Positions 1 to 64,000 of a DNA stretch of 64,000 bases are shown in pieces. The DNA is from Candidatus Altiarchaeota archaeon. Its GTDB lineage: Archaea > Altiarchaeota > Altiarchaeia > IMC4 > SCGC-AAA252-I15. The DNA lies in the NCBI GenBank assembly GCA_043813075.1, contig JBDRLL010000003.1, positions 54,606 through 118,605 on the forward strand, read 5' to 3'. The notes beneath the pieces were generated by a model. The model did no database searches and had not been told where the DNA came from. It saw only the letters and a list, made by a program, of their open reading frames with translations. The position numbers were made by a program, and so were the translations under genes. How positions within the stretch are numbered: position 1 is the first letter of the stretch; the number at the start of each line of letters is the position of its first letter.

Positions 1-441
1 AGGGGATTCGGTGAGGAGGAGGATGGGACTTACGTCCTGTCGCTCATAGAGGCTTTATTCCTCGTGGAGGAGGTTAAGCTAGACGTTATGAAGAAGGAGA
101 AGCCCCTCTCGTTCGAAGACCTCGTTAAGCTCGGCTCAGCCAAGGAAGAGGAATTCTACAACAAATACATCGTCTACAAGGACTTGAGGAAGCGTGGCCT
201 TGTCGTGAGGACTGGATTGAAGTTTGGCACAGACTTCCGGCTCTATGACCGAGGAGGCAGTGTGGGTAAAAGCCACTCCAAATACCTGGTGCACGTGGTG
301 CCTGAGGAGTACTCCTGCAGTTTCCCTGAGATGGCGCGAGCACTACGACTAGCGAAGAACGTGAACAAGGACATGATATACGCCATAGTCGATGAGGAAT
401 GCGACGTCACGTATTACCTGGTTGATAGGATGAGGCTGTAA
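1..441 (+). CDS. endA: tRNA-splicing endonuclease, catalytic C-terminal part (5' end runs off window)
   Basis: Frame 1 is open from base 1 with no upstream stop, so the gene is 5'-truncated. Motifs GLVVRTGLKFGTDFRLY and SHSKYLVHV match the EndA catalytic domain. Confidence 0.75.
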   Translation, partial: RGFGEEEDGTYVLSLIEALFLVEEVKLDVMKKEKPLSFEDLVKLGSAKEEEFYNKYIVYKDLRKRGLVVRTGLKFGTDFRLYDRGGSVGKSHSKYLVHVVPEEYSCSFPEMARALRLAKNVNKDMIYAIVDEECDVTYYLVDRMRL

Positions 442-788
442 TGGACTACAGGAAGTTCGCCATAGACTTCATAATCGGCGGCATGATGGTGGCAGGCGCT
501 GTGACAGTGGGAGTGCTAGTGAACCCCGCCTTGGGGGGTATTATGGCCGGAGCTCCTCTGCGTCTCGCAAGCACCATATTCCTTACTGGAATGCATGAAG
601 GGGATAAACTAGCCTATGAGATGGCGAAAGGCTCGCTCTACGCAGTGTTGGGGACACTATTGTTCTCACTGTCGCTTGTGTACTTGATGCCCAAAGTGGG
701 TTTGACCAGGAGCTTTGTCTTATCCACGACAGTCTGGATGATTGCGACGATAGGGCTTTATTCCATAGGGAAGGCTGTCCTTAGGTAG
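441..788 (+). CDS. small integral membrane protein, function unknown
   Basis: 115 aa, 3-4 hydrophobic helices; start overlaps the endA stop (TAATG). Confidence 0.4.
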   Translation: MDYRKFAIDFIIGGMMVAGAVTVGVLVNPALGGIMAGAPLRLASTIFLTGMHEGDKLAYEMAKGSLYAVLGTLLFSLSLVYLMPKVGLTRSFVLSTTVWMIATIGLYSIGKAVLR

Positions 789-2423
789 TCAGCTTAGAAA
801 GGTTTTTTCAGTTACGGTTATGCTCGGCTTCTGGCTCTGATTGTAGAAGTACGTGTAAGTCGTCCCGCAACCATAAGCCTTATCACCCACGCAAGTGACT
901 ATGTGCCTGGTGTCGGACACCATGCCAGCCATCGTATTCTTGACTGTAGGGTCAAAGTAGACCCAACCACCATCATAGTACTCAACCCACGCATGGCCGT
1001 CGGCGCTGCTCGAGTTCACCAGGAATCCGGTAACCCTCCTTGCTGGTATGCCAAGGCATCTGAGGAATACTGCGGCAAGATCCGCGTGCTCATCGCACGC
1101 GCCCTTACGGTTAGAGTAAGCGTATAACCCACCATGCTCCAGCTCGTCAGCGTAGTATTCTATGTTGTCGTTCATCCAGGAGTAGACTTCAATCACCGTA
1201 TCGCCCGGTTTCCCTGACCTGAATGCCTCAGACGGGGGGCATAACATCTTCGACGCCACACTGTCCATCTCCAACGCATAGGACATGTCAGCTGACGCCA
1301 TCATCCTCTTAGACGGCCTTAAACCGCCATTCAACTCTACATCCTGGGTTATCCTTATCTCCCTTATGCCTTTACCATCGAAATCCAGCTCATAGGAGTA
1401 GACCATATTACCGTCATCATCCACAAAACTAGACTTCGGACTAATGCTTGACTTGGTTTCGATGAGACGCTGATACGGCAGGTAGTCTATGGCGGCGGGC
1501 GTCACATTCAATACGATGCTGGTGCCATACCCGGAATTCTCAACAGTCACCACCTTAGTTATCCTACGTCTCTCGACGCAATCACGGCCACACACATCAC
1601 CGCAGTCGACGCGCTCCTCCCGCCCATCAAGGATATTGTTGTTGCAGTCCTGCTGGAGTTCATTGTAGTCTTTAATGTGCTTGTTGAATCTGTCGACGAA
1701 CTCACGGTCCTGCTGGACGGACTCTGTCATCAGCGTGTTCGCGGAGTTGAGGAGTCCTGGCTTCCTCTCCGTAGCGTACTTTATCATCTGATCGATGGAC
1801 TTCAGATATAGCTCAAGAGTGTTGTCGAATATCGAGTGCATGCCAGCGAACTCTGTTGGGGGTGTGAGCATCTTCAGACGGGAATGTATCGAAGATATGC
1901 GGGAGTAGGACTCGATAGCACTCACCTTCAGGGCGTTGAAGTCGTAGTCCCTGTTGTACGCGTTGACTGCGCCACCATACTCCATGGACTCGTTGTACCA
2001 CTCATCCCTCAAAGCGTTTATCCTGTTGACGTAGTTCGTACCGGAGTCATTGCACGGGTCGCATGGCCCGCCACAGTCCACCCCCTTCTCCCCCTGATTC
2101 TGCATGCCATCGATGCACGTCGCTCTGCAGTCTTGAGGGCAGTTGAGGTAGTCTTCAGTGGTCTCGCACGCGCTGTTCCCACAGCATTCAAGGAGCTCCT
2201 GGGACACGCAACTCCCGTTCATGCACGTGTATGCAATGCAGCCGCCGGTGCCGTAACACCCCTTTTCCGGGCCGTCAACAGGAGTGTAAACACACTCCAT
2301 GCTGTCGTTGCAGTAGTCAAAGGTGCATGGATTACTGTCGTCGCACACTGGACACTGGCGAGTGCAACCTAAAGCCATGAAAACCACTAAGGCGACGACG
2401 GGAATAATGTTCCTCGACTCCAT
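789..2423 (-). CDS. secreted Cys-rich protein with C-terminal transglutaminase-like cysteine-protease domain
   Basis: N-terminal signal/TM segment, then many CxxC/CC repeats (EGF/knottin-like). C-terminus (GACDEHADLAAVFLRCLGIPARRV...GHAWVEYY..FDPT) matches the transglutaminase-like Cys-His-Asp core. Confidence 0.6.
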   Translation of the reverse strand: MESRNIIPVVALVVFMALGCTRQCPVCDDSNPCTFDYCNDSMECVYTPVDGPEKGCYGTGGCIAYTCMNGSCVSQELLECCGNSACETTEDYLNCPQDCRATCIDGMQNQGEKGVDCGGPCDPCNDSGTNYVNRINALRDEWYNESMEYGGAVNAYNRDYDFNALKVSAIESYSRISSIHSRLKMLTPPTEFAGMHSIFDNTLELYLKSIDQMIKYATERKPGLLNSANTLMTESVQQDREFVDRFNKHIKDYNELQQDCNNNILDGREERVDCGDVCGRDCVERRRITKVVTVENSGYGTSIVLNVTPAAIDYLPYQRLIETKSSISPKSSFVDDDGNMVYSYELDFDGKGIREIRITQDVELNGGLRPSKRMMASADMSYALEMDSVASKMLCPPSEAFRSGKPGDTVIEVYSWMNDNIEYYADELEHGGLYAYSNRKGACDEHADLAAVFLRCLGIPARRVTGFLVNSSSADGHAWVEYYDGGWVYFDPTVKNTMAGMVSDTRHIVTCVGDKAYGCGTTYTYFYNQSQKPSITVTEKTFLS

Positions 2424-2815
2424 CAGACATTCCTCCAGAAGCCCTTGAAAATCCTCCCGAACGCTCCGGCCAGGTTTCCTTGACCAACAGTATTTTCACC
2501 GAGGAACGACAGGAGTTCCGCGTATTTAGCCGACTCCCTAGGCCCGATAATGTATTCGCTGATGACTTCCAAGTCATGGCTGTCCAGAGAAAAGCGGGGG
2601 TTGTATTTAACATATTCCGACTCCCTGTTGGTGCCGTCGTTTTTCAAGAACACTGACTCAGCCATCCCGACTTCAACGAGTATCTGCACTATCTTCCTTG
2701 CTTCAGTGAGGCTTCCAATCATCTCCCTGAGTTCGCCCACGCTTAGCCTTCCCTTGGATTGAAGCGTCTTGACTGTGTTCAATAGTTTCTCTGAGCGGGT
2801 CTTGTATTTAGACAT
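2423..2815 (-). CDS. hypothetical protein (possible winged-helix)
   Basis: 130-aa ORF, good coding look, start overlaps stop of downstream gene; no recognisable motif. Confidence 0.35.
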   Translation of the reverse strand: MSKYKTRSEKLLNTVKTLQSKGRLSVGELREMIGSLTEARKIVQILVEVGMAESVFLKNDGTNRESEYVKYNPRFSLDSHDLEVISEYIIGPRESAKYAELLSFLGENTVGQGNLAGAFGRIFKGFWRNV

Positions 2816-2875
2816 CTTTGGTTTTGGATGGGGAATTGTTACCTATTTTAAAGAGTAATTAATATAGAGGATATC

Positions 2876-3880
2876 ATGGAGTACGACCTTCGCAAGCTCG
2901 CTAAATACCCGTTCCTTGATGAAGCGAAATCGTATGTTGCGTCACTGGGGATAGGTCTTGAAGGCATGACTGATGACCCCGTCTATTCCGCCTGCATTGA
3001 GAAGGGCAGGGAGCGTGTCATATCATGCATTAACGGGGAGTTCAAGCCTGATACGGGGGAGACACTCCCGATGCAGCTGACTGTATTGAGCTATCCTATC
3101 GCGAGGATAATAGCGAACAGCCTAAAAAGCAAACCGCTTTTCGAGAAATACGCTCTAGGGGAGGCGAAGGCTGTGGGCAGGTTCCTAGAAGACGAGGATG
3201 ACGAGGTGCTGGGGGAGATAGTCCAAGACCTTGACGTCAAATACTATGACGGGGTGATGCCGCTGGCGGAATACCTGAGGCTCGGCAGATTCCTGGCGAG
3301 GAGGAACAGCAAGTGGAAGCTGGTAAACCGCGTGGTGGACGGGGGCATGGTCAGGATGGACGTGTCAGACTTCAAGACAATTTTGAACGAGGCGGTTAGG
3401 ATAAGGGTCATGCAGCCACTGGACGTTAAGAACGTGCCTGAGAAACTCAAGGTTATCGCCAAGAACATCAACGCGTCCATGACTGGAGTCAGGGATGAGA
3501 TCAGCATCGAGAACGTTGACATGGACGCCCTGCCGGAGTGCATACAGAAGATGATTGCGATGCTCGAGACAGGCAGCGCATCCCACAACGCCATGTTCAT
3601 ACTCGCAACCTTCTTCCTGAACCTCGGCCTCAACAAGGATGATGTCCTCAAAGTGTTCATGAGGTCGCCGGACTATAAGGAGGATTTAGCCAGCTACCAG
3701 ATAGAATTCCTGTCCGGCGAGAAGGGCGGGACCGCCTACACGTGCCCCACCTGCGAGACAATCAAATCCTATGGCCTGGGGTGCAGCGACTGCACATTCC
3801 GGCATCCACTGCAGAAGTACAGGGTTAATGCGAGGGAAAATAGGAATGCCGGCAAGTATAAAAAGAGCCATAATCAATAA
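2876..3880 (+). CDS. putative DNA primase large subunit PriL-like protein with C-terminal 4-Cys cluster
   Basis: 334 aa; N-terminal KYPFLDEAK resembles the archaeal PriL N-terminus; helical; C-terminal CPTC..(x11)..CSDC metal site. Tentative. Confidence 0.4.
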   Translation: MEYDLRKLAKYPFLDEAKSYVASLGIGLEGMTDDPVYSACIEKGRERVISCINGEFKPDTGETLPMQLTVLSYPIARIIANSLKSKPLFEKYALGEAKAVGRFLEDEDDEVLGEIVQDLDVKYYDGVMPLAEYLRLGRFLARRNSKWKLVNRVVDGGMVRMDVSDFKTILNEAVRIRVMQPLDVKNVPEKLKVIAKNINASMTGVRDEISIENVDMDALPECIQKMIAMLETGSASHNAMFILATFFLNLGLNKDDVLKVFMRSPDYKEDLASYQIEFLSGEKGGTAYTCPTCETIKSYGLGCSDCTFRHPLQKYRVNARENRNAGKYKKSHNQ

Positions 3881-3886
3881 GAGTGT

Positions 3887-4204
3887 ATGGACAAAATATT
3901 CTTGGTTAAACTAGAGAGGACTAGGGCTTACTGGGACTATTATAAGATGATCTTCACTATGCTCTGCCTTGCGTGCACCGCGCTTATTGTTTCAACAGCC
4001 ATATTCTTCCACGCTGGGGCTCTGAGTTTCATAGCAGCAGTGGGTTTGAGCGCATTGTTCCTGCTTGTGATCCTCCTCCTGCTCGCGGTCATGTCGCTGA
4101 TGATATGGAGTTTTGAGAACAAGCACCTTCACGACCTGATAGCTGACGAGATAGAGGATGTCCAAGACACTCCAGAGGAGGAGCAGGAGTACCCGCTAGT
4201 CTAA
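3887..4204 (+). CDS. small membrane protein, unknown function
   Basis: 105 aa, two long hydrophobic helices, acidic C-terminus. Confidence 0.35.
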   Translation: MDKIFLVKLERTRAYWDYYKMIFTMLCLACTALIVSTAIFFHAGALSFIAAVGLSALFLLVILLLLAVMSLMIWSFENKHLHDLIADEIEDVQDTPEEEQEYPLV

Positions 4205-4345
4205 CGCAGTATTTCAGAGCAGTTGCGGGAGTATCTTCCGTGACTTCGATCTCCCATGTTCCGTTGTGGCGTCAAATCTTTCGACAGCATGCTTCTGCAG
4301 TTCCTCACGATAGACCATATTACCACATATGGTTTTTAGGGTAAA

Positions 4346-4762
4346 TCAGTAGTAGGCTAGGAGTGTTCCTGAACTGGCCCTTTCCACGGCCTTCCTGCGC
4401 ATCTGGTCGTAGTCCGGCTCTCTTACGGGCTCCACAACACCAAGGTGGTCGTTTATCCATTCCACGTATTCAACAGTCTTCTTGCAGTTGTGGATGGCGT
4501 TCTCTATGTTGTCGGGGTTGTCATTGGCCTTCATCGCGTTCAGGTAGGCGGAGCACATCTCTTTCATGTGGAGTAGTGCGGGCACGCGCATCCATTCTAT
4601 GAGGTTCTCGAGTTCTACGACGTGCAGGCCTGATAGGGTTTTGCGCAGGTTGTTTCTCGCTTCTTTGCGGATCTCCTTGTTCGGGTGCCATACGTCCGAG
4701 TGGTTGTTTATGAGCACCCGCGTGTCGATACCCCTTAAATCCATTCCCCCATTAATTATCAC
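4346..4762 (-). CDS. hypothetical protein
   Basis: 138-aa ORF immediately downstream of rbcL on the same strand; no motif recognised. Confidence 0.4.
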   Translation of the reverse strand: MIINGGMDLRGIDTRVLINNHSDVWHPNKEIRKEARNNLRKTLSGLHVVELENLIEWMRVPALLHMKEMCSAYLNAMKANDNPDNIENAIHNCKKTVEYVEWINDHLGVVEPVREPDYDQMRRKAVERASSGTLLAYY

Positions 4763-4869
4763 GGAATCAGGGGGTTAAAAAGGCGTTTCTAGAGCAAAGG
4801 AAAAGAAAAAAAACTTTTAAAATATAAGAAAATGTTTTATTATATAAGATAATTTTTTATAGTATAAGG
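4763..4869. promoter_or_regulatory. AT-rich intergenic region: rbcL terminator T-tract plus downstream-gene promoter
   Basis: On the minus strand, a T8 run follows the rbcL stop, and TATA-like ttatatataataaaac elements precede the 4762 start. Confidence 0.4.
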
Positions 4870-6132
4870 CTATTTCCCGAACTTTTTTAGCGCCTTCCTC
4901 AGCTCCTCGTGGTCTCTCGCGTAATCCTCTAGGGACACTCCCTCAAGCACCGCGTCAACCGCCTGCCGCATGCTCTTCGCCCCAGCAACCGTCCCATCCG
5001 GGTGGCCGTGAACGCCGCCGCCGGCCTGTATGATGACGTCCTTGCCCATGAAGTCCATCAAAGGCGGGACTATCCCCGCATGCATGCCGCCGCTGGAGAC
5101 AGGGAACACCGGCTTCATGCCATACCACTTCTGGGGCAGCACAAACTCGTCCATCCTAACGTCATCCTCCACTATGGCGTCGCGTATGGCCATAACCTCC
5201 CTCATGGGGCCCTCCATCTTGCCGACTGCAGTGCCGATGTGAAGCTGGTCGACCCCAATCATCCGGTATATCTTAGCCAACGCGAGCATCGTTATCCCAT
5301 GACTCTTGTTCCTGGTCAACGCGGCATGCATTGCCCTGTGGGCGTGCAAGACCAGGCCTATCTCATGCATCCTAACGGTCTGGACCGCGCTGAAACCAAG
5401 AGTCACCACGTCTATCATCGCGTAACGGCCGCCATGGTCCTTTATGAACTCCATGCGGCGTATCATCTCACTGGTCTCCGCGGTGATGTTCGCCATATAC
5501 ACCTTCTGCTCGCCGGTCTCAGAGTAAGCCTTGTCACGCGCCTCAAGAGTCTTGATCACCCGGTCTTCGAAACGGTTGAATGGCTGGTCTGTCAGGTTCT
5601 CATCGTCCTTGACTATGTCGCAGCCGCCAAGCCAGCTCCCATAGGCGACGTCAGCGTGCTGCTGTGAATCCAACCCCACCTTCGGCTTCACTATAGTCCC
5701 CACAAGAGGACGCTCACTGACCTCCAACACTTCCCTTACGCCGGAAACCCCAAAGTGAGGGCCCTTATGCGCCTTCAGCACCGCCCTCGGAAAGCCTATG
5801 TCCAGCAGCCGGAGGTTTTCAATGGCCTTCATGCCGTAGATGTTTCCGGCGATGCTGCTCATAATCTGCGGTACGTTAGAGGGCTCGAACAACTCGAGTG
5901 GATACGCTATCTTGGCCAGCCCCTTCTTCTCATCCATCCAGTACACGTGGGGCTGCAGGTTCTCACGCACCTCATCCTTCATCGTCGACACGTCAGTCCA
6001 AGTGCCGATGCTTGACTCGCCGGTAACATGCTCGCACGCCTTCGGGAAAGAGATGCCCTTAGAGGGCTCGATGTAGAACAATGTCAGCATATCATTGTCG
6101 TCCGGCGCATACTTCAGGTCGATGTAGGACAT
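4870..6132 (-). CDS. rbcL: ribulose-1,5-bisphosphate carboxylase/oxygenase large subunit, archaeal form III
   Basis: 420 aa; GGCDIVKDDENLTDQPF, GGMHAGIVP, VIIQAGGGVHGHPDG and the active-site Lys region are typical of form III RuBisCO. Confidence 0.9.
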   Translation of the reverse strand: MSYIDLKYAPDDNDMLTLFYIEPSKGISFPKACEHVTGESSIGTWTDVSTMKDEVRENLQPHVYWMDEKKGLAKIAYPLELFEPSNVPQIMSSIAGNIYGMKAIENLRLLDIGFPRAVLKAHKGPHFGVSGVREVLEVSERPLVGTIVKPKVGLDSQQHADVAYGSWLGGCDIVKDDENLTDQPFNRFEDRVIKTLEARDKAYSETGEQKVYMANITAETSEMIRRMEFIKDHGGRYAMIDVVTLGFSAVQTVRMHEIGLVLHAHRAMHAALTRNKSHGITMLALAKIYRMIGVDQLHIGTAVGKMEGPMREVMAIRDAIVEDDVRMDEFVLPQKWYGMKPVFPVSSGGMHAGIVPPLMDFMGKDVIIQAGGGVHGHPDGTVAGAKSMRQAVDAVLEGVSLEDYARDHEELRKALKKFGK

Positions 6133-6187
6133 AAGAAGATAATCGTATGACGGCTATAAAAAAGGCAGCGCTCCCTAAAGTAATCAC

Positions 6188-7330
6188 ATGAGAGTGTCTT
6201 GTAGTGCCAGTCAAAAGCCAGACGAGATATTCAAGCATCTTACTGACGTGCAGCCTGCAAGCGAGGGTATGAAGGCTGAAAAGCGCGAATACACCACAAT
6301 ATACAGTTTTCCGAGCAGGAAGGATTACGGCAGAATAACAGTGTATAACCCTGTGTTCCATTCAGGGAACACTGAAATCCCATTCAATCTCTCCCGACTG
6401 GCAAGTCCTGAAGGCCGCGATTTCGTAGCCGCCCTAACAAGAGCACGGCTTGACACGCCATACGGGGGGCCGCAGGATGAACGTGACCTACCGTACTACA
6501 GGATATGGGAGAAACACCGGACTGACGAGTCGAGTTTTATATGTTCTGTTACCGGTTCTTTCAGAAGGCATGTTCTGGGAATGCCCTGTGTTATTAGGGG
6601 CGAGGAGTCCATGCTAGAAGCCAAGATCCCTGGGGAGGATGTTGAACACCGCCAGGTCAGTTTGAGAGACTTTGACTACACCATGAGAATGGTCAACAGA
6701 TACGGTTTTAATGCCGGATTCATGGAACCCGTCATGAGCGTCTATTATCCTGATGCAGAATCCGAGTTGTATGGCGAACGTAGGAGGGAGCCGATGCTTG
6801 CGGTTTTTTTCCGCCATCATCCGAACAGGAGGCTGTACGATCACACCCACAACGAACCGGTTAGCAGAGGATATCTGCAGCACGTTGCAAAAAACTGCGG
6901 CATGTCAGTTGAAAACCTGGTTGAGGATGTCGCATGCAGCGTATTCGACATACTCGGGAAGATTCACGCAGAGGGTATACTAATCCAGGGGGAAGCCTTC
7001 CTCTGGAATTACATCCTAACTGAGAAGGGGAAGACAATGTATGTGCCAGACTTCGACCAGTCAAGGGAGATTGAATACCCTGAGGAATACCAGCGACTTG
7101 GGGGGACAGAAGTCGCAGACATGACGCTACACACGATGAGACACATTATAGAGCCCAACATACTAGACCCTGCAAAGCGTACCGCGATAATAACCAAGTG
7201 CCTTAAGAATTATGCAGACACTATGAGGAGGTATAATGCAGGATTATGCGAAACAGGGCCTATACCACCTCCTCCTGAAGGCGAGCGTGAATTCGACGTG
7301 AAATCCATTGTTGGAGAGGGCATACGATAA
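6188..7330 (+). CDS. uncharacterised protein with protein-kinase-like (PKL) fold C-terminal region
   Basis: HAEGILIQGEAFLWNYIL...MYVPDFDQS resembles the catalytic-loop/DFG-like segment of atypical kinases (RIO/Kdo/APH-like). Otherwise novel. Confidence 0.4.
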   Translation: MRVSCSASQKPDEIFKHLTDVQPASEGMKAEKREYTTIYSFPSRKDYGRITVYNPVFHSGNTEIPFNLSRLASPEGRDFVAALTRARLDTPYGGPQDERDLPYYRIWEKHRTDESSFICSVTGSFRRHVLGMPCVIRGEESMLEAKIPGEDVEHRQVSLRDFDYTMRMVNRYGFNAGFMEPVMSVYYPDAESELYGERRREPMLAVFFRHHPNRRLYDHTHNEPVSRGYLQHVAKNCGMSVENLVEDVACSVFDILGKIHAEGILIQGEAFLWNYILTEKGKTMYVPDFDQSREIEYPEEYQRLGGTEVADMTLHTMRHIIEPNILDPAKRTAIITKCLKNYADTMRRYNAGLCETGPIPPPPEGEREFDVKSIVGEGIR

Positions 7331-7345
7331 AGCAAAACAATTGCT

Positions 7346-8356
7346 ATGAGAATGCACAGGGTCCAACACAGGCAGGGGGCAGGAGATGAGAGAAAAAGGA
7401 TTAGGCTTCCTGAAGAGGAGATAGAGTTGAGGGGGCCTGAAGAGCCAGTTAGGAAGAGGCGTCAGAGGAAGCATAAGCCTGTCGTAGACTTGTACTCGTA
7501 TCACGCCACTAACGTGCCTAAGTTCAATGCCCTTGCTGAAAGCAATCCCGGCGTCAAACACATTTACGTGGGTTATGAATTGGATGGTGGATTCTCATAT
7601 GAATACGCTGCTGACGGCAGTTGGGAGGGGAGAACGTGGGATCCTGGCGAACTATCGAAACGTAGTGCCGACGACGTGTTCAGGGAATACGCCAGGGGTA
7701 GGAGGAGGGAATTCTCGTCAAAGGATGTCCTAGTGTGGCTGAAGTCCCAGGACGACAACTCTGTTAATCGATTCAACATAGATGGGTGTATTCCGCCAAA
7801 GGAAGTTTTGAAAGAGTGCATGAGGGTTCTGGAACCGGGAGGGGCGATAGAGATGACGGTACCGTATCATGACAAGGAAGTGTCTGACAGAGTCCTGACT
7901 GAAATGCAGTTAAAGACTAGTACTGTGCCGCTATCACCGCTGGATTTGACGGCAGACTCTGTGAGAAATGACCTTTTCGAGGATAAATGGCGCCACCCGG
8001 TGAAATACATCATAGAAAAGCCGGGTGGCGGCATAGAAGTGGACCGCAGACCGTTCTGGGAACGCCTAAACATGGAGCATATGAGGACGCTTGAGGGGAG
8101 GGTATATTCACAGCTTATCATGGACATTCATGAATCATTGAGGAGGGACCATGGCATGGATTACGGAGACCAGCTATTCGATGCGTTCAGGCACCCGACT
8201 ACATGGGACATATTTAGAGACGTCTCAAGACTAGAAGAAGAGGATGCTTCAAGACTCAGGGGAGTGTTGACAGGATTAGATGATGAGGGGAGAGTCCTGG
8301 AATGCCAGAAACCATTGTTCACTGAATTAATAAGAGCAGCCAAAAGACCGGTATGA
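7346..8356 (+). CDS. hypothetical protein (basic N-terminus; possible methyltransferase-like VLEPGG motif)
   Basis: 336 aa; Arg/Lys-rich N-terminus; RVLEPGGAIEMTV resembles the post-motif II/III region of class I methyltransferases but no clear GxGxG. Confidence 0.35.
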   Translation: MRMHRVQHRQGAGDERKRIRLPEEEIELRGPEEPVRKRRQRKHKPVVDLYSYHATNVPKFNALAESNPGVKHIYVGYELDGGFSYEYAADGSWEGRTWDPGELSKRSADDVFREYARGRRREFSSKDVLVWLKSQDDNSVNRFNIDGCIPPKEVLKECMRVLEPGGAIEMTVPYHDKEVSDRVLTEMQLKTSTVPLSPLDLTADSVRNDLFEDKWRHPVKYIIEKPGGGIEVDRRPFWERLNMEHMRTLEGRVYSQLIMDIHESLRRDHGMDYGDQLFDAFRHPTTWDIFRDVSRLEEEDASRLRGVLTGLDDEGRVLECQKPLFTELIRAAKRPV

Positions 8357-8410
8357 AGATGGTGATCGACCTAGACTCAGTTATATTCTGGCACCTAAAT
8401 TATTATCAAG

Positions 8411-9367
8411 GTGGATGACATGACAGAGCCCCTTGAAGTCCGCAGCCTTGTCTGCCGTAAGAACGTCGAGGTTGCACTGGTATGCCTGGATTCGCTCATC
8501 AGATTCTCCGCAGAACCCTTAAAGCTCATAATCCACGACGACGGCTCCCTGACGGAGAATGACGTTGAAAGACTCTCTGAAGGACTCGGCAACCCGGAGA
8601 TAATAAGTCGGCCATGCGCTGACGAGAGGATGGAGCCGCTACTCGAAGGCTATCCGATGATGAAGGAGGTCAGGGGCATGAACCCGCTGACCCTCAAGCT
8701 GATGGACTGCCCCATGATGTCGGACGGAGACTACGCCTTCTGCGACCCCGACGTCCTGTTCACACGGCCGTTCACGGGACTGTTCAAGTGGCCTGACGAC
8801 AAGGTTAATGCATTGTTCATGAAGGACCATTTAGACTCCTACGTGTTCAGACTGAAGGACATGGTGGGTGATGGCAGGATAAGAACTCCTTCAAAGGTTA
8901 ACACCGGCATAATATTCCTAAGGAAAGGGGCCTTCAACCCGGGCATTGTTGAGGAGGTTATGGGACGGCTGGACTACAGGCGCGGGAATTTCCTCTACGA
9001 GCAGACGTGCTGGGCAGTCATCGCAGGCAGGGTTGGGTGCATGCAATACGATTCAGAACAGGTGAAGACGACTGACAACAGGTTCATGAACCACCTGGAA
9101 AGGTACTCTGACGCAGCCGCAATACACTTGACTGGAGGGGGCAAACAGCGTTTGAACGAGCTGATGGGAAGGATGGTTTTAATGGGTGATGGAGAGCCTG
9201 AGGAGATTAAGACTATCAGGCCGTGCAGCATGGACGCCCATTCCATAATCCACATACTATGGCACTTCAACGTTTTCCAGAGATACGAGAGGGTTTACAA
9301 GAGATGCTATGAGGGGACGATACCCTGCAGGACCTTGAGGAGGATTAGGGAGGGTCTTGGCGTATAG
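8411..9367 (+). CDS. hypothetical protein, possible nucleotide-sugar transferase (DDGS / DxD-like motifs)
   Basis: 318 aa; LIIHDDGSLTEND and CDPDVLF are reminiscent of GT-A glycosyltransferases. Weak. Confidence 0.3.
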   Translation: MDDMTEPLEVRSLVCRKNVEVALVCLDSLIRFSAEPLKLIIHDDGSLTENDVERLSEGLGNPEIISRPCADERMEPLLEGYPMMKEVRGMNPLTLKLMDCPMMSDGDYAFCDPDVLFTRPFTGLFKWPDDKVNALFMKDHLDSYVFRLKDMVGDGRIRTPSKVNTGIIFLRKGAFNPGIVEEVMGRLDYRRGNFLYEQTCWAVIAGRVGCMQYDSEQVKTTDNRFMNHLERYSDAAAIHLTGGGKQRLNELMGRMVLMGDGEPEEIKTIRPCSMDAHSIIHILWHFNVFQRYERVYKRCYEGTIPCRTLRRIREGLGV

Positions 9368-9368
9368 G

Positions 9369-9959
9369 CTATATCCTGCCCTTTGTCGAGGGTATGTCAT
9401 CGCCCACAATACGCGTCGCTTCCCTCAATGATTTCGCCAGCGCCTTGAAGGTCGCCTCCACCTTGTGATGGTCATTCCTGCCCTCGACTTTAACGTTGAG
9501 GTTGAATCTGCCGTTCAACGCGAAGCTCTCGAGGAAGTGCTCTATATTCTCCTTGCTGACGTCGCCGACACGCTTCTCCTCGAACTCGCTGAACGGAAGG
9601 TCTATGACCGCATACGGTCTGCCTGACAGGTCGACGGAAACCTCTGCTCTCGCATCGTCCATGGGGACTATGGAGTGCGCCATACGGGCTATACCCTTCT
9701 TGTCGCCCAACGCCTTTTGAAATGCTTCACCCAAGCATATGCCCACATCCTCAACTAGATGGTGGTCGTCGACTTCAACATCACCCTTAGCGTCAATCTT
9801 CAAATCGAAGCCGCTGTGCTTGGAGAAGCTCTCGAGCATGTGGCCCAGGAAATTCAATGGCATGTTGACGGCGCTTTTACCGCCGCCATCTACGTTAACC
9901 TCCAGGATTACCTTAGTCTCCCTGGTCTTCCGTGATACAGAAGCTTTCCTCGCGGCCAT
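9369..9959 (-). CDS. hisB: imidazoleglycerol-phosphate dehydratase
   Basis: 196 aa; RETKETKV..VNVDGGG.., DHHLVEDVGICLGEA, GRNDHHKVEATFKALA are hallmark IGPD motifs. Confidence 0.85.
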   Translation of the reverse strand: MAARKASVSRKTRETKVILEVNVDGGGKSAVNMPLNFLGHMLESFSKHSGFDLKIDAKGDVEVDDHHLVEDVGICLGEAFQKALGDKKGIARMAHSIVPMDDARAEVSVDLSGRPYAVIDLPFSEFEEKRVGDVSKENIEHFLESFALNGRFNLNVKVEGRNDHHKVEATFKALAKSLREATRIVGDDIPSTKGRI

Positions 9960-9983
9960 TGTTGATAGGTATTGGTTTTAAGA

Positions 9984-10337
9984 TTAAATATCCTGGCTGG
10001 TGTAAGACGGCTTCATCATCCTGTCTGACTGCTTCTTAAGCCGGTAGAGCGCATTCAACGCGTTGTACGTCTTCCGGGAGAGGAATACTATTACCGTGAA
10101 CGTGACCAGCGACACCAGGAAGAAATGAGTGCTTGCCATGAGATCAGACAATAAGAGTACCAGTATTGTTATGACCAATGCTGTGAAGGCGTCCAAGAGA
10201 CGGGGGTATGCTTCTTTCCTGAATTCCCTCTGGAGGGTCTGGAGGACTATCTTGCGCATCATAGTCATAGATACTCTGATACACGATTTAATAATCAATC
10301 CCCGCGGGCATAAGACGTAATATTTAGGGGTAGTCAA
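9984..10337 (-). CDS. small membrane protein
   Basis: 117 aa with two TM helices. Confidence 0.35.
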   Translation of the reverse strand: MTTPKYYVLCPRGLIIKSCIRVSMTMMRKIVLQTLQREFRKEAYPRLLDAFTALVITILVLLLSDLMASTHFFLVSLVTFTVIVFLSRKTYNALNALYRLKKQSDRMMKPSYTSQDI

Positions 10338-10349
10338 ATATCATTAGAA

Positions 10350-11390
10350 ATGCCCTTAAAACCAGTATTCAGCATCCTGATACCGACTTCCGGAAGGCCG
10401 GAACACCTTAGGGGGTGCGTTGAATCCATTTTCAATGGCGGACACCGGGATTTGGAAGTTCTGGTCCTCGTCAACGAATCCTGCTGGAAGAGCGTGGACT
10501 ACCTTAGGAAGGCTTCCGGGGGTTACACTGGCCTTAAGTATTTTGTGGTTAAGGAGAGGCTGAGCCATGGCGCCGCGAGGAACCGGCTGGTGGACAAGTC
10601 TAGCGGGGATCTGCTGTACTTTATCGACGACGACGTCGTGCAATACGGGAATGCCCTAACCATCCTGGAGGATAAGTTCAGGGAGTATCCATGGGCTGAC
10701 GTCATCGGCGGCCCGAACCTGACTCCAGAATCGTCTAGCAGGCTCCAGAAGTATTTCGGATTCTTCTTTGAATCCTATTTCGGGAGCTCTGGGATGAGGT
10801 ACAGGTATAAGCCGATTGGGTGCGATGTTGAAGCCGATGAGAAGAAGCTGATACTCTGCAACCTGGCGTTCAGGTCGCGAGTCTTCAATGAGATGGGGCT
10901 AAGATTCAATGAGGAGATACCTTCAAACGAGGAGAACATACTCCTGGAGCAGCTCAAGTCAAAGGGGGGTAGGATGCTGTACGTCCCCTCACTTAGGGTC
11001 TACCATCACCGGAGGGATTCGCTCATAGGATTCTGCAGGCAGCTGTTCAAGTACGGGAGGGGTAGGGCCCAGAGTATCGCCCACAATCCGAGAACATTCG
11101 ACCCGGTCTTCATCCTGCCATCAGCATTATTGGCATACATCATTATCTCATTGCCAGCGTCAGGCATCCTCTTCCGAATGCCCTTGGCGGCATACCTCCT
11201 GGCAGACGTTGCCGCTTCACTAATAAAGTCTGTTGGGGAGCGTGACCTGACCGCTGTTCCCGCGCTGATGGTAATCTTCCCGCTGGGACACTTGTCCTAT
11301 GGGATGGGATTCATCTTCCAGTTGGTGAAGACCGCCTTATCGTGGAAAGCAATACATTCAGGAGGGTATGGGGGGCGTCGTCAGAGGTAG
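10350..11390 (+). CDS. family 2 glycosyltransferase with C-terminal TM helices
   Basis: FSILIPTSGRPEHL, LEVLVLVNES and YFIDDDVV (DxD) are typical GT2; hydrophobic C-terminal third. Confidence 0.7.
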   Translation: MPLKPVFSILIPTSGRPEHLRGCVESIFNGGHRDLEVLVLVNESCWKSVDYLRKASGGYTGLKYFVVKERLSHGAARNRLVDKSSGDLLYFIDDDVVQYGNALTILEDKFREYPWADVIGGPNLTPESSSRLQKYFGFFFESYFGSSGMRYRYKPIGCDVEADEKKLILCNLAFRSRVFNEMGLRFNEEIPSNEENILLEQLKSKGGRMLYVPSLRVYHHRRDSLIGFCRQLFKYGRGRAQSIAHNPRTFDPVFILPSALLAYIIISLPASGILFRMPLAAYLLADVAASLIKSVGERDLTAVPALMVIFPLGHLSYGMGFIFQLVKTALSWKAIHSGGYGGRRQR

Positions 11391-12274
11391 CCTGTTAATT
11401 GATCGAAAAGCGTACTGCTGCCTGCGCCAACAAGCTGGACCTTAACCGTAGGGTCCACTGGAAGGGGTTGGGGTATAGAGTCGCTGCCATAGGAGACTTC
11501 AGCGCCAGACTCCCTGCACAAGAGCAGTCCTGCAGCAACGTCATACGTCTTGGGGGTTGCCGCCAGCCCAGCGCCAGCCCTCAAGTCCACAATCAAGTCC
11601 GTCTTCCCTGAAGCGAGGAAGGCCAGTTCGAGTGCAGTCGAGCCATAGCATTTCAGCCATACGTCGTCAACTCCGCTGCCAGTCGCCTCCGCCAGCCTGA
11701 GCATCAAGTCATCGTGTATTCCGTACGCGCCCGCAAAATGACAGCCAATCGAGAGCACCGCATGGGTAAGATCCTTTTTGCCTGAGGCTGTGATTGTCTT
11801 CCCATTAGATCTAGCGGCATCGCCTGCGACAACCGTGTAGTCGTCATCGGTATCTAGGCGGGAGACAACACCTACGGCGACATCTTCCAGCGTCTCAGCT
11901 CCAGGGGGGAACACCGCTATGGAACATGAATATGCTGGAAGCCCGCGCCTCGCATTCCTCGAGCCATCCAACGGGTCTATCAGGTATATCGCCTCGGTGC
12001 CGCCGCCATAATGGAGTATGCCCTGATCCTCAGTCATCACTGTGGCGTTAATCCCATTGTCCTTGAAGAAGCCACCTACCGCCTCCTCCACAGGCACGTC
12101 TATCTCGAACGTCGTGTCGCCCGTCTTGCTGACCGGATGCTGCCGGTCCTCATAGGACCCGACGAGAGGCTCCACCGTCTCCCTGATGATTCCGGACAGT
12201 TCCAGCGAATTCCTCAGGTGATTCCCAACGTCAAAGTCCACTGTAAAAGTATGGTACTGTCTTTTAATCAACAT
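11381..12274 (-). CDS. suhB: inositol monophosphatase / fructose-1,6-bisphosphatase family protein
   Basis: LIDPLDGSRNARRGLP (DPIDGT motif) and a WDxAAG-like region; archaeal IMPase/FBPase family. Confidence 0.75.
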   Translation of the reverse strand: MLIKRQYHTFTVDFDVGNHLRNSLELSGIIRETVEPLVGSYEDRQHPVSKTGDTTFEIDVPVEEAVGGFFKDNGINATVMTEDQGILHYGGGTEAIYLIDPLDGSRNARRGLPAYSCSIAVFPPGAETLEDVAVGVVSRLDTDDDYTVVAGDAARSNGKTITASGKKDLTHAVLSIGCHFAGAYGIHDDLMLRLAEATGSGVDDVWLKCYGSTALELAFLASGKTDLIVDLRAGAGLAATPKTYDVAAGLLLCRESGAEVSYGSDSIPQPLPVDPTVKVQLVGAGSSTLFDQLTGYL

Positions 12275-12953
12275 ACGCTAGGGTGAACCTCCTCCTGAAA
12301 CGCTCAAACACCCTGAGCACATGAATGCTGAACACTGACATGAAGAATGCATTCCCAACCGCCCGCGAAGTGTTAGCCACCATGCCTGCAAGAACCATCG
12401 TCACATAAGACTCGATAGTGTGTGTCGGGATGAACAACAGCCATGAGAACAGGTCTAGGAACATGCCGTACGAGTATGCAGCCAGGATAGAGTACGCCAC
12501 CAGCGACGCGATCCTGAGCCTCCCACCGGCCTTAGGGATAAATGCGGCGAAACCACCGCACAATCCGAGGCCGAGCATCTGGAATGGAGTCCACGGGCCG
12601 TGGCCTATGAAGAAGTTCGACAGCATCATCGTCATCGAGCCGGCGGCGAATCCGGGCGCGAATCCGAAGACGTGTCCGACGAGTATTGTGAGGAAGAATA
12701 CGGGGCTGAATTCCACGCCGTGTATTATCTGCCTCGACAATACAGTGACCGCTACCAGCACGCTAAGCAGGCTTATCATCCTGGAATCATAGTTGCGCTC
12801 CTCAAAGTCCACGTAGAGTATGAGTATCACTAGGATTGTCAGGATTATCGCGTGCAACGCCCAGTTGAATGCTATCCCGTAGGGCTGGGTGAGCAGTGCC
12901 GTCAACGCCAGTAGTAGCGCATACAGTATTACCTTAATCGTTCCTGTCTTCAT
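12264..12953 (-). CDS. ECF transporter substrate-specific (S) component
   Basis: 229 aa, ~6 TM helices; first gene of an S-A1A2-T operon with overlapping stops/starts. Confidence 0.5.
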   Translation of the reverse strand: MKTGTIKVILYALLLALTALLTQPYGIAFNWALHAIILTILVILILYVDFEERNYDSRMISLLSVLVAVTVLSRQIIHGVEFSPVFFLTILVGHVFGFAPGFAAGSMTMMLSNFFIGHGPWTPFQMLGLGLCGGFAAFIPKAGGRLRIASLVAYSILAAYSYGMFLDLFSWLLFIPTHTIESYVTMVLAGMVANTSRAVGNAFFMSVFSIHVLRVFERFRRRFTLAYVD

Positions 12954-14313
12954 GATTCAACCTCCCGTTATCCATCATCAAAACCCTGTCTGCTATTCCA
13001 GCAAGCTTCTCGTCCTGTGTTATGAATATTATCGTCCTACCTTCACCGCGCATCACGTTTATAACATCTACTAGAGTGCGCAGCGACTTCCCGTCTATGC
13101 CCCTGGTAGGCTCGTCGAGAACCAGTATCCGCGGGTTATGGGCGGTGACAGAGGCTATGGCAAGCCTCTGGCGCTGTCCGACGCTGATGTCCCTCGGATA
13201 CGCGTTCTTATGGCCTTCAAGACCGAATCTGCGGAGCACTTCAAGTGCGTCACCGTGCACGCTGAAGTTCCTCATCGTCCCCTCAACCTCCTCTTCGACA
13301 GTCTCATGGAAGAAGGAGTCTGACGGGTTCTGCGGGAGGTAGCCGACTAGGCGAGCAAGCTCTTCAACAGAGGACTCCGACACGTCCATGCCATAGACGA
13401 GAACAGAGCCCTCCTCTGGCTTGAAGAGGCCGTTGAAGTGCTTAACGAGGGTGGTTTTCCCTGAGCCATTTTTCCCCACCAGAGCAACGCACTCCCCTTC
13501 GTTGACTTGCATGCTAACGCCGAACAAAACCTGTTTTCCGCCGTACCATTTCGAGAGGTTTGATGCTGTAATGCAGGGCTTTGTGTTTGATGTCTTTGAC
13601 TTTGGCTTGGGGTATTCAATGGGTTTGACGTCGGCGGGGCGCGTGAATCTCTTCCCATCCAGGTCGAACACGCGATCCACGTATTCTACGACGTCTTCAG
13701 TGCTGTGCTCCACCAGCACTATCGTCATGCCGTATCTCTTATTCAGGTCTGAAATCACCTTAAGGAATCCGCGCCTTGAATCCGGGTCCAACTGCGATGT
13801 AGGCTCGTCCAAGACCAGTATGCTGGGCTTCAAAGCCAGTATGGATGCTAGGACAACCTTCTGCTTCTCACCTCCGGAGAGCTCTGTTGTCTTGCGGCCG
13901 GTTAAATTGCTGATGCCCAGTTGGGATGCGACCTCCGCGACCCGTTCCCTTATCTCTCCCCTGTCGGCACCCTGGTTCTCTAGACCGAACGCTATCTCGT
14001 TCTCCACGTCAACCATCACAAACTGGTTCTCAGGATCCTGGAACACCATGCCAACCTTCCTAGACAACTCTCGTATGCCCGTACTCCTCACGTCCATGCC
14101 GTCAACCATGACCATGCCTTTGAATATGCCGCCACTGTATTTTGGGACAAGCCCGTTTAGCATCCTGCAGAACGTTGATTTACCGCAGCCTGATGAACCG
14201 GAGACGAGAATGAACTCGCTCCTGTATATGCTTAGGCTCAGATTTTCTACCGCAGGCTCGTCCCGCCCAGGATACCAGTAGGACACGTCCCTTAATTCAA
14301 CCACGTTTTCCAT
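12934..14313 (-). CDS. ecfA: ECF transporter fused tandem ATPase (EcfA1-EcfA2)
   Basis: 459 aa with two Walker A (GSSGCGKST; GKNGSGKTT), two LSGGEKQ/ISVGQRQ signatures and two Walker B (LVLDEPT; LVLDEPT). Confidence 0.85.
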   Translation of the reverse strand: MENVVELRDVSYWYPGRDEPAVENLSLSIYRSEFILVSGSSGCGKSTFCRMLNGLVPKYSGGIFKGMVMVDGMDVRSTGIRELSRKVGMVFQDPENQFVMVDVENEIAFGLENQGADRGEIRERVAEVASQLGISNLTGRKTTELSGGEKQKVVLASILALKPSILVLDEPTSQLDPDSRRGFLKVISDLNKRYGMTIVLVEHSTEDVVEYVDRVFDLDGKRFTRPADVKPIEYPKPKSKTSNTKPCITASNLSKWYGGKQVLFGVSMQVNEGECVALVGKNGSGKTTLVKHFNGLFKPEEGSVLVYGMDVSESSVEELARLVGYLPQNPSDSFFHETVEEEVEGTMRNFSVHGDALEVLRRFGLEGHKNAYPRDISVGQRQRLAIASVTAHNPRILVLDEPTRGIDGKSLRTLVDVINVMRGEGRTIIFITQDEKLAGIADRVLMMDNGRLNHEDRND

Positions 14314-15163
14314 TGTAAGTTAAGGCTGGTAGCAGCAATACCGCTGCGGGAATCAATGCGATAACATTGAATGCTGGAAGAGCCATTGATTCGTAGGGCC
14401 AGAAATACATGCTGCCGGAGAATTTAAGGTATACTAGTGTTAGGAGTGATGAGGCATATGCCAGTGATATCATCCGGTCTGCGTTAGTCCAGCGCAGGGT
14501 CCTGTACCTGCTCCTCCTGCCGGAGTATGCTCTCGCAGCCATGGACTCTGATAGGTTGAAGCCTCGCTCTAGGGATGTGACTAGCGTCGGCAAAAGCAGG
14601 CTTATGTTGTTACTGAGCCGCTCGGACAAACTGCCGTCGTCGAACTTGAACCCCCTTGACTTCTGCGCGTCACGTATGGAAGTGAAGTCCTGGGTCACTG
14701 TGGGTATGAAGCGCAACGCTATCAACCCGGTCATCGAGATGGAGGTTATGCAAGAGGGTATTATGTTGACCAGTGAGTCGGGCGTCGTCTGGGAGTTGAA
14801 GACCTGGAATGCCACCAGCATGTCGACAAGCAGTAATGCCATTATAGCCCCCATGCCGACCGACTCCAGCGTGACCGGGCCGGATAGGAATAGCAGCGGG
14901 ATGTTTAGTCCAAACATGGGGATGTGCCGTGGAATCCTGTACAATACTGTGTTGCCGGAGTGCACTAGGAATATGTTCACTAGTAGTGGCATTATTGACA
15001 CGAGCAGTCCTATCTTCATGTAGGTCTTAACCGGTTGTTTCCTCACGACAGCCACCGTTGACAGTGCTATGAGCAGCAGAATCAGGTATGCTGGGTTGTA
15101 TGTGAGCATGCTGTAGGCGAAGGCGAGGGCCAGCCAGAGCAGCCATGTGACCGTGTTTGGCAT
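14297..15163 (-). CDS. ecfT: ECF transporter transmembrane (T) component, CbiQ family
   Basis: 288 aa polytopic membrane protein directly downstream of ecfA; ARAYSG/ERGF-like coupling-helix region. Confidence 0.7.
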   Translation of the reverse strand: MPNTVTWLLWLALAFAYSMLTYNPAYLILLLIALSTVAVVRKQPVKTYMKIGLLVSIMPLLVNIFLVHSGNTVLYRIPRHIPMFGLNIPLLFLSGPVTLESVGMGAIMALLLVDMLVAFQVFNSQTTPDSLVNIIPSCITSISMTGLIALRFIPTVTQDFTSIRDAQKSRGFKFDDGSLSERLSNNISLLLPTLVTSLERGFNLSESMAARAYSGRRSRYRTLRWTNADRMISLAYASSLLTLVYLKFSGSMYFWPYESMALPAFNVIALIPAAVLLLPALTYNGKRG

Positions 15164-15230
15164 CGTGATTTATATATGATGGCGCCCTAAGAATAAAAGC
15201 TTGGATAAATTATCCAAGTGAGGTTTTGGA

Positions 15231-16208
15231 ATGGATGAAAACAGGATATTGACGATAACTGCCGTAATACTGCTGAATTTAGCGGTATTTGCCTCGGCAG
15301 CCCGCGTTGGTATTGTAGTGGATGATGGTGTGGGGGGAGTGGAAACGAAGTGCAGGGATTTCGATGAAGGAGCCACCGCCTATGACGTAATATCAGGTGC
15401 TGGTGGATTTGAGATCGAGGACTTTGGATGGGGTTATGGAGTGTGCTCGATAAACGGGCACGGATGCCCGGTCGGGAACTGCTTCTGCGACCCGGCATGG
15501 GACTTCTGGAACTTCCTGTCCAACAAAGGCAGCTGGAGCATGACTTCGGTCGGAGTCGGCGACCACCGGGTAGAGGACGGGGAGATCATAGGATTCAAGT
15601 GGGGGCAGTGGGGTGACAAGCCGGATGCGATAACGTTCGAGGAGGTGTGCCCGCCCATAAAGAAGGGGAGGACCATCATCCCCAACATAATAGGTTTCGC
15701 TGTGTTGGGCGAAGCCGTGGCAGACAAGCCGGTGGTAGTCAATATCACAGACAATCGTACTGGAGAACCAGTGAAGAACGCTAAGATCGAATTGTTCAGG
15801 GAAGGTGCAGGATGGATTGGAAGGCTCCTGCATGTGGAGGCGGACGAGAACGGGATTGCTAGGATAAACATTCCGGACGAAGGAGAGTACGGAGTCAGGA
15901 TAACGAGGTACGACTACCACCACAAGTACGACAGCATCGAAGTCAAGGAGACGACGACAACGACGACCAGCAGCACCACGACGACGATAGTGACGACGAC
16001 CACAACCACCACCAGCACCCTGAAACACTTCATAACAGGGGGGAGAGAGCATACGACGACAACAGTCAAGCCGACAACGACAATTAGGAAAAGCCCCGCC
16101 ATACTGGGTAATGCCATGGCACCGCCGACGACAAGACCAAGGCCGGTGAATAGTCAGGACAATGATGAAGGACTGATCGATAGCATAATCGGATGGCTGT
16201 TCGGGTAA
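15231..16208 (+). CDS. secreted DUF4430-like (transcobalamin/intrinsic-factor beta-like) protein with Thr/Ser-rich stalk and C-terminal anchor
   Basis: Signal peptide; W.F.SN....W...VGVGDH.VEDGEIIGFKWG fits the DUF4430 pattern seen in cobalamin-binding proteins next to ECF transporters; TTTTTTSSTTTT linker. Confidence 0.45.
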   Translation: MDENRILTITAVILLNLAVFASAARVGIVVDDGVGGVETKCRDFDEGATAYDVISGAGGFEIEDFGWGYGVCSINGHGCPVGNCFCDPAWDFWNFLSNKGSWSMTSVGVGDHRVEDGEIIGFKWGQWGDKPDAITFEEVCPPIKKGRTIIPNIIGFAVLGEAVADKPVVVNITDNRTGEPVKNAKIELFREGAGWIGRLLHVEADENGIARINIPDEGEYGVRITRYDYHHKYDSIEVKETTTTTTSSTTTTIVTTTTTTTSTLKHFITGGREHTTTTVKPTTTIRKSPAILGNAMAPPTTRPRPVNSQDNDEGLIDSIIGWLFG

Positions 16209-16231
16209 ACCCAGGACAACCACCGCATGAT

Positions 16232-16777
16232 TCACTTCAGGCTATGCGGGTCCTTAACGCTGTCCCTCCTTGCCCTGCCGGCGAGGATCATCTCGTTCTT
16301 CCTGGCAGTCAGCGTGTTCTCGAATTCCCCGACGAGGGGGTAGGGAGGATCCTTGAAGCTGACGTCACCCCCGTAGATAACAGTGTACGAGCCAGGGGGA
16401 ATAGACTTAAGACGGACGTGAGCATGTATATTACCGCTTGAGCCGGTGTCAGACCTCAAAACCTGCATGCCATAGCTGCTGCCGCCATACTCTTCAAGCA
16501 ACGCAAGCCTCGTGGAGACAACGAGCACAGCCCTCTCGCCGTCAGGCACCGGGAACTTCGGCCACGCCCTCGGGTCTCCGGAAGTGAAATCCATGTTGCC
16601 GAGGGCAGATACGATTGAGCCATCACCCATAGTGGCCCTCCTCAAATCACCGCGGGTAGTACCCCTCAGCAAGACCTCGGGGAGGATGTGGCCGTCAACC
16701 TCAACAGGCTCCTGACGTATCGACTGTATTATGTCGTCGGCCTTAACGTGAGGCACATTACTCTTCTCACCTAGCAT
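16232..16777 (-). CDS. metallophosphoesterase (YfcE/MJ0936-like)
   Basis: LVVSTRL..GNMDF (GNHD-like) and GNIHAHV motifs of calcineurin-like phosphoesterases. Confidence 0.5.
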   Translation of the reverse strand: MLGEKSNVPHVKADDIIQSIRQEPVEVDGHILPEVLLRGTTRGDLRRATMGDGSIVSALGNMDFTSGDPRAWPKFPVPDGERAVLVVSTRLALLEEYGGSSYGMQVLRSDTGSSGNIHAHVRLKSIPPGSYTVIYGGDVSFKDPPYPLVGEFENTLTARKNEMILAGRARRDSVKDPHSLK

Positions 16778-16829
16778 ATTGTATTATGGGCATCCAAGAT
16801 TTTTATGCTCGTAACTGGATTATCTTGAC

Positions 16830-18158
16830 ATGAAAGTCGTGGTGGTCGGAAACGGAGCCAGGGAACACGCTATTGCCGCTGCATTAAAGAGGAGTCAGAG
16901 CGAGCCTGAACTACACGCATTCATGAGCGCCCTGAACCCGGGGATAAGGAGGATAGTAAAGGACTATAAGGTAGGGGATCCGAACAACCCAGGGCAAGTG
17001 CTCGAATACTGCATGGAAAAAAAGGTTGAGATGGCGGTCGTCGGGCCTGAAGCCCCCCTGGCCGCAGGCCTAGTCGACGTCCTCGAGGAGGCGGAGATAC
17101 TATGTGTGGGCCCTCGAAAGAAGCCCGCGCAGTTGGAGACTGATAAGAGCTTCGCGAGAAGCCTTATGAAGGCCTACAAGGTTAAGGGGACTCCTGAATT
17201 TGGGGTTTTCGACGACTGCGAGGAAGCGTGCATGTTCATCGACGACTTTGGGGGGGACGTCGCCATAAAACCCGCGGGACTTACAGGAGGCAAAGGAGTC
17301 AAGATTATGGGGGAACACCTGGATGCTGAGGGCGCAAAGAAGTACGTTAAGGAAATCTTCGACTCCAGCATGGGTAAGATACCTAAAGTAGTGCTGGAGG
17401 AGAGGCTTATTGGGGAAGAGTTCACGCTGCAAGGATTCGTTGACGGCCGTAATGTTGTGGGAACACCCATGGTACAGGACCACAAGAGGGCTTATGAAGG
17501 CGATGTGGGGCCTAACACTGGGGGCATGGGCTCTTACAGTGACGCGGGATACATACTGCCGTTCCTCACAGAGGAGGATTATGATGAGGGACTGGATATA
17601 ATGAGGCAGGCAGTGCATGCGGTGTATAAGGAGACTGGGGAGAAGTATGTGGGGTTCCTGTACGGGCAGTTCATGGCGACAGCCGACGGCCTGAAGGTTA
17701 TTGAATTCAACGCCAGGCTAGGGGATCCGGAGGCGATGAACATACTCACCATACTCGAGTCCGACTTCCAGGACATATGCGATAGGATAACCGGGGAGAT
17801 GATTAAAGACGACCTGTCCTTCCGGAAGAAGGCCACAGTCTGCAAGTACCTCGTGCCAGAGGGATATCCTGACAGGCCCAAGGACAATGTGGAGGTGCTC
17901 ATACACGAGGACGAGATAATGGGGAAGGGAGGCACACCCTACTACGCTTCGGTTAGAGAGGAGGGGGGGAGCATATTCACGTCAAAGTCCCGTGCGATAG
18001 CGATAGTTGGTACGGCGGACTCCATAACGGAGGCGGAGCAGGTTGCGGAAGGATGCATGACCTACATACAGGGAGACCTCTTCCACAGGAAGGACATCGG
18101 CACAAGACCGCTGGTATTCAAGAGGATAGAGCATATGAAGAAGATTAGGGGGGAGTGA
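16830..18158 (+). CDS. purD: phosphoribosylamine--glycine ligase
   Basis: 442 aa; MKVVVVGNGAREHAIA, ATP-grasp (VAIKPAGLTGGKGV), FNARLGDPE motifs. Confidence 0.9.
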   Translation: MKVVVVGNGAREHAIAAALKRSQSEPELHAFMSALNPGIRRIVKDYKVGDPNNPGQVLEYCMEKKVEMAVVGPEAPLAAGLVDVLEEAEILCVGPRKKPAQLETDKSFARSLMKAYKVKGTPEFGVFDDCEEACMFIDDFGGDVAIKPAGLTGGKGVKIMGEHLDAEGAKKYVKEIFDSSMGKIPKVVLEERLIGEEFTLQGFVDGRNVVGTPMVQDHKRAYEGDVGPNTGGMGSYSDAGYILPFLTEEDYDEGLDIMRQAVHAVYKETGEKYVGFLYGQFMATADGLKVIEFNARLGDPEAMNILTILESDFQDICDRITGEMIKDDLSFRKKATVCKYLVPEGYPDRPKDNVEVLIHEDEIMGKGGTPYYASVREEGGSIFTSKSRAIAIVGTADSITEAEQVAEGCMTYIQGDLFHRKDIGTRPLVFKRIEHMKKIRGE

Positions 18159-18625
18159 TGAGAACACTTGTCGCATACTACTCTAGAGGGGGGAACACGC
18201 GCCTTGTGGCGCAGGAGATAATCAGCATAACCGGAGGAGACGTTGAGGAGCTGGGGGACGAGAAGAAGCGGAAGGGAGGCTTAGGGTGGATTACAGGGGC
18301 CAGGGATGCCTTAATGGGCAGGGAAACCAGGCTGAAACCCTTGAGGAACAATCCTTCAGACTATGACATGATTTACATAGGCTCGCCAACATGGGCGGGT
18401 AGGATGACGCCGGCAGTCAGAACATTCATAAAACAAAACGACCTTACAGGCAAGCGGATCGCATTGTTCGGAAACGCTGGAAACCAGGAGGGGAAGGCCA
18501 CCAACGACATGAGCAAGAACCTGGGCAACGCAGAAGTCTTAGGCGAGATTACGGTGCTGGACAGTCAGATGAAGTCAGGCTCATACAAGAGGATGATTAA
18601 AGAGTGGGTTAAGTCACTGATTTAG
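18155..18625 (+). CDS. flavodoxin-like protein
   Basis: MRTLVAYYSRGGNTRLVAQEI and IYIGSPTWAG are flavodoxin motifs; start overlaps purD stop. Confidence 0.7.
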   Translation: MMRTLVAYYSRGGNTRLVAQEIISITGGDVEELGDEKKRKGGLGWITGARDALMGRETRLKPLRNNPSDYDMIYIGSPTWAGRMTPAVRTFIKQNDLTGKRIALFGNAGNQEGKATNDMSKNLGNAEVLGEITVLDSQMKSGSYKRMIKEWVKSLI

Positions 18626-18626
18626 A

Positions 18627-18920
18627 ATGCCTGCCAAGAGATTCAGCAACCAGACGCCGGAACAGATATTAAGACACCTGACACGCCTACTGAAGGACAA
18701 CTACAATTACAACCTATACGTCGACCCCCTTGAAGTCGGCTTCATGATAAGCGAAAGCACTTCAGGAACGAAGAAACAGGACCGAAAGCGGCCGAAAGAC
18801 TGGGACAGCCTATCAAAGAAACAGAAGAGGAGGAAGGCTGCGATAAAACCGAGGGCAAGCAGCAAGATAAGAGGCAGGAAACAGGGCAGGACAGTGAACC
18901 TGAAGGGAGTCTCGTACTAG
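18627..18920 (+). CDS. small basic protein, unknown
   Basis: 97 aa, Lys/Arg-rich C-terminus; weak. Confidence 0.25.
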   Translation: MPAKRFSNQTPEQILRHLTRLLKDNYNYNLYVDPLEVGFMISESTSGTKKQDRKRPKDWDSLSKKQKRRKAAIKPRASSKIRGRKQGRTVNLKGVSY

Positions 18921-18987
18921 CCCACACCAATGATATGCGGTATCTTGTTTTAATTAAGCTTTCGTAGATGTTTTACTAGTCTTAGAC

Positions 18988-20106
18988 GTGGAAGAGATGG
19001 GGGGGAAGTCCATACTAATACTTGAGCGTGACCCGCTCAAGAGAAAGCGGAGATCATTTGAGATAGGGTACTGGAGGTTCTCGGAGTATTTTGTATCCGA
19101 AAGGCTGCTCAAAGAGGGATGGCAGGTCACATCACTGGATGACGAGTCCATGCCACACTTATGGCTTTTGTTGAAGTGGATGTTCAGGAGGGAGTGGATT
19201 GCAGAGTATTACTTAAGCCTCTTTCAGACGGCCATGCTAGCCTTCTCGCGGAAATCCCATCCTATCGCATGCGCCTGGCAGGGGCCGGGTTTTGTGTTCG
19301 CGGCGATACGCAAGTTGCTTGCGAGAAGCAGCGAGACTAAGCTGATAGTGGTGATGTACTACAGTTACACCCACAACACCTTAAGACATGCCATCATACG
19401 CCGTGTACTCGGATGGGTCCTCCGTGATTCTACGACAATCGTGTGCATCACTTCCACCCAGAGGAAGGAGTTCGAAAAGTCTTTTCGCCTGAAGCCAGGA
19501 CAGGTAAGGTACTTAAGAAGGGGTGTTGACACCGTATTTTTCAGTCCGCTCGCGGAGGACCGTGAAACCGGGATTAACGACTATGTGTTTTGCACTGGAG
19601 AATACGACAGGGACGACAGACTCCTGCTAAGCGCATGCATGGACCTGGGTTTGAAACTAATTCGGGTGACGAAAGAGCCGGAATACGCTTTAGAAATATT
19701 GAGGATTGCTAAGAACATCGGCGTCAGGGAGATTGAAGTCCTGATGAAAGTGGACGCTGAAACTCTGCGCAGATTATACAGGAACTCGCTGTTTGTAGTG
19801 GTGCCTGTTAAGAATGACACCCATCCGGCTGGACTTACATCCTTACTGGAGTCCATGGCCTGTGGGAAGGCGACCATCGTCAGCGAGGGGTTGACTACAG
19901 AGGATTATGCTAGAGACATGGTGGACGCCGTTTATTTTAATCGAGGTGACTTGAAGAGTTTGAAGGATAGGATGGCTCTACTGCGTGATGACGCCCACCT
20001 GAGGGCAGTCATCGGAGGAAACGCCAGGAAAGCTGTGGAGGATAACCACCGAATCGAGGATGACGTTGATGGCCTGATGCGGGTGGTGGGGGGCCTCATG
20101 GCCTAG
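18988..20106 (+). CDS. GT-B glycosyltransferase (GT4/GT1 family)
   Basis: PAGLTSLLESMACGKATIVSEG matches the E-x7-E / nucleotide-sugar binding motif of GT4 enzymes. Confidence 0.7.
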   Translation: MEEMGGKSILILERDPLKRKRRSFEIGYWRFSEYFVSERLLKEGWQVTSLDDESMPHLWLLLKWMFRREWIAEYYLSLFQTAMLAFSRKSHPIACAWQGPGFVFAAIRKLLARSSETKLIVVMYYSYTHNTLRHAIIRRVLGWVLRDSTTIVCITSTQRKEFEKSFRLKPGQVRYLRRGVDTVFFSPLAEDRETGINDYVFCTGEYDRDDRLLLSACMDLGLKLIRVTKEPEYALEILRIAKNIGVREIEVLMKVDAETLRRLYRNSLFVVVPVKNDTHPAGLTSLLESMACGKATIVSEGLTTEDYARDMVDAVYFNRGDLKSLKDRMALLRDDAHLRAVIGGNARKAVEDNHRIEDDVDGLMRVVGGLMA

Positions 20107-20112
20107 TGTTTT

Positions 20113-21426
20113 TCATTTTACCAGTGATATTATAGGGTTCCTGCTCCCGCTCCTGGTTTTACTCAACCGGTCTTTTACCACAACATCCACATCAACTTCT
20201 TCGTTTATTGCCGATCTGATCTTGTCTTCAATCTCGCGCACCATAACCGTTGAGAATTTGATTCCAGGCAGTATCTCTAGCGTTAAGTGATCCCTAGAAT
20301 CCTGTATCATACAGAAGTCGCATATGCAGTCAGGATAGTCCAGGATAAGATGATAGGCCAGGTCCAGGAGAAATCCTGAAGAGAGGATTCTCCCGCTTGG
20401 GAGCGTGAAATAGTCGTTTTTCCTGCCTTGCAGCTTCTCCAACACCTTGAATTTTCTCCCGCAAGAACATTCCTTGGTGACTATGCTGGCAAGGTCTTTC
20501 TGGCGATACCTGATGAACGGCATGGCGTAATTTAGAAGATGGGTTCCAACAACCTCTCCAACAACACCCTCTGGAAGGTCTTGGCCGTTTTCATCGAGGA
20601 TTTCAACATAGTTTATATCCTCGAAGACGTGGTAGTTGTAGGCCCTGCATTGGGCTGCTATGCGGTTTAATTCCTCGGAGGAATACTCGTCTAGGATAGT
20701 GCAGTTAAAAAAATCCGCTAGTCTGCTTCTTTCACTGGGAAGTGACATCTCTGAATTCACGAATATTGCCTTAAGTCTTTTTGGTGGGGAAACCCCATTA
20801 TGCATCATATAAACCATTAACTCACTCAATACGGATGGATAGCACGAGAGTATGTCAGGATTTTGCCGGACTAATTCCCTTGTTATCGAGGGCACATCAT
20901 CAAGAGTCCATATGAAACGCACCCAGTATAGGCCCAATATCCTGTCCAACGGATGCTTTGACGAGTAGATGCTAACCTGCTTGTGCCATGGACGCCATCG
21001 AACCCCCATCGAATACGTCCTAAGTCCAGCCAGCATATAGTGCACAAGAGTGGACTTGTCGTATATCACCTTCAGCACCTTGCCTGATGAGCCGGAACTC
21101 GCTGAGACAATGCACTTGTCCGCGTCAACGCCTTTCGCTAGAACGCCTTCCGGGAAGTTGTCTATTAACTCATCCTTAGTTGTTAACGGTAGTCTCTTGA
21201 AGTCCTGGATGGTTTTAATATCACTTGGCTTTATACCAGCATGATCATACTTTTCCCTGTACAATGGGACGTTGACGTAAGCGTGTTCAACGATTTTTTT
21301 AAGCCTATCAAATTGGTATCTCTCGATTTCTTCCCGCGAACGGTATTGAAGTCTGAATGTGGGGAATAGACCCGGCAGTAACCGGGATACCACGTTGAAT
21401 CCGTCGCTTAGGGGCAGTGTTTTCAT
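20113..21426 (-). CDS. adenylate-forming enzyme, PaaK/CapK/coenzyme F390 synthetase-like
   Basis: RLPLTTKDELIDNFPEGVLA and SSGSSGK(V) match the phenylacetate-CoA ligase-like family. The start is moved from 21546 to the internal MKTLPLS Met at 21426, which shortens the overlap with the downstream gene. Confidence 0.6.
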   Translation of the reverse strand: MKTLPLSDGFNVVSRLLPGLFPTFRLQYRSREEIERYQFDRLKKIVEHAYVNVPLYREKYDHAGIKPSDIKTIQDFKRLPLTTKDELIDNFPEGVLAKGVDADKCIVSASSGSSGKVLKVIYDKSTLVHYMLAGLRTYSMGVRWRPWHKQVSIYSSKHPLDRILGLYWVRFIWTLDDVPSITRELVRQNPDILSCYPSVLSELMVYMMHNGVSPPKRLKAIFVNSEMSLPSERSRLADFFNCTILDEYSSEELNRIAAQCRAYNYHVFEDINYVEILDENGQDLPEGVVGEVVGTHLLNYAMPFIRYRQKDLASIVTKECSCGRKFKVLEKLQGRKNDYFTLPSGRILSSGFLLDLAYHLILDYPDCICDFCMIQDSRDHLTLEILPGIKFSTVMVREIEDKIRSAINEEVDVDVVVKDRLSKTRSGSRNPIISLVK

Positions 21427-21487
21427 TATTTTAGTAGAGTATATTAACAGGCCATAAAGAAAACTGGGGGGCAAGCCACAAAGCGTA

Positions 21488-22801
21488 GTGGCTATCGCAC
21501 CTGAGACCATAATGCATTGGGTACTGGGTCTTATTAAGTTTTTCACCGTATTCTTACCTGTGGTAGAATATGTGGAGACCTACGGGTGCGCTCTAAACCA
21601 GGCTGACAGCGAGACTATTCACGGACTGCTTGAGGAGCACGGGCTAGGCGAGTCTGGTGTTGTCGTGGTAAACACGTGCACAGTCAAGTCCCCGACCGAA
21701 AACAAGATACTGAAGAAACTCAGGGAATACGAGTCTGAGGGTAGACGCGTGGTTGTGGCAGGATGCCTGCCGGCAGCAAGACCAGGAGTAGCGGACGAGT
21801 TCCCATCCTTCTCATTCATCGGAACCAACACAGGAGACATAGTGGAGGCTGTGAGCGCTACGGCCGTGGGCGAAAGGTACGTTAATATCTCGGGTCCTGG
21901 CGAGAAAATCGGGCTGCCGCACGTGAACGAGAACCCTGTCGTCGGCATCGTGCCGATATCAGAGGGTTGTCTGGGAGGCTGCAGCTACTGTCTGACTAAG
22001 AAGGCTAGGGGGAGGCTAAAGTCATACAGCGTTGATGGTATCGTCCGCCGGATTGGCGAGTTCGCTTCTAAGGGTGTCAGGGAGATATGGCTTACGTCAC
22101 AGGATACTGGAGCCTATGGGAGAGATGTTGGATGCGACCTTGTGGAACTGCTTAACGCAGTCTGCATGGTGGAAGGCGACTTCAAGGTCAGGGTCGGCAT
22201 GATGAACCCTAACTATGCGTTGGAGATGCTGGACGGTTTGATTGACGCCTACAGGAACGTTAAGATTTACAGGTTCGCGCACATTCCAGTGCAGTCTGGC
22301 AGCGACAAAGTGCTTGAAGAGATGAACAGGCGATACTGTGTGAGAGATTTCAAGAGGATTGCTGAGAGATTCAGGGAAGAATTGAATGCCACTATATCGA
22401 CGGACGTTATTGCAGGCTATCCGACTGAGACCACTGAAGAATTCGACAAGACAGTGAGGCTGATAAGGGAGTTGAAGCCTGATGTGCTTAACGTGTCCAG
22501 ATACTGGCCGAGGCCTGGCACGGAAGCCGCTTCATTAAAGCAGCTGCCCGGTAGGGAGACCAAGAGGCGTTCCAGTATTATCGTCGACTTGTTCAGGGAA
22601 ACAGGGTTGGAGAGGAATAGATGGTGGATTGGGTGGAATGGCGAGTGCATCGCCTCGAAGGATAACGGGGATGGCACGTACACTGCGCGCAACGACTGGT
22701 ACAAGCCGATAATAGTTGATGGTGAAGGACTGTTAGGAAATAATCTGATGGTTGAGGTTACTGAGGCGACATACTATGACTTGAGGGGGGAAATCACCTA
22801 G
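21488..22801 (+). CDS. MiaB-like tRNA methylthiotransferase, archaeal e-MtaB type
   Basis: VYVETYGCALNQADSE (MTTase N domain), radical SAM CLGGCSYC, C-terminal TRAM-like region; start could be the second Met at 21512. Confidence 0.85.
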   Translation: MAIAPETIMHWVLGLIKFFTVFLPVVEYVETYGCALNQADSETIHGLLEEHGLGESGVVVVNTCTVKSPTENKILKKLREYESEGRRVVVAGCLPAARPGVADEFPSFSFIGTNTGDIVEAVSATAVGERYVNISGPGEKIGLPHVNENPVVGIVPISEGCLGGCSYCLTKKARGRLKSYSVDGIVRRIGEFASKGVREIWLTSQDTGAYGRDVGCDLVELLNAVCMVEGDFKVRVGMMNPNYALEMLDGLIDAYRNVKIYRFAHIPVQSGSDKVLEEMNRRYCVRDFKRIAERFREELNATISTDVIAGYPTETTEEFDKTVRLIRELKPDVLNVSRYWPRPGTEAASLKQLPGRETKRRSSIIVDLFRETGLERNRWWIGWNGECIASKDNGDGTYTARNDWYKPIIVDGEGLLGNNLMVEVTEATYYDLRGEIT

Positions 22802-23438
22802 CCTGCAGCAACACGCCTTTTATCCTGCCGACATCCTTTGCATCAATCCTTGGGAAAGGTATCTTACTTAACGCGATGCGGAGTTCACGATCCTCTTCGG
22901 CAGGAGCATCCTGCCCCCTGACCGTTAGTGCGTCCATGAAAGCCCGTCTAGTGGACTTGTCGTCAGAACTCCTCTTGTCAGCCCGGAAATCCACGCTTTC
23001 AACCAACTTCGGGTCTTGAATAAGCTTTTCCAATGCATCATGAGGGTATGTGACCCACTCCTTCAAACCCTTCTCCAGACGCTCAGCCAACTGGCCAGCA
23101 TCCTCCCTAGAGCCGGTCGCCCTCACGATTCTCTCGGCAATAAGAGAGATTGCCCTGCTGGCATAGATTCCTGGGAAATTCATGGGGTGAAGCCACTCCG
23201 CCTCCCCCACGGGAACTGAAACCATCTCCCTGAGGATGTCTTGCACAGGCCGGTGAGGCGTAATCCCTGACTGGCGTACCGCATAATCCATTACCTGTGA
23301 TAACTTGTCGGGAGGCAATACCTTCTTCATGCCATCAAATATTTTCTCAGCCCCCGCCTCCTCGATGGTGGGTGGGAATAGATAACCCTGACCTTTACCG
23401 TCAAAGTAGTGCTGCCCCCTCCGAGTGAATGTTGGCAT
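22794..23438 (-). CDS. hypothetical protein
   Basis: 214-aa ORF, charged, no recognised motif. Confidence 0.4.
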   Translation of the reverse strand: MPTFTRRGQHYFDGKGQGYLFPPTIEEAGAEKIFDGMKKVLPPDKLSQVMDYAVRQSGITPHRPVQDILREMVSVPVGEAEWLHPMNFPGIYASRAISLIAERIVRATGSREDAGQLAERLEKGLKEWVTYPHDALEKLIQDPKLVESVDFRADKRSSDDKSTRRAFMDALTVRGQDAPAEEDRELRIALSKIPFPRIDAKDVGRIKGVLLQAR

Positions 23439-23459
23439 AATGGATAATAGGTAGGATGA

Positions 23460-24464
23460 TTATTTTAACTTGAAGTCGACGCAGTACCTTGAGACTCCGG
23501 GTGAGAAAGACCCGCACTCGACCACATCCAACACCTCGACAGCAACCCCCAATATGCCAGCAGACTCGACCGCATCACCGCTAGCACCGATACTGCTCTC
23601 CGCGAAGACATAATAATGGACGACACCACCCGTATTCAACGCCGGCAACGCAATATCCATGAAGCTTCCAGCATCCTTGGGCAGCGGCATCACTATCCTG
23701 TCAAATGTCCCGAGGCTGGGGACGACATCACGAACGTCGCCACAGTAGACGCTAACACTGGTCTTACTCATCAAAACGTTCTTACGCATGAACTCCACCG
23801 CATCAGGATTCAACTCTACCGCATGGACTTCACAGCCTGAAACACGTGAAATCAGTATTGCATACGGGCCTACGCCAGCGAACATGACGAGCACCCTTTC
23901 GCCGGGACGGGCCTGTCTCGCCACCCGCATACGCTCGCCGGATAGACGGGGGCTGAAGTAGGCCTTAGCCACGTCAAGCCGGTACCTTAGGCCGTGCTCG
24001 GAGTGTATCGTCCAGGTCCTGTCTTCCCCAGCTATCACTTGCAGGGACGGCACACGATACTCTGAGTCGACCTTCCCGGTCTTCATGAGGACAACCTTAA
24101 CGTTCTTGAAGGTTTTGATAAGCGCTTCACCCACAATATTCTTCCTTGGCAAAAGGCCTTCAGGCAGGTCGATTATGGCTATGTCGCCGATTATGTCGAA
24201 TGATGACGGCACTAGAGGCAGTTCACCTTCAGACAGAGTATTCCTAAGGGAATCAAGGAGGGAAGTCGGGGCTCTTTCGTTTAACGGACCTTCACGCTCC
24301 ACGAACTCCACGCCATCGACTTCAATTTTCTCTTTCACAGGGAAGAGCACGAATCCCTTCTCCCGAATAACTTTGCGGGAGTTATCCCAAACGCCCGAAT
24401 CCATGACAATATTCTTGACGGACTCCGCCCTCCGGACCTCAATCTTAGCGTACATCACCGACAC
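23460..24464 (-). CDS. trm5: tRNA (guanine37-N1)-methyltransferase Trm5 / Taw22-like
   Basis: VLVMFAGVGPYAILISR (motif I), VHAVELNPDAVEFMRKNV, and an N-terminal region typical of the Met-10+ family. Confidence 0.75.
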   Translation of the reverse strand: MSVMYAKIEVRRAESVKNIVMDSGVWDNSRKVIREKGFVLFPVKEKIEVDGVEFVEREGPLNERAPTSLLDSLRNTLSEGELPLVPSSFDIIGDIAIIDLPEGLLPRKNIVGEALIKTFKNVKVVLMKTGKVDSEYRVPSLQVIAGEDRTWTIHSEHGLRYRLDVAKAYFSPRLSGERMRVARQARPGERVLVMFAGVGPYAILISRVSGCEVHAVELNPDAVEFMRKNVLMSKTSVSVYCGDVRDVVPSLGTFDRIVMPLPKDAGSFMDIALPALNTGGVVHYYVFAESSIGASGDAVESAGILGVAVEVLDVVECGSFSPGVSRYCVDFKLK

Positions 24465-24471
24465 GTAAAGA

Positions 24472-24891
24472 CTATTCCCCCTTGAAGTATAAACGCTTAA
24501 TCTTCTTGCTGCTGTTCAATCCACCATCCCACTTGGATTGAATACGGACAACGCGTGCTTCAACACCCGCCTTCCTCAGCATATCCTCAACCTCTTCGAT
24601 AGTGAACGACTGGTCAGGGCCAAGCGTGACTATGTCGGGCTTCAACTCGCGTATGGGCTTCAGCATGTCGTCAGGGTCGCCGATGACCGCGTCATCCACC
24701 GACTTCAGCGACTTAACCACCTCAAGCCTCTGCCCCTCGGGTATGTGCACCACACCCTTCCGGTCTCCAGCAGTCCTGTCTGATGCGATTATGACCACAA
24801 GCCTGTCCCCCAGCCTACGGGACTCGCTTAGGTAAAGCAGATGGCCTGGATGCAGCACCTCGAAAACCCCTGTGGCAACGACTAGAACCAT
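24472..24891 (-). CDS. ribL: FAD synthetase RibL / cytidylyltransferase-family protein
   Basis: VLVVATGVFEVLHPGHLLYLSESRRLGDRLVVIIASD (HxGH nucleotidyltransferase motif); the start is moved to the internal Met because the upstream 62 codons lack homology and run into the divergent gene. Confidence 0.65.
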   Translation of the reverse strand: MVLVVATGVFEVLHPGHLLYLSESRRLGDRLVVIIASDRTAGDRKGVVHIPEGQRLEVVKSLKSVDDAVIGDPDDMLKPIRELKPDIVTLGPDQSFTIEEVEDMLRKAGVEARVVRIQSKWDGGLNSSKKIKRLYFKGE

Positions 24892-24907
24892 ATGAAGCTT
24901 ATATACG

Positions 24908-25354
24908 TTGAAGAATAAATGTATCTTCCAGATGAAGCCTGAAATCGAGTACAAGAGCCTTGAGGCGAAACAGTACGGAACCGGTGGAGAGCCGGCCAGC
25001 ATAAACAACAACAGCACTCTGACGAAAGTACTGGGCGAGGGGAAATACCTTAACGTGGGATTCATATTCAGCTGCAACTACGAGCCCAACGTGGGCGTCA
25101 TAAGAATCGAAGGCGACCTTAGGCTCGACGAGTCGGAGGACAACGTCAAGAGGGCTATGGACGAGTGGAACACGTCAGGACACAAGAAACTCCCGAAAGA
25201 CATCGCCGAGAAAGTCCACAACACGATACTGTCGAACTGCGTGCTGGAGGCAAGCATCCTGGCGAGGGACGTTAAACTACCGGTCCCACTGCCAGTCCCC
25301 CACGTCCAGATAGGCAGCGAATCAACGAAGGAGACTCAAAGTTATATCAGATGA
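24908..25354 (+). CDS. hypothetical protein
   Basis: 148-aa ORF upstream of rpl31e, same strand; no motif recognised. Confidence 0.35.
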   Translation: MKNKCIFQMKPEIEYKSLEAKQYGTGGEPASINNNSTLTKVLGEGKYLNVGFIFSCNYEPNVGVIRIEGDLRLDESEDNVKRAMDEWNTSGHKKLPKDIAEKVHNTILSNCVLEASILARDVKLPVPLPVPHVQIGSESTKETQSYIR

Positions 25355-25357
25355 AAA

Positions 25358-25660
25358 ATGAAAGAAGAAAAGCCAGATAAGAAGGAGAAGAAGTCGAAGA
25401 AGGAGGCCAAGCCCCCGGAAGAGAAGATATACTCTGTGCCATTAGGCAGCGCGCGCAAAGGATCTTCACGAGAAAAGGCCAGTAAGGCAGTGAAGGTTGT
25501 GAAAGAGTTCCTCGAGTCAAAGGCAGGGCTGGACGAATACTCCATAGACCCTGAGTTGAACAGCCAGCTATGGTCAAGGGGAATCGGCAAGCCACCCAGG
25601 AGCCTGAAGATAAAGGTTGTGAAAAACGAGGGTGAAGTCACTGTTTCACCGGTGAAGTAG
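25358..25660 (+). CDS. rpl31e: 50S ribosomal protein L31e
   Basis: 100 aa; Lys-rich N-terminus then IYSVPLGSARKG..; conserved gene order with aIF6 downstream. Confidence 0.8.
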   Translation: MKEEKPDKKEKKSKKEAKPPEEKIYSVPLGSARKGSSREKASKAVKVVKEFLESKAGLDEYSIDPELNSQLWSRGIGKPPRSLKIKVVKNEGEVTVSPVK

Positions 25661-25665
25661 GCAAC

Positions 25666-26316
25666 ATGCACTACCAGCAGCTAAGCGTGCAGGGCGAGGA
25701 TTTCATAGGCCTCCTAGGACTCGCCACGGACAGGTATGCAGTACTCGCCAGGAAGTTCCCGGATACTGATGTTTTAGGCGTGGAGTCGCTTCGGACGAGG
25801 ATATACGCCACAAACCTTGTGGGAATGTTCTGCGCCGGGAACAGTAACGGGCTTCTAGTGCCGTACTTTGTTGGCGAGGACGAGATGCAGAGGCTTAGGG
25901 AGTTCCTGAACCCCATGGGCGTTGAGGTGGGGAAGATTGAGGACATCCACACTGCCCTCGGCAACATGATAGCATGCAACGACAAAGGCTGCGTGCTAAG
26001 CCCCAAGATACTGGACTACCATGTTGTGGAGGAGGTGCTGGGTGTCGAGGCTGTCTCCATGAGTCTTGGCGGGCTTGAGGAGGTTGGCGCATGCGTTTGC
26101 GCTACAAACAAGGGATTCATCGCATCACCCTACGCTGAAGGGCAGCTAAAGGCTTTGAGCGACGTCCTTAAAGTGGGGGGCGACGTTGGGACAGTGAATT
26201 TCGGGGTTTCTTTCGTTAAGTCAGGCCTGATTGCCAACAGCAACGGCTACATGACAGGGTCAAGGACTAGTGGGATAGAGGTTGGTGAGATAGAGTCTGC
26301 GTTAGGGTTCATCTAG
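25666..26316 (+). CDS. eif6: translation initiation factor 6 (aIF6)
   Basis: ALGNMIACNDKGCVLSPKI, VGACVCATNKGFIASP and the C-terminal EVGEIESALGFI align with archaeal aIF6 pentein repeats. Confidence 0.9.
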   Translation: MHYQQLSVQGEDFIGLLGLATDRYAVLARKFPDTDVLGVESLRTRIYATNLVGMFCAGNSNGLLVPYFVGEDEMQRLREFLNPMGVEVGKIEDIHTALGNMIACNDKGCVLSPKILDYHVVEEVLGVEAVSMSLGGLEEVGACVCATNKGFIASPYAEGQLKALSDVLKVGGDVGTVNFGVSFVKSGLIANSNGYMTGSRTSGIEVGEIESALGFI

Positions 26317-26796
26317 CTTCCTTACCTTATCCACTCCACCAGATTCCTCAATAACCTTAGCCACCGCATCAGGGACAAGACTCCTCCAGTCGCCATCTTC
26401 AACTATTCTCCTACGCACTTCGGTGGCAGAGTATAGTACGCGGTTGAAGAATGGCACCTCAACCACACTAAAGCCGGCTTGCCTGAAAAGGTTGGTTTCA
26501 CGTTCCGTATTCCCGTAATACGCGTCGAAATCAAGGTTTTCACTGATCCACTCCATCCACTTGCCATCATCCCCGAAATCCGGGATTCCGACCACCTCGA
26601 AGCCGACGTCAAGCACCAGCGAGTTGACTATCATATCCTCCCGCTCTTCGAACGAGAAGGGATTATCCTTCACCCCACTCTTGTTAGAACTCCCTACGCC
26701 GATCAACAGCTCCCCTGAGTGTGCGGCAGCGTATTCTATAAGGCTTACGTGACCCTTGTGGAGCGGCTGAAACCTGCCGACAACGAGCGCTTTCAT
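26302..26796 (-). CDS. nadM: nicotinamide-nucleotide adenylyltransferase (archaeal NadM)
   Basis: MKALVVGRFQPLHKGHVSLIEYA (HxGH) and SATEVRRRI motifs. Confidence 0.85.
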   Translation of the reverse strand: MKALVVGRFQPLHKGHVSLIEYAAAHSGELLIGVGSSNKSGVKDNPFSFEEREDMIVNSLVLDVGFEVVGIPDFGDDGKWMEWISENLDFDAYYGNTERETNLFRQAGFSVVEVPFFNRVLYSATEVRRRIVEDGDWRSLVPDAVAKVIEESGGVDKVRKLDEP

Positions 26797-26834
26797 CCCG
26801 GTTTAATTAATTCGGTTCCATTGTTAATATCATT
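26791..26834. repeat. direct repeat copy 1 (promoter plus first two codons of nadM)
   Basis: 34-nt core ggtttaattaattcggttccattgttaatatcat identical to 27711-27744; the upstream tttcat(c/t)cc segment also matches. Confidence 0.8.
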
Positions 26835-26902
26835 AATGGAATAAAGGCGTTGGAATACAATAGGATATAAAAGTTGATAGGAATACGAGGGAGGTAGATT
26901 AT

Positions 26903-27598
26903 ATGGGATGGGGGAAAAAGCCCGCCAAATCTCGTTTTTGCGGTGTAAGCTATCTGGGAGAGGTTCAGGCTAATGAGATTGAGTTTATTGCGGGAAAGTT
27001 TTTATCTGACAGGAAGGATCTTGTGCTAGCCGACTTCGGCTGCGGCGGAAAACCATACAAAAATGTGTTTGAGAGATACGTTTCGAAGCATATTGGGGTG
27101 GATATCCCGTTAAACGATGATGCCGACGTATTCTTTGACGAGAAGGGGAGAGCAGACCTTCCGGACAACTCAGTGGATGTTGTAGTGTCAACCCAGACGC
27201 TGGAACACGTTGATAACCCGGTGTTTTTCCTTGAGGAGATAAGGCGTGTATTGAAGCCCGGCGGACTGCTTATTACCTCAACACACGGATGTTTCTTCTA
27301 CCACCCATGCCCGGGAGACTTCTGGAGGTGGACTGCTGAAGGATTAAAAAAACAGATAACCAATTCAGGCTACCATATCATATATTTTAAGGGGGTGCTT
27401 GGTTTAACGGGCCTGTCAATCCAGTTGTTCCAGGCTGCATTAGAGGAAAAACTGCCAAAACACATCATCAAACCCGTTTTCACATATATTATGCAGGTTC
27501 TTATCGGAATAGCGGATAAGATAGACACCGATGAAGAGAAAAAACGGGATGCTTGCATATACTTTGTAGTCGCTTCAAAAGAAGATACTGGCAGATGA
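26903..27598 (+). CDS. class I SAM-dependent methyltransferase
   Basis: LADFGCGGKPY (motif I), VVVSTQTLEHV, RVLKPGGLL (post II/III); lies wholly between the two direct repeats. Confidence 0.7.
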   Translation: MGWGKKPAKSRFCGVSYLGEVQANEIEFIAGKFLSDRKDLVLADFGCGGKPYKNVFERYVSKHIGVDIPLNDDADVFFDEKGRADLPDNSVDVVVSTQTLEHVDNPVFFLEEIRRVLKPGGLLITSTHGCFFYHPCPGDFWRWTAEGLKKQITNSGYHIIYFKGVLGLTGLSIQLFQAALEEKLPKHIIKPVFTYIMQVLIGIADKIDTDEEKKRDACIYFVVASKEDTGR

Positions 27599-27700
27599 CT
27601 AGGAGATATTAGCAGAACAAGTGACACCACCATTTTCTTACAGTTACTGGATGGGTGAGATGATGGGTAGGATATCCTGCCGAACCCATCTACGACGGTA

Positions 27701-27744
27701 TTTCATTCCAGGTTTAATTAATTCGGTTCCATTGTTAATATCAT
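27701..27744. repeat. direct repeat copy 2 (duplicated nadM promoter/start fragment, now upstream of the herA-like gene)
   Basis: Same 34-nt core plus tttcattcca; includes a duplicated ATG AAA opening a 22-codon remnant ORF on the minus strand. Confidence 0.8.
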
Positions 27745-29257
27745 GGGTATCGGCCAAGTGATAGGCTCCACTACACTAAGGAGCTTTCGTTTTGTGATAA
27801 AGGAGGGTGAGGAGGGGAAGGTCAAGAGGGATGAGTTCGTCACAGTCAGGGAGTCTGTGACAGGCAACAGGATACTCGGCGTCGTCAAGGACATTGTGAC
27901 TTCAAACGAGCTACTGCCGGACGAGTTCGGCCGCGACCTCAGGCTCGCAGACATTATACTGAAGGAGGGTGAGTATCCCGTACCAATAGTCAAGGTGCTT
28001 GGGATACAGGGGAGGGATGGGCTGGAACTCCCACGCCATGGCATAAAGCCGGGTGCGGTGGTGGAGTTGGCTGAAGACGAGATGCTGAAGGAGATACTCC
28101 ATCAGGAGGGTGGCAGGAGTGCTTTGATAGGGACTTTGTCCACCAGGGAGACTGTGCCTGTGGAGGTTAACATAAACGAGCTCGTGTCCAGGCATTGCGC
28201 AGTCCTCGCGATGACTGGTGCGGGGAAAAGCTATACTGTCGGTGTTCTGATAGAGGAGATAATGAAGAAGAAAGGGTCTGTCTTAGTGTTCGACCTGCAT
28301 GGGGAGTTCATAAACGTGAGGATGAAGGACTCGGGGGTAAAGGTGTATGATGTGGAGGGTAAGGACATGATAAAAGTTAACGTGGACTCGCTTTCATCCG
28401 GGGACTACGTGAACCTAATGCCAGACCTGACGAACACGCAGAGAGACCTTCTGGACGAGGTCCTGAATCTCGCGGACAAGTTCTACGAGAAATACGACTT
28501 GAACACCATACTGGAAGTCCTCTCCATAATCTACGACACGAAGAAGGGCGAGGAGCCGGGGGAGATGATATTCAACAACAGGGAGATAACGACGATAACC
28601 AAGAAGGTTACGCTCCCCACGATAGGCGCGCTCATGAGGAGGATAAGGAGGCTCGACAGGATCGGCGTCTTCAGTGTGAAGGGGACTCCACTGAACGAGA
28701 TAGTCAGGGAGAACCAGCTGACGGTATTCAACCTGTCTGAGGCGGACGAGAAGGTTAGTGAAATCATAGTGGCCGCCATGCTGAGGAACATATTCGACGC
28801 AAGGAAAAAATTCATGAGAGGAGGGGGCGGAGAGGGCCTGCCGACCCCGACGTTCATAGTCATCGAGGAGGCGCACAACTTCGCTCCTAGAGTGGTCGAG
28901 GCGGACTACATACCGTCCAGGGGGATAATAAGGAAGATAGCGAGGGAGGGGAGGAAGTTCGGCGTGGGGTTGTGCGTTGTGAGCCAGAGGCCTAACAAAC
29001 TGGATTCAGACGTGCTTAGCCAGTGCAACACGCAGTTCATAATGAAGATGGTGAATCCCGTCGACCAGGAGTATATAAGGCAGAGCGTGGAATCTGTTAC
29101 GGAAGATATTGTGAGGGATTTACCGAGCCTTTCAAGGGGCGAGGCCATCATATCCGGCAGCGCCATAAACCTGTCGGTACCCGCTAGGATACGTGAGAGG
29201 GAGACGGCGGTCGGCGGTCAGGATATTGATATCGTAGGTGTGTGGAATGGCAATTGA
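27743..29257 (+). CDS. HerA-like (DUF87) ATPase
   Basis: Walker A AMTGAGKSYTVGVL, Walker B FIVIEEAHNF, and VVSQRPNKLDSDVLSQCNTQFI (HerA/FtsK-like arginine finger region). Confidence 0.75.
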   Translation: MGIGQVIGSTTLRSFRFVIKEGEEGKVKRDEFVTVRESVTGNRILGVVKDIVTSNELLPDEFGRDLRLADIILKEGEYPVPIVKVLGIQGRDGLELPRHGIKPGAVVELAEDEMLKEILHQEGGRSALIGTLSTRETVPVEVNINELVSRHCAVLAMTGAGKSYTVGVLIEEIMKKKGSVLVFDLHGEFINVRMKDSGVKVYDVEGKDMIKVNVDSLSSGDYVNLMPDLTNTQRDLLDEVLNLADKFYEKYDLNTILEVLSIIYDTKKGEEPGEMIFNNREITTITKKVTLPTIGALMRRIRRLDRIGVFSVKGTPLNEIVRENQLTVFNLSEADEKVSEIIVAAMLRNIFDARKKFMRGGGGEGLPTPTFIVIEEAHNFAPRVVEADYIPSRGIIRKIAREGRKFGVGLCVVSQRPNKLDSDVLSQCNTQFIMKMVNPVDQEYIRQSVESVTEDIVRDLPSLSRGEAIISGSAINLSVPARIRERETAVGGQDIDIVGVWNGN

Positions 29258-29492
29258 GGATTTGAGGAAGAAGATCGACTCAATGGACGACAAGATACTG
29301 GGGATGATAGAGGAGAGGGTGGATTTGGCTAAGAGGATTGGGATTGTGAAGCGGAAGAAAAACCTGCCCATAGAAGACGCTGACAGGGAGGGTGAGGTGC
29401 TCGCTAGGATGGCGAGGAAGACGAGGCTCAAGAAGGATTTCGTGAGAAAAATCTTCGAAGACATAATATCCTACTGCAGGGAAGTACAGTGA
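29238..29492 (+). CDS. aroQ: chorismate mutase (AroQ class)
   Basis: 84 aa; LRKKIDSMDDKILGMIEERVDLAKRIGIVKRK... matches AroQ helices; overlaps the herA-like 3' end by 20 nt. Confidence 0.75.
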   Translation: MCGMAIEDLRKKIDSMDDKILGMIEERVDLAKRIGIVKRKKNLPIEDADREGEVLARMARKTRLKKDFVRKIFEDIISYCREVQ

Positions 29493-29499
29493 CGAGTAC

Positions 29500-30345
29500 T
29501 CACACAACCCTTCTCCTCTGCTGAGGAGGCTGCTCCCTTCTAATGACCCTTCCATCAATTACGTTCGGGTCCGGCCGGTCATGCCTTATCTGATCGGCAT
29601 GATGAGTCAGCATTTCCGGGCCTTTATGCCCTATCGCAGGCTGCGTACTTACTTCAGATAATCCGGAGAAGTCGGTTGAAAAACCCTCCCGTTGGACTGT
29701 CTTATCACATAATTGGACGAGCCTCTGGAATCTGCCCCATGTGGATGCACCACCCTTCAGAAAATCATCTATAGGCTCCGAGTTGGCTGGATCTGGAAGC
29801 ATGCCGAATTCTGAGAAGCCGAAGCTGTTATATAGGAAGTTGAAGACCTGGGTTGCCATGGCCTGCTGCTGTGGGTCTGCGATCGGCGGAACCTCCTCAG
29901 CCCGCTGTGTTGATGCATCAACCCCCCTGTGCAAAGCAGACATCTCGCTCTCGGTGAATGGACCCAAAGCCCTTACGGGACCGAGCTCGCCATTACCATC
30001 CAAGTCCATCTTGAAGTTCCTCCACAACCGGAAGCCTTTACCTGTCCGCGGGTCATATAATTCGAAGGCTATGTGATTATGCTCCATCCCACCCTGGGGG
30101 AGGGAGATGTTAGCGTCCATGTATATTGTCGCCTGTGGGCTCCGCCATACCTCATCGTGAACAGTCCTTAATGGCTCAGGTGGCGAGACATCCATAGCAA
30201 GCCTCTGGCGGGCAGTCACCCATTTGAAGGCAGGGCCTCTGCCATATTTTGCGCCAGAGTGCTCAAAACTGTTGCTGACGAGAACCTCGCCCGGCTCCTT
30301 GTCGTCAACCCCCCTCTCCATCCTAGAGTACCTTGAGATAGCCAT
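29500..30345 (-). CDS. hypothetical protein
   Basis: 281-aa ORF, no recognisable motif; divergent from the next unknown. Confidence 0.4.
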   Translation of the reverse strand: MAISRYSRMERGVDDKEPGEVLVSNSFEHSGAKYGRGPAFKWVTARQRLAMDVSPPEPLRTVHDEVWRSPQATIYMDANISLPQGGMEHNHIAFELYDPRTGKGFRLWRNFKMDLDGNGELGPVRALGPFTESEMSALHRGVDASTQRAEEVPPIADPQQQAMATQVFNFLYNSFGFSEFGMLPDPANSEPIDDFLKGGASTWGRFQRLVQLCDKTVQREGFSTDFSGLSEVSTQPAIGHKGPEMLTHHADQIRHDRPDPNVIDGRVIRREQPPQQRRRVV

Positions 30346-30417
30346 TTTAGGTTAGAATCTGGGAATGCATGGAATAAATATCATGTTTTATCCGCCTATT
30401 GCGGTAATTATATCATC

Positions 30418-31551
30418 ATGGCCGCGTTAATGAGCCCTGCACCAGCGGACCCGCGACAGCAGGCGGGTATTGACGACCGTCAGACGCAGAGGGTGTTGAG
30501 GATAGTCTTCGTGCAGGGGCCTCACACCTCTGAGAGGGAGGCTTTGGCGCTGAAGGATGCGATAGGCAGGGCGGACGTGTTCAGCCCGGAATACAACTTC
30601 GGTTCAGAGAGCGGGTTAAGGCAGGTGGAAGACAGCTACCGCCGGATGTTCGGCCTGCTTGCTGAGGGGAAGAACGCGGAATTCGATGGGAGGCGTGATC
30701 TGGAGCGGAGCAGGGAGATGGCACACGGGACATGCCCGCGTTTCGTGAACACGCAAGACGACCTGATTTACGAGGCTAGGACGCCGGTTTTATATGTCGA
30801 GAGATTCAGCGACGAGGAAGCCCGGAGATACGCTAGGATGCAGCATCAGACCATGGCTCTCGCTAGGGACTCTATCGTCAGCTTCATAAGCGGGGACTTC
30901 AATGGGGCGTTGAATAACACGCTACAGCAGGTGTCTATGGAAGCCATGCTGGAGATGGCGAGGGAGGACAACATCATACGCAATGCCCAGCAGGCCATCC
31001 CAAGGATATTGGAACACTATCCGATGCTTGCGAGAAAGAGCGAGCTAACATATGTGGTCTCCCTCGGTTCGACACACACAAGGCCGGGTGAGGAATTATC
31101 AAGACTACAGTCAGACAGGTTCAGGGTGGAGGTGTTGAACGAGCATGCGGACGTGCTTCCCACAACAAGGACTGAGCTGATAAGGGGGATAAAAACAGGT
31201 GGCGTCCCACAACTGGATGACGTCGCAGAACAGCTGGGGAGATGTGTTCTAGAGGACTTGACGAAAATGTTCGTCCCGAAAGACCATCCACTCCAGGAAA
31301 GCTATCTTGCAAAAGAACTGACATTAAAGGCGATGGCATCCAGAGTACCGCTGGATGATATCAGGGGACTGTGCAGGACTCTCGGAGAGGGTGGTAGGGA
31401 GGGGAGCGCCTCAACAGACAAGCTTAAAGAACTATTGAACGGGGTATACGCTAGGAACGGTGTTGAAGTAGACCTCGACTTCAACGTCACTCAGGTGAAC
31501 AGGATGCTGCAGACATCCTACCCATCGTTTGGTGAAAGATACCGGATATAA
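30418..31551 (+). CDS. hypothetical protein
   Basis: 377-aa ORF, helical/charged, no motif recognised. Confidence 0.4.
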   Translation: MAALMSPAPADPRQQAGIDDRQTQRVLRIVFVQGPHTSEREALALKDAIGRADVFSPEYNFGSESGLRQVEDSYRRMFGLLAEGKNAEFDGRRDLERSREMAHGTCPRFVNTQDDLIYEARTPVLYVERFSDEEARRYARMQHQTMALARDSIVSFISGDFNGALNNTLQQVSMEAMLEMAREDNIIRNAQQAIPRILEHYPMLARKSELTYVVSLGSTHTRPGEELSRLQSDRFRVEVLNEHADVLPTTRTELIRGIKTGGVPQLDDVAEQLGRCVLEDLTKMFVPKDHPLQESYLAKELTLKAMASRVPLDDIRGLCRTLGEGGREGSASTDKLKELLNGVYARNGVEVDLDFNVTQVNRMLQTSYPSFGERYRI

Positions 31552-32389
31552 CCCTCCGGCATTTATTTTAGTCGTAAAAGGTAATATTCAAGGGGAAATG
31601 ACTGATAATATCGGAGTATTAGGGCCTAAGGGCACTTTCACTGAGCAGGCTGCCAGTAAGCTCTATCCTGGAGCAGGTTTCACGTACCTGGATGATGTGG
31701 GGGATGTCTTCGAGTACGTTAACTCCGGGAAGGGGCTTGGCGTCGTGGCCATCGAGAATTCCCTTGAAGGCAGTGTCGGGAAGACGCTCGCCTGCCTCAT
31801 GGAGTACGACCTGAAAATATGCGGTGAGACGACGCTGGACATAAACCTCTGCCTTATAGCTGATGAGGGGGTTTGTGTGGGAGACGTGAGGATAGTTAGG
31901 TCGCACCCGCACGCCCTCGCCCAGTGCAAGAAGTACTTCAAGGAGAAGATGCCTGGAGTGAAGACGCAGACGACTACAAGCACTGTGACGGCGATAAAGG
32001 AGGTTAAGGGAAAGAAGGATGTTGCGGCGGTCGGACCGCGAGAGGCTGCTGGAGAGTACGGCCTCACCGTCATCGCAGAGAACATTCAGGACTTGGACAG
32101 TCAGACACGGTTCATCGCAATCTCGGAGGAGGGGGTATGGGGGGACAAGACTTCGGTCATATTCGCGTTGAAGGATAAGCCTGGCGCATTATACAACATA
32201 CTCAAGATTTTCGCTGAAAACAAGATCAACCTGACGAAGATAGAGAGCAGGCCATCCAGGAGGAAGCTTGGTGAATACGTGTTCTTCATGGACTTCAACA
32301 ACAACGGACTCGATAAGGAGGGTGTTGACGGTCTGCTGGATGAGATGAGGGATGACACGACATTCCTCAAGTATCTCGGAAGCTACTGA
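31529..32389 (+). CDS. pheA: prephenate dehydratase with C-terminal ACT domain
   Basis: IGVLGPKGTFTEQAA, ESRPS (TRF-like) and an ACT domain (VIFALKDKPGALYNILKIF). Confidence 0.85.
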   Translation: MVKDTGYNPPAFILVVKGNIQGEMTDNIGVLGPKGTFTEQAASKLYPGAGFTYLDDVGDVFEYVNSGKGLGVVAIENSLEGSVGKTLACLMEYDLKICGETTLDINLCLIADEGVCVGDVRIVRSHPHALAQCKKYFKEKMPGVKTQTTTSTVTAIKEVKGKKDVAAVGPREAAGEYGLTVIAENIQDLDSQTRFIAISEEGVWGDKTSVIFALKDKPGALYNILKIFAENKINLTKIESRPSRRKLGEYVFFMDFNNNGLDKEGVDGLLDEMRDDTTFLKYLGSY

Positions 32390-32431
32390 AACGAGCATAT
32401 TTCATTAACTAAGACCTATTATTCTATCCAG

Positions 32432-34687
32432 ATGTTTGTGGAACACCCGCTCGTGAGGAAGGATAAGCTGAGGCTCAGGAGGTATCAGGAGGCGGTGGTA
32501 GCCAGGGCCATAGACGAGAACACCCTGGTCGTGCTGCCGACAGGATTGGGCAAGACTATTGTCGCGGCGATGGTGGCGGCAGTACGGCTTGGGAAGTACC
32601 CGAACTCCAGGGTGCTTTTTGTCGCGCCCACTAAGCCGCTGGCAGTCCAGCACGAGAAGACGTTCAGGGACCTGCTGACTGTGGAGGAGACCACGGTACT
32701 AACCGGCCAAGTTAGTTCTGAAAAGAGGAGGGAGCTGTGGAACACCAGCAGGATAATATTCGCGACACCGCAGACAATACAGAACGACTTGTACAGGGGG
32801 TTGAAGCTGGATGACGTGTCGCTGATAATTTTTGACGAAGCCCACCGGGCTGTCGGGGACTACAGTTACGTTGGCATAGCAGGGGACTACGTGAAGCAGT
32901 CGCCCTACCCGCTCATACTGGGGCTGACCGCTTCACCCAGCTCGGAGCGGGAGAAGGTGGGGGAGATAAGGAAGAACCTTTTCATAAGGAACATAGAGGC
33001 CAAGACCGAGCACGACAGGGACGTGAAGCCTTACGTCCAGGATGTGAAGGTTGATTGGGTTAGGGTCGAGCTGCCGGAGGAGATAAAGGAGTTGAAGACC
33101 GTTCTTGAGGATGTTCTGAGGGAGCAGTTGAAGAACCTGAAGGAATACGGGTACCTTGAGAGCGCGCAGATACAGAAGGTCAACAAGAGGATGCTCTTGG
33201 GGATACAGCATGAGATAAGGAAGGAGATAACGGGGGGGATGGATTCTTACGGGCCGGCGTCGCTGGTGGCTTCGGCGATAAAAGTCAACCACGGGCTGGA
33301 GCTCCTTGAGACGCAGGGCGTTACCGCGCTACACGAGTACTTTAAGAGGATGTTCAGCCAGAAGACGAAGGCTGTTAGAAAGCTTGTTGGGGACCATCGG
33401 ATGATAAAGGCCTCATACACGGCGAAGAAGCTCATTGAGGAGGGTGTTGAACACCCCAAGCTGGACGAGCTCGTGAAGATAGTGACGAGACACAGGGACC
33501 AGAAGGTGCTGGTGTTCACACAGTACAGGGATTCGGTTGACAAGATAATAGAGCGGCTGAACGAGGCCGACATACTAGCGCACGAGTTCATAGGTCAGGC
33601 TGCGAGGGGCGTTAGCAAGGGGATGACGCAGAAGAAGCAGATAGACGTGTTGGAGAAGTTCAAGGAGGGCGCATACACTGCTTTGATAGCGACCTCGGTC
33701 GCTGAGGAGGGGTTGGACATCCCTAAGGTGGATGCCGTAGTCTTCTACGAGCCGGTGCCTTCGGAGATAAGGAGCATACAGAGGAGGGGTAGGACAGGCA
33801 GGAGTGCTGCGGGGAAGGTCTACGTGCTTATCGCGAAGGGGACGCGGGATGAGGGATACTATTGGGCTTCAGTGCACAAGGAACGGAGGATGGGGAATAT
33901 TGTCAGGGAGTTGAGGAGCGGGCTGGACAAGCAGCAGAGCCTCGAGGATTATGACGCTGGGGGGATTAGTGTGGAGGATAAGGTGGAGACGCCAGCGGCT
34001 TACGGGCAGCAGAGCATAGCCCAATACTCTTTCAGGGACTCTGATGAAGTCAGGATATTCGTGGATGTGAGGGAGCGGAACAGGAACATACTCGACCAGC
34101 TTAAGGAAAAGGCGGTCATAGAGGTGAGGCAGCTTCCGGTTGGAGACTATTTGCTGTCGGACAGGGTGTGTGTGGAGAGGAAGACTATGGAAGACTTCCT
34201 GCAATCGATTATAGACAAGAGGCTTATGCAACAGCTGACTGAGATGCGGCGGAACTTCATGATGCCTGTGCTCCTGGTGGAAGGGTGGAGCAACCCATAC
34301 TCTATGAGGGACATACACCCTAACGCCATAAGGGGCGTACTAGCGTCCATCGCAGTGGACTTCGAGGTGAGCATCATACCAAGCATGGATGAGGCGGACA
34401 CGGCCGGGATACTCTACGCGATGGCGAAGCGGGAGCAGGTGGATGAAAACAGGGTTGTGGGCTTGAGAGGAGAGCGCAAGCCGCTCACCCTGGAGGAGAG
34501 GCGCAGATACGTTGTGGAGTCGCTGCCAAACGTTTCCGCGGTACTGGCAGGCCGCCTGCTGGATGAATTCGGGAGTGTTGAGGGTATTATGACCGCGTCT
34601 GAGAGCGATTTGATGCGTGTTGAGGGGATAGGCGGGAAGAAAGCGGCTGAAATCAGGAATGTTGTGAAGAGCAAGCACGATAAATAG
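32432..34687 (+). CDS. hef: Hef helicase-nuclease (long form: SF2 helicase + ERCC4/XPF nuclease + HhH2)
   Basis: LVVLPTGLGKT (motif I), DEAHR (II), helicase C motifs (VATSVAEEGLDIP, QRRGRTGR), ERCC4 nuclease GDYLLSD..VERK, C-terminal tandem HhH. Confidence 0.85.
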   Translation: MFVEHPLVRKDKLRLRRYQEAVVARAIDENTLVVLPTGLGKTIVAAMVAAVRLGKYPNSRVLFVAPTKPLAVQHEKTFRDLLTVEETTVLTGQVSSEKRRELWNTSRIIFATPQTIQNDLYRGLKLDDVSLIIFDEAHRAVGDYSYVGIAGDYVKQSPYPLILGLTASPSSEREKVGEIRKNLFIRNIEAKTEHDRDVKPYVQDVKVDWVRVELPEEIKELKTVLEDVLREQLKNLKEYGYLESAQIQKVNKRMLLGIQHEIRKEITGGMDSYGPASLVASAIKVNHGLELLETQGVTALHEYFKRMFSQKTKAVRKLVGDHRMIKASYTAKKLIEEGVEHPKLDELVKIVTRHRDQKVLVFTQYRDSVDKIIERLNEADILAHEFIGQAARGVSKGMTQKKQIDVLEKFKEGAYTALIATSVAEEGLDIPKVDAVVFYEPVPSEIRSIQRRGRTGRSAAGKVYVLIAKGTRDEGYYWASVHKERRMGNIVRELRSGLDKQQSLEDYDAGGISVEDKVETPAAYGQQSIAQYSFRDSDEVRIFVDVRERNRNILDQLKEKAVIEVRQLPVGDYLLSDRVCVERKTMEDFLQSIIDKRLMQQLTEMRRNFMMPVLLVEGWSNPYSMRDIHPNAIRGVLASIAVDFEVSIIPSMDEADTAGILYAMAKREQVDENRVVGLRGERKPLTLEERRRYVVESLPNVSAVLAGRLLDEFGSVEGIMTASESDLMRVEGIGGKKAAEIRNVVKSKHDK

Positions 34688-34713
34688 GTTACTACCAATT
34701 CATAACAGACACC

Positions 34714-37023
34714 ATGGACTCCGATGCTGAGAGAAGGCTTTTATGGCGGAAGATAGGGCAGAGGGAGAAGCAGAGGCGGAATAACATAGAGGAGATTAAG
34801 AAGATAATACACTCCGGCGACCCCACAGGCAAGAAGAACGCCAAGACTCTGCTGAGGCTTGTGCTGCATGGCGAGGGCATAAAGTCCAGTGAAGCCAGCA
34901 AGATGATAGGTGTGGGCAGGAACGTCATAGACCAGTGGGCTAGACTGCTGGAGGATAAAGGCCTTATAGTAGTGGACGCCCACGGACACCCTGACCCAAA
35001 GCTGATGCCAAGCCAGGAGATTCTGAATAAACTCAACAAATACAAGCAGGAGAAGCTGAACCTGACGCTCGGCGAGGAGATACTCTCCTATGAAAGCGCT
35101 CTGGAGAAGAAGAAGGAGGAGTTGACTAAGGAGCATGAGGAGAAGATAAAGCTGGGGGAGGATTTGGAGAAGATAAAGCTTCAGCTGGCTGAGAAGGAGG
35201 AGGAGCTGAAGAAGGAGCATAGGGAGCGTCTTGACCTGGAGAAGAGGATGGTGGAGATTGAGGGGGATGCTGCCGGCGAATACGATGAGAAGCTAAGGAT
35301 GCTTAGGGAGCAGTTGAACCGTGAGCGCACGGAGCGCATGAAATTCGAGACCTTGATGAAGGAAGAGCATGATAAGCTGCTTGCGGCTGAGGAGGAGAAG
35401 AGGAGGGCGTGCGCTAAGATGGAGGAGGAGCTTATGAAGCGTGAGGCTGAGATACTGGACAGGGAGAAGTCTCTTGAGGAATACGAGGAGCTTGACGCCA
35501 TCTTCGGTGATGACGTGGAAGATAAGAGGATAAGTGACGCGAAGAAGAGCATCGACACCATCAGGGAGAGGATTGGTAAGGTGGGTGAGAAGATTGCTGG
35601 AGTGGATGATGAGTTAGGGCAGGATATACGGAGCATATTCTCTGATGAGGAGGATTTAGCCAGGATACTTGGGGAAGAGCTTGCACTGCTGAAGAGGAGG
35701 ATGGCTGATCTGGAGTCAGCAGGGAAGGGCCTGAAAGCGGATGGTTCAGGAAAGCCGCCGGACGAGAAGCCACCCGCACCACCCACCCCGCCAAAGCCAC
35801 CGGAGCCCGCATTTGGTCTGGATGCGACTGCAACAGCATTATCTGACCGGACTCCGGAAAGTGTGGTTCCAAAAACAGGGAAGCTGAAGCCTCCAGCACC
35901 ACCGACACCGCCAACACCTCCAGGACCGCCTGAGCCAGTGGATGAGGGCAAGGCCGTGGCGGAGCTGAAGACAGAAGCCGTTGCAGAGAAGAGGGAGACT
36001 ATAAAACCAACAGCAACGCCTGCGGCAGCAAAACCAGATGCGCCCACACCAAGGCAAACCACACCCCCATCACAGACTACGCCATCAACAGCAGCATCAG
36101 AGCCGACGGCCGCACCACCGGCAAAAACAAAGGTAACCCCACAATCGCCGGCACCAACACAGGAAAAAACAACAATACAAAAGCCGCCAGTGATCACTAG
36201 AACGCATACTACAGCACAGACACATCCTACCACAACGCCCGCAGGGCAGGTGACTGCGCCGACAACGCAGGCAAGAACACCAATCACTCCGCCAACATCG
36301 CCGACACCAACACAGGAAAAACCAACAACCAGTCAGCCGTCACATATCAATCAAAAAACGCCGGCAGAGCAGGGTACACCAGATGAAGAGCCGAGTGGAA
36401 AACAAGCAGAGGGAAAAACGCCGGCAACACAGGCAGGACCTCCAGAACCTCCTGGAAAACCAGGAGGAAAAGAGGAGGCTCAAGCAAAGCCGGAAAAGCG
36501 TATAGCCAGCATGGAGGAGATGAGGAAGGCTCTTGAAGAGCCGGAAGAAGAGGGAGGAATCGTTTTAAAACCCCCCAGACCACCCTCCAATGAAGAAGAG
36601 CATCCCCATGAGATACCGCTGCCCCCTGAGACAGAGGAGAAAATGATGGAAGACGAGGAGCCGGTGCGCAGGATAGCGAGCATCGAGGAGATGCGGAAGA
36701 TATTCATAGATGATAAGGAAGACGAAAAAGCGAAGGAAGAGGAGAAAAAACTCGGAGTCGACATCGAAAACCTGATCGAACTGCTGGAAAACAAGAAGAT
36801 AATCAAGATTAATGATGCTTCTAAAGCCATAGGCGTGAACGATAACACCATAAGGATATGGGCCAACAGGCTGCAGGAGAAGGGTGTGGTGACGGTAAAG
36901 AAGCATTTGATGAGGGAGGATGAGATACTGCTGAACCCGTACGTGAACACCAAGGAGATAATAGAAGCGCATGAGGCAGAGCGGATAAGGGAAGAGATTA
37001 AAAAACTGCATAAGGAACAATAA
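34714..37023 (+). CDS. large coiled-coil protein with Pro/Thr-rich low-complexity core and HTH-like modules at both ends
   Basis: 769 aa; N-terminus (MIGVGRNVIDQWARLLEDKGLIVV) and C-terminus (AIGVNDNTIRIWANRLQEKGVVTV) share a motif; long E/K-rich heptad region; ~250 aa of PPxPTPP / TTPxQT repeats; internal repeat IAS(M/I)EEMRK. Confidence 0.5.
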   Translation: MDSDAERRLLWRKIGQREKQRRNNIEEIKKIIHSGDPTGKKNAKTLLRLVLHGEGIKSSEASKMIGVGRNVIDQWARLLEDKGLIVVDAHGHPDPKLMPSQEILNKLNKYKQEKLNLTLGEEILSYESALEKKKEELTKEHEEKIKLGEDLEKIKLQLAEKEEELKKEHRERLDLEKRMVEIEGDAAGEYDEKLRMLREQLNRERTERMKFETLMKEEHDKLLAAEEEKRRACAKMEEELMKREAEILDREKSLEEYEELDAIFGDDVEDKRISDAKKSIDTIRERIGKVGEKIAGVDDELGQDIRSIFSDEEDLARILGEELALLKRRMADLESAGKGLKADGSGKPPDEKPPAPPTPPKPPEPAFGLDATATALSDRTPESVVPKTGKLKPPAPPTPPTPPGPPEPVDEGKAVAELKTEAVAEKRETIKPTATPAAAKPDAPTPRQTTPPSQTTPSTAASEPTAAPPAKTKVTPQSPAPTQEKTTIQKPPVITRTHTTAQTHPTTTPAGQVTAPTTQARTPITPPTSPTPTQEKPTTSQPSHINQKTPAEQGTPDEEPSGKQAEGKTPATQAGPPEPPGKPGGKEEAQAKPEKRIASMEEMRKALEEPEEEGGIVLKPPRPPSNEEEHPHEIPLPPETEEKMMEDEEPVRRIASIEEMRKIFIDDKEDEKAKEEEKKLGVDIENLIELLENKKIIKINDASKAIGVNDNTIRIWANRLQEKGVVTVKKHLMREDEILLNPYVNTKEIIEAHEAERIREEIKKLHKEQ

Positions 37024-37024
37024 G

Positions 37025-38344
37025 ATGGGTTCATGCACGCTGATACTAAACTACGGGAGATGCGGTTGGGGTTCATGCCTCTTCTGCGGCTATGGAAGGT
37101 CATCGGGCAGGAAGCCTGACGTCGACGCATTAAAGAGGGAATTCGACGACTTCTTCGGAAAGATGGGGGAGGACGCGGAAGAAGTGAAGGTGTTCAGTTC
37201 CGGAAGCTTCTTGGACGACAGGCAGATACCGGCGGAAGCCAGGAGACACTTCATAGGGAAATGCATGGAGAAGGATATAAGGAGGGTGACTATAGAATCC
37301 CGCCCGGAATACGTCACAAAAGAAAAGCTCGAAGAATTCGAGGGGGTGAAGGTCACCCTGGCGATAGGATTAGAGTCCGCGGACAACCAGGTTCTTGAAA
37401 GGATAAACAAGGGATTCAGGAGGGAGGACTATGAGAGGGCTGCGGACATTGTGAAAAAGTCAGGGGGTGATGTTAGGACATATCTGCTCGTGAACCCGCC
37501 ATACGTGAAGGATGTCTGTAAGAGCGTGGATGATTCCGTTGAATACGCGTTAAAACACTCTGACAGCATAGTCCTGATAAACCTCCTCCCACACAGTAAC
37601 GCGCCGCTATTCAAGAAATGGGTTGCAGGAGAATGGAGCTTCCTAGATAGGAGAGGATTCGATGAGGCGACAGCCCGGTGGGCTGACAACCCTAAAATCG
37701 AACTGGATTATGAGACATTCAAGTTCACGCCGCAATTCCCAGACCATATGAAGACGCCGATAAATGGCGTTGGGGAGGAGTATCTGACACACCCCTATTT
37801 CGAGGCCTGGCAGGACTATCTGGACAGGTTCTACCAGCCGTCTGAACGGAAGAAGACGCTGCTCCTCCTACCATGCAGCTACAGGAAACCGTACAGCGAG
37901 TCAAAGACCCACAAGGAGATAATAGGGGTTATCGGGGAAATCGGCGGGAGAGACCGCATACACGAAGTCATGCTCAGTAATGCGGGAGTCATACCAAGAG
38001 AATTCGAGGACAGATACCCCTTCAACGCATACGATTGGGATGAGAGCCTGGAGACGCCGGAGATAAGGAAGAGGTATGTGCAAGTCACGTCAGAGAGAAT
38101 AGCCAACTATTTAAGAGCGCACGGAAAAAGATATGACAGGAAGGCCTGCTACCTCCGGAGAGCGTCGGACTCCCATCAGGCAGTCGAGAAGGCGTTCAAA
38201 GAGCTTGGTATGGAATTCGACAACCTGCTTTCCCCAGAAACCGACGGCAAACTAGATGGCGGGACAAGCGGCCTTAGGAAGCCGGAAGCGCTAGATGATT
38301 TGAGGGAGGGTTTAAGACGGCTACTGCAAAATTCCACGCGATAG
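37025..38344 (+). CDS. fusion protein: RaSEA-like radical SAM domain + ArcS-type C-terminal (PC-X3-KPY-X2-S-X2-H) domain; archaeosine biosynthesis
   Basis: N-terminus CGWGSCLFCGYG with a radical-SAM/TIM-like region; C-terminus LLLLPCSYRKPYSESKTH matches the ArcS signature motif. Confidence 0.55.
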   Translation: MGSCTLILNYGRCGWGSCLFCGYGRSSGRKPDVDALKREFDDFFGKMGEDAEEVKVFSSGSFLDDRQIPAEARRHFIGKCMEKDIRRVTIESRPEYVTKEKLEEFEGVKVTLAIGLESADNQVLERINKGFRREDYERAADIVKKSGGDVRTYLLVNPPYVKDVCKSVDDSVEYALKHSDSIVLINLLPHSNAPLFKKWVAGEWSFLDRRGFDEATARWADNPKIELDYETFKFTPQFPDHMKTPINGVGEEYLTHPYFEAWQDYLDRFYQPSERKKTLLLLPCSYRKPYSESKTHKEIIGVIGEIGGRDRIHEVMLSNAGVIPREFEDRYPFNAYDWDESLETPEIRKRYVQVTSERIANYLRAHGKRYDRKACYLRRASDSHQAVEKAFKELGMEFDNLLSPETDGKLDGGTSGLRKPEALDDLREGLRRLLQNSTR

Positions 38345-38385
38345 GAGAGGCTTCACACTGGCTTCAGGTTAGGCTCCAGGAGGAA

Positions 38386-38772
38386 TTGCACGCCCACGGG
38401 CTGGAAGGCAGTGTCACACGGGCGGACGACAAGACTTTTGTCGTGGTCGTTGAGGGTGATGTTGAAGCCATAAGGAAGTTGTATAACGATGTTCACGCTG
38501 CGCTCGCTGACAACGTGAAGTTGAGTGATATCGTATTGTCAAAGACTGATCCGCCCAGGGATGTTGTGGAGGATCCGTTGAGGCAGGTTATTGATTCGGT
38601 GCAGAGGATGGAGCAGAGGATAATAAGGATAGAGAACAAGTTGAATGCGATACTCGCGCGTCTGGAGTCGGGAGGATTCAATGGGGGGAGTGATGAGTCC
38701 TATAGGGAGTATGGTTCTGGTGAGATTAGTGAAGAGTCGACGAACGCGTTTGCGAGCATGTTCGGGGACTGA
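38386..38772 (+). CDS. hypothetical protein (TTG start)
   Basis: 128-aa ORF starting at TTG; no motif recognised. Confidence 0.3.
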   Translation: MHAHGLEGSVTRADDKTFVVVVEGDVEAIRKLYNDVHAALADNVKLSDIVLSKTDPPRDVVEDPLRQVIDSVQRMEQRIIRIENKLNAILARLESGGFNGGSDESYREYGSGEISEESTNAFASMFGD

Positions 38773-38775
38773 CGC

Positions 38776-38970
38776 CTATAGGCTGGAGAGCTGGCGCTTA
38801 AGATGGGATATCTCCGTCTGGTATTGCTTAAGCTTGTGGGTTTTAGAGAGACGGCTTTCACTGCTGTTGCGGAGTTCATGAATCTTCTCCTGGTAGTCGG
38901 ATATCTTAGACTCTATATCAGTCTTCTGCTTATGCATTCGCTCGATAGCTGCTTTGGATAGTTTCGCCAT
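38776..38970 (-). CDS. small coiled-coil protein
   Basis: 64 aa, heptad-like, basic; preceded by the palindromic AT-rich promoter region. Confidence 0.3.
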   Translation of the reverse strand: MAKLSKAAIERMHKQKTDIESKISDYQEKIHELRNSSESRLSKTHKLKQYQTEISHLKRQLSSL

Positions 38971-39011
38971 CAGGTTATTTAATTAGATCCATGAGTAATA
39001 AAAGAGAAAAC

Positions 39012-39042
39012 TTATAATATAAAAACATATCTTATATTATAA
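39012..39042. promoter_or_regulatory. perfect 11-bp inverted repeat TTATAATATAA-N9-TTATATTATAA in an AT-rich intergenic region
   Basis: Arms 39012-39022 and 39032-39042 are exact reverse complements; located 42-72 nt upstream of the minus-strand start at 38970. Confidence 0.5.
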
Positions 39043-39066
39043 AAAAATTGTTTTTATTAGATAAGT

Positions 39067-39600
39067 TTATCTGGTCAGTAACTTCAGATGCCTGTCAACC
39101 CACTGATTCCTATCCTGTAGATACAAGATGACCTCAGCGAACTGGTCGTTAACATCAAAATAACGCAGGGTTATGCCATTATCCCTGTAAGGAACAAGTT
39201 CCGTTATCCGATAATGAGGGATGTATAATATGGACTCACCGCTGCTGGGAGGCTCCGCCAGAACACCAATGTTGGTCAAGTAGATGTCTGAACGAATGGG
39301 GTTTAACGGAAAATCCTGCTCTCCAATACTTACAAAAACAACATAGCTTGAATTCCCAGAAGACGTTAAGAGAACCTTCTCCTGCTCCGGGAAATACAGC
39401 TTCTTCTCCTGATTGAAATAATTGTAGAGACCGAAAATGGATAAAACACCAGCAAAAGCGCCAACAATCAGCGCGATAACACCCATATCCAACGCTGAAC
39501 CGAACACGTAGATGAAGAACACCAGGCAAGCCAATAGAGCCAGCATAATGACGCCTGAAAACCTGCCTGACATGAAATTCAAGTTCATTTTAAAACCCAA
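39067..39600 (-). CDS. membrane protein, unknown function
   Basis: 177 aa, two N-terminal TM helices then a soluble domain. Confidence 0.4.
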   Translation of the reverse strand: MGFKMNLNFMSGRFSGVIMLALLACLVFFIYVFGSALDMGVIALIVGAFAGVLSIFGLYNYFNQEKKLYFPEQEKVLLTSSGNSSYVVFVSIGEQDFPLNPIRSDIYLTNIGVLAEPPSSGESILYIPHYRITELVPYRDNGITLRYFDVNDQFAEVILYLQDRNQWVDRHLKLLTR

Positions 39601-39652
39601 AAAAACACCCTGAAAGCCTTATATATTAATTAAACAGTAGAATAAAAGAAAC

Positions 39653-40183
39653 ATGAGGATACTCTGGTGCGTGACTGGCGCAAGCCACCTGCTGGAGGAA
39701 ACCACCAGAATAATGCTTGAAACAGCCCAGAAGAACAAAGTAACTGCGGCATTCTCAAGGGCTGGGCTGGAAGTATCCAAGGTTTTCGGCGAATACGATA
39801 GGATGACTGCCGCGGCTGAAAAAACACTCTTCGAGGGGGAGGAGGGTGCGAGCTCGCCCATATGCATGAGCCTTGACTCCTATGGTCTGGTGGTAGTCGC
39901 ACCATGCACCGCTAACACGGCCGCAAAACTGGCGCACGGCATAGCGGACTCGCTTGTGACAAACATCGCAGCCCAGTCAATGAAGAGGGGTAAGGACATA
40001 CTGATACTCCCAACAGACTCTGAAGGGGAAGCGAGCTCGAAAACACTTTCAGGGAAAGAGATTAGGATTAGATGCAGGGGCGTTGACCTGGAGAACGTTG
40101 AAAGACTCGCTTCAGAGGGAGTAGTGGTGGTGAAGACGCCAGGCCAGCTCAGAGAAATGCTCGGCAGACATAAACGCCCTTAA
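39653..40183 (+). CDS. flavoprotein of the CoaC/AfpA (archaeal flavoprotein) family
   Basis: MRILWCVTGA..., VVVAPCTANTAAKLAHGIADSLV matches the PPC-decarboxylase/flavoprotein fold. Confidence 0.7.
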   Translation: MRILWCVTGASHLLEETTRIMLETAQKNKVTAAFSRAGLEVSKVFGEYDRMTAAAEKTLFEGEEGASSPICMSLDSYGLVVVAPCTANTAAKLAHGIADSLVTNIAAQSMKRGKDILILPTDSEGEASSKTLSGKEIRIRCRGVDLENVERLASEGVVVVKTPGQLREMLGRHKRP

Positions 40184-41082
40184 ACATTCCTCCTGGAATG
40201 CTTGGAGATGTCGTGGACGTAGTCCCTCAAACCGAAACCCAAGGCTATAGCCAGGCCGAGGGAGAAGCCTGCCATAAGAATCTTGAATGAATCAGTGAGG
40301 ACCGAGACGTCAACATCCTTTTTGAGTATCGGCAGCGCCAGGACGATGCCGAAGAACACTATAGTAACCTCGGTTATGAGCGCTAATATCTCCTTGAAGA
40401 CGACATTCCTCTGCCTGAGGGACTCTGACGCGTACTTTGAGAGGATGAGTGATATCACTATCAGGATGACTCCGGAAATCGCCTCCGGTATGTAGGACAG
40501 GAGACTTCCTATGAACGAGCCGATGAAGTTCAAGTCTAGCTTGATGGCTCCCTCACCCATGAACAAAAGCACTATGTACCATTTCAGGAGGCCTCCTGTA
40601 GCGCTTGCCAGTGATATGCCGCCCAACGCCCCGCCCACATTGTACTTCTTGAGCTTATCCTCAGTGCCCATCACATCCAACGCGTCTTTCACTATCTTCT
40701 CGACCACGCCGCCGATTATCAGGCCCAGTATAGTGAGCACTATGAACCAGAATAGGCTGGTCATGAAGTCGTATATTGTGAATGATATGCTCAAGCCAGT
40801 GGTCGTGAGTATCAATGCCACGACAAACCAGCGTATGTAGTGCTTTATGAAGGATCGTATGGAACCCCAAAGCTTTGAGGTCATCGCCCCATACCGGACA
40901 AACTGCCTTTCAAGCTCTTTGAGGGAGAACAAGGCTTCCACGAAGTTGGACACGATTAGGCCAACAACATAGCCTACAGTGAGGGTTATTATGGTCTGAA
41001 ACGCTATTAGAACGTACTTCATGAAGAAGCCGAACGCCTGAATCAGGTATGACGGGTCTATCTGTATGTCCATCTTGTACAA
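40180..41082 (-). CDS. polytopic membrane protein, unknown function
   Basis: 300 aa, ~6 TM helices; start codon overlaps the upstream gene. Confidence 0.45.
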   Translation of the reverse strand: MYKMDIQIDPSYLIQAFGFFMKYVLIAFQTIITLTVGYVVGLIVSNFVEALFSLKELERQFVRYGAMTSKLWGSIRSFIKHYIRWFVVALILTTTGLSISFTIYDFMTSLFWFIVLTILGLIIGGVVEKIVKDALDVMGTEDKLKKYNVGGALGGISLASATGGLLKWYIVLLFMGEGAIKLDLNFIGSFIGSLLSYIPEAISGVILIVISLILSKYASESLRQRNVVFKEILALITEVTIVFFGIVLALPILKKDVDVSVLTDSFKILMAGFSLGLAIALGFGLRDYVHDISKHSRRNV

Positions 41083-41144
41083 ATTGTTTGATGTTTAGTA
41101 AATAAGTATGCTGGCATATATAACGGCGAGTAAAACGCCATACG

Positions 41145-42611
41145 TCACACTGAATTATCCACGCCCTTAGACGGCTTAAATAGCAGGATAATGCGCAATA
41201 CGCGCAATAGAGGCTTCATCAAGGCATGGAACATTCTTGTTCTCCCGAACAGGAGGTGGGCTTTACCGCCGATTATCGCACGGTTTATCATCTTCCTGCC
41301 CACCGGGTTTTCATAGCTTGTCGCCAGGTTCTTCCTGAATATCCGCTTGTTGGACATACGTAGTACTTCTTCCGCTTTCTCTGTGTCGAAGCCTACCTTA
41401 CAGACGTATGACATGTGATCCCAGTAATCCAGGTCTGTTATGCCGACTTTCCCTTCCTCAAGGAATTCGTCCATAAGCCTGCCGTGGGGGGTGAACTTCT
41501 GGTAGACCACCATGCTGGGATTCACTTCGTCCATGAAGTCTGTCTTCTCGACTATCGAATCCATTGATTCCAGGGGAGAGCCGACTATCATGGAGGCTAT
41601 GACAAACACCCCGTTTTCAATCAGTATTGAGAACACCTCCTTGACTCGCAAGGCATCGTATCTCTTGCCGTAGTATCCCATTATCTCCTCGTTAACGTCC
41701 TCAATGCCGAAGAGTATGGCCTTCACCCCAGCCTCGCGAGCTAGGGGTATCAGGTCAGGGTGGCTTATGAACGTGTCGACCCTCGCCTGGATGCTCGCGT
41801 TGATATCCAGCTTCCGCTCTGAAATGAGTTGCAGCAGCCGCCTGGTCTTGGAGACGTCGCCGAAGAAGTTGTCGTCAGCGAACATCAGGTTTTTCACACC
41901 CATGCTCCGGGCATAGTATTCGATGTCTTCAGCCATGCGTTCGGGACTCCTTGTCCTGTATGGTGTGAAGAAGTCTTTTGAGGAGCAGAACAGGCATTTG
42001 TGGGGGCACCCCCGGGACCAGTCGACCAGTAGGAATGGTTTTTCACACCATACGAAGTCGTAGTCATTGACGTCTATCAGCCTGAAGTCCGGGCGGGGCA
42101 GGTCATCCAAGTCAACCGTATCCTGTCTCCCAGAGTATCTGACCGCGCCGTCCTCCAGATAGTAGACCCCCTTAACCAGGGAGACTGGCTTGCCTGAATC
42201 GATCGAGTCCACGAGGCTCTTGAAGACAAAGTCTCCCTCGCCGGAGACTATGTAGTCCATAACCCGGCCCTTGAGTAGTGATTCGAAGTCCCGGTCCCTG
42301 AAGAAGATGTAGCTGCCTCCTGCGACAATAACCATGGTGTCGTCGAGCTCACGCAACTCCCTTAAGAGCTTTAGTGATTTAGTGTATGAAACGGTGTGAA
42401 GCAGGCTTATGCCCAGCACCTGAGGCTTGAACTCCCTCACCGCGTCGAACAGGATGCTGTCACCGCAAGCAGTCAAGTCTATAAGACGCACTTCATGGTC
42501 AGGCTCAAGGATTGCGGCGATATACAGCAACCCTAGGGGCATCGCATTACCCAGAACTGATTCGACGTTAGAGTCGGGATTGACAAGTAAAACCCTCATC
42601 CTGGATAACAA
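41145..42611 (-). CDS. B12-binding domain radical SAM protein (class B), paralog 1
   Basis: N-terminal B12-binding Rossmann (RVLLVNP...MVIVAGG..YIVSGEGD) followed by SRGCPHKCLFC (CX3CX2C). Confidence 0.8.
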   Translation of the reverse strand: MLSRMRVLLVNPDSNVESVLGNAMPLGLLYIAAILEPDHEVRLIDLTACGDSILFDAVREFKPQVLGISLLHTVSYTKSLKLLRELRELDDTMVIVAGGSYIFFRDRDFESLLKGRVMDYIVSGEGDFVFKSLVDSIDSGKPVSLVKGVYYLEDGAVRYSGRQDTVDLDDLPRPDFRLIDVNDYDFVWCEKPFLLVDWSRGCPHKCLFCSSKDFFTPYRTRSPERMAEDIEYYARSMGVKNLMFADDNFFGDVSKTRRLLQLISERKLDINASIQARVDTFISHPDLIPLAREAGVKAILFGIEDVNEEIMGYYGKRYDALRVKEVFSILIENGVFVIASMIVGSPLESMDSIVEKTDFMDEVNPSMVVYQKFTPHGRLMDEFLEEGKVGITDLDYWDHMSYVCKVGFDTEKAEEVLRMSNKRIFRKNLATSYENPVGRKMINRAIIGGKAHLLFGRTRMFHALMKPLLRVLRIILLFKPSKGVDNSV

Positions 42612-44087
42612 TTATACTTTATCAAGGTATAAGCGCCTGGCCGCCCCCCATAATCTCCATTCCACAGGATGGTTGAAGTACCTCCGCCGCCACCTGGCTT
42701 CAGCTGAAATATTGAAGAGGTAGTGGAATACATCGTATGCAGCCACCATAAGACTGCTTCCCCCAAGCCACGCCTTCTTCACCTCCGGACCCCTGGAGGC
42801 CAGCCGCTCATGGAAGTGGGTGAAGCGGACTATGTTTGATATCGTATCCAACTGGGACTGGGCTTCCATGCTCATCCAGGGGAGACGCACGGAGTCGAAC
42901 CTCCATCCACCCCATTCTTCCAGGGAACCATGCACCATCATGCCCTGGGAGACCGCGGTTTCATGGATGGGCGTGCCAGGCTGGGGTATGAGCATCCATA
43001 GGTTACATACCTCCGTCCTAGGGTTCAGCCTCCTGAGCTCGTCCACCAGGCTGAGGGTCTTGGACAGGTCTCCTGGAGTCTCATCAGGCCAGCCGATGAT
43101 GAAGCTCACCATTGGCGTTATCCCATAGTCCCCGCACTTTCGGACAGAATCAGTTATCTGGCTGACTGTGATACCCTTCCCAATCCCGTCAAGTATCCTC
43201 TGGGAGCCTGACTCAGCGCCGAAAAACAGCGTCTCGCATCCGCTATCCCCCAGGAGTCTGGTGAACTCATCATCGTATCCGGAGAAATAGTCAGCCCTAT
43301 TATAGGCCATCCACTTCACGTCCCACCCCTCCCGTATTATCGCCGAGCAGATGCTCCGCATCCTCTCCTTGTCGACAAAGGAGTTGTCCTCCTGGAAGGT
43401 TATGCTGTTTGCGCCGACTTCTTCTATTATGTTCCTTAGCTCCTCCACCACAACCTCGGGTTTCTTCGCCCTCCAGCCGCCCTTGCTGTAGCAGTGGTTA
43501 AAGCAGAACGTGCAGTTGTGGGGGCATCCCCTGCTGGACTGGTAGGAGAAGTATTCCCTGCAGTCGATGTATTTACGCAAGTCCACCAGATCGTAGTGGA
43601 GGCTGCCTATGGCGTTCATGTCCGTGAAACCCCTCGGTGGGGTTGAGACGACAACCCCGTCTTTCTTGAATGCGATTCCGTTGACATCCTTTAGCGGACC
43701 CTCATCCCTGACAGTGTTGGCAAGCTCTATGATGGTTTCCTCGCCGTCACCACTGACGGCGATGTCGACGAGACTGCTGGCCGCAGTCTGCTCCGGCAGC
43801 ATCGTGGCGTGGGGCCCGCCCCATACTATCGGGATGTTTGGGTCTTCCTCGCGTATCATGCCTGCGACAGCGAGGCCGTGGCTTATCTGCGGCCCTGTCA
43901 TGGATGTTATGCCTGCCAGAAGATACTCGCCGTCGAGATGCTTGAGGTCTTGAATCCGTGTGTCCACGATTTTCGGGTCGTAACCAGCATTCCGGAGGAC
44001 TGTTCCAAGGTTTAGGAGCGGGAGCGGCATGTAGGGCGCCCTCTCTTTTTTTCCAGGGTATATCAGGAGTATTTTATCTGTCGCCAT
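42612..44087 (-). CDS. B12-binding domain radical SAM protein (class B), paralog 2
   Basis: DKILLIYPG..IVWGGPHATM..IAVSGDGE B12-binding domain, SSRGCPHNCTFC radical SAM; the start is moved to the internal MATDK Met (residue 44 of the ORF); contiguous with paralog 1. Confidence 0.8.
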   Translation of the reverse strand: MATDKILLIYPGKKERAPYMPLPLLNLGTVLRNAGYDPKIVDTRIQDLKHLDGEYLLAGITSMTGPQISHGLAVAGMIREEDPNIPIVWGGPHATMLPEQTAASSLVDIAVSGDGEETIIELANTVRDEGPLKDVNGIAFKKDGVVVSTPPRGFTDMNAIGSLHYDLVDLRKYIDCREYFSYQSSRGCPHNCTFCFNHCYSKGGWRAKKPEVVVEELRNIIEEVGANSITFQEDNSFVDKERMRSICSAIIREGWDVKWMAYNRADYFSGYDDEFTRLLGDSGCETLFFGAESGSQRILDGIGKGITVSQITDSVRKCGDYGITPMVSFIIGWPDETPGDLSKTLSLVDELRRLNPRTEVCNLWMLIPQPGTPIHETAVSQGMMVHGSLEEWGGWRFDSVRLPWMSMEAQSQLDTISNIVRFTHFHERLASRGPEVKKAWLGGSSLMVAAYDVFHYLFNISAEARWRRRYFNHPVEWRLWGAARRLYLDKV

Positions 44088-44127
44088 GCTTAATGTTTGA
44101 TGATTATTACAAGAGTACCATATAAAG
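44088..44127. promoter_or_regulatory. short divergent promoter region between B12-rSAM operon (minus) and Tes-like rSAM (plus)
   Basis: 40-nt AT-rich spacer (ttattacaagagtaccatataaag) between divergent starts. Confidence 0.35.
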
Positions 44128-45468
44128 ATGGAGTTGGGGAAAAGCAGGAGCCTCTGTCCCATATGCCTGAAGGAGATTGACGCGAGCATAATCCAGGATG
44201 ATGGGAGGGTGTTCATCTCTAGGGAGTGCGCTGCGCATGGATTGTTTGTTGACCCACACCTCTACGAGGATCCGGTCATATACAAGGCGCTCTCCAACAT
44301 GGACTGCGGCGGGGATGACGTCCTACCGGACACTCTAGTGTTCCACACTACACCAGCATGCAACATGGACTGCCAGTTCTGCCCTATACCAGGCGAGATG
44401 AGGTCTGGTGAAGGCCCTGAGATAGGTGAGATTATGGATGAGGTCTCCAGATTCCATGGGTCTACCATATTCCTGTGCGGGGGAGAGCCGACCATAAGGG
44501 GGGATTTGCCGGAGATAGTCGGGAAAATCTCAGGTGCAGGGAAGAATGTGCTGGTCTTCACCAACGGACTGAGACTAGCGGACAGGAAAAACGTGGATTC
44601 CCTCAAGGCCACAGGCCTGACCCAGGTCATACTCTCGTTCAGCACGTTTCAAGAGGAGAAGGACATTAAAGTCTACGGCTCCCGCGTCACTTCATTGAAG
44701 CTGAAGGCCTTGGAGAACCTGAAGGCCACGCTGACCCCGACCGGCTTCTCATTCCTAGTATTCAAGGACATTAACGAAGACGAGGTGGATAAGGTGATCG
44801 GATACGCGGTAGACAACCGGGAGTGGGTCAAGAGCATATGCTTTCAGGTGGTCTGGAGGCCTTCCGAAAGGGACTCCAGCATGGTGAAGCAGAAGGGGAT
44901 AATAGACCTTGTGCGAAAATCCGCTGGAATTGATGTTGAAGACTTCATAGAATGCACTGTCTTCGGCAGCACTGTGTCTGAGATTTTCAGGAGGATTACG
45001 GGCAGGGGTGGGCGCGTGTATTCCAGGTGCGAGCTAAGATGCCAGTCATGGGTGTCAGATGGACGACTTGTGCCATTATCCGGGATGATTGATTTGAAGA
45101 CTGTGAACGAATCGCTACGGAGAATTAACAGCCGCCTCAAGGGGTCAGCAGCCCGGAAGATTGGTGTGATGATCTTGTTTTTCCCTTACACAGAATTATT
45201 GAAGTCGTTCATATTCAACAGGGACTTCAGAAACTTCTGCCTTAGCAGGTTTTCAGGCATGCTCTCAGGTATAGTGCACGGCAGGATGTTCCGCGAGTCG
45301 TTGGGGAAGGACATGCTCGGATTCATGGTGGGGAGATATTATACCAGGTACAACATCGACTTGGGGTTGGCGGATACTTGCAGGTACTGCAGGTCTCCTG
45401 AGGGAAACGACATCTCATACTGCATATGCGATATGATAGGGTGGACTGAGAACAAGCAGACTGCTTGA
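44128..45468 (+). CDS. radical SAM protein, Tes/GDGT-MAS-like candidate (paralog A) with N-terminal Cys/His knuckle
   Basis: CPICLKEIDA...ECAAHG N-terminal motif; PACNMDCQFC (CX3CX2C); GGEPT glycine motif; ~445 aa. Confidence 0.55.
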   Translation: MELGKSRSLCPICLKEIDASIIQDDGRVFISRECAAHGLFVDPHLYEDPVIYKALSNMDCGGDDVLPDTLVFHTTPACNMDCQFCPIPGEMRSGEGPEIGEIMDEVSRFHGSTIFLCGGEPTIRGDLPEIVGKISGAGKNVLVFTNGLRLADRKNVDSLKATGLTQVILSFSTFQEEKDIKVYGSRVTSLKLKALENLKATLTPTGFSFLVFKDINEDEVDKVIGYAVDNREWVKSICFQVVWRPSERDSSMVKQKGIIDLVRKSAGIDVEDFIECTVFGSTVSEIFRRITGRGGRVYSRCELRCQSWVSDGRLVPLSGMIDLKTVNESLRRINSRLKGSAARKIGVMILFFPYTELLKSFIFNRDFRNFCLSRFSGMLSGIVHGRMFRESLGKDMLGFMVGRYYTRYNIDLGLADTCRYCRSPEGNDISYCICDMIGWTENKQTA

Positions 45469-45490
45469 TGAGCCGCTTGGTCCTGGTGAG

Positions 45491-46828
45491 TCATGGATTA
45501 TCTGATTCCCGCGACCGGAACACTTCCCTAAGGCAGAACGGAACGACTCTATCTCCCTCAAAGCCTCCGAGACTGCAGCAGGACATGAATTCATAATCCA
45601 CGTTTGACGCGTCAAAATACCTGTTAGCTATTATACTGCACACCTGAGGCAGCATCATTGTTATCGGATGGTCATTTTCCGCAATGATCTTCCATAATCC
45701 GGATGCGCTCGGCAGCATGAACAATATTGCGCGCGCGTCTCTGACGCTAGAGAGGAATGCGAGGATAGTCTTCACTAGGGCGCCTGCTTTCCCTGCTTTT
45801 CCATTGAAGTCTGTGCTAACGCTTATCTTGGATAGCCTTTCTGAGAGTGCCTGCATGTCCAGCAGATGGTTTAAAGGCGTTAGAGAATCCCCCATACGGA
45901 CTAGGTATAGCCGTAGGTAGCATGCTGAAACCCGCCTACCACCCCTCCCAGACATCTTTCGCATAAGCTGGCTGAAGCAGAAGCCGAACCTGGTGCACTC
46001 GAGGAAGTCTTCCAAGCAGGTTCCCAGATGCATGCATACCAGATCAGCGGACTTGCTTGCAGGCACTGAACGCCCCGCGTCATTCCCATTTGGATTCCAG
46101 TAGGATGAGAAAGCTAAACCCCTTATCCTACCCCTATGACGCCTCAAAAGTTCTATGAAGCCTGGAACCTGGTCCTCGTTTACGCCGTCCCGTAGGACAA
46201 CATTCAGGAAGACTGGTATGTCTAGTTGAAGTAGGTTTTTTAACGCCCCCATCTTCTTCCCGACCACTTCCTCGCCGTATAGCCGGATGCCCTGACCAGC
46301 ATCCAGTGTGTCCAATGAGAGCACTATCAGTGGCTTGTTTCTTGAGAATGAACTGGCATAATCCATGCTGCCCAGCCTAATCCCGTTGGTGAAGAATGAG
46401 GGATGATATCCCATAGACCTTAATTCACCTATTATCCCCGGCAGGTCGTCGCGCATGGTAGGCTCCCCGCCGAACAAGTATATTATGGAGCCGCCGAACC
46501 CAGCGGCAGTGGAGACTAATTCTTCCAGAGATATCGGATGTTCTTCCACCATGCCTTGAGGCTTAAAGCAGTCTGGGCAGTTCATGTTGCATAATCCGGT
46601 GACATCCAGAAAAGCAGTGTCCGGAGACCATTCACCGTCTTCAGGGTCGATGGCCAGGAGTGACTTCATTGACGCGTAGACTTGCTTGTCTTGGAAAACG
46701 TGCGGGCTCACTGAAGTGCCATGCTCCGGGCATTCCTGCCTTATGAACATTCTCCCGCCATCCTCGAAGACCGTTGCATCAACATCCCTCAAGCACTTCG
46801 GACAGATGCTCCGTGAATTTGATTCCAA
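45491..46828 (-). CDS. radical SAM protein, paralog B of 44128-45468
   Basis: CPKCLRDVDA...ECPEHG; GLCNMNCPDC (CX3CX2C); GGEPT; collinear similarity to paralogs A and C. Confidence 0.55.
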   Translation of the reverse strand: MESNSRSICPKCLRDVDATVFEDGGRMFIRQECPEHGTSVSPHVFQDKQVYASMKSLLAIDPEDGEWSPDTAFLDVTGLCNMNCPDCFKPQGMVEEHPISLEELVSTAAGFGGSIIYLFGGEPTMRDDLPGIIGELRSMGYHPSFFTNGIRLGSMDYASSFSRNKPLIVLSLDTLDAGQGIRLYGEEVVGKKMGALKNLLQLDIPVFLNVVLRDGVNEDQVPGFIELLRRHRGRIRGLAFSSYWNPNGNDAGRSVPASKSADLVCMHLGTCLEDFLECTRFGFCFSQLMRKMSGRGGRRVSACYLRLYLVRMGDSLTPLNHLLDMQALSERLSKISVSTDFNGKAGKAGALVKTILAFLSSVRDARAILFMLPSASGLWKIIAENDHPITMMLPQVCSIIANRYFDASNVDYEFMSCCSLGGFEGDRVVPFCLREVFRSRESDNP

Positions 46829-46940
46829 AAAAACCCCTCAAACACAGATTATGAGACAGGCAAGATATATTATTGTTAAGTTCTGATATTCAATAATATC
46901 AAGGGTGTACGCTAGTGCAAAGAATTTCCGAATGGTTTGA

Positions 46941-48605
46941 ATGAAAATCAGGTTGAGCTGCTTTAATCCGTTCTCATATAGCATAACCCCCCTCGGACTG
47001 GGATACAAAAACGCTTCCCACAACAACGCTGGACACGACTCTATGATACGCCTTTTTGAACGGGAGGAGTCAGCGTTCTACGACACACTGCTGTCGATGG
47101 ACTTTCTTGGGAAGAGATTCCCGCTAATATCGATACCAGAATACATACAACAGATCGAACTGGTGGAGAATGAAGTTTTCGCAGAGGAGCTCGGCTTCAT
47201 AGACAGGGGGGAGATGAACTACAGGTCCAGATTCCCCTCTGAAACAGAGAGGCTGGTTGGGATATGCGACTCCATAGCGGACAGCCTGTCAGGCAACAGT
47301 ATGGTGGGATTCAACATAACGTCAATAGCCATGGGACCGACACTATACATCTCGAAGGCAATTAGGGAGAGGGATGATGGCGTGAAGATAGTGTATGGGG
47401 GGCCGATAACAGACATGATGGCTGGAGTTTTAGACCCCATAAACGCCATGCACAAGTCCATCAACGAGTCAATGAGGAGTAGCGGCATATACGGGAGGTA
47501 CGCTGATTTTCTGGCTGGGAACGTCGACTTCCTGGTTCACGGTGAGGGTGAGGAGACTATTGTGGAAATTGCTAATGCGATTGATGATGGAGGTGACGCG
47601 GAGATACCGGGGACTACCGCCATCAGGGAGGGGTCTTTCAAGAGGAGTCGCCCTAGGAGGCCTGTTGACTTGGATGGGATATGCCGTCCAGACTTTGATG
47701 GCATAGACATGAGGACGTACGGGTATGTCACGTTCAACTTCTCCAGGGGTTGTATTAACGCGTGCACGTTCTGTGACGAGTGCCTGTTCTTCAAGGGCTA
47801 CAGAGTCAGGGATCCGGCAAAGGTTTTGGAGGAGTTGAGCGCCGGCTCAGAGAGATATCCTGGTAAAAGGTTTCTCGCGTGCGACAGCCTGCTGAACGGA
47901 GACCCTGCGAGGCTGAAGGAGCTCTGCAGGCTGATTACTGAGTCAGGGCTGCGTATAGACTGGAGCGGATACCTGCGGCTGCCTGAGACGGACGAGGAAC
48001 TAGTAGACCTGCTCTATGAGTCCGGTTTCAGGAGGCCGAAATTCGGTTTAGAGACCATCGACGATGGGGTCTATGAGGAGGTTGGCAAGCGGCAGGAGAC
48101 CGGTCACGCGCTTAGGATCATGGACTACTGCAGGAGGAAGGGCATGAAGGTGACCGCGAACTTCATGATCGGGTATCCGGGGAGGGGAATGGACTTCGAG
48201 CTGGAGGTGATGGATAGGGTTAAGGGCATACGAGGGCACTATGATTACATGCCGCTTGAATCGATAAACGTGGGTATAAGGTCGAGTGTCGCGAGCGACC
48301 CTGAGAGGTGGGGTTTCGAGATAAAAAGCACCCATGAATTCAGTGAGAGTGACTGGGAGTATTATACACTGGCAAGGTCGTATATCCCGGGAATCATAAC
48401 GTACACGAGGAATTCGCTGTCACGAAGCGAGGCTGAGAGGATATTCGAGGAATACAACAGGCACGGTCTTCTCAACAAGAGGGGGTTGGAGTATGGACTC
48501 CACAAGTATGGATTAGGATGGCTGAAAAAGTATAGGCGGTATATTCCGTTCAGCATATCCAACTGGCTTAAGCTCCAGTATCTTAAGGAGGAGATAATCA
48601 TTTGA
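46941..48605 (+). CDS. B12-binding domain radical SAM protein (class B), paralog 3
   Basis: KIVYGGP..LVHGEGEE B12-binding-like N-terminus; FSRGCINACTFC radical SAM core. Confidence 0.75.
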   Translation: MKIRLSCFNPFSYSITPLGLGYKNASHNNAGHDSMIRLFEREESAFYDTLLSMDFLGKRFPLISIPEYIQQIELVENEVFAEELGFIDRGEMNYRSRFPSETERLVGICDSIADSLSGNSMVGFNITSIAMGPTLYISKAIRERDDGVKIVYGGPITDMMAGVLDPINAMHKSINESMRSSGIYGRYADFLAGNVDFLVHGEGEETIVEIANAIDDGGDAEIPGTTAIREGSFKRSRPRRPVDLDGICRPDFDGIDMRTYGYVTFNFSRGCINACTFCDECLFFKGYRVRDPAKVLEELSAGSERYPGKRFLACDSLLNGDPARLKELCRLITESGLRIDWSGYLRLPETDEELVDLLYESGFRRPKFGLETIDDGVYEEVGKRQETGHALRIMDYCRRKGMKVTANFMIGYPGRGMDFELEVMDRVKGIRGHYDYMPLESINVGIRSSVASDPERWGFEIKSTHEFSESDWEYYTLARSYIPGIITYTRNSLSRSEAERIFEEYNRHGLLNKRGLEYGLHKYGLGWLKKYRRYIPFSISNWLKLQYLKEEIII

Positions 48606-49222
48606 CACATAGGGGAGAGCTTACCGGAGAATTGCCTGAACCCGACTGGGATGCGGTCTGGGGCAGGAATTTAGGCAAGAATCTGACGGTATTTAGGGTA
48701 TACTCTGGGCTCAGGTTCAGAAGCTATAGAAGACTGTTCAGTGGACTGGACCTGGAGGGTAGGGGGGTGCTGGAGATAGGGGGTGGGACAGGACAGTTAG
48801 GCAGCATGCTTGGGAGGGAATTCAAGTGCAATGTAACACTGATAGACGATAGTGAAGAGGCTTTCAGATTCCACTCCAGATTCGGCATAAAAGGGGTGGA
48901 TTATGTGAGGGGGGATGTCTTCAGGCATGAGGGAGTCTACCATCTAGTCTACAGTGACGGGCTTATAGAACACTACAGGGGCGCTAAGAGGGAGGATCTG
49001 ATACGGCGTCATTCCCTGTTATGCGGTGAGGGGGGTTACACCGCCTTTTTTGTGCCAAAAAAATCGTTTTTCGTTGACATGTTCCTCACACTCAGGGGCT
49101 ATTACGAGGAGAAGTACGACGTGGATGGCATCACTTCAGAGCTGGAGGAGAATGGCCTTGAGGTCCTCAAGACTGTGGAGGATTTCCATATGATAGGTGT
49201 GTTATGCGAGCAGAGGGGATAG
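48602..49222 (+). CDS. class I SAM-dependent methyltransferase
   Basis: VLEIGGGTGQLG (motif I), LIDDSEE (acidic motif II); overlaps both neighbours, so it is operonic. Confidence 0.65.
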   Translation: MTHRGELTGELPEPDWDAVWGRNLGKNLTVFRVYSGLRFRSYRRLFSGLDLEGRGVLEIGGGTGQLGSMLGREFKCNVTLIDDSEEAFRFHSRFGIKGVDYVRGDVFRHEGVYHLVYSDGLIEHYRGAKREDLIRRHSLLCGEGGYTAFFVPKKSFFVDMFLTLRGYYEEKYDVDGITSELEENGLEVLKTVEDFHMIGVLCEQRG

Positions 49223-50559
49223 CCTTTGAGGCAAGGACTAGGAGCCTCTGCCCAGTTTGCCTCAAGCAGGTGGACGCGAGCGTAAGGATTATTGAGGGTA
49301 AGGTCAGCATCAGCAAGGAATGCGACAAGCATGGCTCCTTCGAGTCGCCGCATTTTTGGGGTGATGAAGTGCTTTATCACGCGATGAAGAGGATAGCGGA
49401 CATGTGTGATGACGGGGTACCCCCGGACAACCTCGGGTTGTATCTCACACAGAAGTGCGATTTGAGTTGCAGCTACTGTTATCTGAAGGATAATGAGGAG
49501 GGGATGGAAGAGCCGAGCATAAGCGATGTCTTAGATTATGTGTCCGGATTTAAGGGGTCGACTGTCATACTAAGCGGGGGGGAGCCGACACTCAGGGACG
49601 ACCTGCCTGAGATAATCAAGGTGGTGCGGGAGAGAGGATACATGATTGTGCTCGCGACAAATGGCATGAGGCTTTCGAGAGAATACGTGGAAGACCTGAA
49701 GTCATGCGGTTTGGGCATGGTGATGCTGTCTTTCACGACCTTTAAGGAGGAATACTCAGAGAGACTGCAGGGCATCAACACTGTCGAGGCTAAGAGAAGC
49801 GCTGTAAGAAACCTTAATGACGCATGCATCCCATTGTTCCTCTACATTCCTGTTTTGAGGGGGGTGAACGACAGTGAGATAGGCGCATTCATAGATTACG
49901 CCAAATCCGTGAATGCGGTGAGGGCGGTTGACTTCAATGTGACAACACACCCAGGAGGATTCTCAGACAAGCTGACGCTCACACAGAAGGAGATTATCGA
50001 CGTGATAGGAGAGCATACTGGCGTTGGCGTTGAGGACTTTACGGACTGCACGTTATCCGTGCACCTTGCATCAGAGGCATTAAGGAAGGTATTAGGTGGT
50101 GGGAGGAGGAGTTCAGGATGTTATCTGAGACTATACTTCCTCAGGTCAGGGGAGGTCTTAAGTCCAGTGAGCGGGATTCTGGACTTGAAGTATGTTAACA
50201 TGAGGCTTCTATCAGCCAACGCTATCCTTGACTCGAAATCACCGCTCAGGAGAATCAAGGCGTTGAGCATCATCGCGGGATTGTTCCTATCAACCGCTTG
50301 GCGGAATCAGGAGGGGATGATGCTTTGTTCAAGTGTTGTCAGAAGCATTGCCTCCAGGAGAGGTGGCTCGTCTGCTGGCGGCGGATTACTATGCATTAAT
50401 GTTATGCGATTCAACGACCGCTTCAACGCTGACCTTGGTTTCACTCGGGCATGCTGCTCGCACAGCATCAGGAATGCTTCAGAGAAGCCAATGTGCGCGT
50501 GCATTAGGGAAATGTATTTCTGCAGGCCGCCTGTCTTTAAGAAAAGGAATCTAAAGTAG
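49204..50559 (+). CDS. radical SAM protein, paralog C of 44128-45468
   Basis: CPVCLKQVDA...ECDKHG; TQKCDLSCSYC (CX3CX2C); SGGEPT; ~450 aa. Confidence 0.55.
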   Translation: MRAEGIAFEARTRSLCPVCLKQVDASVRIIEGKVSISKECDKHGSFESPHFWGDEVLYHAMKRIADMCDDGVPPDNLGLYLTQKCDLSCSYCYLKDNEEGMEEPSISDVLDYVSGFKGSTVILSGGEPTLRDDLPEIIKVVRERGYMIVLATNGMRLSREYVEDLKSCGLGMVMLSFTTFKEEYSERLQGINTVEAKRSAVRNLNDACIPLFLYIPVLRGVNDSEIGAFIDYAKSVNAVRAVDFNVTTHPGGFSDKLTLTQKEIIDVIGEHTGVGVEDFTDCTLSVHLASEALRKVLGGGRRSSGCYLRLYFLRSGEVLSPVSGILDLKYVNMRLLSANAILDSKSPLRRIKALSIIAGLFLSTAWRNQEGMMLCSSVVRSIASRRGGSSAGGGLLCINVMRFNDRFNADLGFTRACCSHSIRNASEKPMCACIREMYFCRPPVFKKRNLK

Positions 50560-50565
50560 TGTATA

Positions 50566-52746
50566 ATGCAATTCTGGCGTGGGGGTATTGCAAGGGACTT
50601 GCTGTTCCTGGTCTGCCTTTCTGCGGTTATACTAGTCATCGGAGCATCCAGCATAAGGGAGAAGTCTCCAGTATGGGACGAACCATATTATGTTGGAGCG
50701 GGATACTACATGCTCAGACAGTGGGATAAACCGTGGATAAACTATACCAGCCTAGTTCCCATAATAACGCACCCCCCGCTACCGTATTACGTCAACAGCA
50801 TACCGTTCTACATATACGACTTGATTGGCGACTTCTCGGATGGAGGATTGTTTGATACAAATGAGAGCGAACTAGTCACGTATCCGCCACCAAGCGTGGA
50901 TGAGATATTGGATTTGAAGAGGGATTATCCTGAAAAATTCGGGCAGAGATTCATATACTCTGACGAATACGAGGAGTACGACCTCCTGTTCTACTCGAGG
51001 TGCTCGATGCTACTATTGCTGATACTATGCAGCACATACATGTTCGTGATTGCCAAGAGATACTACGGTTTCGAGACGGCCTGCGTGATAACCGCTTTAT
51101 TCTCGCTAAACCCGAGCATACTCGCACACGCCAGGCTGGCGACAACCGATATCGCTCCGGCATGCTTTAATCTCATATCATTCTACTACTTCACGCTTTT
51201 CATGGAGAGGAAGAGTCTGACGAGGGGTCTTGCTGTAGGCATAACACTCGGACTGGCCTTGCTCAGCAAGGAATCCAGCACCTACCTGCTGGCACTATAT
51301 TCCGCAATAGTATTCATCCGACTAGTGTCATGGTTTGTGTCGAGGGTCGTGCATGTAGTAAAGACTTGTTGTGGTCTTATGAGTGATAAAAACAGAATGT
51401 CCGAGTCCATCGCGTCGATGCTAACTTGGAGTAGGTTTAGGGGGAGCCTCCCGCTCTTAGGGCTCATAACGCTCATCTCACTGACAGGTGTTTCAGTATA
51501 CCATGGCGGGGAAAAAAGCACTATAGTATACGTTGTGGTGATAACGCTTTTCATGATCTTCTACTCTGAGGGGAGGAAGAGGGCTTTCATTGGTTTTGTC
51601 AGATGGTTTTTCCGGCTTTTGAGGTCGCTGACACCATACGCGATGATTGTTGTTTTAGCGACAACCACATTGAATGCGGGGTACTTGTTCACGGAGATAA
51701 ACTACGACTGGCTCGAGAACTGGGGGGGTATCCTGCTAAAGGACGTCCGCTTCTCGCAAGACGAGATGATGGATAGGAGCATTAGGGGTTATGCCCTTGG
51801 CTTGAGACTGCCTGTGTCAGACTACTACCTCTACACTATAATGAATACGCGAGTTCATATGAGGGTCGGGCACCCAAGCTACATAAAGGATGTTATAATC
51901 TCTAGTAGGGAGGTGGGCGAGATGAAACCCGGATTCGTGGAGGACGAGATGCTGAAGATAAGGGAGGGTGTTAGTGTGAAGAAGAGGATGGACTACTGGG
52001 TGACGCTATTCCTGATAAAAGCCCCTGAAGGGCTTCTGATACTGCTGCTCTTCTCGATATTCTACTTCTTCTCAAACCAATTCAAGAGGGGGATAGTCAA
52101 CGATAAGTTGACATGGTTCAGGACGTGCCTTGTGCTGAACATAATCACGGCCTGCATGATGATTCTCGCATCAACCATACTGATTGGCGTAAGACTTGTG
52201 TTATTCATATTTCCGCTATTGTATCTACTACTAGCGGAGCCGATGAAGGCTCTGCTGTCTGGCGGCAGAACCTCCAGGAGACTAGCATACATCATCATAG
52301 CATTATCGGTACTCCCAGCTGTCATATACCACCCGCACTACATCCCCTACTTCAATCAGTTGGTTGGCGGCCCGGAAAACGGATACACTTACGCTTCAGA
52401 CTCGAATGTTGACTGGGGTCAGGATTTGCCTGGCCTGAAGGAGTATATGGACGAGAAAGGCATTGACGAGATTAAACTGGCATACTTCGGGACCGCGAGG
52501 ATAGATGAGTATGGGATAGAGTATTTTTCACTGCCAAACAACCAGGGGATAGAGATGTTCTCTGGGCAGCGGAGTCCTGACGTGGAGTGCGGCCCTGTTG
52601 AGGGCATACTCGCAGTCAGCGCGACAAGCCTGACAGGGCAGTTCGGAGACCCCGGATGCTATGAGTGGCTTAGAGGCTACGAACCGATGGACAACATAGG
52701 ATATTCCATACTAGTCTATAACATCACCAATGCAACAGCAGGCTAG
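50566..52746 (+). CDS. GT-C fold membrane glycosyltransferase, PMT/ArnT (GT39/GT83)-like
   Basis: 726 aa, >10 TM helices; first-loop VWDEPYYVGAGYYM (DE motif) is typical of PMT_2/ArnT-family lipid-linked-sugar transferases; last gene of the rSAM operon. Confidence 0.55.
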   Translation: MQFWRGGIARDLLFLVCLSAVILVIGASSIREKSPVWDEPYYVGAGYYMLRQWDKPWINYTSLVPIITHPPLPYYVNSIPFYIYDLIGDFSDGGLFDTNESELVTYPPPSVDEILDLKRDYPEKFGQRFIYSDEYEEYDLLFYSRCSMLLLLILCSTYMFVIAKRYYGFETACVITALFSLNPSILAHARLATTDIAPACFNLISFYYFTLFMERKSLTRGLAVGITLGLALLSKESSTYLLALYSAIVFIRLVSWFVSRVVHVVKTCCGLMSDKNRMSESIASMLTWSRFRGSLPLLGLITLISLTGVSVYHGGEKSTIVYVVVITLFMIFYSEGRKRAFIGFVRWFFRLLRSLTPYAMIVVLATTTLNAGYLFTEINYDWLENWGGILLKDVRFSQDEMMDRSIRGYALGLRLPVSDYYLYTIMNTRVHMRVGHPSYIKDVIISSREVGEMKPGFVEDEMLKIREGVSVKKRMDYWVTLFLIKAPEGLLILLLFSIFYFFSNQFKRGIVNDKLTWFRTCLVLNIITACMMILASTILIGVRLVLFIFPLLYLLLAEPMKALLSGGRTSRRLAYIIIALSVLPAVIYHPHYIPYFNQLVGGPENGYTYASDSNVDWGQDLPGLKEYMDEKGIDEIKLAYFGTARIDEYGIEYFSLPNNQGIEMFSGQRSPDVECGPVEGILAVSATSLTGQFGDPGCYEWLRGYEPMDNIGYSILVYNITNATAG

Positions 52747-52749
52747 CGG

Positions 52750-53040
52750 CTATGCTTTGGAAGGAGTGTTCTGGAATCTGCTCCAGTAGGCTAGGGCAGA
52801 TACTGTCACCAAGATTATAACCAGGTAAGAGGTAAGTGAGGTTATGGCTATGCCAGCATTCTTGTTTATAAAGTATATTATAAGATGTGGTATCACACCC
52901 AGTATGGCGCTTAATCCGATCCTCTCGACTATACTGACGTCATTGCGCTTAGGGAATATTGCGAGGGATAGGGCGTACCCAGGGACGAATATGAACAAGA
53001 GGGAGATTATTGTGCCCCAGAATATGCTTTGACCGTCCAT
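52750..53040 (-). CDS. small membrane protein
   Basis: 96 aa, three TM helices. Confidence 0.35.
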   Translation of the reverse strand: MDGQSIFWGTIISLLFIFVPGYALSLAIFPKRNDVSIVERIGLSAILGVIPHLIIYFINKNAGIAITSLTSYLVIILVTVSALAYWSRFQNTPSKA

Positions 53041-53075
53041 CCTTTATTATTACACAACAAGCCCATAAAAAGCCT

Positions 53076-54161
53076 TTAAAGCATGTCTGCAATGAAGAAG
53101 GGCGAGTAGGCGAGGAATTTGACCGCGAACCGGGGGTTGAAGGCTAGGCTGCTGATAACCCTTGACGCATAGTCCATGTCGCCCCCACTCTCAAGACTGC
53201 CCCTTACAGACTGGAGTAGGTCGAAGAGACGATCCAGACTCTTTGGTGAAAGCCCGGATAAGAAACGATGTATGAACAAGTGCATGAGAAGCTCGCGTCC
53301 GACCGCCCTCTTCCATTCGCGCTCGTATTGGTCGCTGAAAGCATATTCAGCAGCCAGACCGCCCATGACGATTCCGCCGCCGGTGGAAGCCTTCACCTGC
53401 CCTCCAGCATCCCCCACAGTCACCAGACCATCGTACTGCGTCCTCATCGACGGCTTGTGTATGGGTATTATCCCGTAGTGCTCGTCGAACACCGTGTCTT
53501 TTCTGAGGCGGCCTTCATCACGCAGTTTTTTCACGAATGCCTCCATGTAGGGCCTTGGATTTCTCTTGGTGCAGAGTCCGATGCGAGCACGGTCCCCGAT
53601 GGGTATGACCCATGCGAAGAAGTCAGGGACGGTGAAATACAATTCAGCGAAATCATTGTCGCATTCAACGTCCATCTCGTACTGCATTCCAATGAGGAAT
53701 TCGCTCGGCTTTTCAATGCCCATTGTGATGTGGAGTGAGTAGTCCGTTCCGGTGGCGAGGGCTATTCGGTCGGCCTTTATCTTGGAGCCGTCACTGGTGG
53801 ATATTGTGCCATTGACGTCAACCACGCGGCCGGTGGCCCGGACTGCTCCCGCATCAACTGCCTTGTTTAAGAGGTGGCCGTCAAAACCTATACGATCCAC
53901 CACACACGCCATCGTCTTGCCGCCATCAGCCTCGAACAGCACGCCCCCTGGAGAGTAGAACCTCGCGCCACGAATCCTGTTCAATATGAAATCCCCGTCA
54001 CTAACGCCCAGTCTCTCAAGTCCAGACTTGCTTATCAGGCCCGCACACTGGACCCTGCAGACGTCGCCGCCTATCAGCGCGACATCCATTGACTTGGCGG
54101 CGTGCGTTGCTGCGATACAACCTACGGGGCCTGCACCCACCACAGCAGCGTCATATTTCAT
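53076..54161 (-). CDS. ggr: digeranylgeranylglycerophospholipid (geranylgeranyl) reductase
   Basis: MKYDAAVVGAGPVGCIAA (FAD GxGxxG), ~360 aa, FixC/GGR family architecture. Confidence 0.85.
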   Translation of the reverse strand: MKYDAAVVGAGPVGCIAATHAAKSMDVALIGGDVCRVQCAGLISKSGLERLGVSDGDFILNRIRGARFYSPGGVLFEADGGKTMACVVDRIGFDGHLLNKAVDAGAVRATGRVVDVNGTISTSDGSKIKADRIALATGTDYSLHITMGIEKPSEFLIGMQYEMDVECDNDFAELYFTVPDFFAWVIPIGDRARIGLCTKRNPRPYMEAFVKKLRDEGRLRKDTVFDEHYGIIPIHKPSMRTQYDGLVTVGDAGGQVKASTGGGIVMGGLAAEYAFSDQYEREWKRAVGRELLMHLFIHRFLSGLSPKSLDRLFDLLQSVRGSLESGGDMDYASRVISSLAFNPRFAVKFLAYSPFFIADML

Positions 54162-54859
54162 TTCTTCTTGTGCTTAGAATAAGCCAGGAGCAGCCTATTG
54201 GTTGAAACCAGTATCTTATCCTTCCTATCCGTCTTGACTTCTATCAGCTTCTTACTCTCAAGCGACTCAGCCCACTCCATGACAGTGTTCTTGTCTGAGT
54301 CGAGGAGTATCGCCGCGTCAATCAGCTTGACCCTCTTCAGTCTTGCGACAGTCTTGGCGAGTTCCTTTGGTCCGGAAGACTTGGCCTGCGACTTTTCCCT
54401 CTTTTCGGGGGATGCTATGAGGTCGTCGAATGAATCCTCTGTTAGAGGGGTCACTATCCTCTGTGATACGGGCCTCTCGGGTTCAGTGGGCCTTGCCTTG
54501 GAGGCGTATTCCAGTTCGTCGGTTATCCTCTTGACGTCATCCTCAAGACGTTTCACGTCAGATTCTCTCCCAGCGAGCTTTGACGCCCATTCGGAGTCCT
54601 TGTTTCTAACTTCTTCACGCAATTGGCGTATGGTTTCGTTGGAGCGCATGAGGTGGTATGTTAGGACATCCATCTTCTCAGCGACTGCGATAGCGTATAG
54701 CTGGTCTGGGTGCGCTCCGGTGAGGGAACGCTGGTACCATGCGTCAAGCTCCTGCTCACGCTTCAAGAGCATTGCGTGTTCACGCACGTATTTTCTCTCA
54801 AGTTCCTCGTATCTCCTGCGTTCTTCCTTAAGCTGTTTTTCCAGGTCTTCCCCAGCCAT
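54158..54859 (-). CDS. coiled-coil protein with C-terminal HTH-like module
   Basis: 233 aa, E/K/R-rich heptads; C-terminal LIDAAILLDSDKNTVMEWAESLESKKLIEV resembles the terminal modules of the 34714-37023 protein. Confidence 0.45.
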   Translation of the reverse strand: MAGEDLEKQLKEERRRYEELERKYVREHAMLLKREQELDAWYQRSLTGAHPDQLYAIAVAEKMDVLTYHLMRSNETIRQLREEVRNKDSEWASKLAGRESDVKRLEDDVKRITDELEYASKARPTEPERPVSQRIVTPLTEDSFDDLIASPEKREKSQAKSSGPKELAKTVARLKRVKLIDAAILLDSDKNTVMEWAESLESKKLIEVKTDRKDKILVSTNRLLLAYSKHKKK

Positions 54860-54862
54860 TCT

Positions 54863-55963
54863 TCAATCACCCCTTAAGTCGATCACGTCAACGTCCTCAG
54901 GCCCCGTTGAGATTATAGCCACCGTGACGCCCACCTTATCCTCTATGTTCTTTATGTGGGCTAGCGCGTCCGCCGGCAAGTCATCTATGGATGTTGCACC
55001 AGCGCATTCTGGGAACAGTTTGTCGAGGCATGTGACGCATATTCTCGTTGCACCATTCACTCTCGCAGAGTATCTGGCGAGAGTGAAGTCGAATGAGCCT
55101 ATCTTCCTCGGTCTGCCGGTTACTGTACCTACTTCGCCGAGATAACACGCTATCCGCTCGTTGTCGTTTTCGCCCTTGCACCCGGCATCCTCAGCCCACT
55201 TCAGGACGTTAGTCCATATGCTGCTGCCCTCTATCTCCTCGTTTGTCAGGTAGTGGACGTATGGGTCTTCACCAACCCTGCTCATGTAAGCCTTGTATAT
55301 GACGTACACATCGTCTACTCGTGTTGGGCCCACGCCCATGTCTGCTGCGGCGGTGGATGCTGAAGTGTCCTTGCTGGTCACATAGGGGTAGTTGCCGTAG
55401 TAGAGGCTTAGTCCGAATCCCTGGCTTGCCTCGATGAGCACTTCCTCCCCCGCATCAATGGCGTCGTTAACTATCTGGGGCACGTCGGCTATGAAGTCCT
55501 TGAGTTCTGGGAAGTCCTTGGCCTGCCTTGCCACACGATTGACTCGGGCAGCATTCGCCGGACCGCATCCGGAGCCGGTTGTCCCTATCTTCTTGCTGTT
55601 GGCTCCCCTATCCTCCTGCTTGTGTTTTTCCTCGATGACTGCGCAACGCTTGTCGACGAATACGCGCCCACGGGTATTAGTCTCATCAACCTCCTTCATC
55701 AAAGTTGGTATGTCCACGAGTACTCCCGCCCCAATCAGCAGCTTCGCTGTCTGATTCATGAACCCGCAGTTTATCATCCGCAGCCCGTATTTCCTGCCGT
55801 TGTGGACTATCGTATGGCCTGCGTTAGGCCCGACACCAGCCCGCCCTATCACCGACGGATTGTCCTTTAATGCGAGATAGGATATTATCTTGCCCTTGCC
55901 CTCATCCCCGTAATGTCCTCCAACCACTATAGAAACCATATCGTACACCCTATTTGAAAACAA
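54863..55963 (-). CDS. purA: adenylosuccinate synthetase (short archaeal type)
   Basis: GGHYGDEGKGKI (P-loop), GPNAGHT, TTGSGCGPA motifs. Confidence 0.85.
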   Translation of the reverse strand: MFSNRVYDMVSIVVGGHYGDEGKGKIISYLALKDNPSVIGRAGVGPNAGHTIVHNGRKYGLRMINCGFMNQTAKLLIGAGVLVDIPTLMKEVDETNTRGRVFVDKRCAVIEEKHKQEDRGANSKKIGTTGSGCGPANAARVNRVARQAKDFPELKDFIADVPQIVNDAIDAGEEVLIEASQGFGLSLYYGNYPYVTSKDTSASTAAADMGVGPTRVDDVYVIYKAYMSRVGEDPYVHYLTNEEIEGSSIWTNVLKWAEDAGCKGENDNERIACYLGEVGTVTGRPRKIGSFDFTLARYSARVNGATRICVTCLDKLFPECAGATSIDDLPADALAHIKNIEDKVGVTVAIISTGPEDVDVIDLRGD

Positions 55964-56013
55964 GTAAAATAGTGGGATTGAATATTATTAAGCTGGCTTC
56001 ACATTAGGTTAAG

Positions 56014-56592
56014 ATGCTGGATAAACGCGACTGCAGGGCCATTAAGGCCGATTTGGACAAGCTCAGCAGGGGTAAGATAGAGGTCATGAAGCAGTCGAGG
56101 GAGATTGTTAAGGCGTCTAAGGAGCTGATATACAGCATACACCGGGGGGACGTTAAGGGATCCCGTGCGCTTCTCGCCAACATCCGGAAGAAGAGGGGGG
56201 TGCTTGATAGGATAGCCTCAACCCCGAGGCTTAGGGCATACCATCCGTACATCAATGGCGTGCAGGAGTATGTTGAGGCTGTATCATACCACTACGTGAT
56301 GACTAGTGGGCATATTCCATCCCGGAAAGACCTTGACGTGGACAGCGAGACGTATCTGATGGGCCTGTCAGACCTGACGGGCGAGCTTATGAGGAAGGGT
56401 GTCGACGACATGGTGAATGAGAGATACGCGCATGCGATAATGATGAGGGATGCGGTGGCCGAGATTTACGGTCTCATGCTCAGTCTTGACCTGGATGGTG
56501 GTGAGGCGCGGAGAAAGTCTGATGCGGTCAAGTGGAACCTGGCGAAGCTCGAGGATTTGGTGTACGATGCCAAGATAAGGGACAAGATATGA
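56014..56592 (+). CDS. translin-family protein
   Basis: All-helical 192 aa; GLSDLTGELMRKGV and the C-terminal LEDLVYDAKIRD resemble the translin/TRAX C-terminal signature (..VYDLSIRG). Confidence 0.5.
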   Translation: MLDKRDCRAIKADLDKLSRGKIEVMKQSREIVKASKELIYSIHRGDVKGSRALLANIRKKRGVLDRIASTPRLRAYHPYINGVQEYVEAVSYHYVMTSGHIPSRKDLDVDSETYLMGLSDLTGELMRKGVDDMVNERYAHAIMMRDAVAEIYGLMLSLDLDGGEARRKSDAVKWNLAKLEDLVYDAKIRDKI

Positions 56593-57107
56593 TGGAAGAC
56601 TTCAGGTATCATATGATGGCGGCTGCCGCGATTGCGGTGATACTTTTTCTCATAGGAGTGATGGTGGGGATGGGTTTGGGCTACTATGCCATCCCATCGG
56701 TGATGGATAGGATTGACCCGACTACGACAACCACTACCAGCAGCACGACGACCACTACTACAAGCACAACGACCACGAGCACAACGACATCCACGACTTC
56801 AACAACAACCACGACCATGGAGCCGTTCTACGTTTGCGCAGAGGAGTTGATGAGGGACGAGTTCGTTGAAACCGAATGCTACGGGAAGACTAGCGGAGAA
56901 TACTACAACAGCTCGATGAAGTCCACAGTATGGTATGTGTTGAACAACACCGCTATCGGAGACCACGCCTCCAACAGGGTGAAGGTGGTGGAAGACACCT
57001 GCTACTACACCCTCAAGAAGCTGAACTTCCAGGTTGGCGCGCTTTCCACATGCGTGATACCCCAGGAAAGGAACTGCACGCTGGACGCGGACCTCATTAC
57101 AGACTGA
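56589..57107 (+). CDS. membrane-anchored protein with Thr/Ser-rich stalk and Cys-containing extracellular domain
   Basis: Start set at the internal Met (ATGA overlap with the upstream stop); TM helix, TTTTTSSTTTTTTSTTTTS linker, 4-Cys globular domain. Confidence 0.45.
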   Translation: MMEDFRYHMMAAAAIAVILFLIGVMVGMGLGYYAIPSVMDRIDPTTTTTTSSTTTTTTSTTTTSTTTSTTSTTTTTMEPFYVCAEELMRDEFVETECYGKTSGEYYNSSMKSTVWYVLNNTAIGDHASNRVKVVEDTCYYTLKKLNFQVGALSTCVIPQERNCTLDADLITD

Positions 57108-57164
57108 GGCACCGATTAGTTTAAATTCATCGATACATATTACTAGTATGTTCTCAGGGGTGAT

Positions 57165-57410
57165 GTGATGGAGTATCAGGTTGAAGTGCGCGTAAGCCTT
57201 AAAAAGGGTGTTCTTGACGCTGAAGGCGAGACCGTGCAGAAGTCCCTTAGCCTGCTCGGATTCAGGATAAGCAGGGTCGAGACTGTCAAGACGTACGTGA
57301 TAACCGTCGACGCCGGCTCTGAAGACGCGGCAGTTAAGACCGTTGAAGACGCATGCCAGAGGCTTCTAGCAAACCCGGTCATACAGGAGTATTCCATAAC
57401 GGTGGTGTAG
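57165..57410 (+). CDS. purS: phosphoribosylformylglycinamidine synthase subunit PurS
   Basis: 81 aa; VEVRVSLKKGVLDAEGETVQKSL is the typical PurS fold sequence. Confidence 0.85.
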   Translation: MMEYQVEVRVSLKKGVLDAEGETVQKSLSLLGFRISRVETVKTYVITVDAGSEDAAVKTVEDACQRLLANPVIQEYSITVV

Positions 57411-59720
57411 TTGTACAAGAAGATAGTCGAACACGTCTACGAAGTAGACCTGCTCAACGCAACAGACGATGAGTTAAAACAAGTGACTGCCGAACGGAGT
57501 CTCGGCCTATCGCTCGGCGAGATGAAGATGGTGAGAGACCACTTCAAGAACGAAGGCAGGAACCCCAGGGACGTTGAGCTGGAGGCCATAGCCCAGAGCT
57601 GGAGTGAACACTGCTGCTACAAGACGAGCAAACCCATACTGAAGGATACTGTATTCAACATCAAGGCCCCGCAGAACATCTGCGTGATAAGCGAGGACGC
57701 GGGTGTCGTGGACTTCGATGATAAACACGCCTATGTTGTGGCGCTTGAGTCTCACAATCACCCGTCTGCGCTAGACCCGTATGGTGGGGCGGCTACTGGA
57801 GTCGGCGGGATACTGCGTGATGTCGTGTGCATGGGCGCGCAGCCTATCGCATTGATTGACCCGCTGTTTTTCGGCCCGCTCGATTATGATGAGAAGAAGC
57901 TTCCTAAGGGCGTCAAACATCCTAGATACTTGTTTCACGGCGTGATAGCGGGGATAGCGGACTATGGTAATCGCGTGGGCGTGCCAACTATCGCGGGCAT
58001 GGTGTGTTTTGACGAGAGCTACGTCTCGAACTGCCTGGTTAACGTTGGTTGCATCGGGATACTGCCGAAGGACGAGATAATACACAGCAGGGCTGGCGGT
58101 TCAGGCGACGTCTTCATACTTGCTGGCGGCAAGACGGGGCGTGACGGGATTCACGGCGTCACATTCGCTTCCGCTGAACTGCATGAGGAGAGTGACGAGG
58201 AAAGCAGGCCTGCAGTCCAACTGGGTTACGCGATAATGAAGGAGCCGTTGACACACGCATGTCTTGAAGCCAACAGGAAGAAGCTTTTGACTGGCATGAA
58301 GGATTTCGGGGGAGGTGGGTTGAGCTGTGTTTCAGCGGAGATGGCGCATTCAGCCGGACTTGGCGCGACAATACGCTTGGACAATGTAATGCTGAAGGAG
58401 CCGGGGCTGGCGCCCTGGGAGATATGGGTGTCGGAGAGCCAGGAACGCATGCTGGTTTCGGTTAAGCCTGAAAACGTGGACAGCGTACTTGAGATATTCG
58501 ACTTCTGGGATGTTCCCGCCGCAGTCGTCGGAGAGGTCGACGATTCCGGGAGGATAAAGGCCACATACCAGGGCGTTGAAGTCCTGAACCTTGAGTTGGA
58601 GTACCTGATAAAGGGTGTGTGCTACAACAGGCCCTACAGGAAGCCTCAAGCCTGCCTGACTGAGGTGGAATTCGAGATGCCTGAACTCGGTGATGCTTGC
58701 ATGAGAATTCTTAACATGCAGAATGTTGGCAGCAGGGAGACGATAGTGAGGCGCTATGACCATGAAGTCAGGGGCAGCACAGTCATCAAGCCCATGCAGG
58801 GCGTGGTCAACAGGCAGACTCACGGGGATGCTTCCGTCTTGAAGCCTCTTGAAGACTCCTATCAGGGCCTTTCAATCACATCCGACGTGAACCCTTTCCT
58901 ATGCAGGGCTGACCCATATTGGGGTTCTGCGAGCGCTGTGGACGAGGTCGTGAGGAACCTTGTGGCGGTAAACAGCATGCCACACTCTATGGCTGACTGC
59001 CTTAACTTCGGGAACCCGGAGAAGGAGGAGCGGCTCGGGGACTTCGTGTCAGCTACGGAGGGATTATATTTCGCGGCTAACGCTTATGGGATACCATTCG
59101 TTTCAGGGAACGTGAGCTTATACAATGAGGCTCCGAAGGGGCCGATAGCGCCGACACCCACACTCCTGGGGGTGGGGATAGTTAAGGACGTTAGGAAGTG
59201 CGTGACCTCGGACTTGAAGGATGAGGGCAGCATAGTATACCTGATAGGGGAGACGATGAGGGAGATGCGCGGCTCCCAGTACTACCGCATGATGAATCTG
59301 GATGGCGGATGCGTTCCGACAGTAGACCCAGGTAAGACCAAGAAGAGCATGGAAGAACTGCTGGCCGCCATGGACAAGGGCATCGTTAGGAGCTGCCATG
59401 ACCTGAGCGAAGGCGGGCTGCTCGTCGCCCTGGCTGAAATGTGCTTTGGCGGGGATATGGGTGTTGAAGCGGACTTGAACGGGATGGGAGACTTGCGGAC
59501 AGACTTCAAACTGTTCAGCGAGTCCAACAGCAGGTGGCTTGTTGAGGTATCTCCAGGTAAGGCGGATGAGTTCGAGGAGAATGTGGGTTGCGTCAAGATT
59601 GGGGTCGTAAAGTCGGCTAAGAAAATCGTATTGTCTGATGGTGATGTCAAAATCGAATTGAGTCTCGAGGAGTTAAGAGACAGGTGGGATTCCGCGATAG
59701 GCAGGGAGGTCCCGGAATGA
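57411..59720 (+). CDS. purL: phosphoribosylformylglycinamidine synthase II (PurL), TTG start
   Basis: 769 aa; ALESHNHPSALDPYGGAATGVGG, tandem AIRS domains; starts at TTG immediately after the purS stop. Confidence 0.9.
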   Translation: MYKKIVEHVYEVDLLNATDDELKQVTAERSLGLSLGEMKMVRDHFKNEGRNPRDVELEAIAQSWSEHCCYKTSKPILKDTVFNIKAPQNICVISEDAGVVDFDDKHAYVVALESHNHPSALDPYGGAATGVGGILRDVVCMGAQPIALIDPLFFGPLDYDEKKLPKGVKHPRYLFHGVIAGIADYGNRVGVPTIAGMVCFDESYVSNCLVNVGCIGILPKDEIIHSRAGGSGDVFILAGGKTGRDGIHGVTFASAELHEESDEESRPAVQLGYAIMKEPLTHACLEANRKKLLTGMKDFGGGGLSCVSAEMAHSAGLGATIRLDNVMLKEPGLAPWEIWVSESQERMLVSVKPENVDSVLEIFDFWDVPAAVVGEVDDSGRIKATYQGVEVLNLELEYLIKGVCYNRPYRKPQACLTEVEFEMPELGDACMRILNMQNVGSRETIVRRYDHEVRGSTVIKPMQGVVNRQTHGDASVLKPLEDSYQGLSITSDVNPFLCRADPYWGSASAVDEVVRNLVAVNSMPHSMADCLNFGNPEKEERLGDFVSATEGLYFAANAYGIPFVSGNVSLYNEAPKGPIAPTPTLLGVGIVKDVRKCVTSDLKDEGSIVYLIGETMREMRGSQYYRMMNLDGGCVPTVDPGKTKKSMEELLAAMDKGIVRSCHDLSEGGLLVALAEMCFGGDMGVEADLNGMGDLRTDFKLFSESNSRWLVEVSPGKADEFEENVGCVKIGVVKSAKKIVLSDGDVKIELSLEELRDRWDSAIGREVPE

Positions 59721-60520
59721 AGGCGTGCATACTATTGATAGAAGGCACCAACTGCGAGGACGAGAGTGTGAGAGCCTTCAAAAGCGTCGGCATAGACGCG
59801 GAGAAAGTACACCTGAAGCAGCTGACTGGAGAATGCGTGTCAGAGAGGATGAGGAACCTTGATGAATATGACGCGCTCTTCATACCGGGAGGATGGAGTG
59901 CCGGCGACTACATACGTGCTGGCGCCATATTCGCAGCGAGAATGAAGGCGAAGCTAGGGCCCGCACTAAGGAAATTCACTGAAGACGGGAGGATCATAGT
60001 GGGCGTTTGTAACGGCTTCCAGGTGCTTGTTGAATCCGGACTGCTGCCTGGATTCGATGGGATAAGCGAACGCCCGGAGGCGGTGCTAACAATCAACGCT
60101 TCGAACAGATTCCAGTGCAGGCCATCATTCCTAAAGCACGTTAACAAGTGCAGCATCACCTCGCGCATCCCTGAAGGCAGGGTGCTCCAGGTGCCGGTCG
60201 CGCATGCGGAAGGCAGGCTCAGTTTCGGGTCCAGGAACGATGAATTTCTGGGTAAGCTGGTTGACGGCGGGCAGATAGTGTTCAGATACTGCAGAAGCGA
60301 TGGCGTTGACGCGGAAGGGGAGTTCCCATGGAACCCGAACGGATCGCTCTATGACATTGCAGGCATCTGCAATCCTGAAGGCAGCATACTCGGCATGATG
60401 CCGCATCCTGAGCGGGTCATAGAACCTGTACAGCAGGCGGACTGGACCCGTAAAAAATACGTGGAGGGCGAAGGCAGGATATTCTTCGAAAGCATCAGGG
60501 ACTACCTCAAGTCCAAGTGA
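59717..60520 (+). CDS. purQ: phosphoribosylformylglycinamidine synthase I (PurQ glutaminase)
   Basis: GVCNGFQVL (catalytic Cys), HAEGR, MMPHPER; start set at MKACILL (ATGA overlap with the purL stop). Confidence 0.85.
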   Translation: MKACILLIEGTNCEDESVRAFKSVGIDAEKVHLKQLTGECVSERMRNLDEYDALFIPGGWSAGDYIRAGAIFAARMKAKLGPALRKFTEDGRIIVGVCNGFQVLVESGLLPGFDGISERPEAVLTINASNRFQCRPSFLKHVNKCSITSRIPEGRVLQVPVAHAEGRLSFGSRNDEFLGKLVDGGQIVFRYCRSDGVDAEGEFPWNPNGSLYDIAGICNPEGSILGMMPHPERVIEPVQQADWTRKKYVEGEGRIFFESIRDYLKSK

Positions 60521-61011
60521 ACGCCCTTAGGTATGTCGGAGATGAAAGACATGTTGCCCTGCATCTTGTTCTCGAAACCGCACGTTGTCTTCAGGTCGTC
60601 GCCGCAGACGAACTTAACGTCCGCGAACAACAATCCCTGCTTTATGAGGAGGGCTATTGAATCACCCTCTGAAAGCAGTGGTTTTCCAGACCTTGTTGAT
60701 AGAATGCATTCATCCATGACGCATGACAGCATAATTCTTTCCAACGCATAACATTCCATCCTGCACTCATCGCACGTCTGGATGCACAAGTCATTTACCA
60801 CTTCCAGATGATTCCCGGTCACACTATACCGCCACTCATATCCGTTAAGAGAGTGGATGAGAAAACGTTCCGGCGCGGTAGCACCATACATGAAGTACCC
60901 GCCAGACATGAATGCCATGAGGCCTATCGCAAGATGCAGTAGAGTGAAGATCGCAGTCAACAGGATTATGCGCCGGACCCTAGCAGATTTTTCTGGCGTG
61001 CCAGGGTTCAT
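60502..61011 (-). CDS. membrane-anchored Cys-rich protein, unknown
   Basis: 169 aa; N-terminal TM helix; CIQTCDECRMECYALERIMLSCVMDEC cluster; start overlaps the PCNA stop. Confidence 0.35.
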   Translation of the reverse strand: MNPGTPEKSARVRRIILLTAIFTLLHLAIGLMAFMSGGYFMYGATAPERFLIHSLNGYEWRYSVTGNHLEVVNDLCIQTCDECRMECYALERIMLSCVMDECILSTRSGKPLLSEGDSIALLIKQGLLFADVKFVCGDDLKTTCGFENKMQGNMSFISDIPKGVHLDLR

Positions 61012-61742
61012 ACGCTCTCTATCCGTGGTGCTAGGTAATAGACAACCCTCCCGTCACCTATAGCATACTCGACCCGTAGTGGGGCGTCGGAACGTAGCTT
61101 GAGTGTGACCACGCTCGGCGCCTCAGCAGCCTTCAGTATGTTGTTCAAATGGTCTAGACTAAACACGGCACGAGACTCCTTGCTGACATTGACACTCAAA
61201 ACCTTCTCTTCAGGAAACTGTATGTCCACGCTACCGGTGTCGCCGTCACTTTTTATGCTGAAACCGCCGTCAAGCTTCAACTCCACGTGATTGCTCACCA
61301 GCTCAGCATCCTTGAGAGCTTCTTTTAGTATGTTAGGCGCAATCTTCACTTCAGCGGTGAATTCGATTGAAGGCTCCTTCGGCGGGTTTGAAGAAGCATC
61401 GATGACTGAGACGCTGAAGCTTCTCTTGGTCTCGCCGCGGAATACCATCTTAAGCCGCTGGTCTAGCGTCAAGTCAATCCGGTCCTCAGGCTTTGAACGC
61501 TTGGTTATCTTGTTCAGCTCAGCGAAGTCTATCCCAATGTTGGTGGGATTGTCAACCGAGAACTTCTCGAACGCGCTCCCTGAAAGCTCAAAGTCCACGA
61601 GAGCAATCTGAGAGGGGTCCATCGCACGAAGCTTAAGGCCTTCCTTGCTTATCTGGAAGGTGCCCTCGTCAATCAAGGCTGCAATAGCCTCAATGCTACT
61701 CCTCCAAGACTTAGTGTCGTTAATCGTTGCCTGAAACATCAA
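61008..61742 (-). CDS. pcn: DNA polymerase sliding clamp PCNA
   Basis: 244 aa; N-terminal FQATINDTKSWRSSIEAIAALIDEGTF.. and two-domain length typical of archaeal PCNA. Confidence 0.85.
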   Translation of the reverse strand: MMFQATINDTKSWRSSIEAIAALIDEGTFQISKEGLKLRAMDPSQIALVDFELSGSAFEKFSVDNPTNIGIDFAELNKITKRSKPEDRIDLTLDQRLKMVFRGETKRSFSVSVIDASSNPPKEPSIEFTAEVKIAPNILKEALKDAELVSNHVELKLDGGFSIKSDGDTGSVDIQFPEEKVLSVNVSKESRAVFSLDHLNNILKAAEAPSVVTLKLRSDAPLRVEYAIGDGRVVYYLAPRIESV

Positions 61743-61801
61743 AACACCCCAACCTAATGATGATATTAATTAACGAGTCAGGATATAAAAGCAGGAACAC
61801 G

Positions 61802-63352
61802 TCATATCGTGCTTAGCCTTCTGACCACAAAATCCCGGTCCAACGTAAGCAGGAACATGGCCGCCTTAGGGCCCTTCCGCTTGCCTATAAGCGCCAGGTA
61901 TATGGCCTCAAAGACCTGTTTTGGGTCTTCACCAACGTTCCTTGAAGTCTCGTATATCCGCTTGTGGAAGTCTTCAGGCTTCCATTCTTTCCCAAGCTCC
62001 TGTGAAATCTTCTTCAATGCTTCTAACTGTTTTTCAGTGAGGGAGTCGGATATTTTAGCTGCCTCCCCGTCGTCTATGAGATGGAAGAGTAGGTATTCTG
62101 GACCGTGCTTCTGAACCCATGTTCCCGCCAGTCTTGTGCGTTCCTTGAGGCGTTTTTCAGAGAATCCATCGTAGCCCATGGAGGACACCCGGTCGGACAG
62201 CATGCGTTCATTGTCTTCCGGTATTATCTGCGCCAAGACCGCGCAGAGGGTGAATGGGACGTTAAGGTATTCTGGCTCCCCAATCTGGGACAGGCTGTAC
62301 ATCTCCTTGAATCCTGCGTCACCCTCTTCCTTGCAGAAGTACACGCGTTCCGCGGTGTCGTATTCGTCTGTCAGCGATGTTAGGCTGGATAGGTTTATGT
62401 CCCTCTGCTTCTGAAGCCTCTTGTACATGAAGTACTTCAGTACTTCAGGCTCCGCTATCTCAAGCCAGTCTGAGAGCGTTATCACATTGCCTTGGGAGCT
62501 GGATATCTTAGCCCCGTTGAGGGTGAAGAACTCGTAGACCACAGGCAACGGCGGCTGCCAGCCGAATACTTCCTGGGATATTATCTTGCTGGTGTCATAG
62601 CTTCCGCCTGATGCTGCATGCTCTTTCCCGAAGGGCTCGCACGTGACCTTAAAGTGGTGCCATCGCGCAGCCCATTCGACACGCCAGGGAAGCTTGCCCA
62701 TACCCTGCGAAGCGTCGCTGACGCCTTTGAAGCCGCATCCCTCAACCTCCCCGCCTGAAACATCCGTGGTAACGCACTCGTAGCTGACGTTCATACCGTC
62801 GATGCCGGTCACATTAGTCGTGGATATCCTCCCGCATCCATCGCATACCGGAGTCCATGGAACATAGTCTTCAGGCAGCGGGTCGCTCCTGAACCTGTTG
62901 AGTATTTCACGTATCTTATCCCGCGTCTTGAAGGAGGTCCGTATCTCGTCGAGTAATGCGCCTGTACGGTACAATTCTGTTCCAGAGTATACCGTGGGGT
63001 TGACGCCGAATTTCTCCAAGTCCTCTAGGAACGGTTTTGCCATGTGGTCTACGAAATTGCTGTGGCAGCCGTGGGGGTCAGGGATGTCCTTGACTGGGAA
63101 ACCCAGATGATCGCGGAGGGACTCCATGCCTGCAGGCACCTTGCGGAATGGGTCGCTGTCATCAGATATCCATATCAACTCCGCATCTTGGCCGGACGCC
63201 GCCAAAGCCTTCCTGACGCAGTCCCCCCTTATAACGTCGCTGGCGTTGCCAACGTGGGGTATGCCGGATATGCTCGTCCCGGTGGCGATAACATGGCTAC
63301 CACCCCGACCAACCAATCCCTCGACTATCTCGTCACTCCAATGCATGACCAT
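61802..63352 (-). CDS. lysK: lysyl-tRNA synthetase, class I
   Basis: ATGTSISGIPHVGN (HIGH-type), Zn-binding Cys cluster (CDGCG...C), KMSSS-like region; 516 aa. Confidence 0.85.
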   Translation of the reverse strand: MVMHWSDEIVEGLVGRGGSHVIATGTSISGIPHVGNASDVIRGDCVRKALAASGQDAELIWISDDSDPFRKVPAGMESLRDHLGFPVKDIPDPHGCHSNFVDHMAKPFLEDLEKFGVNPTVYSGTELYRTGALLDEIRTSFKTRDKIREILNRFRSDPLPEDYVPWTPVCDGCGRISTTNVTGIDGMNVSYECVTTDVSGGEVEGCGFKGVSDASQGMGKLPWRVEWAARWHHFKVTCEPFGKEHAASGGSYDTSKIISQEVFGWQPPLPVVYEFFTLNGAKISSSQGNVITLSDWLEIAEPEVLKYFMYKRLQKQRDINLSSLTSLTDEYDTAERVYFCKEEGDAGFKEMYSLSQIGEPEYLNVPFTLCAVLAQIIPEDNERMLSDRVSSMGYDGFSEKRLKERTRLAGTWVQKHGPEYLLFHLIDDGEAAKISDSLTEKQLEALKKISQELGKEWKPEDFHKRIYETSRNVGEDPKQVFEAIYLALIGKRKGPKAAMFLLTLDRDFVVRRLSTI

Positions 63353-63621
63353 ATATTATTAAAATACAGCATAATATTAACCGGCGGTATGATGATGCGA
63401 ACAACCTCTGAATTGTGATGAGTGATGGGCGACCTGACCGCCATTCTGGGTGTGTCCAATGTTAAGGACGGTGTTCTTGGGGTTATGGCCGCTAAATTCA
63501 GGGATAACCTGCAGGAGTACGGGCCATATGACGGGATTACCTTAGCAGAGGGCGGGTCAAACCTTGACGAGCTGGTTACGAGACAATTAATTAGTTTCGA
63601 TTATACAAGTTAATTGACAAG

Positions 63622-64000
63622 ATGAAAGTGGGTTACCTGCACCTAGGGCCCCCTAAACATGGCGTTTGCCGTTACGGGATGCTCCTCGCCGAGGAAGCCA
63701 AGACTAGGAGTGACTTGGAGGTGATGGAGGAGAGGATTATCCTGGGGGATGATTATGGGAAGAACCGGAGGATGCTTGCTAATGCGGGGAAGAGGCTTTC
63801 TGCCGCAGATGTCGTGCACATCCAGTACACGAGGTACCCTGACCTAGTGTGGGGTAAAGGTTTCGATCACGTCCGCAATATGCTGGTGTTCATGATGCAC
63901 TGCAGGACACTGGTGGTCACCACACTCCACGACGTCTATCTGAACGAGTATTTCACTCCCGGGATGGTACTGGGTTTTTACGCGAAATACTTCAAGGGGA
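63622..64000 (+). CDS. hypothetical protein, 3' end runs off window
   Basis: Open frame from the ATG at 63622 to the window end with no stop; coding-like composition. Confidence 0.35.
   Translation, partial: MKVGYLHLGPPKHGVCRYGMLLAEEAKTRSDLEVMEERIILGDDYGKNRRMLANAGKRLSAADVVHIQYTRYPDLVWGKGFDHVRNMLVFMMHCRTLVVTTLHDVYLNEYFTPGMVLGFYAKYFKG

Follow-up and report, generated by a model that had tools for sequence, protein, structure and literature searches.

A class I SAM-dependent methyltransferase (MTase) gene lies within the divergent promoter of nadM and a herA-like gene in this Candidatus Altiarchaeota genome, and the promoter is now present as two direct copies, one on either side of the inserted segment. 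Since nadM and herA are adjacent in relatives, none of which among those sampled carries the MTase there, the gene is a lineage-specific insertion. We consider it likely that a foreign MTase gene was captured once, in this lineage, and that the duplication is a target duplication made during repair, not the product of a transposase or integrase. In other respects this is an ordinary gene gain, that of a horizontally acquired accessory MTase gene; it is also a clean natural example of a compact archaeal genome taking a foreign gene into an overlapping promoter, with both neighbors spared through promoter duplication. The window analyzed here, and to which all coordinates refer, is a 64-kb stretch of a contig from a metagenome-assembled genome (MAG).

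Repeat pair and flanking genes

Direct reading and a repeat search place copy 1, TTTCATCCC-GGTTTAATTAATTCGGTTCCATTGTTAATATCAT (43 nt), at 26791-26833 and copy 2, TTTCATTCCAGGTTTAATTAATTCGGTTCCATTGTTAATATCAT (44 nt), at 27701-27744, and both copies are also recognized in the alignment with relatives. They share a perfect 34-nt core (26800-26833 and 27711-27744), with a start-to-start spacing of 911. When up to three mismatches are allowed, the core occurs exactly twice in the 64-kb window, compared with 0 occurrences in 100 dinucleotide-preserving shuffles, and the pair is the sole long non-coding direct repeat of the window. The direct repeat with a 34-nt perfect core that the first-pass annotation described around the MTase gene is thus real on the evidence of direct reading, repeat search, and shuffles; its coordinates for copy 2 stand, while copy 1 ends at 26833, one base before the 26834 given there.

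Copy 1 overlaps the nadM start codon (CAT, 26794-26796) and is the working promoter and start of nadM, whereas copy 2, whose 3' end supplies the first two bases of the herA-like ATG (27743), is the working herA promoter. The nadM gene (26302-26796, minus strand) encodes an archaeal nicotinamide-nucleotide adenylyltransferase of 164 aa, which scores 131.8 bits against NCBIfam NF002243 (cut-off 127), matches Pfam CTP_transf_like, and reaches 124.6 against TIGR01527, under the equivalog cut-off of 181.2; its orthologues adjoin herA in relatives. The gene on the other side (27743-29257, plus strand; NCBI MFH1402800.1) encodes a 504-aa ATPase with HAS-barrel and DUF87 domains (PF01935, 2.9e-41; PF09378). 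We call it herA-like because its scores against the NCBIfam HerA equivalogs all fall far under their cut-offs (264.9 vs 970) and no NurA gene was seen adjoining it. Its start codon is fixed by the N-terminal residues M1, G4, Q5, V6, I7, and G8, which are invariant across 21 homologues.

Copy 2 departs from copy 1 by a C>T change at 27707 and by one added A at 27710; the two differences lie beside a dead duplicate of the nadM start (ATG AAA). This duplicate opens a predicted 20-codon ORF on the minus strand (27644-27706), translated as MKYRRRWVRQDILPIISPIQ up to its stop and preceded by an intact nadM TATA-box copy (27735-27741). The earlier description of a dead ATG-AAA duplicate is therefore retained, but the 22-codon remnant described with it does not derive from nadM: only TTTCAT is duplicated, and the 20 codons are insert-derived sequence. 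A duplication reaching into the nadM coding sequence was considered and rejected, since the flanks beyond TTTCAT show no homology: in shuffle tests their local alignments did not exceed chance (left flank p=0.58, right flank p=0.73).

Empty site and promoter architecture

Wherever a sampled related genome shows both genes, nadM and the herA-like gene adjoin each other in divergent orientation (~35 distinct loci, HerA identity 61-86%), and no match to the MTase was found at this site in any of these ~35 Altiarchaeota loci. In the three closest lineages (L001, HerA 86% identical; L004-L007/L009, 83%; L008, 83%), exactly 35 nt separate the two start codons, and they align with the repeat unit position by position. 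Beyond the repeat, the homology with relatives continues into nadM on the left side of copy 1 alone, and into herA on the right side of copy 2 alone. Copy 1 retains the ancestral 35 nt from CAT to the position of the former herA ATG, and excising the insert together with one copy restores exactly 35 nt. The first-pass annotation had proposed a gene insertion into a divergent promoter with a duplicated footprint, to be checked against relatives for direct adjacency of nadM and the herA-like gene; the 35-nt gap of the closest relatives, which is the repeat unit, shows that adjacency and strongly supports the proposal, and an MTase at the same place without repeats, which had been named as contrary evidence, was not seen in the sampled loci.

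In 12 relatives, as in both copies of the window, an A/T block is conserved at -30..-23 of each ATG. The herA-like TATA box, TTTAATTAA (27713-27721, plus strand), is centred 26 nt upstream of its ATG, and positions -29..-25 are 100% A/T in the 12 relatives. The nadM box, TTAATAT (ATATTAA on the minus strand; 26824-26830), lies ~28-34 nt upstream of the nadM ATG and is assigned from the A/T block at -30..-24 of nadM, which is conserved in the same number of relatives. Each box lies only a few nucleotides from the start of the other gene. The conserved A/T boxes conform to the archaeal pattern of TATA/BRE promoter and leaderless mRNA, in which the box is centred ~26-27 nt ahead of the transcription start, and they suggest that the TATA boxes of the two genes are interleaved, each lying ~26-30 nt ahead of the leaderless start that it serves, with transcription predicted to begin at or near the start codons. 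Across the two copies, the predicted transcription starts fall at ~26796-26800 and ~27706-27710 on the minus strand and at ~26832 and ~27743 on the plus strand.

In Pyrococcus furiosus, dRNA-seq has revealed bidirectional promoters in which one TATA box is shared, the starts are ~50 nt apart, and the TATA box lies ~25 nt upstream of the starts (PMC6640164). The Altiarchaeota promoter resembles these in being a compact A/T-rich region with divergent transcription and a TATA box at about that distance; unlike them, its start codons are only ~37 nt apart, which, taken with the conservation, implies two interleaved boxes instead of one. A 35-nt, two-TATA, doubly leaderless promoter would then be conserved across Altiarchaeota, an uncultivated phylum without promoter data.

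The herA box has been duplicated along with the rest of the unit, and its copy in copy 1 (TTTAATTAA, 26802-26810, plus strand) now faces the MTase. From the -30..-23 A/T block of herA in the 12 relatives, a transcript from this box would start near 26832 and have a 71-nt leader to the MTase, and it is plausible that, as the first-pass annotation held, the duplicated box drives the gene. The insert also has a TATA-like box of its own, ATATAAAA (26865-26872, plus strand), centred ~34 nt upstream of the MTase ATG; this is a candidate alternative promoter, from which transcription would start near 26895. A strong Shine-Dalgarno-like site, GGAGGT (26890-26895, plus strand), is read 7 nt upstream of the MTase ATG, and it would be included only in a long leader.

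Inserted segment and mobile-element hallmarks

In the inserted segment (26834-27700, plus strand), the MTase ORF is preceded by 69 nt of 5' sequence and followed by a 3' tail of 102 nt. As the earlier reading held, the 867 bp between the copies contain only the MTase gene, the one substantial ORF found there (26903-27598, plus strand). Nothing similar to the segment occurs elsewhere in the window or in the 168 loci retrieved, and its GC content is 0.41-0.48, compared with 0.50-0.56 in the flanks. The composition of the gene, which the first-pass annotation had proposed comparing with its neighbors, is foreign: its GC is 0.455 (z=-2.6), and its GC3 of 0.498 (z=-2.8) is the lowest among the 56 ORFs of the window.

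The 231-aa product (NCBI MFH1402799.1) is placed among the class I SAM MTases by a Rossmann-fold SAM-binding domain above the Pfam cut-offs (PF08241, Methyltransf_11, 55.7 bits vs a gathering cut-off of 21.2, E=8e-15; PF13489, Methyltransf_23, 46.7 vs 27) together with the glycine-rich motif I, D/E-x-GCG-G-K, which is invariant in the homologue alignment (A3). No specific NCBIfam equivalog reached its cut-off with this protein. Its nearest homologue is 46% identical, no homologue above that identity was found in Altiarchaeota, and on clustering it is a singleton. The three nearest homologues with readable context all lie within polysaccharide-synthesis clusters (GT4/Wzx/Wzy/Wzt). Judged from this gene context, the family is one normally found in surface-polysaccharide clusters. 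The protein is probably a foreign O-methyltransferase acting on a glycan or a small molecule. A viral origin was rejected: viral contigs gave only generic, partial MTase matches of 30-47% and lack the promoter pattern, and the neighboring genes carry no PHROG signal.

Hallmarks of mobile elements were not found at the site. An inverted-repeat scan of 26780-27760 gave no pair at the insert termini. By general folding, the 3' tail with copy 2 reaches -12.7 kcal/mol (z=-0.22 vs shuffles), no more stable than its shuffles, and shows no attC-like structure. The window holds no tRNA gene and Rfam has no match at the insertion site, so a tRNA or ncRNA as integration target was set aside. A domain scan of 27 ORFs (120 aa or longer, 12934-41082), 10 of which have no Pfam match of any kind, gave no integrase, transposase, or recombinase domain, nor IntI or Cas1; the statement that no integrase or transposase lies nearby thus agrees with the scan over 12.9-41 kb.

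These results bear on the known systems that the locus resembles. As in the target-site duplications of IS elements, MITEs, and casposons, the insert lies between a direct duplication of a formerly single-copy host sequence. An IS element or MITE was nevertheless rejected, since the insert has no terminal inverted repeats, no transposase (its sole ORF is the MTase), and no further copy in the window or the 168 loci, and the duplication measures 43-44 nt, compared with a fixed ~2-15 bp (2-15 nt) in those elements; Cas1 is likewise lacking, and the cargo is one ordinary metabolic-type gene. Archaeal elements bounded by attL and attR (SSV-, pNOB8-, and pTN3-type tyrosine recombinases; PMC8371274) also have direct repeats of tens of base pairs around deviant DNA. 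The flanking repeats are present here, but an integrase, intact or split, in or near the element and a tRNA target are both absent, the insert is shorter than 1 kb, and the repeat is exactly a host bidirectional promoter bounded by two start codons. Integron cassettes, too, are single gene units of ~0.9 kb behind a resident promoter, and are recognized by IntI/attI or by at least two attC sites within 4 kb (PMC9668308). This single gene has no attC-like hairpin, and a cassette was rejected on that ground; IntI, attI, and a cassette array are likewise absent, and integron insertion proceeds without target duplication.

Origin of the insertion

Because the TATA boxes are interleaved, a plain insertion anywhere in the promoter would separate at least one gene from it. 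We propose that a low-GC segment of 867 bp with one MTase gene entered the 35-nt bidirectional promoter of nadM and herA, and that in the surviving event the unit was duplicated in full, from codon 2 of nadM through the 'AT' of the herA ATG. With the whole unit duplicated, nadM would retain copy 1 and herA copy 2, each correctly spaced. The duplication could have arisen from a double-strand break with staggered ends of ~43 nt, filled in on both sides of captured DNA, or from a replicative template switch that re-copied the promoter. Staggered-break fill-in and template switching (FoSTeS/MMBIR-type, paired-nick repair) leave captured DNA flanked by a duplication whose length is that of the stagger or of the recopied stretch; most descriptions of such insertions come from eukaryotes and editing experiments, and to our knowledge they have not been documented for Altiarchaeota. 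The locus shares with them the want of element-specific ends and a duplication length that varies (44 nt here, 17-20 nt in the related locus L032, described below). A stagger of 43 nt is far above typical target duplications, which speaks against the repair model. No donor sequence against which to examine the junctions for microhomology was found.

The repeats could instead be attL and attR of a Campbell-type integration, in which a circle of ~911 bp, or a larger one later trimmed, already carried the 43-nt promoter and recombined with the chromosomal copy, either homologously or by the action of a site-specific recombinase provided in trans. As a rule, attP x attB recombination leaves an insert between direct repeats of tens of base pairs (PMC8371274), the perfect 34-nt core is enough for recombination, and the outcome would be identical to a target duplication. 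We judge this origin unlikely: no integrase lies in the insert or within ~12 kb, the target is not a tRNA gene, and foreign low-GC DNA would beforehand have had to carry the exact promoter of this lineage, which only moves the problem one step; moreover, the coincidence of the repeat edges with the two start codons is easier to reconcile with selection acting on a host promoter than with a recombinase site. The same end state would also follow from two steps, a tandem promoter duplication by slippage or unequal crossing-over and then entry of the foreign gene between the copies, where the duplicate would offer a neutral landing site between complete promoters. This would require two rare events at the same 43 nt, and a tandem duplicate without insert occurs in 0 of the ~35 relatives, so that we hold the two-step course to be quite improbable.

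A single cassette-sized gene between direct repeats might also suggest a non-autonomous mobile element (a MITE, an IS derivative, an integron-type cassette, or a casposon relic), in which case the repeat would be either its target-site duplication or a piece of the element itself, and integron cassettes are known from archaeal MAGs (PMC9668308). Against this very unlikely origin stand the absence of terminal inverted repeats, attC-like structure, transposase, IntI, and Cas1, a single copy in the window and none in 474 kb of related loci, and the identity of the repeat, which is the host's own orthologous promoter and, at 43-44 nt, well beyond the 2-15 nt usual for target duplications. The sequence comes from a MAG, read here from the assembly alone, and a 34-nt de Bruijn node might have spliced in an unrelated fragment or an excised circle, or another allele than the linear "filled" form may prevail in the population. 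We give very little credence to such an artefact or variant, as the insert lies deep inside a contig of 189,956 bp, the host promoter would have to be present at each end of a foreign fragment, and the copies differ at their left edges, consistent with two real junctions. Finally, an MTase ancestral at this site could have been lost repeatedly, since recombination between the 34-nt direct repeats would delete it cleanly; with independent losses needed in all ~35 sampled lineages, a GC3 more deviant than that of any other gene in the window, and no Altiarchaeota homologue above 46% identity, this is extremely unlikely.

Capture during repair is thus the reading we prefer, and a second locus bears on it. 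L032 has an independent 134-bp insertion at the herA start with a perfect target duplication of 17 nt (17-20 nt), and therefore insertions with target duplications of varying length occur at the nadM-herA locus without transposon ends. When 474 kb of Altiarchaeota loci were scanned at k=16, L032 was the only comparable intergenic case, all other matches lying in coding repeats or paralogues. The edges of the promoter duplication fall within a few bases of both predicted leaderless transcription and translation starts. There is a slim chance that breaks at the opposed initiation complexes of ultra-compact archaeal promoters, with fill-in around captured DNA, constitute a recurrent, recombinase-free route of gene gain, with L032 as its second instance. 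If so, the newcomer gene would automatically receive a promoter, and the by-products would be a leaderless 20-codon micro-ORF behind an orphaned promoter half and a 34-nt pair that permits clean excision.

A second insertion in the window (29493-31528), which separates the chorismate mutase gene from that for prephenate dehydratase, is not flanked by repeats, and no promoter-duplication repeats were found in the larger nadM-herA gaps of L018, L035/L037, L014, L034, L039, L013, L021, and L042. In L018 and L035/L037, a small gene in the nadM orientation simply shares the promoter.

Repeat copies and the gene between them

The direct repeat that the first-pass annotation had described around the methyltransferase (MTase) gene is confirmed by direct reading of the sequence and by a repeat search: copy 1 lies at 26791-26833 (43 nt) and copy 2 at 27701-27744 (44 nt), with a perfect 34-nt core (26800-26833 and 27711-27744). 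The last base of copy 1 is 26833, not 26834 as first given. Two differences separate the copies, a C/T substitution (26797 in copy 1, 27707 in copy 2) and an extra A at 27710, and both adjoin the place of the nadM start codon, where copy 2 has the dead duplicate. The opening two nadM codons (TTTCAT, ATG AAA on the minus strand) lie within copy 1, while the AT of the herA-like ATG forms the last bases of copy 2. With up to three mismatches allowed, the 64-kb window contains exactly two occurrences of the core, versus zero in 100 dinucleotide-preserving shuffles, and a repeat scan of the 64 kb found no second long noncoding direct repeat besides the nadM/herA promoter pair. Searches with the core pattern returned no matches in genome, metagenome, and viral collections; at least the metagenome zeros are uninformative (a known matching JGI contig was missed).

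The left neighbor, nadM, scores above the NCBIfam subfamily cut-off for archaeal NMN adenylyltransferase. The right neighbor (MFH1402800.1, a single identical NCBI entry from a Candidatus Altiarchaeota MAG) encodes an ATPase with HAS-barrel and DUF87 domains that scores below the HerA equivalog cut-offs and is therefore named herA-like. As first annotated, the 867 nt between the copies hold the MTase ORF alone: ORF search and domain match yield one real ORF (26903-27598), encoding a 231-aa class I SAM-dependent methyltransferase (MFH1402799.1, again a single identical NCBI entry from a Candidatus Altiarchaeota MAG). The minus-strand ORF from the dead ATG of copy 2, previously taken for a 22-codon nadM remnant, has 20 codons (MKYRRRWVRQDILPIISPIQ and a stop) and no nadM homology past the six duplicated bases (shuffle tests, p = 0.58 and 0.73); it is in-frame insert sequence, not the remnant of a gene.

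The insert has a GC content of 0.41-0.48 versus 0.50-0.56 in the flanks. Comparison with the neighboring genes, suggested as a check in the first pass, reveals a deviant MTase ORF, with a GC of 0.455 (z = -2.6) and a GC3 of 0.498 (z = -2.8); among the 56 window ORFs, none has a lower GC3. The insert DNA has no likeness elsewhere in the window or in 168 fetched loci, and the next MTase relative among 5.8 billion clustered proteins is just 46% identical. The MTase matched no substrate-specific NCBIfam family. Its nearest homologues with readable context, P0142 (which shares a 90%-identity cluster with the 46% homologue P0002), P0004 (43%), and P0003 (40%), all lie in polysaccharide-synthesis clusters containing GT4 glycosyltransferases, Wzx flippase, Wzy polymerase, Wzm/Wzt transporter, and TylF-type methyltransferases, a context suggesting that the MTase is most likely a glycan or sugar O-methyltransferase parted from its usual cluster. 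There are two candidate MTase promoters: the duplicated TTTAATTAA (26802-26810) would give a start at ~26832 and a 71-nt leader including a strong GGAGGT site (26890-26895), and ATATAAAA within the insert (26865-26872) could yield a near-leaderless transcript.

The empty site and its predicted interleaved promoters

In the three closest lineages found (loci L001-L003, L004-L007/L009, and L008; HerA 83-86% identical), nadM and herA are direct divergent neighbors, as the first pass had asked of related genomes, and the gap between start codons is exactly 35 nt in all three, matching the repeat unit base for base (in L001, CAT-CCTGGTTTAATTAATTCAGTTCCAATGTTAATATT-ATG). In the same alignment, leftward homology to the relatives (nadM) runs only from copy 1 and rightward homology (herA) only from copy 2; removal of the insert and one copy gives a 35-nt gap again. 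A scan of GTDB representative genomes added ~40 further Altiarchaeota loci. The divergent pair is present in ~35 distinct loci, with a gap of mostly 30-63 nt, and tblastn found no MTase match in any of them. The empty 35-nt site in the closest lineages and the lack of the MTase across the ~35 loci indicate that the insertion is a derived state particular to the window lineage, and they support the earlier proposal of a gene inserted into a divergent promoter with a duplicated footprint. An ancestral MTase lost repeatedly is not credible and was rejected, the pair occurring without it throughout the ~35 loci.

Alignment of the 12 relatives in which both start codons are well aligned reveals an A/T block at -30 to -23 of the herA ATG (100% A/T at -29 to -25) and another at -30 to -24 of the nadM ATG, the usual archaeal TATA box site for transcripts that start at or beside the ATG. 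The herA start codon is fixed by an invariant HerA N-terminus (M1, G4, Q5, V6, I7, and G8). The putative herA TATA box, TTTAATTAA, sits 6-14 nt from the nadM ATG, and the putative nadM TATA box, TTAATAT, sits 2-8 nt from the herA ATG; the two are interleaved because the starts are only ~37 nt apart. A single common TATA, as in Pyrococcus, where it yields starts ~50 nt apart (PMC6640164), would not suit this spacing. Given interleaved boxes, we infer that a simple insertion anywhere in the 35 nt would part nadM, herA, or both from their own TATA boxes, and that only duplication of the whole unit would leave both expressed. The duplicated stretch extends from nadM codon 2 to base 2 of the herA ATG, very nearly the minimum that would spare both promoters, and copy 1 retains the ancestral 35-nt spacing needed by nadM. 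The case is a tidy example and does not represent a novel type of system; its target is a conserved, ultra-compact bidirectional archaeal promoter.

Possible routes of insertion

The insert has no terminal inverted repeats in an inverted-repeat scan and no attC-like site, since its 3' tail shows no folding advantage over shuffles (z = -0.22); neither Rfam families nor tRNA genes were found. The first-pass statement that no integrase or transposase lies nearby holds from 12.9 to 41 kb of the window, where none of the 27 ORFs scanned has an integrase, transposase, or Cas1 domain. There is no phage-family signal, and viral contigs gave only generic methyltransferase matches to the MTase.

Because the host duplication is sharp (43-44 nt), element-specific ends are absent, and the insert is single copy, a repair-type event best fits the footprint. 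Captured DNA could have been sealed into a double-strand break whose long staggered ends were filled in on either side of it; alternatively, a replication template switch could have re-copied the promoter after foreign DNA was copied. Crossover of the Campbell type with a circle that bore the same 43 nt, a reading that draws on the att-site concept (PMC8371274), would leave an identical scar; however, this host's promoter must then have been present on the foreign DNA beforehand, and no recombinase is evident. An assembly path through the 34-nt shared node could mimic such a structure, but this artefact is unlikely because the site is deep within a contig of 189,956 bp and the two copies have different left edges. 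Filled and empty alleles may coexist in the population. The main interpretation is correct, namely that a single MTase gene was inserted by a recent, lineage-specific horizontal event that duplicated the promoter.

Further insertions and variable spots

An independent 134-bp insertion lies right at the herA start of another Altiarchaeota MAG (L032:3865-4020), with a perfect direct repeat of 17 nt, TGGAGATTGGACAGGTA, on its two sides (19/20 with the ATG counted) and without transposon ends. Two events with unequal duplication lengths argue against a dedicated fixed-stagger enzyme, although n = 2 is few. The upstream L032 repeat copy keeps its ATG, and a 1-nt frameshift leaves a 17-codon ORF; directly after it comes a perfect 13-14-bp hairpin (3886-3916) and then a T-run, which places the real herA behind an attenuator-like leader. 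The hairpin sequence has no second occurrence among the fetched loci. In further Altiarchaeota lineages, a small gene in nadM orientation lies between nadM and the promoter, encoding a 171-aa lipoprotein-like product in L018 (3441-3956) and a 130-aa membrane protein in L035/L037 (3554-3946). Neither has a repeat; the gene simply joins the nadM transcription unit, the same problem solved differently, and the site has thus gained genes repeatedly by a different route. In L021, the nadM-herA gap is 130 nt (1096-1225), an ancestral-type promoter followed by a ~97-nt extra segment that is bounded by an inverted repeat (GTACTTCCGA ... TCGGAAGTAC) and resembles a small hairpin-type insertion between promoter and herA ATG. 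The same Altiarchaeales MAG contig holds a perfect 110-nt tandem repeat with a 113-nt period (6152-6374).

A second variable spot, without flanking repeats, lies at 29493-31528 of the window between the chorismate mutase and prephenate dehydratase genes. In L004 these two genes abut or overlap, and in L001 a radical-SAM/SPASM gene stands between them. In the window, two divergent ORFs at this spot, 29500-30345 (-; 281 aa) and 30418-31551 (+; 377 aa), have no match in Pfam, NCBIfam, or PHROG. The eIF6-nadM junction is a third: the genes overlap in the window (26302-26316), and the relatives carry a 514-aa spermine-synthase-like gene (L008:3937-5481), a 540-aa unknown gene (L004:3847-5469), or a 42-aa ORF (L001:5133-5473). 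In L004/L005, two unknown minus-strand genes that lie 4 kb from each other, one of them the extra gene between eIF6 and nadM, have an identical 37-nt stretch in their 5' parts (1342-1378 and 5351-5387); the pair are probably paralogues, with a recent duplication or gene conversion. Two low-GC window ORFs without Pfam or PHROG matches may be other foreign acquisitions: 20113-21546 (-; GC 0.457, z = -2.6), which adjoins a GT1/GT4 glycosyltransferase gene (18988-20106), and 39067-39600 (-; GC 0.438, z = -3.3). In L001, L004, and L008, a CBS-domain gene separates Trm5 from the RibL-like cytidylyltransferase; the window lacks it. The listed start of the 201-aa ORF at 24472-25077 (-) is probably an internal Met near MVLVVATG.

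Follow-up and report, generated by a model that had tools for sequence, protein, structure and literature searches.

A two-headed winged-helix protein of Altiarchaeota: a possible cytoplasmic tether

Introduction

Altiarchaeota are uncultivated archaea whose double-membrane envelope is unusual and whose surface filaments are unique; little is known of their cell biology. A stretch of 64,000 nucleotides from a Candidatus Altiarchaeota MAG (hereafter the window) carries a gene whose product raises a simple question: what is the function of a protein that bears two winged-helix (wH) domains – one near each end – separated by a long helical rod and a long disordered spacer? The protein is identical to ABIH11_00880, listed at NCBI as hypothetical. 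If its heads are docking modules, then a family of 300-770 aa proteins with two such heads, a rod and a tunable spacer would be an entry point to the way in which Altiarchaeota organize their machines or their DNA.

Organization of the protein

The open reading frame listing gives a plus-strand gene with an ATG start encoding 769 aa, as the preliminary description had claimed (Table 1). The order of parts is: basic leader helix, wH domain, helical rod of ~240 aa, spacer of ~315 aa, second wH domain and C-terminal helix. In the full-length AlphaFold2 model the heads and rod are confident and the spacer is disordered; the layout originally proposed – heads, a long coil and a flexible stalk – is thus upheld. 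No transmembrane segment or signal peptide is evident in the 769 aa (the maximum Kyte-Doolittle hydropathy over 19 residues is 0.49) and the protein is cytoplasmic; a secreted or S-layer-type Pro/Thr stalk is ruled out on the same grounds.

The leader helix has the consensus 'E.WRRI...E..R' with kept residues W11, E18 and R21, and is the mark of sub-group A within the family (alignment A6). Charge is unevenly distributed: residues 1-100 (leader plus N-head region) have a pI of 9.9, the pI falls to 6.8, near neutral, in the C-head and to 5.5 in the acidic C-terminal region. The C-terminal helix conforms to the family consensus '..IR.EL.R.R(G)' (alignment A4).

Table 1. Coordinates of the two-headed gene, its parts, its neighbors and its paralogue in the window.
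Feature	Position	Strand	Details
Hef helicase/nuclease (upstream neighbor)	32432..34687	+	Pfam DEAD, Helicase_C, ERCC4, HhH
Whole gene	34714..37023	+	769 aa, pI 5.4, ~86 kDa; two wH heads, helical rod, disordered spacer
Basic leader helix	34723..34815	+	residues 4-34 (AlphaFold2; alignment A6)
N-type winged-helix head	34837..35055	+	residues 42-114; module HMM 109 bits
Alpha-helical rod	35014..35733	+	residues 101-340 (AlphaFold2; heptad test)
Two rod motifs flanking the break	35203..35364	+	ELKKEHRERLDLEKRM, residues 164-179; LREQLNRERTERMKFETLMKE, residues 197-217 (alignment A5)
Acidic motif EEYEELDAIFG	35476..35508	+	residues 255-265, end of second long helix
Disordered spacer	35734..36681	+	residues 341-656; pLDDT mostly <50 (AlphaFold2)
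Motif copy 1, (K)RIASMEEMRK	36502..36528	+	IASMEEMRK, residues 597-605
Linear motif HEIPLPPETEEKM	36607..36645	+	residues 632-644 (alignment A2)
Motif copy 2, (R)RIASIEEMRK	36673..36699	+	IASIEEMRK, residues 654-662
C-type winged-helix head	36760..36990	+	residues 683-759; module HMM 105 bits
C-terminal helix	36949..37017	+	residues 746-768 (AlphaFold2; alignment A4)
Radical SAM + DUF5591 protein (downstream neighbor)	37025..38344	+	Pfam
Paralogue, 233-aa coiled-coil protein	54158..54859	-	head residues 163-233, DNA 54161-54373; HMM 86 bits

Two heads from an old duplication

The terminal modules, at first described as HTH-like, are winged-helix domains. The AlphaFold2 model of the C-domain (pLDDT 84.5) has the topology H1-b1-H2-H3-b2-b3, with elements (domain numbering) at H9-19, E21-23, H24-31, H35-47, E51-54 and E62-65, and Foldseek returned many wH structures for it at probability 1.0. 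The wH pattern is common to both heads in the full-length model, where the N-head elements are H43-52, H58-65, H69-81, E85-88 and E96-99; with a hydrophobic core on H1, H2 and H3, the fold assignment holds at superfamily level (AlphaFold2 and Foldseek). With the full-length model as query, Foldseek gave the head matches again and nothing further. Column statistics distinguish the two types: the N-head has the wing motif H-P-(N/D)-P-x-L-x-P, and the C-head a basic wing base (V-K-K), with a Gly-Gly wing tip in most relatives.

The termini had been read as internal duplicates with a third copy of the module in the 233-aa protein, and both parts of this claim stand. Residues 44-110 and 680-740 are 40% identical over 67 aa (E 3e-10 in a single comparison), and the C-module shares 32% identity over 60 aa with the C-terminal end of the 233-aa protein (E 1e-5). 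A six-frame scan with the module HMM found exactly three copies in the window, the next-best match having an E of ~1. Across the family, N-heads share a mean identity of 30.6% with one another and C-heads 27.2%; an N-head and a C-head share 19.8% when taken from one protein and 19.4% when taken from two. Since N-N and C-C likeness exceeds N-C likeness, and since the latter is the same within as between proteins, the duplication is old, with both copies retained: judged from these alignments, the two heads are an ancient duplication that has since diverged into N-type and C-type.

Rod, spacer and short motifs

AlphaFold2 predicts rod helices at 101-185, 191-264, 271-294 and 299-340, the first two being separated by a break at 186-190 that is rich in Gly; block pLDDT is mostly 77-89 and lower at the breaks between helices. 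Hydrophobic residues make up 25-31% of these helices and charged residues 40-55%. A periodicity of 3.5 residues is strong in 271-340 (reached by 0 of 2000 shuffles), modest in 191-264 (p=0.03) and weak in 101-185 (p=0.08). Of the E/K/R heptads first placed at residues ~100-300, the charged helices are confirmed and extend over 101-340, but the heptad signal is strong in 271-340 only. The motifs flanking the break follow the family patterns 'EL..E[KR]K.R..LE..L' and 'L...L.RE[RH].ER.KLE..LR', within which E168, L201, E204 and R208 are nearly invariant (alignment A5). A family motif search found the conserved EEYEELDAIFG in P0001, P0002, P0009, P0022 and P0038.

Within the spacer, the Pro/Thr low-complexity region of about 250 residues noted at the outset proved to be 251 aa (345-595; 24% P, 18% T, 12% A). 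Spacer length is hypervariable among orthologues, from near zero to >300 aa; the orthologues, 308 to 769 aa in total length, retain both heads. The twice-occurring IAS(M/I)EEMRK was likewise recovered; its second copy opens the helix before the C-head (657-680 in the AlphaFold2 model), and the counterpart in P0002 is VVSMKEMRK, plus a weaker second copy. The linear motif HEIPLPPETEEKM is identical in P0002, an orthologue of 48% identity (alignment A2).

A family of Altiarchaeota

A profile of the head recovered 476 cluster representatives at E<=1e-3 and 37 at E<=1e-10. Among the best 150 of the 476 representatives ~30 are two-headed and, of these, all members with a taxonomic placement are Altiarchaeota: the distribution of the two-headed form, among members placed, is thus limited to this lineage. 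Three two-headed proteins (P0006, P0010 and P0021) and the DUF2226-type P0147 are from Altiarchaeota or Altiarchaeales. The single chain of the window protein has one head of each type, scoring 109 bits (N) and 105 bits (C) against the module HMM. Two-headed wH/rod proteins are a conserved, unnamed, lineage-specific family, seen so far only in Altiarchaeota. A whole-protein homology search, dominated by low-complexity matches, returned the protein itself and one orthologue only; GTDB genome scans with coiled-coil patterns and with the HEIPLPPE and TEEKM patterns gave no relative, nor did a metagenome scan. No description of the two-headed family was found in the literature on DUF2226, Altiarchaeota coiled-coil proteins or wHTH domains in pilus loci.

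The gene holds a fixed position. Hef ends 26 nt upstream (same order in L001, L003 and L005), and the radical SAM/DUF5591 gene starts 1 nt past the stop codon (same order in L001, L003, L005 and L011); the complete order Hef / two-headed gene / radical SAM is kept in the P0002, P0013, P0034 and P0009 loci. Prephenate dehydratase is another conserved neighbor.

Named families do not account for the protein. Pfam and NCBIfam scans of the 769 aa gave no model at its curated threshold, in agreement with the initial view that no named archaeal family fits. The best Pfam match, HTH_29 on the N-head, scores 23.5 bits against a cut-off of 28.1, HTH_23 21.2 against 24.6 and HTH_DeoR 18 against 21; NCBIfam Lrs14 scores 16.6 against 90. 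Compared by profile with HTH and winged-helix families, the module thus finds generic wH relatives and none at family threshold. The same holds for fold and profile relatives of the head taken together (Lrp/AsnC, MarR, AspA, TFE and CdvB). Designed armadillo-repeat proteins, which topped the C-head profile matches, were rejected as repeat artefacts; phage-protein and defence-protein readings were rejected too, PHROG and PADLOC yielding generic wH matches only. Searched whole against PDB sequences, the protein matched coiled-coil noise only (e.g. the nucleoporin Nsp1).

DNA binding or protein docking

Our preferred reading, held tentatively, is that the two-headed protein is a bivalent cytoplasmic tether or scaffold, a member of an unnamed lineage-specific family. 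The rod would dimerise as a coiled coil – the heptad signal for this being strong only in 271-340 – so that one extended molecule would carry as many as four heads, which would serve chiefly for docking. The basic stretch formed by the leader and the N-head (pI 9.9) may bind an acidic surface, either DNA or a protein; the C-head, being near neutral, may bind a protein partner or a short peptide; and the spacer would set a flexible reach. Docking heads, a dimeric rod and a flexible spacer would together serve the linking of ATPase assemblies, and not the reading of specific DNA: the protein may link or organize assemblies of KaiC-like or pilus-type ATPases, perhaps against the nucleoid.

The strongest rival, which we consider possible if somewhat doubtful, is that the protein is a nucleoid-associated DNA bridge or chromosome anchor – RacA-like, or an enlarged Sso10a. 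Both heads would bind DNA with little sequence preference, and the dimer with its spacer would bridge distant DNA or tie the chromosome to another structure. Two heads per chain fit bridging, and the head has the canonical winged-helix fold, with DNA binders as its closest relatives; indeed, nearly all of its fold and profile relatives are DNA-binding regulators or DNA-binding structural proteins (Lrp/AsnC, E 1e-5; MarR; MntR; AspA; Sso10a; TFE). Basic positions are kept on H1, at the start of H3 and in the wing (K41, K44, K48, K69, K82 and K98 in the N-head; K54 and K55, at the wing base, in the C-head, numbered by the C-domain alignment), and in wH domains such positions often touch the DNA backbone. 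The N-terminal 100 residues are strongly basic, and in every locus the gene lies tightly behind Hef, a DNA repair helicase/nuclease.

Against this, column statistics show that the exposed face of the recognition helix is unconserved and often acidic (position D73 of the N-head is 62% acidic), and that its residues differ even between syntenic orthologues. Use of H3 and the wing for nucleic-acid binding is usual in wH domains, not universal. The C-head and C-terminal region lack the basic character of the N-terminus, and while the heads of two-headed proteins are mildly basic (mean net charge +2.5 and +2.0), those encoded in pilus operons are acidic (-2.8). Fusions of the head with pilus ATPases and with DUF835 also occur. 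Finally, the conserved neighbors other than Hef (prephenate dehydratase and radical SAM/DUF5591) have no link to chromosome biology, and the Hef synteny may therefore be mere inherited gene order. The variable H3 face, the acidic D73, the acidic pilus-operon heads and the likeness to CdvB count against sequence-specific DNA reading; DNA binding of any kind by the heads is putative.

Comparison with known systems bears on both readings. The DNA binding of Sso10a, a Sulfolobus chromatin protein, is established. Sso10a/Sso10a-2 likewise places a wH head on a dimerising coiled-coil rod (Foldseek 4hw0, E 1.9e-3, TM 0.53), but its chain of ~95 aa carries a single head, lacks a disordered spacer and a second head type, and is only ~16% identical in sequence. 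RacA, the chromosome anchor of Bacillus subtilis, is a physical tether and not a regulator, with an HTH-type head ahead of an extended coiled coil. It shares this head-and-coil design and weak HTH-level matches (5i41, E 0.03-0.5) with the two-headed protein; however, it is bacterial, has a single MerR-type head and no Pro/Thr spacer, and shows no significant sequence relationship. AspA, the pNOB8 centromere-binding protein, is the best Foldseek match to the C-head plus C-terminal helix (5k5q, E 3.4e-4, TM 0.61-0.63), but it is ~90 aa, 17% identical, and belongs to a ParA/ParB partition cassette, genes of which are absent beside the two-headed gene.

The wH domain of CdvB (archaeal ESCRT-III) is a protein-docking domain that binds the C-terminal peptide of CdvA. 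Among solved structures it gives the best sequence match to the N-domain profile (PDB 2xvc, whole 59-aa chain aligned), at a marginal E of 0.0017 (C-head E 0.048). The two-headed protein differs in having no Snf7/ESCRT-III core (no Snf7 Pfam match), and no Cdv genes were seen in the 64-kb window. The kleisins ScpA and MukF have a wH domain at each end and a flexible middle, but a long rod is not a kleisin feature and an SMC-like ATPase neighbor is absent here. With no ScpA/MukF match at E<=10 (Pfam, PDB), and with Hef and radical SAM/DUF5591 as neighbors, a kleisin was rejected.

Association of the head with pilus-like motors and DUF835

The head recurs beside or within parts of type IV pilus-like machines. 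P0029 combines two heads with a T2SSE domain (Pfam 1.2e-23), and P0027 is similar. In all four loci examined, a head-bearing gene (P0116, P0096, P0147 or P0085) lies directly upstream of T2SSE and two T2SSF genes, which stand for the assembly ATPase and its membrane platform; such head-bearing first genes of type IV pilus-like operons occur in Nanoarchaeota and Altiarchaeota. The Altiarchaeota locus among the four also carries a KaiC-like ATPase gene. Six representatives combine head, coil and DUF835, and in two of five loci a head-DUF835 gene adjoins the two-headed gene; DUF835 has been classed as an inactive KaiC output domain (PMC5847659). The association of the head with pilus-like operons, pilus ATPases and inactive KaiC domains was not found described in the searchable literature; it could name a missing cytoplasmic component of widespread archaeal type IV pilus-like machines. 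The three wH-like repeats in a 466-aa protein beside the L008 pilus operon failed to reach E<=1e-3 with the head profile, and that protein was set aside.

The arCOG07564-type proteins of pilus loci are presumably akin in function to ArlX/ArlCDE-type scaffolds. Uncharacterised cytoplasmic coiled-coil proteins of this kind have already been tied to archaeal pilus loci, with T2SSE/T2SSF (PMC4858521), and the head-bearing relatives hold that position in 4/4 loci; the two are likened by setting alone, a wH head is not described in that work, and the window gene lies outside a pilus locus. In the window itself tblastn found no T2SSE, T2SSF, DUF835 or KaiC-like gene, and the window gene is neither upstream of nor fused to a T2SSE ATPase: the link to pili passes through distant relatives with the head alone in common (~40-50 bits). 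That the head turns up again in pilus-like loci and together with DUF835 favors a scaffold associated with such machines no less than it favors a chromosome tether.

A bolder version of the tether, which we regard as unlikely, would place the wH-head proteins, as a set so far undescribed, in the cytoplasmic part of the type IV filament-like machines of Altiarchaeota and DPANN archaea, where they would do what ArlX/ArlCDE do in the archaellum. The two-headed protein would then be a long tether coupling ATPase/KaiC-like assemblies to the nucleoid or to each other, and such machines might underlie the surface filaments of Altiarchaeota.

Regulator, artefact and transposase

That the protein is a conventional HTH transcription regulator – perhaps of neighboring genes, with the rod as a dimerisation element only – seems improbable. 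Weak matches to HTH_29, HTH_DeoR, MerR_1, Lrs14 and FevR, together with Lrp/AsnC and MarR as the top C-head profile matches, speak for such a reading, but every family match falls under its curated cut-off, and Pfam and NCBIfam scans reveal none of the companion domains of regulators (Lrp/AsnC RAM, MarR dimerisation helices, TrmB sugar-binding), neither ligand-binding nor dimerising. The architecture, 769 aa with two heads, a rod of 240 aa and a disordered spacer of 315 aa, does not resemble that of known regulators, and the recognition-helix residues vary even among syntenic orthologues. With the head fused to or beside pilus-like motors, a structural tether is more likely than an ordinary gene regulator.

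The preliminary description had allowed that the gene might be a fusion artefact of a frameshifted assembly. The spacer (35.7-36.7 kb) is of the error-prone kind, and its length is that assembled in this MAG, but both heads occur in one ORF in separate assemblies (JGI, Logan, NCBI, ENA), orthologues from independent assemblies share architecture and synteny, motifs on either side of the spacer are kept in P0002, and the DNA across the low-complexity region holds no tandem repeat of note (two short 9-bp arrays only). From these comparisons, joining of genes by frameshift or misassembly is effectively refuted.

A mobile-element protein is least credible of all, the odds being negligible: residues 49-181 weakly match the IS630 model NF033545, but at 18.6 bits against a cut-off of 100 and over the N-terminal HTH part alone, a DDE domain is absent from every Pfam scan, and the gene, present once, keeps its syntenic place across five loci. 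The lack of a catalytic domain and the fixed synteny refute this reading. The JGI label 'transposase' on three relatives (P0002, P0019 and P0025) is unsupported and should be corrected.

The 233-aa paralogue has a conserved setting of its own: it lies between purA and a GGR-like oxidoreductase gene, and its relative P0056 occurs in the same purA / gene / GGR context.

Anatomy of the 769-aa protein

The 769-aa ORF that a preliminary description had placed in the window was found there; its product is identical in sequence to the database entry 'hypothetical protein ABIH11_00880 [Candidatus Altiarchaeota archaeon]'. Its termini are duplicated, as claimed: residues 44-110 and ~680-740 are 40% identical across a 67-residue alignment (E 3e-10, single comparison). 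A third copy of the module, hereafter the head, ends a 233-aa protein encoded elsewhere in the window (32% identity over 60 residues with the C-terminal segment; E 1e-5). When the window is translated in all six frames, an HMM of the module picks up these three copies, the next-ranked match having an E of ~1. The feature is real and the preliminary description of it accurate, including the two IAS(M/I)EEMRK motifs and a Pro/Thr-rich stretch that, at the DNA level, is not a tandem array.

A full-length AlphaFold2 model built on 27 family members has a mean pLDDT of 67.6 with a bimodal confidence profile: values in the rod are mostly 77-89 and drop at the breaks between helices. The coiled coil proposed earlier is well supported for the last third of the rod and plausible for the remainder, because 3.5-residue hydrophobic periodicity is very strong only at residues 271-340 (0 of 2000 shuffles reach it), being modest at 191-264 (p=0.03) and weak at 101-185 (p=0.08); hydrophobic residues make up 25-31% of the rod helices and charged ones 40-55%. 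The protein is predicted to be cytoplasmic, since its N-terminus is not signal-like and 19-residue hydropathy peaks at 0.49, so that no segment is hydrophobic. Charge is asymmetric (pI 9.9 for residues 1-100, 4.9 for the rod, 5.4 for the spacer and 5.5 for the C-terminal region). Two other window proteins carry long Thr/Ser runs (TTTTTTSSTTTT...) behind a hydrophobic N-terminus; they are likely to be secreted or displayed at the surface, with glycosylated stalks, and have no relation to the Pro/Thr spacer of the cytoplasmic 769-aa protein.

Features of the 769-aa protein (residues; AlphaFold2 model for structural parts) and coordinates of genes in the window and in loci of related proteins
Feature	Location	Remarks
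Leader helix	residues 4-34	basic
N-head, winged helix	residues 43-99	helices 43-52, 58-65, 69-81; strands 85-88, 96-99
Rod	residues 101-340	helices 101-185, 191-264, 271-294, 299-340
Spacer	residues 341-656	pLDDT <50 nearly throughout
Pro/Thr low complexity	residues 345-595	24% Pro, 18% Thr, 12% Ala
IASMEEMRK	residues 597-605	
IASIEEMRK	residues 654-662	
Pre-head helix	residues 657-680	begins with second RIAS(M/I)EEMRK copy
C-head, winged helix	residues 684-740	
C-terminal helix	residues 746-768	
Gene of the 769-aa protein	window 34714-37023 (+)	
Gene of the 233-aa protein	window 54158-54859 (-)	next to GGR-like gene
Thr/Ser-run genes	window 15231-16208 (+); 56532-57107 (+)	
HerA-like ATPase	window 27722-29254 (+)	HAS barrel + DUF87
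Radical SAM + DUF5591	window 37025-38344 (+)	fused, 439 aa
Small protein	window 38386-38772 (+)	128 aa
Leader + N-head + short coil + DUF835	L005 7041-7964; L011 819-1853	
Pilus-like cluster	L012 8001-14012	Altiarchaeota
Protein with three HTH-like repeats	L008 5533-6933 (-)	466 aa
Glu/Pro/Lys-rich protein	L008 10382-11899 (+)	505 aa

A family of head-bearing proteins

A head profile made from five copies was searched against 1.84 billion cluster representatives and matched 476 proteins at E<=1e-3 (37 at E<=1e-10), the best 150 of which were re-scanned and sorted by architecture. Among these 150, some 30 are two-headed (300-770 aa), falling into a sub-group with a leader helix, to which the studied protein belongs, and one without. 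The 150 also include relatives of the 233-aa protein (coiled coil, then C-terminal head), of which P0056 lies between purA and a GGR-like gene, as does the 233-aa gene; head, coil and DUF835 (6 representatives; Pfam DUF835 1.2e-28 for P0025); two heads with a T2SSE secretion ATPase (2 representatives; Pfam 1.2e-23 for P0029); DUF2226 with a head at either end (2 representatives); an N-terminal head joined to a long helical stretch (at least 24 proteins ~385 aa in length and some others of ~900-1000 aa); and many-repeat HTH proteins, probably generic matches. All two-headed members with organism names (P0001, the studied protein, and P0006, P0010, P0021 and P0147) are from Candidatus Altiarchaeota or Altiarchaeales; P0096, a long single-head protein, is from a Nanoarchaeota MAG.

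Mean identity among two-headed proteins is 30.6% between N-heads and 27.2% between C-heads, compared to 19.8% between N- and C-heads of one protein and 19.4% between those of different proteins. Like-to-like identity thus exceeds N-to-C identity; the duplication is therefore older than the two-headed family, and the heads are of two distinct, separately conserved types. Column statistics distinguish an N-type wing (H-P-N-P-T-x-K-P) from a C-type with a V-K-K wing base and G-G tip.

Links to pilus-like operons and KaiC-like domains

The genomic context of heads was determined for the four head-bearing proteins of other architectures that lie on long enough contigs. All four genes – P0116 (L008, metagenome), P0096 (L010, Nanoarchaeota), P0147 (L012, Altiarchaeota) and P0085 (L013, a MAG labelled Nitrospiraceae) – directly precede a T2SSE ATPase gene, behind which come two T2SSF platform genes; that of P0147 and its ATPase gene share 23 nt, and a KaiC-like ATPase gene is in the cluster. 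These placements and the direct T2SSE fusions jointly connect the head with type IV pilus-like machines. Of five Altiarchaeota loci, two (L005, L011) have, between Hef and the two-headed gene, a gene encoding leader, N-head, short coil and DUF835; the N-domain of its product is 39% identical to that of the studied protein (E 4e-23). In archaeal signalling proteins, DUF835 is classed as an output domain that is KaiC-like but inactive (PMC5847659). The 64-kb window itself holds no T2SSE, T2SSF or DUF835 gene.

Several of these loci have features of their own. The adjoining two-headed protein at L005 is without a leader helix, suggesting that duplication or domain shuffling took place there. The L012 cluster comprises the head-DUF2226-head gene, the gene for the T2SSE ATPase, that for the KaiC-like ATPase on the opposite strand, and a pair of T2SSF genes. 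Genes upstream of it encode several large products (644 to >900 aa), including one with beta-propeller domain matches. The cluster is possibly of interest, since Altiarchaeum surface filaments have been proposed to form by a T4P-like process (PMC4460559). At L008 a protein beside the operon has three HTH-like repeats joined by very acidic linkers, none matching the head profile at E<=1e-3, and between the ATPase and platform genes lies a Glu/Pro/Lys-rich protein with low-complexity stretches. Since the P0085 operon (L013, L014; one T2SSE, two T2SSF) resembles the archaeal loci, its contig, labelled 'Nitrospiraceae bacterium', may be mis-binned.

Fold and function of the head

The HTH-like character attributed to the module is borne out by modelling the C-terminal domain on its own (29 sequences; pLDDT 84.5): the resulting model has the classical winged-helix order H1-b1-H2-H3-b2-b3 followed by a long helix; its Foldseek matches are AspA (3.4e-4, TM 0.61), MarR family proteins, TFE-alpha and Sso10a-2. 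Against PDB sequences, the five-copy profile matched LrpA (0.005) and the CdvB winged helix (0.02), an N-domain profile the CdvB winged helix (2xvc; 0.0017) and an Lrs14-like protein (0.018), and a C-domain profile Lrp/AsnC proteins (1e-5 to 3e-5), then MarR and MntR. As first described, no named family fits: all Pfam and NCBIfam models score below curated thresholds, the best being HTH_29 (23.5 bits vs 28.1), with HTH_23, HTH_DeoR and MerR_1 in Pfam, and FevR, IS630 N-terminus and Lrs14 in NCBIfam. The head is a genuine winged helix, but one that has no named family.

Our analysis establishes a conserved two-headed winged-helix protein, predicted to be cytoplasmic, with a helical rod, a disordered spacer of variable length and heads of two types that diverged long ago; the head is common to pilus-like operon proteins and inactive-KaiC fusions. 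We tentatively favor, at somewhat less than even probability, a machine-associated tether whose heads mainly dock onto proteins: the rod would dimerise, the heads would serve as docking modules and the spacer would give reach, making the protein a tether or scaffold. Its basic N-terminal region may touch DNA or another acidic surface. The spacer motifs HEIPLPPETEEKM and the two RIAS(M/I)EEMRK copies are, speculatively, candidate partner-binding peptides. In pilus-operon heads the acidic helix 'EEWAEFLEEEG' is strongly conserved and mean net charge is -2.8; it is +2.5 and +2.0 for the heads of two-headed proteins.

That the protein instead bridges DNA or anchors the chromosome is only somewhat less likely. 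DNA binding by the heads is plausible from sequence, given that their relatives are mostly DNA binders and that basic positions are conserved in the N-head (K41, K44, K48, K57, K69, K82, K98) and at the wing base of the C-head (lysines); against sequence-specific binding stand the unconserved exposed positions of the recognition helix and acidic residues at D73 in mid recognition helix of the N-head (62% acidic) and at the start of C-head H3 (64-75%). An ordinary regulator is quite improbable.

A winged helix on a coiled-coil tether is a known type of design, and the protein would work most like its small or bacterial precedents, Sso10a, RacA and AspA with its C-terminal helix; another possible parallel in mode of action is with scaffold proteins of type IV filament motors. 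The protein belongs to none of these families, because it reaches no family threshold, lacks their companion domains and has none of the defining gene partners adjacent. More informative is the recurring link of the head to pilus-type ATPases and KaiC-like domains: the finding would matter more if the head proved to be a docking module specific to the type IV filament machines of archaea. A review of archaeal pilus loci links uncharacterised cytoplasmic coiled-coil proteins to them, with no mention of a winged helix (PMC4858521).

Orthologs and gene neighborhood

An assembly or gene-fusion artefact, raised in the preliminary description, is effectively excluded by orthologs that repeat both the order of parts and the order of genes. 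P0002, a JGI metagenome protein of 621 aa and 48% identity, carries the leader, N-head, rod motifs, EEYEEL(D/E) and Pro-rich spacer, followed by an MKEMRK motif, HEIPLPPETEEKM identical to that of the studied protein, C-head and tail. Its contig shares with the window the order HerA-like, chorismate mutase, prephenate dehydratase, Hef, two-headed gene, radical SAM+DUF5591 and small protein; gene order at the P0013, P0034 and P0009 loci is also that of the window. Spacer length is close to nil in P0005 (342 aa) and exceeds 300 residues at the other extreme, with both heads retained. A transposase is likewise effectively excluded: the JGI label 'transposase' on P0002, P0019 and P0025 is unsupported, reflecting HTH-level similarity to the IS630 N-terminus only, with no catalytic domain.

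Among the neighbors, the HerA-like ATPase gene, a few genes upstream, is kept in the same neighborhood in L001, L003 and L005; no NurA, Mre11 or Rad50 partner was noticed near the window copy. The radical SAM+DUF5591 gene begins 1 nt past the studied gene's stop codon and keeps its place downstream of relatives of that gene in every related locus; its product may carry out archaeosine or other tRNA-modification chemistry. The small protein after it has no Pfam match and a C-terminal half that appears helical. One of 142-165 aa is called at this position in L001, L003, L005 and L011, and by eye the L001 product is similar to that of the window.

Follow-up and report, generated by a model that had tools for sequence, protein, structure and literature searches.

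A fusion of a RaSEA-type radical-SAM core with the ArcS C1 domain in Altiarchaeota and DPANN archaea, a probable single-chain archaeosine synthase

The DNA analysed in this study (64,000 nt in total, hereafter the window) comes from an uncultivated archaeon of the Altiarchaeota. It contains an intact ORF, starting with an ATG codon located 1 nt past the stop codon of the upstream gene, whose product is 100% identical to P0001, a protein of a Candidatus Altiarchaeota MAG deposited at NCBI. The following features were distinguished within this gene:

37025..38344, + strand: whole RaSEA-core/ArcS-C1 fusion gene, 439 aa, stop codon included (ORF list)
37031..37639, + strand: radical-SAM domain, aa 3-205, corresponding to the core of RaSEA, the archaeosine synthase beta subunit (TIGR01210, hhalign, Foldseek)
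37061..37087, + strand: CX4CX2C [4Fe-4S]/SAM cluster motif, C13, C18 and C21 (sequence; CGWGSCLFCG from residue 13)
37640..37744, + strand: conserved bridging segment between both catalytic domains, aa 206-240 (alignment, AlphaFold2)
37745..38317, + strand: ArcS C1/DUF5591 domain, aa ~241-431, corresponding to a complete stand-alone DUF5591 protein (Pfam, NCBIfam, hhalign)
37871..37912, + strand: ArcS signature motif PC-X3-KPY-X2-S-X2-H, aa 283-296, PCSYRKPYSESKTH (pattern match)

An earlier note on this DNA had proposed that a RaSEA-like and an ArcS-type half are carried by a single polypeptide, and the uninterrupted 439-aa ORF, together with the profile matches of both halves, bears this out. 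The N-terminal half is matched by the Pfam Radical_SAM profile (aa 12-161, 53.7 bits; cutoff 29.5) and by NCBIfam TIGR01210 (RaSEA), which gave 140.2 bits over aa 3-179 (profile positions 15-202 of 313). The resemblance to the TIGR01210 family noticed previously thus stands far above that to any other radical-SAM family, the second-best being TIGR01212 with 35.1 bits. In an hhalign comparison with 30 stand-alone RaSEAs (probability 100%, E 6.6e-49), aa 3-205 of the fusion were aligned with residues 27-236 of the 333 of P0161. The score of the fusion does not reach the TIGR01210 equivalog cutoff (212.15 bits), while P0161, a genuine stand-alone RaSEA of 333 aa, obtains 357.7 bits. The cysteine triad recognized earlier within CGWGSCLFCG is arranged as C13-x4-C18-x2-C21, and these three residues show no variation in alignments A1, A2 and A5. 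Further motifs of the radical-SAM core (SGS 59-61, ESRP 91-94 and GLE 115-117) are invariant among 108 homologs, in which the only invariant cysteines are C13, C18, C21 and C284. Among solved structures, Foldseek matched this half to queuine lyase (PDB 6p78; TM-score normalised to the target 0.71, 234 columns), and also to the cores of Elp3 and viperin.

The RaSEA-type half is covalently tied to C1/DUF5591, the catalytic domain of ArcS. The Pfam DUF5591 profile matches aa 262-397 with 69 bits (cutoff 26), and the ArcS profile NF040592 matches aa 235-397 (profile positions 254-408 of 575) with 70.8 bits; searches with both TIGR01210 and DUF5591, the check proposed in the earlier note, therefore recovered the two halves. 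The scores obtained with NF040592 and NF053620 (70.8 and 69.6 bits) lie below the respective ArcS equivalog cutoffs (440 or 600 bits). In agreement with the previous reading, this half contains an exact ArcS signature, PC-X3-KPY-X2-S-X2-H, which has been defined as C1-specific (PMC10516641). When the window is translated in all six frames, the pattern has a single match, and there is none in 200 shuffles. C284, K288, P289, Y290, S293, T295 and H296 are invariant in 108 sequences, and P283 is conserved in at least 90% of them. Full-length ArcS is less close to the C-terminal half than stand-alone DUF5591 proteins are: with stand-alone proteins of ~210 aa, hhalign gave a probability of 100% and an E value of 1.9e-61, the alignment extending up to their C-termini. 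Its structural matches include PDB 2q07 (AF0587) and ArcS2 of Vibrio phage nt-1 (R9TEI9; TM-score normalised to the target 0.72, rmsd 2.5).

The fusion ends ~40 residues past DUF5591. As the earlier note had supposed, it lacks a TGT/PUA body: the Pfam searches gave no match to the TGT-like domain (PF01702), the N-terminus being occupied by the radical-SAM domain, and none to TGT_C2 or PUA at E <= 1, whereas the same scan did detect C2 and PUA in the neighbouring arcTGTs of DPANN loci and in P0159. The protein shows no recognisable RNA-binding domain. According to the alignments, the RaSEA part is trimmed as well, a feature overlooked in the earlier note: the alignment stops at RaSEA residue ~236 of 333, and the C-terminal Cys-rich module of ~100 residues (HNCGxCD...CxC), conserved in the 30 stand-alone RaSEAs, is missing. 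Since both halves remain below the NCBIfam equivalog cutoffs (140 vs 212 and 71 vs 440 bits), the fusion cannot be counted as a canonical RaSEA or a canonical ArcS.

The two domains are joined by a bridging segment (aa 206-240) that is outside the RaSEA profile and only loosely covered by stand-alone C1 proteins. In the 108 homologs T231, F234 and P236 of this segment are invariant, and L207, F212, D228, E230, F232, F238 and P239 nearly so. AlphaFold2 predicts here one helix and one strand with pLDDT values of 92-97, i.e. the bridge is modelled as well ordered rather than as a floppy linker. The complete model (mean pLDDT 95.6, pTM 0.89) consists of two domains and contains no low-confidence linker, so their mutual arrangement is predicted to be fixed, the protein forming one rigid two-domain body.

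The fusion is not peculiar to one genome. Its architecture is common to more than 500 database clusters and constitutes a large family in the Altiarchaeota and several DPANN lineages; 108 homologs align with it over the full length. The catalytic motifs are unchanged at 40-68% overall identity, and neither half shows variation in its catalytic residues among the 108 family members or the DPANN orthologs sharing 40-46% identity, which indicates that both activities are under selection. The automatic names of these proteins in databases vary between 'DUF5591 domain-containing protein', 'radical SAM protein' and 'archaeosine synthase alpha-subunit'. Our literature search found no description of the fusion; Yokogawa et al. 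2019, which lay outside this search, may mention fused forms.

The same two modules are also combined in other ways. P0155 is a fusion of reverse order, DUF5591 (C1) followed by a full RaSEA, and its gene adjoins a gene of the TGT family; in P0159, ArcS C1-C2-PUA precedes RaSEA. P0154 and P0150 represent C1 and RaSEA-type modules encoded as an adjacent split pair; the genes clustered with them encode a queuosine-precursor transporter (TIGR00697, 169 bits), an amidohydrolase and a NUDIX protein. P0155 and P0159 resemble the fusion described here in the covalent joining of both modules, and P0155 also in its location beside a TGT-family gene, but they have the opposite domain order, belong to other lineages and retain parts that the fusion lacks (the RaSEA C-terminal module in P0155, ArcS C2 and PUA in P0159). 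They look like independent fusion events. The reverse-order fusions and adjacent split pairs of other lineages show that the C1 and RaSEA modules have been paired repeatedly.

The closest characterised counterpart is the ArcS-RaSEA complex of Euryarchaeota, studied in Thermococcus kodakarensis by Yokogawa et al. 2019, in which, according to PMC11298593, the two proteins constitute the alpha and beta subunits of archaeosine synthase. The same source states that ArcS is active only when complexed with RaSEA, and that the complex forms archaeosine (G+) via preQ0-Lys. This complex and the fusion share (i) a C1/DUF5591 domain with PC-X3-KPY-X2-S-X2-H, (ii) a TIGR01210-type core with CX4CX2C, and (iii) an obligate association of both modules; the association of the complex with arcTGT-dependent formation of G+15 is probable for the fusion too, in view of the arcTGT genes next to its DPANN orthologs. 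They differ in that ArcS and RaSEA are separate proteins (roughly 575 and 330 aa), whereas the fusion is one 439-aa chain, in which the RaSEA core, devoid of the N-terminal ~25 residues and the C-terminal ~100-residue Cys-rich module, is followed by a C1 that is not accompanied by the other domains of ArcS (TGT-like at the N-terminus, C2 and PUA). Moreover, its halves score below the equivalog cutoffs of the canonical families, and it occurs in Altiarchaeota and DPANN archaea instead of the classical Euryarchaeota.

Each half has a second relative. Stand-alone DUF5591/ArcS2 proteins are known from Vibrio phage nt-1 (R9TEI9) and some archaea, AF0587 (PDB 2q07) being composed of DUF5591 and PUA. 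The C-terminal half of the fusion is a complete copy of such a ~200-aa protein, C-terminal helices included (TM-score normalised to the target 0.72-0.78); unlike the fusion, these proteins have no radical-SAM partner domain. Phage ArcS2 works with DpdA on DNA, whereas the fusion family is linked to a tRNA-type arcTGT in DPANN orthologs. Among solved structures, the one nearest to the N-terminal half is that of queuine lyase (PDB 6p78), a radical-SAM enzyme by which bacteria salvage queuosine. Both have a compact radical-SAM core of ~230-250 aa with CX4CX2C, and the C-N bond cleavage that the lyase performs on the 7-substituent of a 7-deazaguanine would, by analogy, also be expected of the fusion. 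The similarity is nevertheless low (~21% identity, 24.5 bits), RaSEA being far closer, and the lyase acts on the free queuine base and has no C1 partner. Because it consists of the core only (~250 aa) and acts on a 7-deazaguanine, a core devoid of the RaSEA C-terminal module can be catalytically complete. The structure searches revealed no solved structure of RaSEA or of the ArcS-RaSEA complex, and such a structure has been explicitly called for (PMC11298593).

It is probable that the fusion is a minimal single-chain archaeosine synthase, in which the ArcS and RaSEA activities have been reduced to their catalytic cores and joined covalently. In a mechanism modelled on the T. kodakarensis complex, preQ0 (7-cyano-7-deazaguanine) would be placed at position 15 of tRNA by a separately encoded arcTGT. 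The C1 domain (Cys284, Lys288, Tyr290, Ser293 and His296) would then attach free L-lysine through its epsilon-amino group to the nitrile, creating preQ0-Lys, and the radical-SAM domain (4Fe-4S cluster on C13/C18/C21, SAM) would cut the lysine C-N bond, leaving the formamidine of G+. Non-covalent docking of subunits would be replaced by a covalent tether, which would explain why the Cys-rich module could be lost from RaSEA, and the TGT-like domain, C2 and PUA from ArcS. We infer the lysine intermediate, the use of tRNA-G15 as the substrate in Altiarchaeota and this reason for the domain losses. The ArcS of T. kodakarensis also takes the preQ0 nucleoside 5'-monophosphate (PMC11298593); an L-shaped tRNA is thus not essential, which makes the loss of PUA plausible. 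Points weighed against a single-chain synthase are the sub-cutoff scores, the lack of a recognisable RNA-binding domain and of arcTGT or preQ0 genes near the Altiarchaeota fusions, and the fact that the nearest relatives of the C-terminal half are the stand-alone DUF5591 proteins, a group that includes phage ArcS2.

The genomic context was examined in the window, in Altiarchaeota and in DPANN-type loci. When all ORFs of 80 aa or more were scanned with Pfam, no TGT, PUA, QueC, QueD or QueE genes were detected in the 64-kb window, which also contains no canonical ArcS or RaSEA gene and no tRNA gene. Likewise, no arcTGT or preQ0-synthesis genes were found within 10 kb of the fusion gene in ~45 Altiarchaeota loci. 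Its conserved neighbours there encode a HTH/low-complexity protein, Hef, HisA/F, TatD, an AIRS-like protein, aminotransferase IV and others. We rejected the possibility that they form a pathway operon, as they are housekeeping genes retained by lineage synteny. An arcTGT may be encoded elsewhere in the genome of the source organism, as implied in the earlier note.

The situation is different in the more divergent DPANN-type loci. In five out of ten (L046, L047, L050, L051 and L057) the ortholog of the fusion lies head-to-head with a TGT gene. The TGTs of L046 and L051 match TIGR00432 with 415 and 406 bits (cutoff 350) and have the TGT, TGT_C2 and PUA domains of an arcTGT; their profiles identify the enzyme beside the DPANN orthologs as a tRNA-type TgtA with C2 and PUA, and not as DpdA. 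Those of L047, L050 and L057 were assigned as arcTGTs on the grounds of motifs in common and of phmmer matches to the L046 protein with 429-457 bits. This divergent adjacency points to a role of the family in tRNA archaeosine, and the link to the archaeosine pathway asserted in the earlier note thereby gains independent support from five DPANN-type genomes. The labelled matches of a search with the DPANN arcTGT all belong to Aenigmarchaeota, Nanoarchaeota, DPANN or Thermoplasmata, and the unlabelled ones were placed in Aenigmarchaeota by cluster look-up. Genes tightly linked to the orthologs in TGT-free DPANN loci (DUF655, malate/lactate dehydrogenase and unannotated ORFs) were uninformative. 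Two proteins considered as arcTGT-ArcS hybrids ('TGT + DUF5591'), P0314 and P0390, proved to be ordinary arcTGTs (TIGR00432, 495-641 bits), the Pfam DUF5591 match being due to the C1 domain that these enzymes themselves possess.

A different substrate may be considered: the same nitrile-to-amidine chemistry might be directed not at tRNA but at free preQ0 base, nucleoside or nucleotide (salvage, tailoring), or at preQ0 in DNA, as with ArcS2. The fusion has no PUA or other RNA-binding domain, its C-terminal half matches stand-alone DUF5591 end to end and superposes on ArcS2 of Vibrio phage nt-1, the ArcS of T. kodakarensis accepts nucleoside-level substrates (PMC11298593), and the transporter, NUDIX protein and amidohydrolase clustered with the related split pair P0154 + P0150 suggest small-molecule 7-deazaguanine chemistry. 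We nevertheless consider such a role unlikely, since the transglycosylase linked in DPANN is a full tRNA-type arcTGT with C2 and PUA, above the TgtA equivalog cutoff and distinct from DpdA, no relative of the fusion was present in the viral contigs scanned, and in Altiarchaeota it is surrounded by housekeeping genes, among which dpd-like, restriction and transporter genes are absent.

The chemistry itself might also be divided otherwise, with C1 making the amidine directly from ammonia or glutamine, without a lysine adduct, and the radical-SAM half, for example, modifying G+ further or acting on a neighbouring nucleotide. ArcS of M. jannaschii is reported to use NH4+, Asn or Gln (as cited in PMC11298593), and in a DNA-modification setting ArcS2 of phage nt-1 led to dG+ in E. 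coli, a host devoid of RaSEA (PMC10516641); furthermore, the radical-SAM half lacks the C-terminal module of RaSEA and remains below the RaSEA cutoff. However, this phage system, working without RaSEA, yielded very little dG+ (4-7 per million nucleotides; PMC10516641), the radical-SAM half is specifically RaSEA-like (140 vs 35 bits; hhalign E 6.6e-49), and the independent C1 and RaSEA-type fusions and adjacent pairs found elsewhere argue for a coupled two-step reaction. This division of labour therefore appears quite improbable. Coincidental resemblance, or a decaying or chimeric misassembled gene without function, has nothing in its favour except the sub-threshold equivalog scores and is refuted by an intact ORF, more than 500 homologous clusters of the same architecture from many independent assemblies, catalytic motifs invariant at 40-68% identity, a confident model and the absence of the motif from all 200 shuffles.

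The fusion is thus a real and widespread variant of the known archaeosine system, not a new kind of system, and it reveals no new chemistry. As regards the single-chain archaeosine synthase, a further-reaching version may be put forward tentatively, namely that Altiarchaeota and many DPANN archaea have no archaeosine synthase other than the fusion, which does its work without having its own RNA-binding domain. It might then dock on arcTGT and take over the preQ0-tRNA straight from it, or use whatever preQ0 nucleotide is accessible. If this is true, the fusion would be the smallest catalytic unit that G+ synthesis really needs, and its composite active site would lie where C1 and the radical-SAM domain meet. 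ArcS could then dispense with its PUA, C2 and TGT-like domains and RaSEA with its Cys-rich tail, all of them being mere accessories, and the shared fusion, a rare genomic change, would be a marker linking Altiarchaeota with DPANN lineages.

The fusion provides independent support, of the Rosetta-stone type, for the 2019 finding that ArcS and RaSEA act as one enzyme, this pairing having been fixed by fusion several times and in both domain orders. It also indicates which parts of canonical ArcS and RaSEA are probably accessory. Being a single 50-kDa chain that is modelled as one rigid unit, the fusion lends itself, as a minimal target, to crystallography, cryo-EM and studies of the mechanism, and its predicted domain interface offers a testable model for the docking of the alpha and beta subunits. 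Hundreds of Altiarchaeota and DPANN genomes carry the protein under inconsistent annotations; it would now be assigned a function, and would fill a step in the tRNA-modification reconstructions for these uncultivated lineages.

The earlier note had recognized a RaSEA-like radical-SAM domain joined to an ArcS-type domain in one polypeptide, and our profile searches confirmed both halves. The ATG of the fusion gene is placed 1 nt past the stop codon of the upstream gene, and the two motifs cited in that note, a CGWGSCLFCG Cys triad and an exact ArcS signature, are both present:

37025-38344, + strand: fusion gene, uninterrupted ORF encoding 439 aa
from residue 13 of the protein sequence: string CGWGSCLFCG, containing the radical-SAM Cys triad C13-x4-C18-x2-C21
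37871-37912, + strand (residues 283-296): ArcS motif PCSYRKPYSESKTH, matching PC-X3-KPY-X2-S-X2-H

Translating the window in all six frames gave a single match to the PC-X3-KPY-X2-S-X2-H pattern, and no match arose in 200 window shuffles.

In the HMM search proposed earlier, the N-domain scored as RaSEA (NCBIfam TIGR01210, aa 3-179, 140.2 bits; the runner-up radical-SAM family, TIGR01212, reached 35 bits) and as Pfam Radical_SAM (aa 12-161, 53.7 bits). The C-domain scored as Pfam DUF5591 (aa 262-397, 69 bits; cutoff 26) and matched the NCBIfam ArcS models (approximately 70 bits, aa 235-397). The outcome that the earlier note had set as refuting, an N-domain not scoring as RaSEA and a C-domain motif with no DUF5591 hit, thus did not occur. 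The protein falls below both equivalog cutoffs of the curated RaSEA and ArcS models and therefore, as judged by these models, it is neither a canonical RaSEA nor a canonical ArcS. Profile-profile alignment with 30 stand-alone RaSEAs, including P0161 (357.7 bits against TIGR01210), showed that fusion residues 3-205 correspond to RaSEA residues 27-236 of 333 (probability 100%, E 6.6e-49), with no counterpart in the fusion of the last ~100 residues of canonical RaSEA. Residues ~241-431 match ~210-aa stand-alone DUF5591 proteins end to end (probability 100%, E 1.9e-61). The bridge between them (residues 206-240) is conserved, with T231, F234 and P236 invariant, and is confidently structured in the AlphaFold2 model. 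Pfam scans, which do pick up TGT-like, C2 and PUA domains in the neighbouring arcTGTs and in the ArcS-RaSEA protein P0159, revealed none of these in the fusion, in agreement with the TGT/PUA body reported as missing. The fusion is thus composed of (i) a RaSEA core devoid of the N-terminal ~25 and C-terminal ~100 residues, (ii) a short ordered bridge and (iii) a complete C1 domain. The loss of the RaSEA tail escaped the earlier note, which saw only the missing ArcS body; its finding is nevertheless real and was correctly interpreted.

The C-terminal ~100 residues of canonical RaSEAs bear conserved HNCGxCD...CxC cysteines (alignment A3, stand-alone RaSEAs), which may bind a metal or a cluster, or serve as a module for docking; C309 and C311 of P0161 are nearly invariant within this pattern. 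In the fusion family, cysteine is invariant at just four positions, C13, C18, C21 and C284.

The AlphaFold2 model (108-sequence alignment; mean pLDDT 95.6, pTM 0.89) contains no low-confidence linker, which indicates that the two domains are held in a fixed relative arrangement. Foldseek comparison of the N half with the PDB retrieved radical-SAM cores, including queuine lyase (6p78), Elp3 and viperin. The match to 6p78 (target-normalised TM-score 0.71) spans 234 columns, i.e. nearly all of that small enzyme, and because queuine lyase is so small, a radical-SAM core of this type can be complete without the RaSEA tail. The C half retrieved AF0587 (2q07), the only solved DUF5591 protein, and, among viral models, ArcS2 of Vibrio phage nt-1 (R9TEI9; target-normalised TM-score 0.72, rmsd 2.5 Å); it also superposes on a 170-aa viral protein (35% identity). 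Sequence and profile searches of the PDB found no solved structure of RaSEA, full ArcS or the ArcS-RaSEA complex. Past the last helix, many family members keep a short ...(N/D)ST(R/S) tail (window 38318-38341; for example LLQNSTR, LRNST and LQDST), which is absent from others (alignment A1); the pLDDT falls there.

An NCBI protein encoded on a 189,956-bp contig of a Candidatus Altiarchaeota MAG has the identical sequence (100%). The fusion protein is matched by 525 clusters (90% identity), the best 120 of which are all ~430 aa, almost all with both Pfam domains, their named sources being Altiarchaeota, Altiarchaeales and Altiarchaeia. A HMMER search of 1.84 billion cluster representatives delimited a compact family (full-length representatives, E 1e-124 to 1e-71), below which the scores drop to ~125-135 bits for stand-alone DUF5591 proteins and ~100 bits for stand-alone RaSEAs. 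The sequences are already public, under automatic and inconsistent names: 'DUF5591 domain-containing protein' or 'radical SAM protein' in NCBI and, sometimes, 'archaeosine synthase (alpha-subunit)' in JGI. Scanning one genome per GTDB species, with patterns derived from the C half of the family, yielded 57 loci, most of them of Altiarchaeota (47-61% identity), among which are Ca. Altiarchaeum/Altarchaeum SM1-type genomes. Identity falls to 40-46% in ten more divergent loci, from MAGs labelled Iainarchaeum, Diapherotrites, Woesearchaeota, Parvarchaeota, Micrarchaeota, Nanoarchaeia or plain 'archaeon', labels which can be wrong. The catalytic residues of both halves are invariant in 108 family members and also in the DPANN orthologs, save R93, replaced in two of the ten (L046, L041). 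Because of this invariance, the gene is, on sequence grounds, clearly functional and selected for both activities.

In five of the ten divergent loci (L046, L047, L050, L051 and L057) the fusion gene lies head-to-head with a gene encoding 544-558 aa; in L057, for example, the latter runs from 9784 to 8135 (- strand) and the fusion from 9995 to 11248 (+ strand), and in L047 one gene lies between them. The NCBIfam and Pfam scans covered the L046 and L051 genes (TIGR00432, 414.7 and 406.2 bits, cutoff 350; TGT, TGT_C2 and PUA domains), which are bona fide arcTGT by profile; for those of L047, L050 and L057, the assignment comes from shared motifs and from phmmer matches to the L046 protein (429-457 bits). 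The family is therefore physically linked to the enzyme supplying the ArcS substrate in half of the divergent loci, where RNase J and GluRS genes lie downstream. Two further proteins listed with Pfam DUF5591, P0314 and P0390, proved to be ordinary arcTGTs (TIGR00432, 495-641 bits); thus, DUF5591 also catches the C1 domain of arcTGT itself, and ArcS counts based on it alone can include arcTGT. DUF5591 also appears in the precomputed Pfam list of a third arcTGT, P0388.

The window represents an ordinary archaeal chromosome, with genes for a tRNA-intron endonuclease, primase, histidine and purine biosynthesis, Trm5/Taw2, a MiaB-like enzyme, HerA, Hef, PCNA, class I LysRS and several other radical-SAM proteins. 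Pfam scans found no TGT, PUA, QueC, QueD or QueE genes within its 64 kb. Further genes are:

4870-6132, - strand: form III-type RuBisCO large subunit (RuBisCO_large, 329 bits)
34714-37023, + strand: 769-aa protein upstream of the fusion, weak helix-turn-helix matches at both ends
41145-42599 and 42612-44216, both - strand: B12-binding radical-SAM genes
45491-46750, - strand; 46941-48605, + strand; 49204-50559, + strand (HMPTM-type zinc ribbon): other radical-SAM genes

Form III RuBisCO agrees with what has been reported on carbon metabolism and nucleotide salvage in Altiarchaeota and DPANN. The five radical-SAM genes are clustered just downstream of the fusion (41145-50559), at an unusual density. 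The 769-aa protein has a long middle part rich in Pro and Thr and a Glu/Lys-rich region that is probably a coiled coil. For 35 of the 57 loci, the sequence retrieved around the fusion gene contains a homolog, which lies directly upstream of the fusion gene in both loci checked (the window and L001), and the two genes are possibly co-transcribed. Conserved neighbours in Altiarchaeota include this HTH/low-complexity protein (35 loci), HisA/F (27), Hef (22), TatD and others; an operon was rejected, the housekeeping genes reflecting lineage synteny.

Other arrangements of C1 and RaSEA modules surfaced in the exhaustive HMMER search:

P0155 (L059/L060, 4855-10501): 680 aa, DUF5591 followed by full-length RaSEA
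P0159: 497-aa fragment, ArcS C1-C2-PUA followed by RaSEA
P0121: the domain order of the fusion, plus a ~200-aa insertion
P0154 (L058, 4364-11628): 544 aa, extra N-terminal domain and RaSEA-like radical-SAM domain

Located 16 nt upstream of the P0155 gene is a divergent gene of the TGT family (376 aa), which scores 97 bits with the arcTGT model and 30 bits with DpdA; after the P0155 gene come two genes without annotation (392 and 382 aa). The neighbours include RND-efflux and molybdopterin genes, which suggests a bacterium, and the locus could encode a non-archaeal, uncharacterised system for G+-type modification of nucleic acids. In L058 (JGI metagenome 3300033141), P0154 is directly followed by P0150, a stand-alone 208-aa DUF5591 protein, then by SPASM radical-SAM, chlorohydrolase/guanine-deaminase-like amidohydrolase, B12-type radical-SAM and NUDIX genes and, last, a queuosine-precursor transporter (TIGR00697, 169 bits); this uncharacterised cluster appears to serve in the salvage or tailoring of 7-deazaguanines. 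C1 and RaSEA-type modules have thus been fused or placed adjacent several times, in both orders, a classical signature of two parts of one enzyme.

In Thermococcus kodakarensis, ArcS transfers lysine to preQ0-15 of tRNA, yielding preQ0-Lys, and the radical-SAM enzyme RaSEA then turns this into G+; ArcS shows no activity outside its complex with RaSEA, is not bound by ArcTGT and can use preQ0 nucleoside 5'-monophosphate as a substrate, which makes the L-shape of tRNA dispensable (PMC11298593). The catalytic core of ArcS is C1 (DUF5591), which also occurs as stand-alone proteins in some archaea and phages (PMC10516641). Because of this chemistry and this role of C1, we consider a single-chain archaeosine synthase the most likely function of the fusion, and a probable one. 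The C1 domain would add lysine to the preQ0 nitrile, the radical-SAM domain would cleave the lysine adduct, leaving the amidine, and the covalent tether would take the place of subunit docking. Our analysis established the identities of the domains, their conservation and the rigid model, as well as the linkage to arcTGT in divergent orthologs; we infer that lysine forms an intermediate, that tRNA is the substrate in Altiarchaeota, and why the domains were lost.

The same chemistry might instead act on free 7-deazaguanines or DNA, given that the fusion has no RNA-binding domain, that its C half resembles ArcS2-type proteins and that the transporter-linked split pair (P0154 and P0150) suggests small-molecule chemistry; we regard this as unlikely, since the transglycosylase linked to the family is of the tRNA type, the surrounding genes are housekeeping ones and a scan of viral contigs found no fusion. 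Slightly less likely still is direct amidation by C1, with another reaction performed by the radical-SAM domain: older M. jannaschii ArcS data and the synthesis of dG+ by phage ArcS2 without RaSEA favour it, but the N half has a specific RaSEA affinity and the two modules were repeatedly co-fused. A coincidental resemblance or a pseudogene is refuted by the conservation data, and its probability is negligible.

As a single-chain archaeosine synthase, the protein would work like ArcS-RaSEA, bearing catalytic hallmarks of both families; it differs from ArcS by the lack of the Nt, C2 and PUA domains and from RaSEA by the lack of the C-terminal module, all of which were tested for. No description of the RaSEA core-C1 architecture was found in the searchable literature; Yokogawa et al. 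2019, outside it, may mention fused forms. The fusion brings no new chemistry. It reduces to a minimal and structurally tractable size an enzyme complex whose structure has yet to be solved, and offers Rosetta-stone support for the alpha/beta (ArcS/RaSEA) pairing. It is probably the G+ synthase of Altiarchaeota and DPANN.
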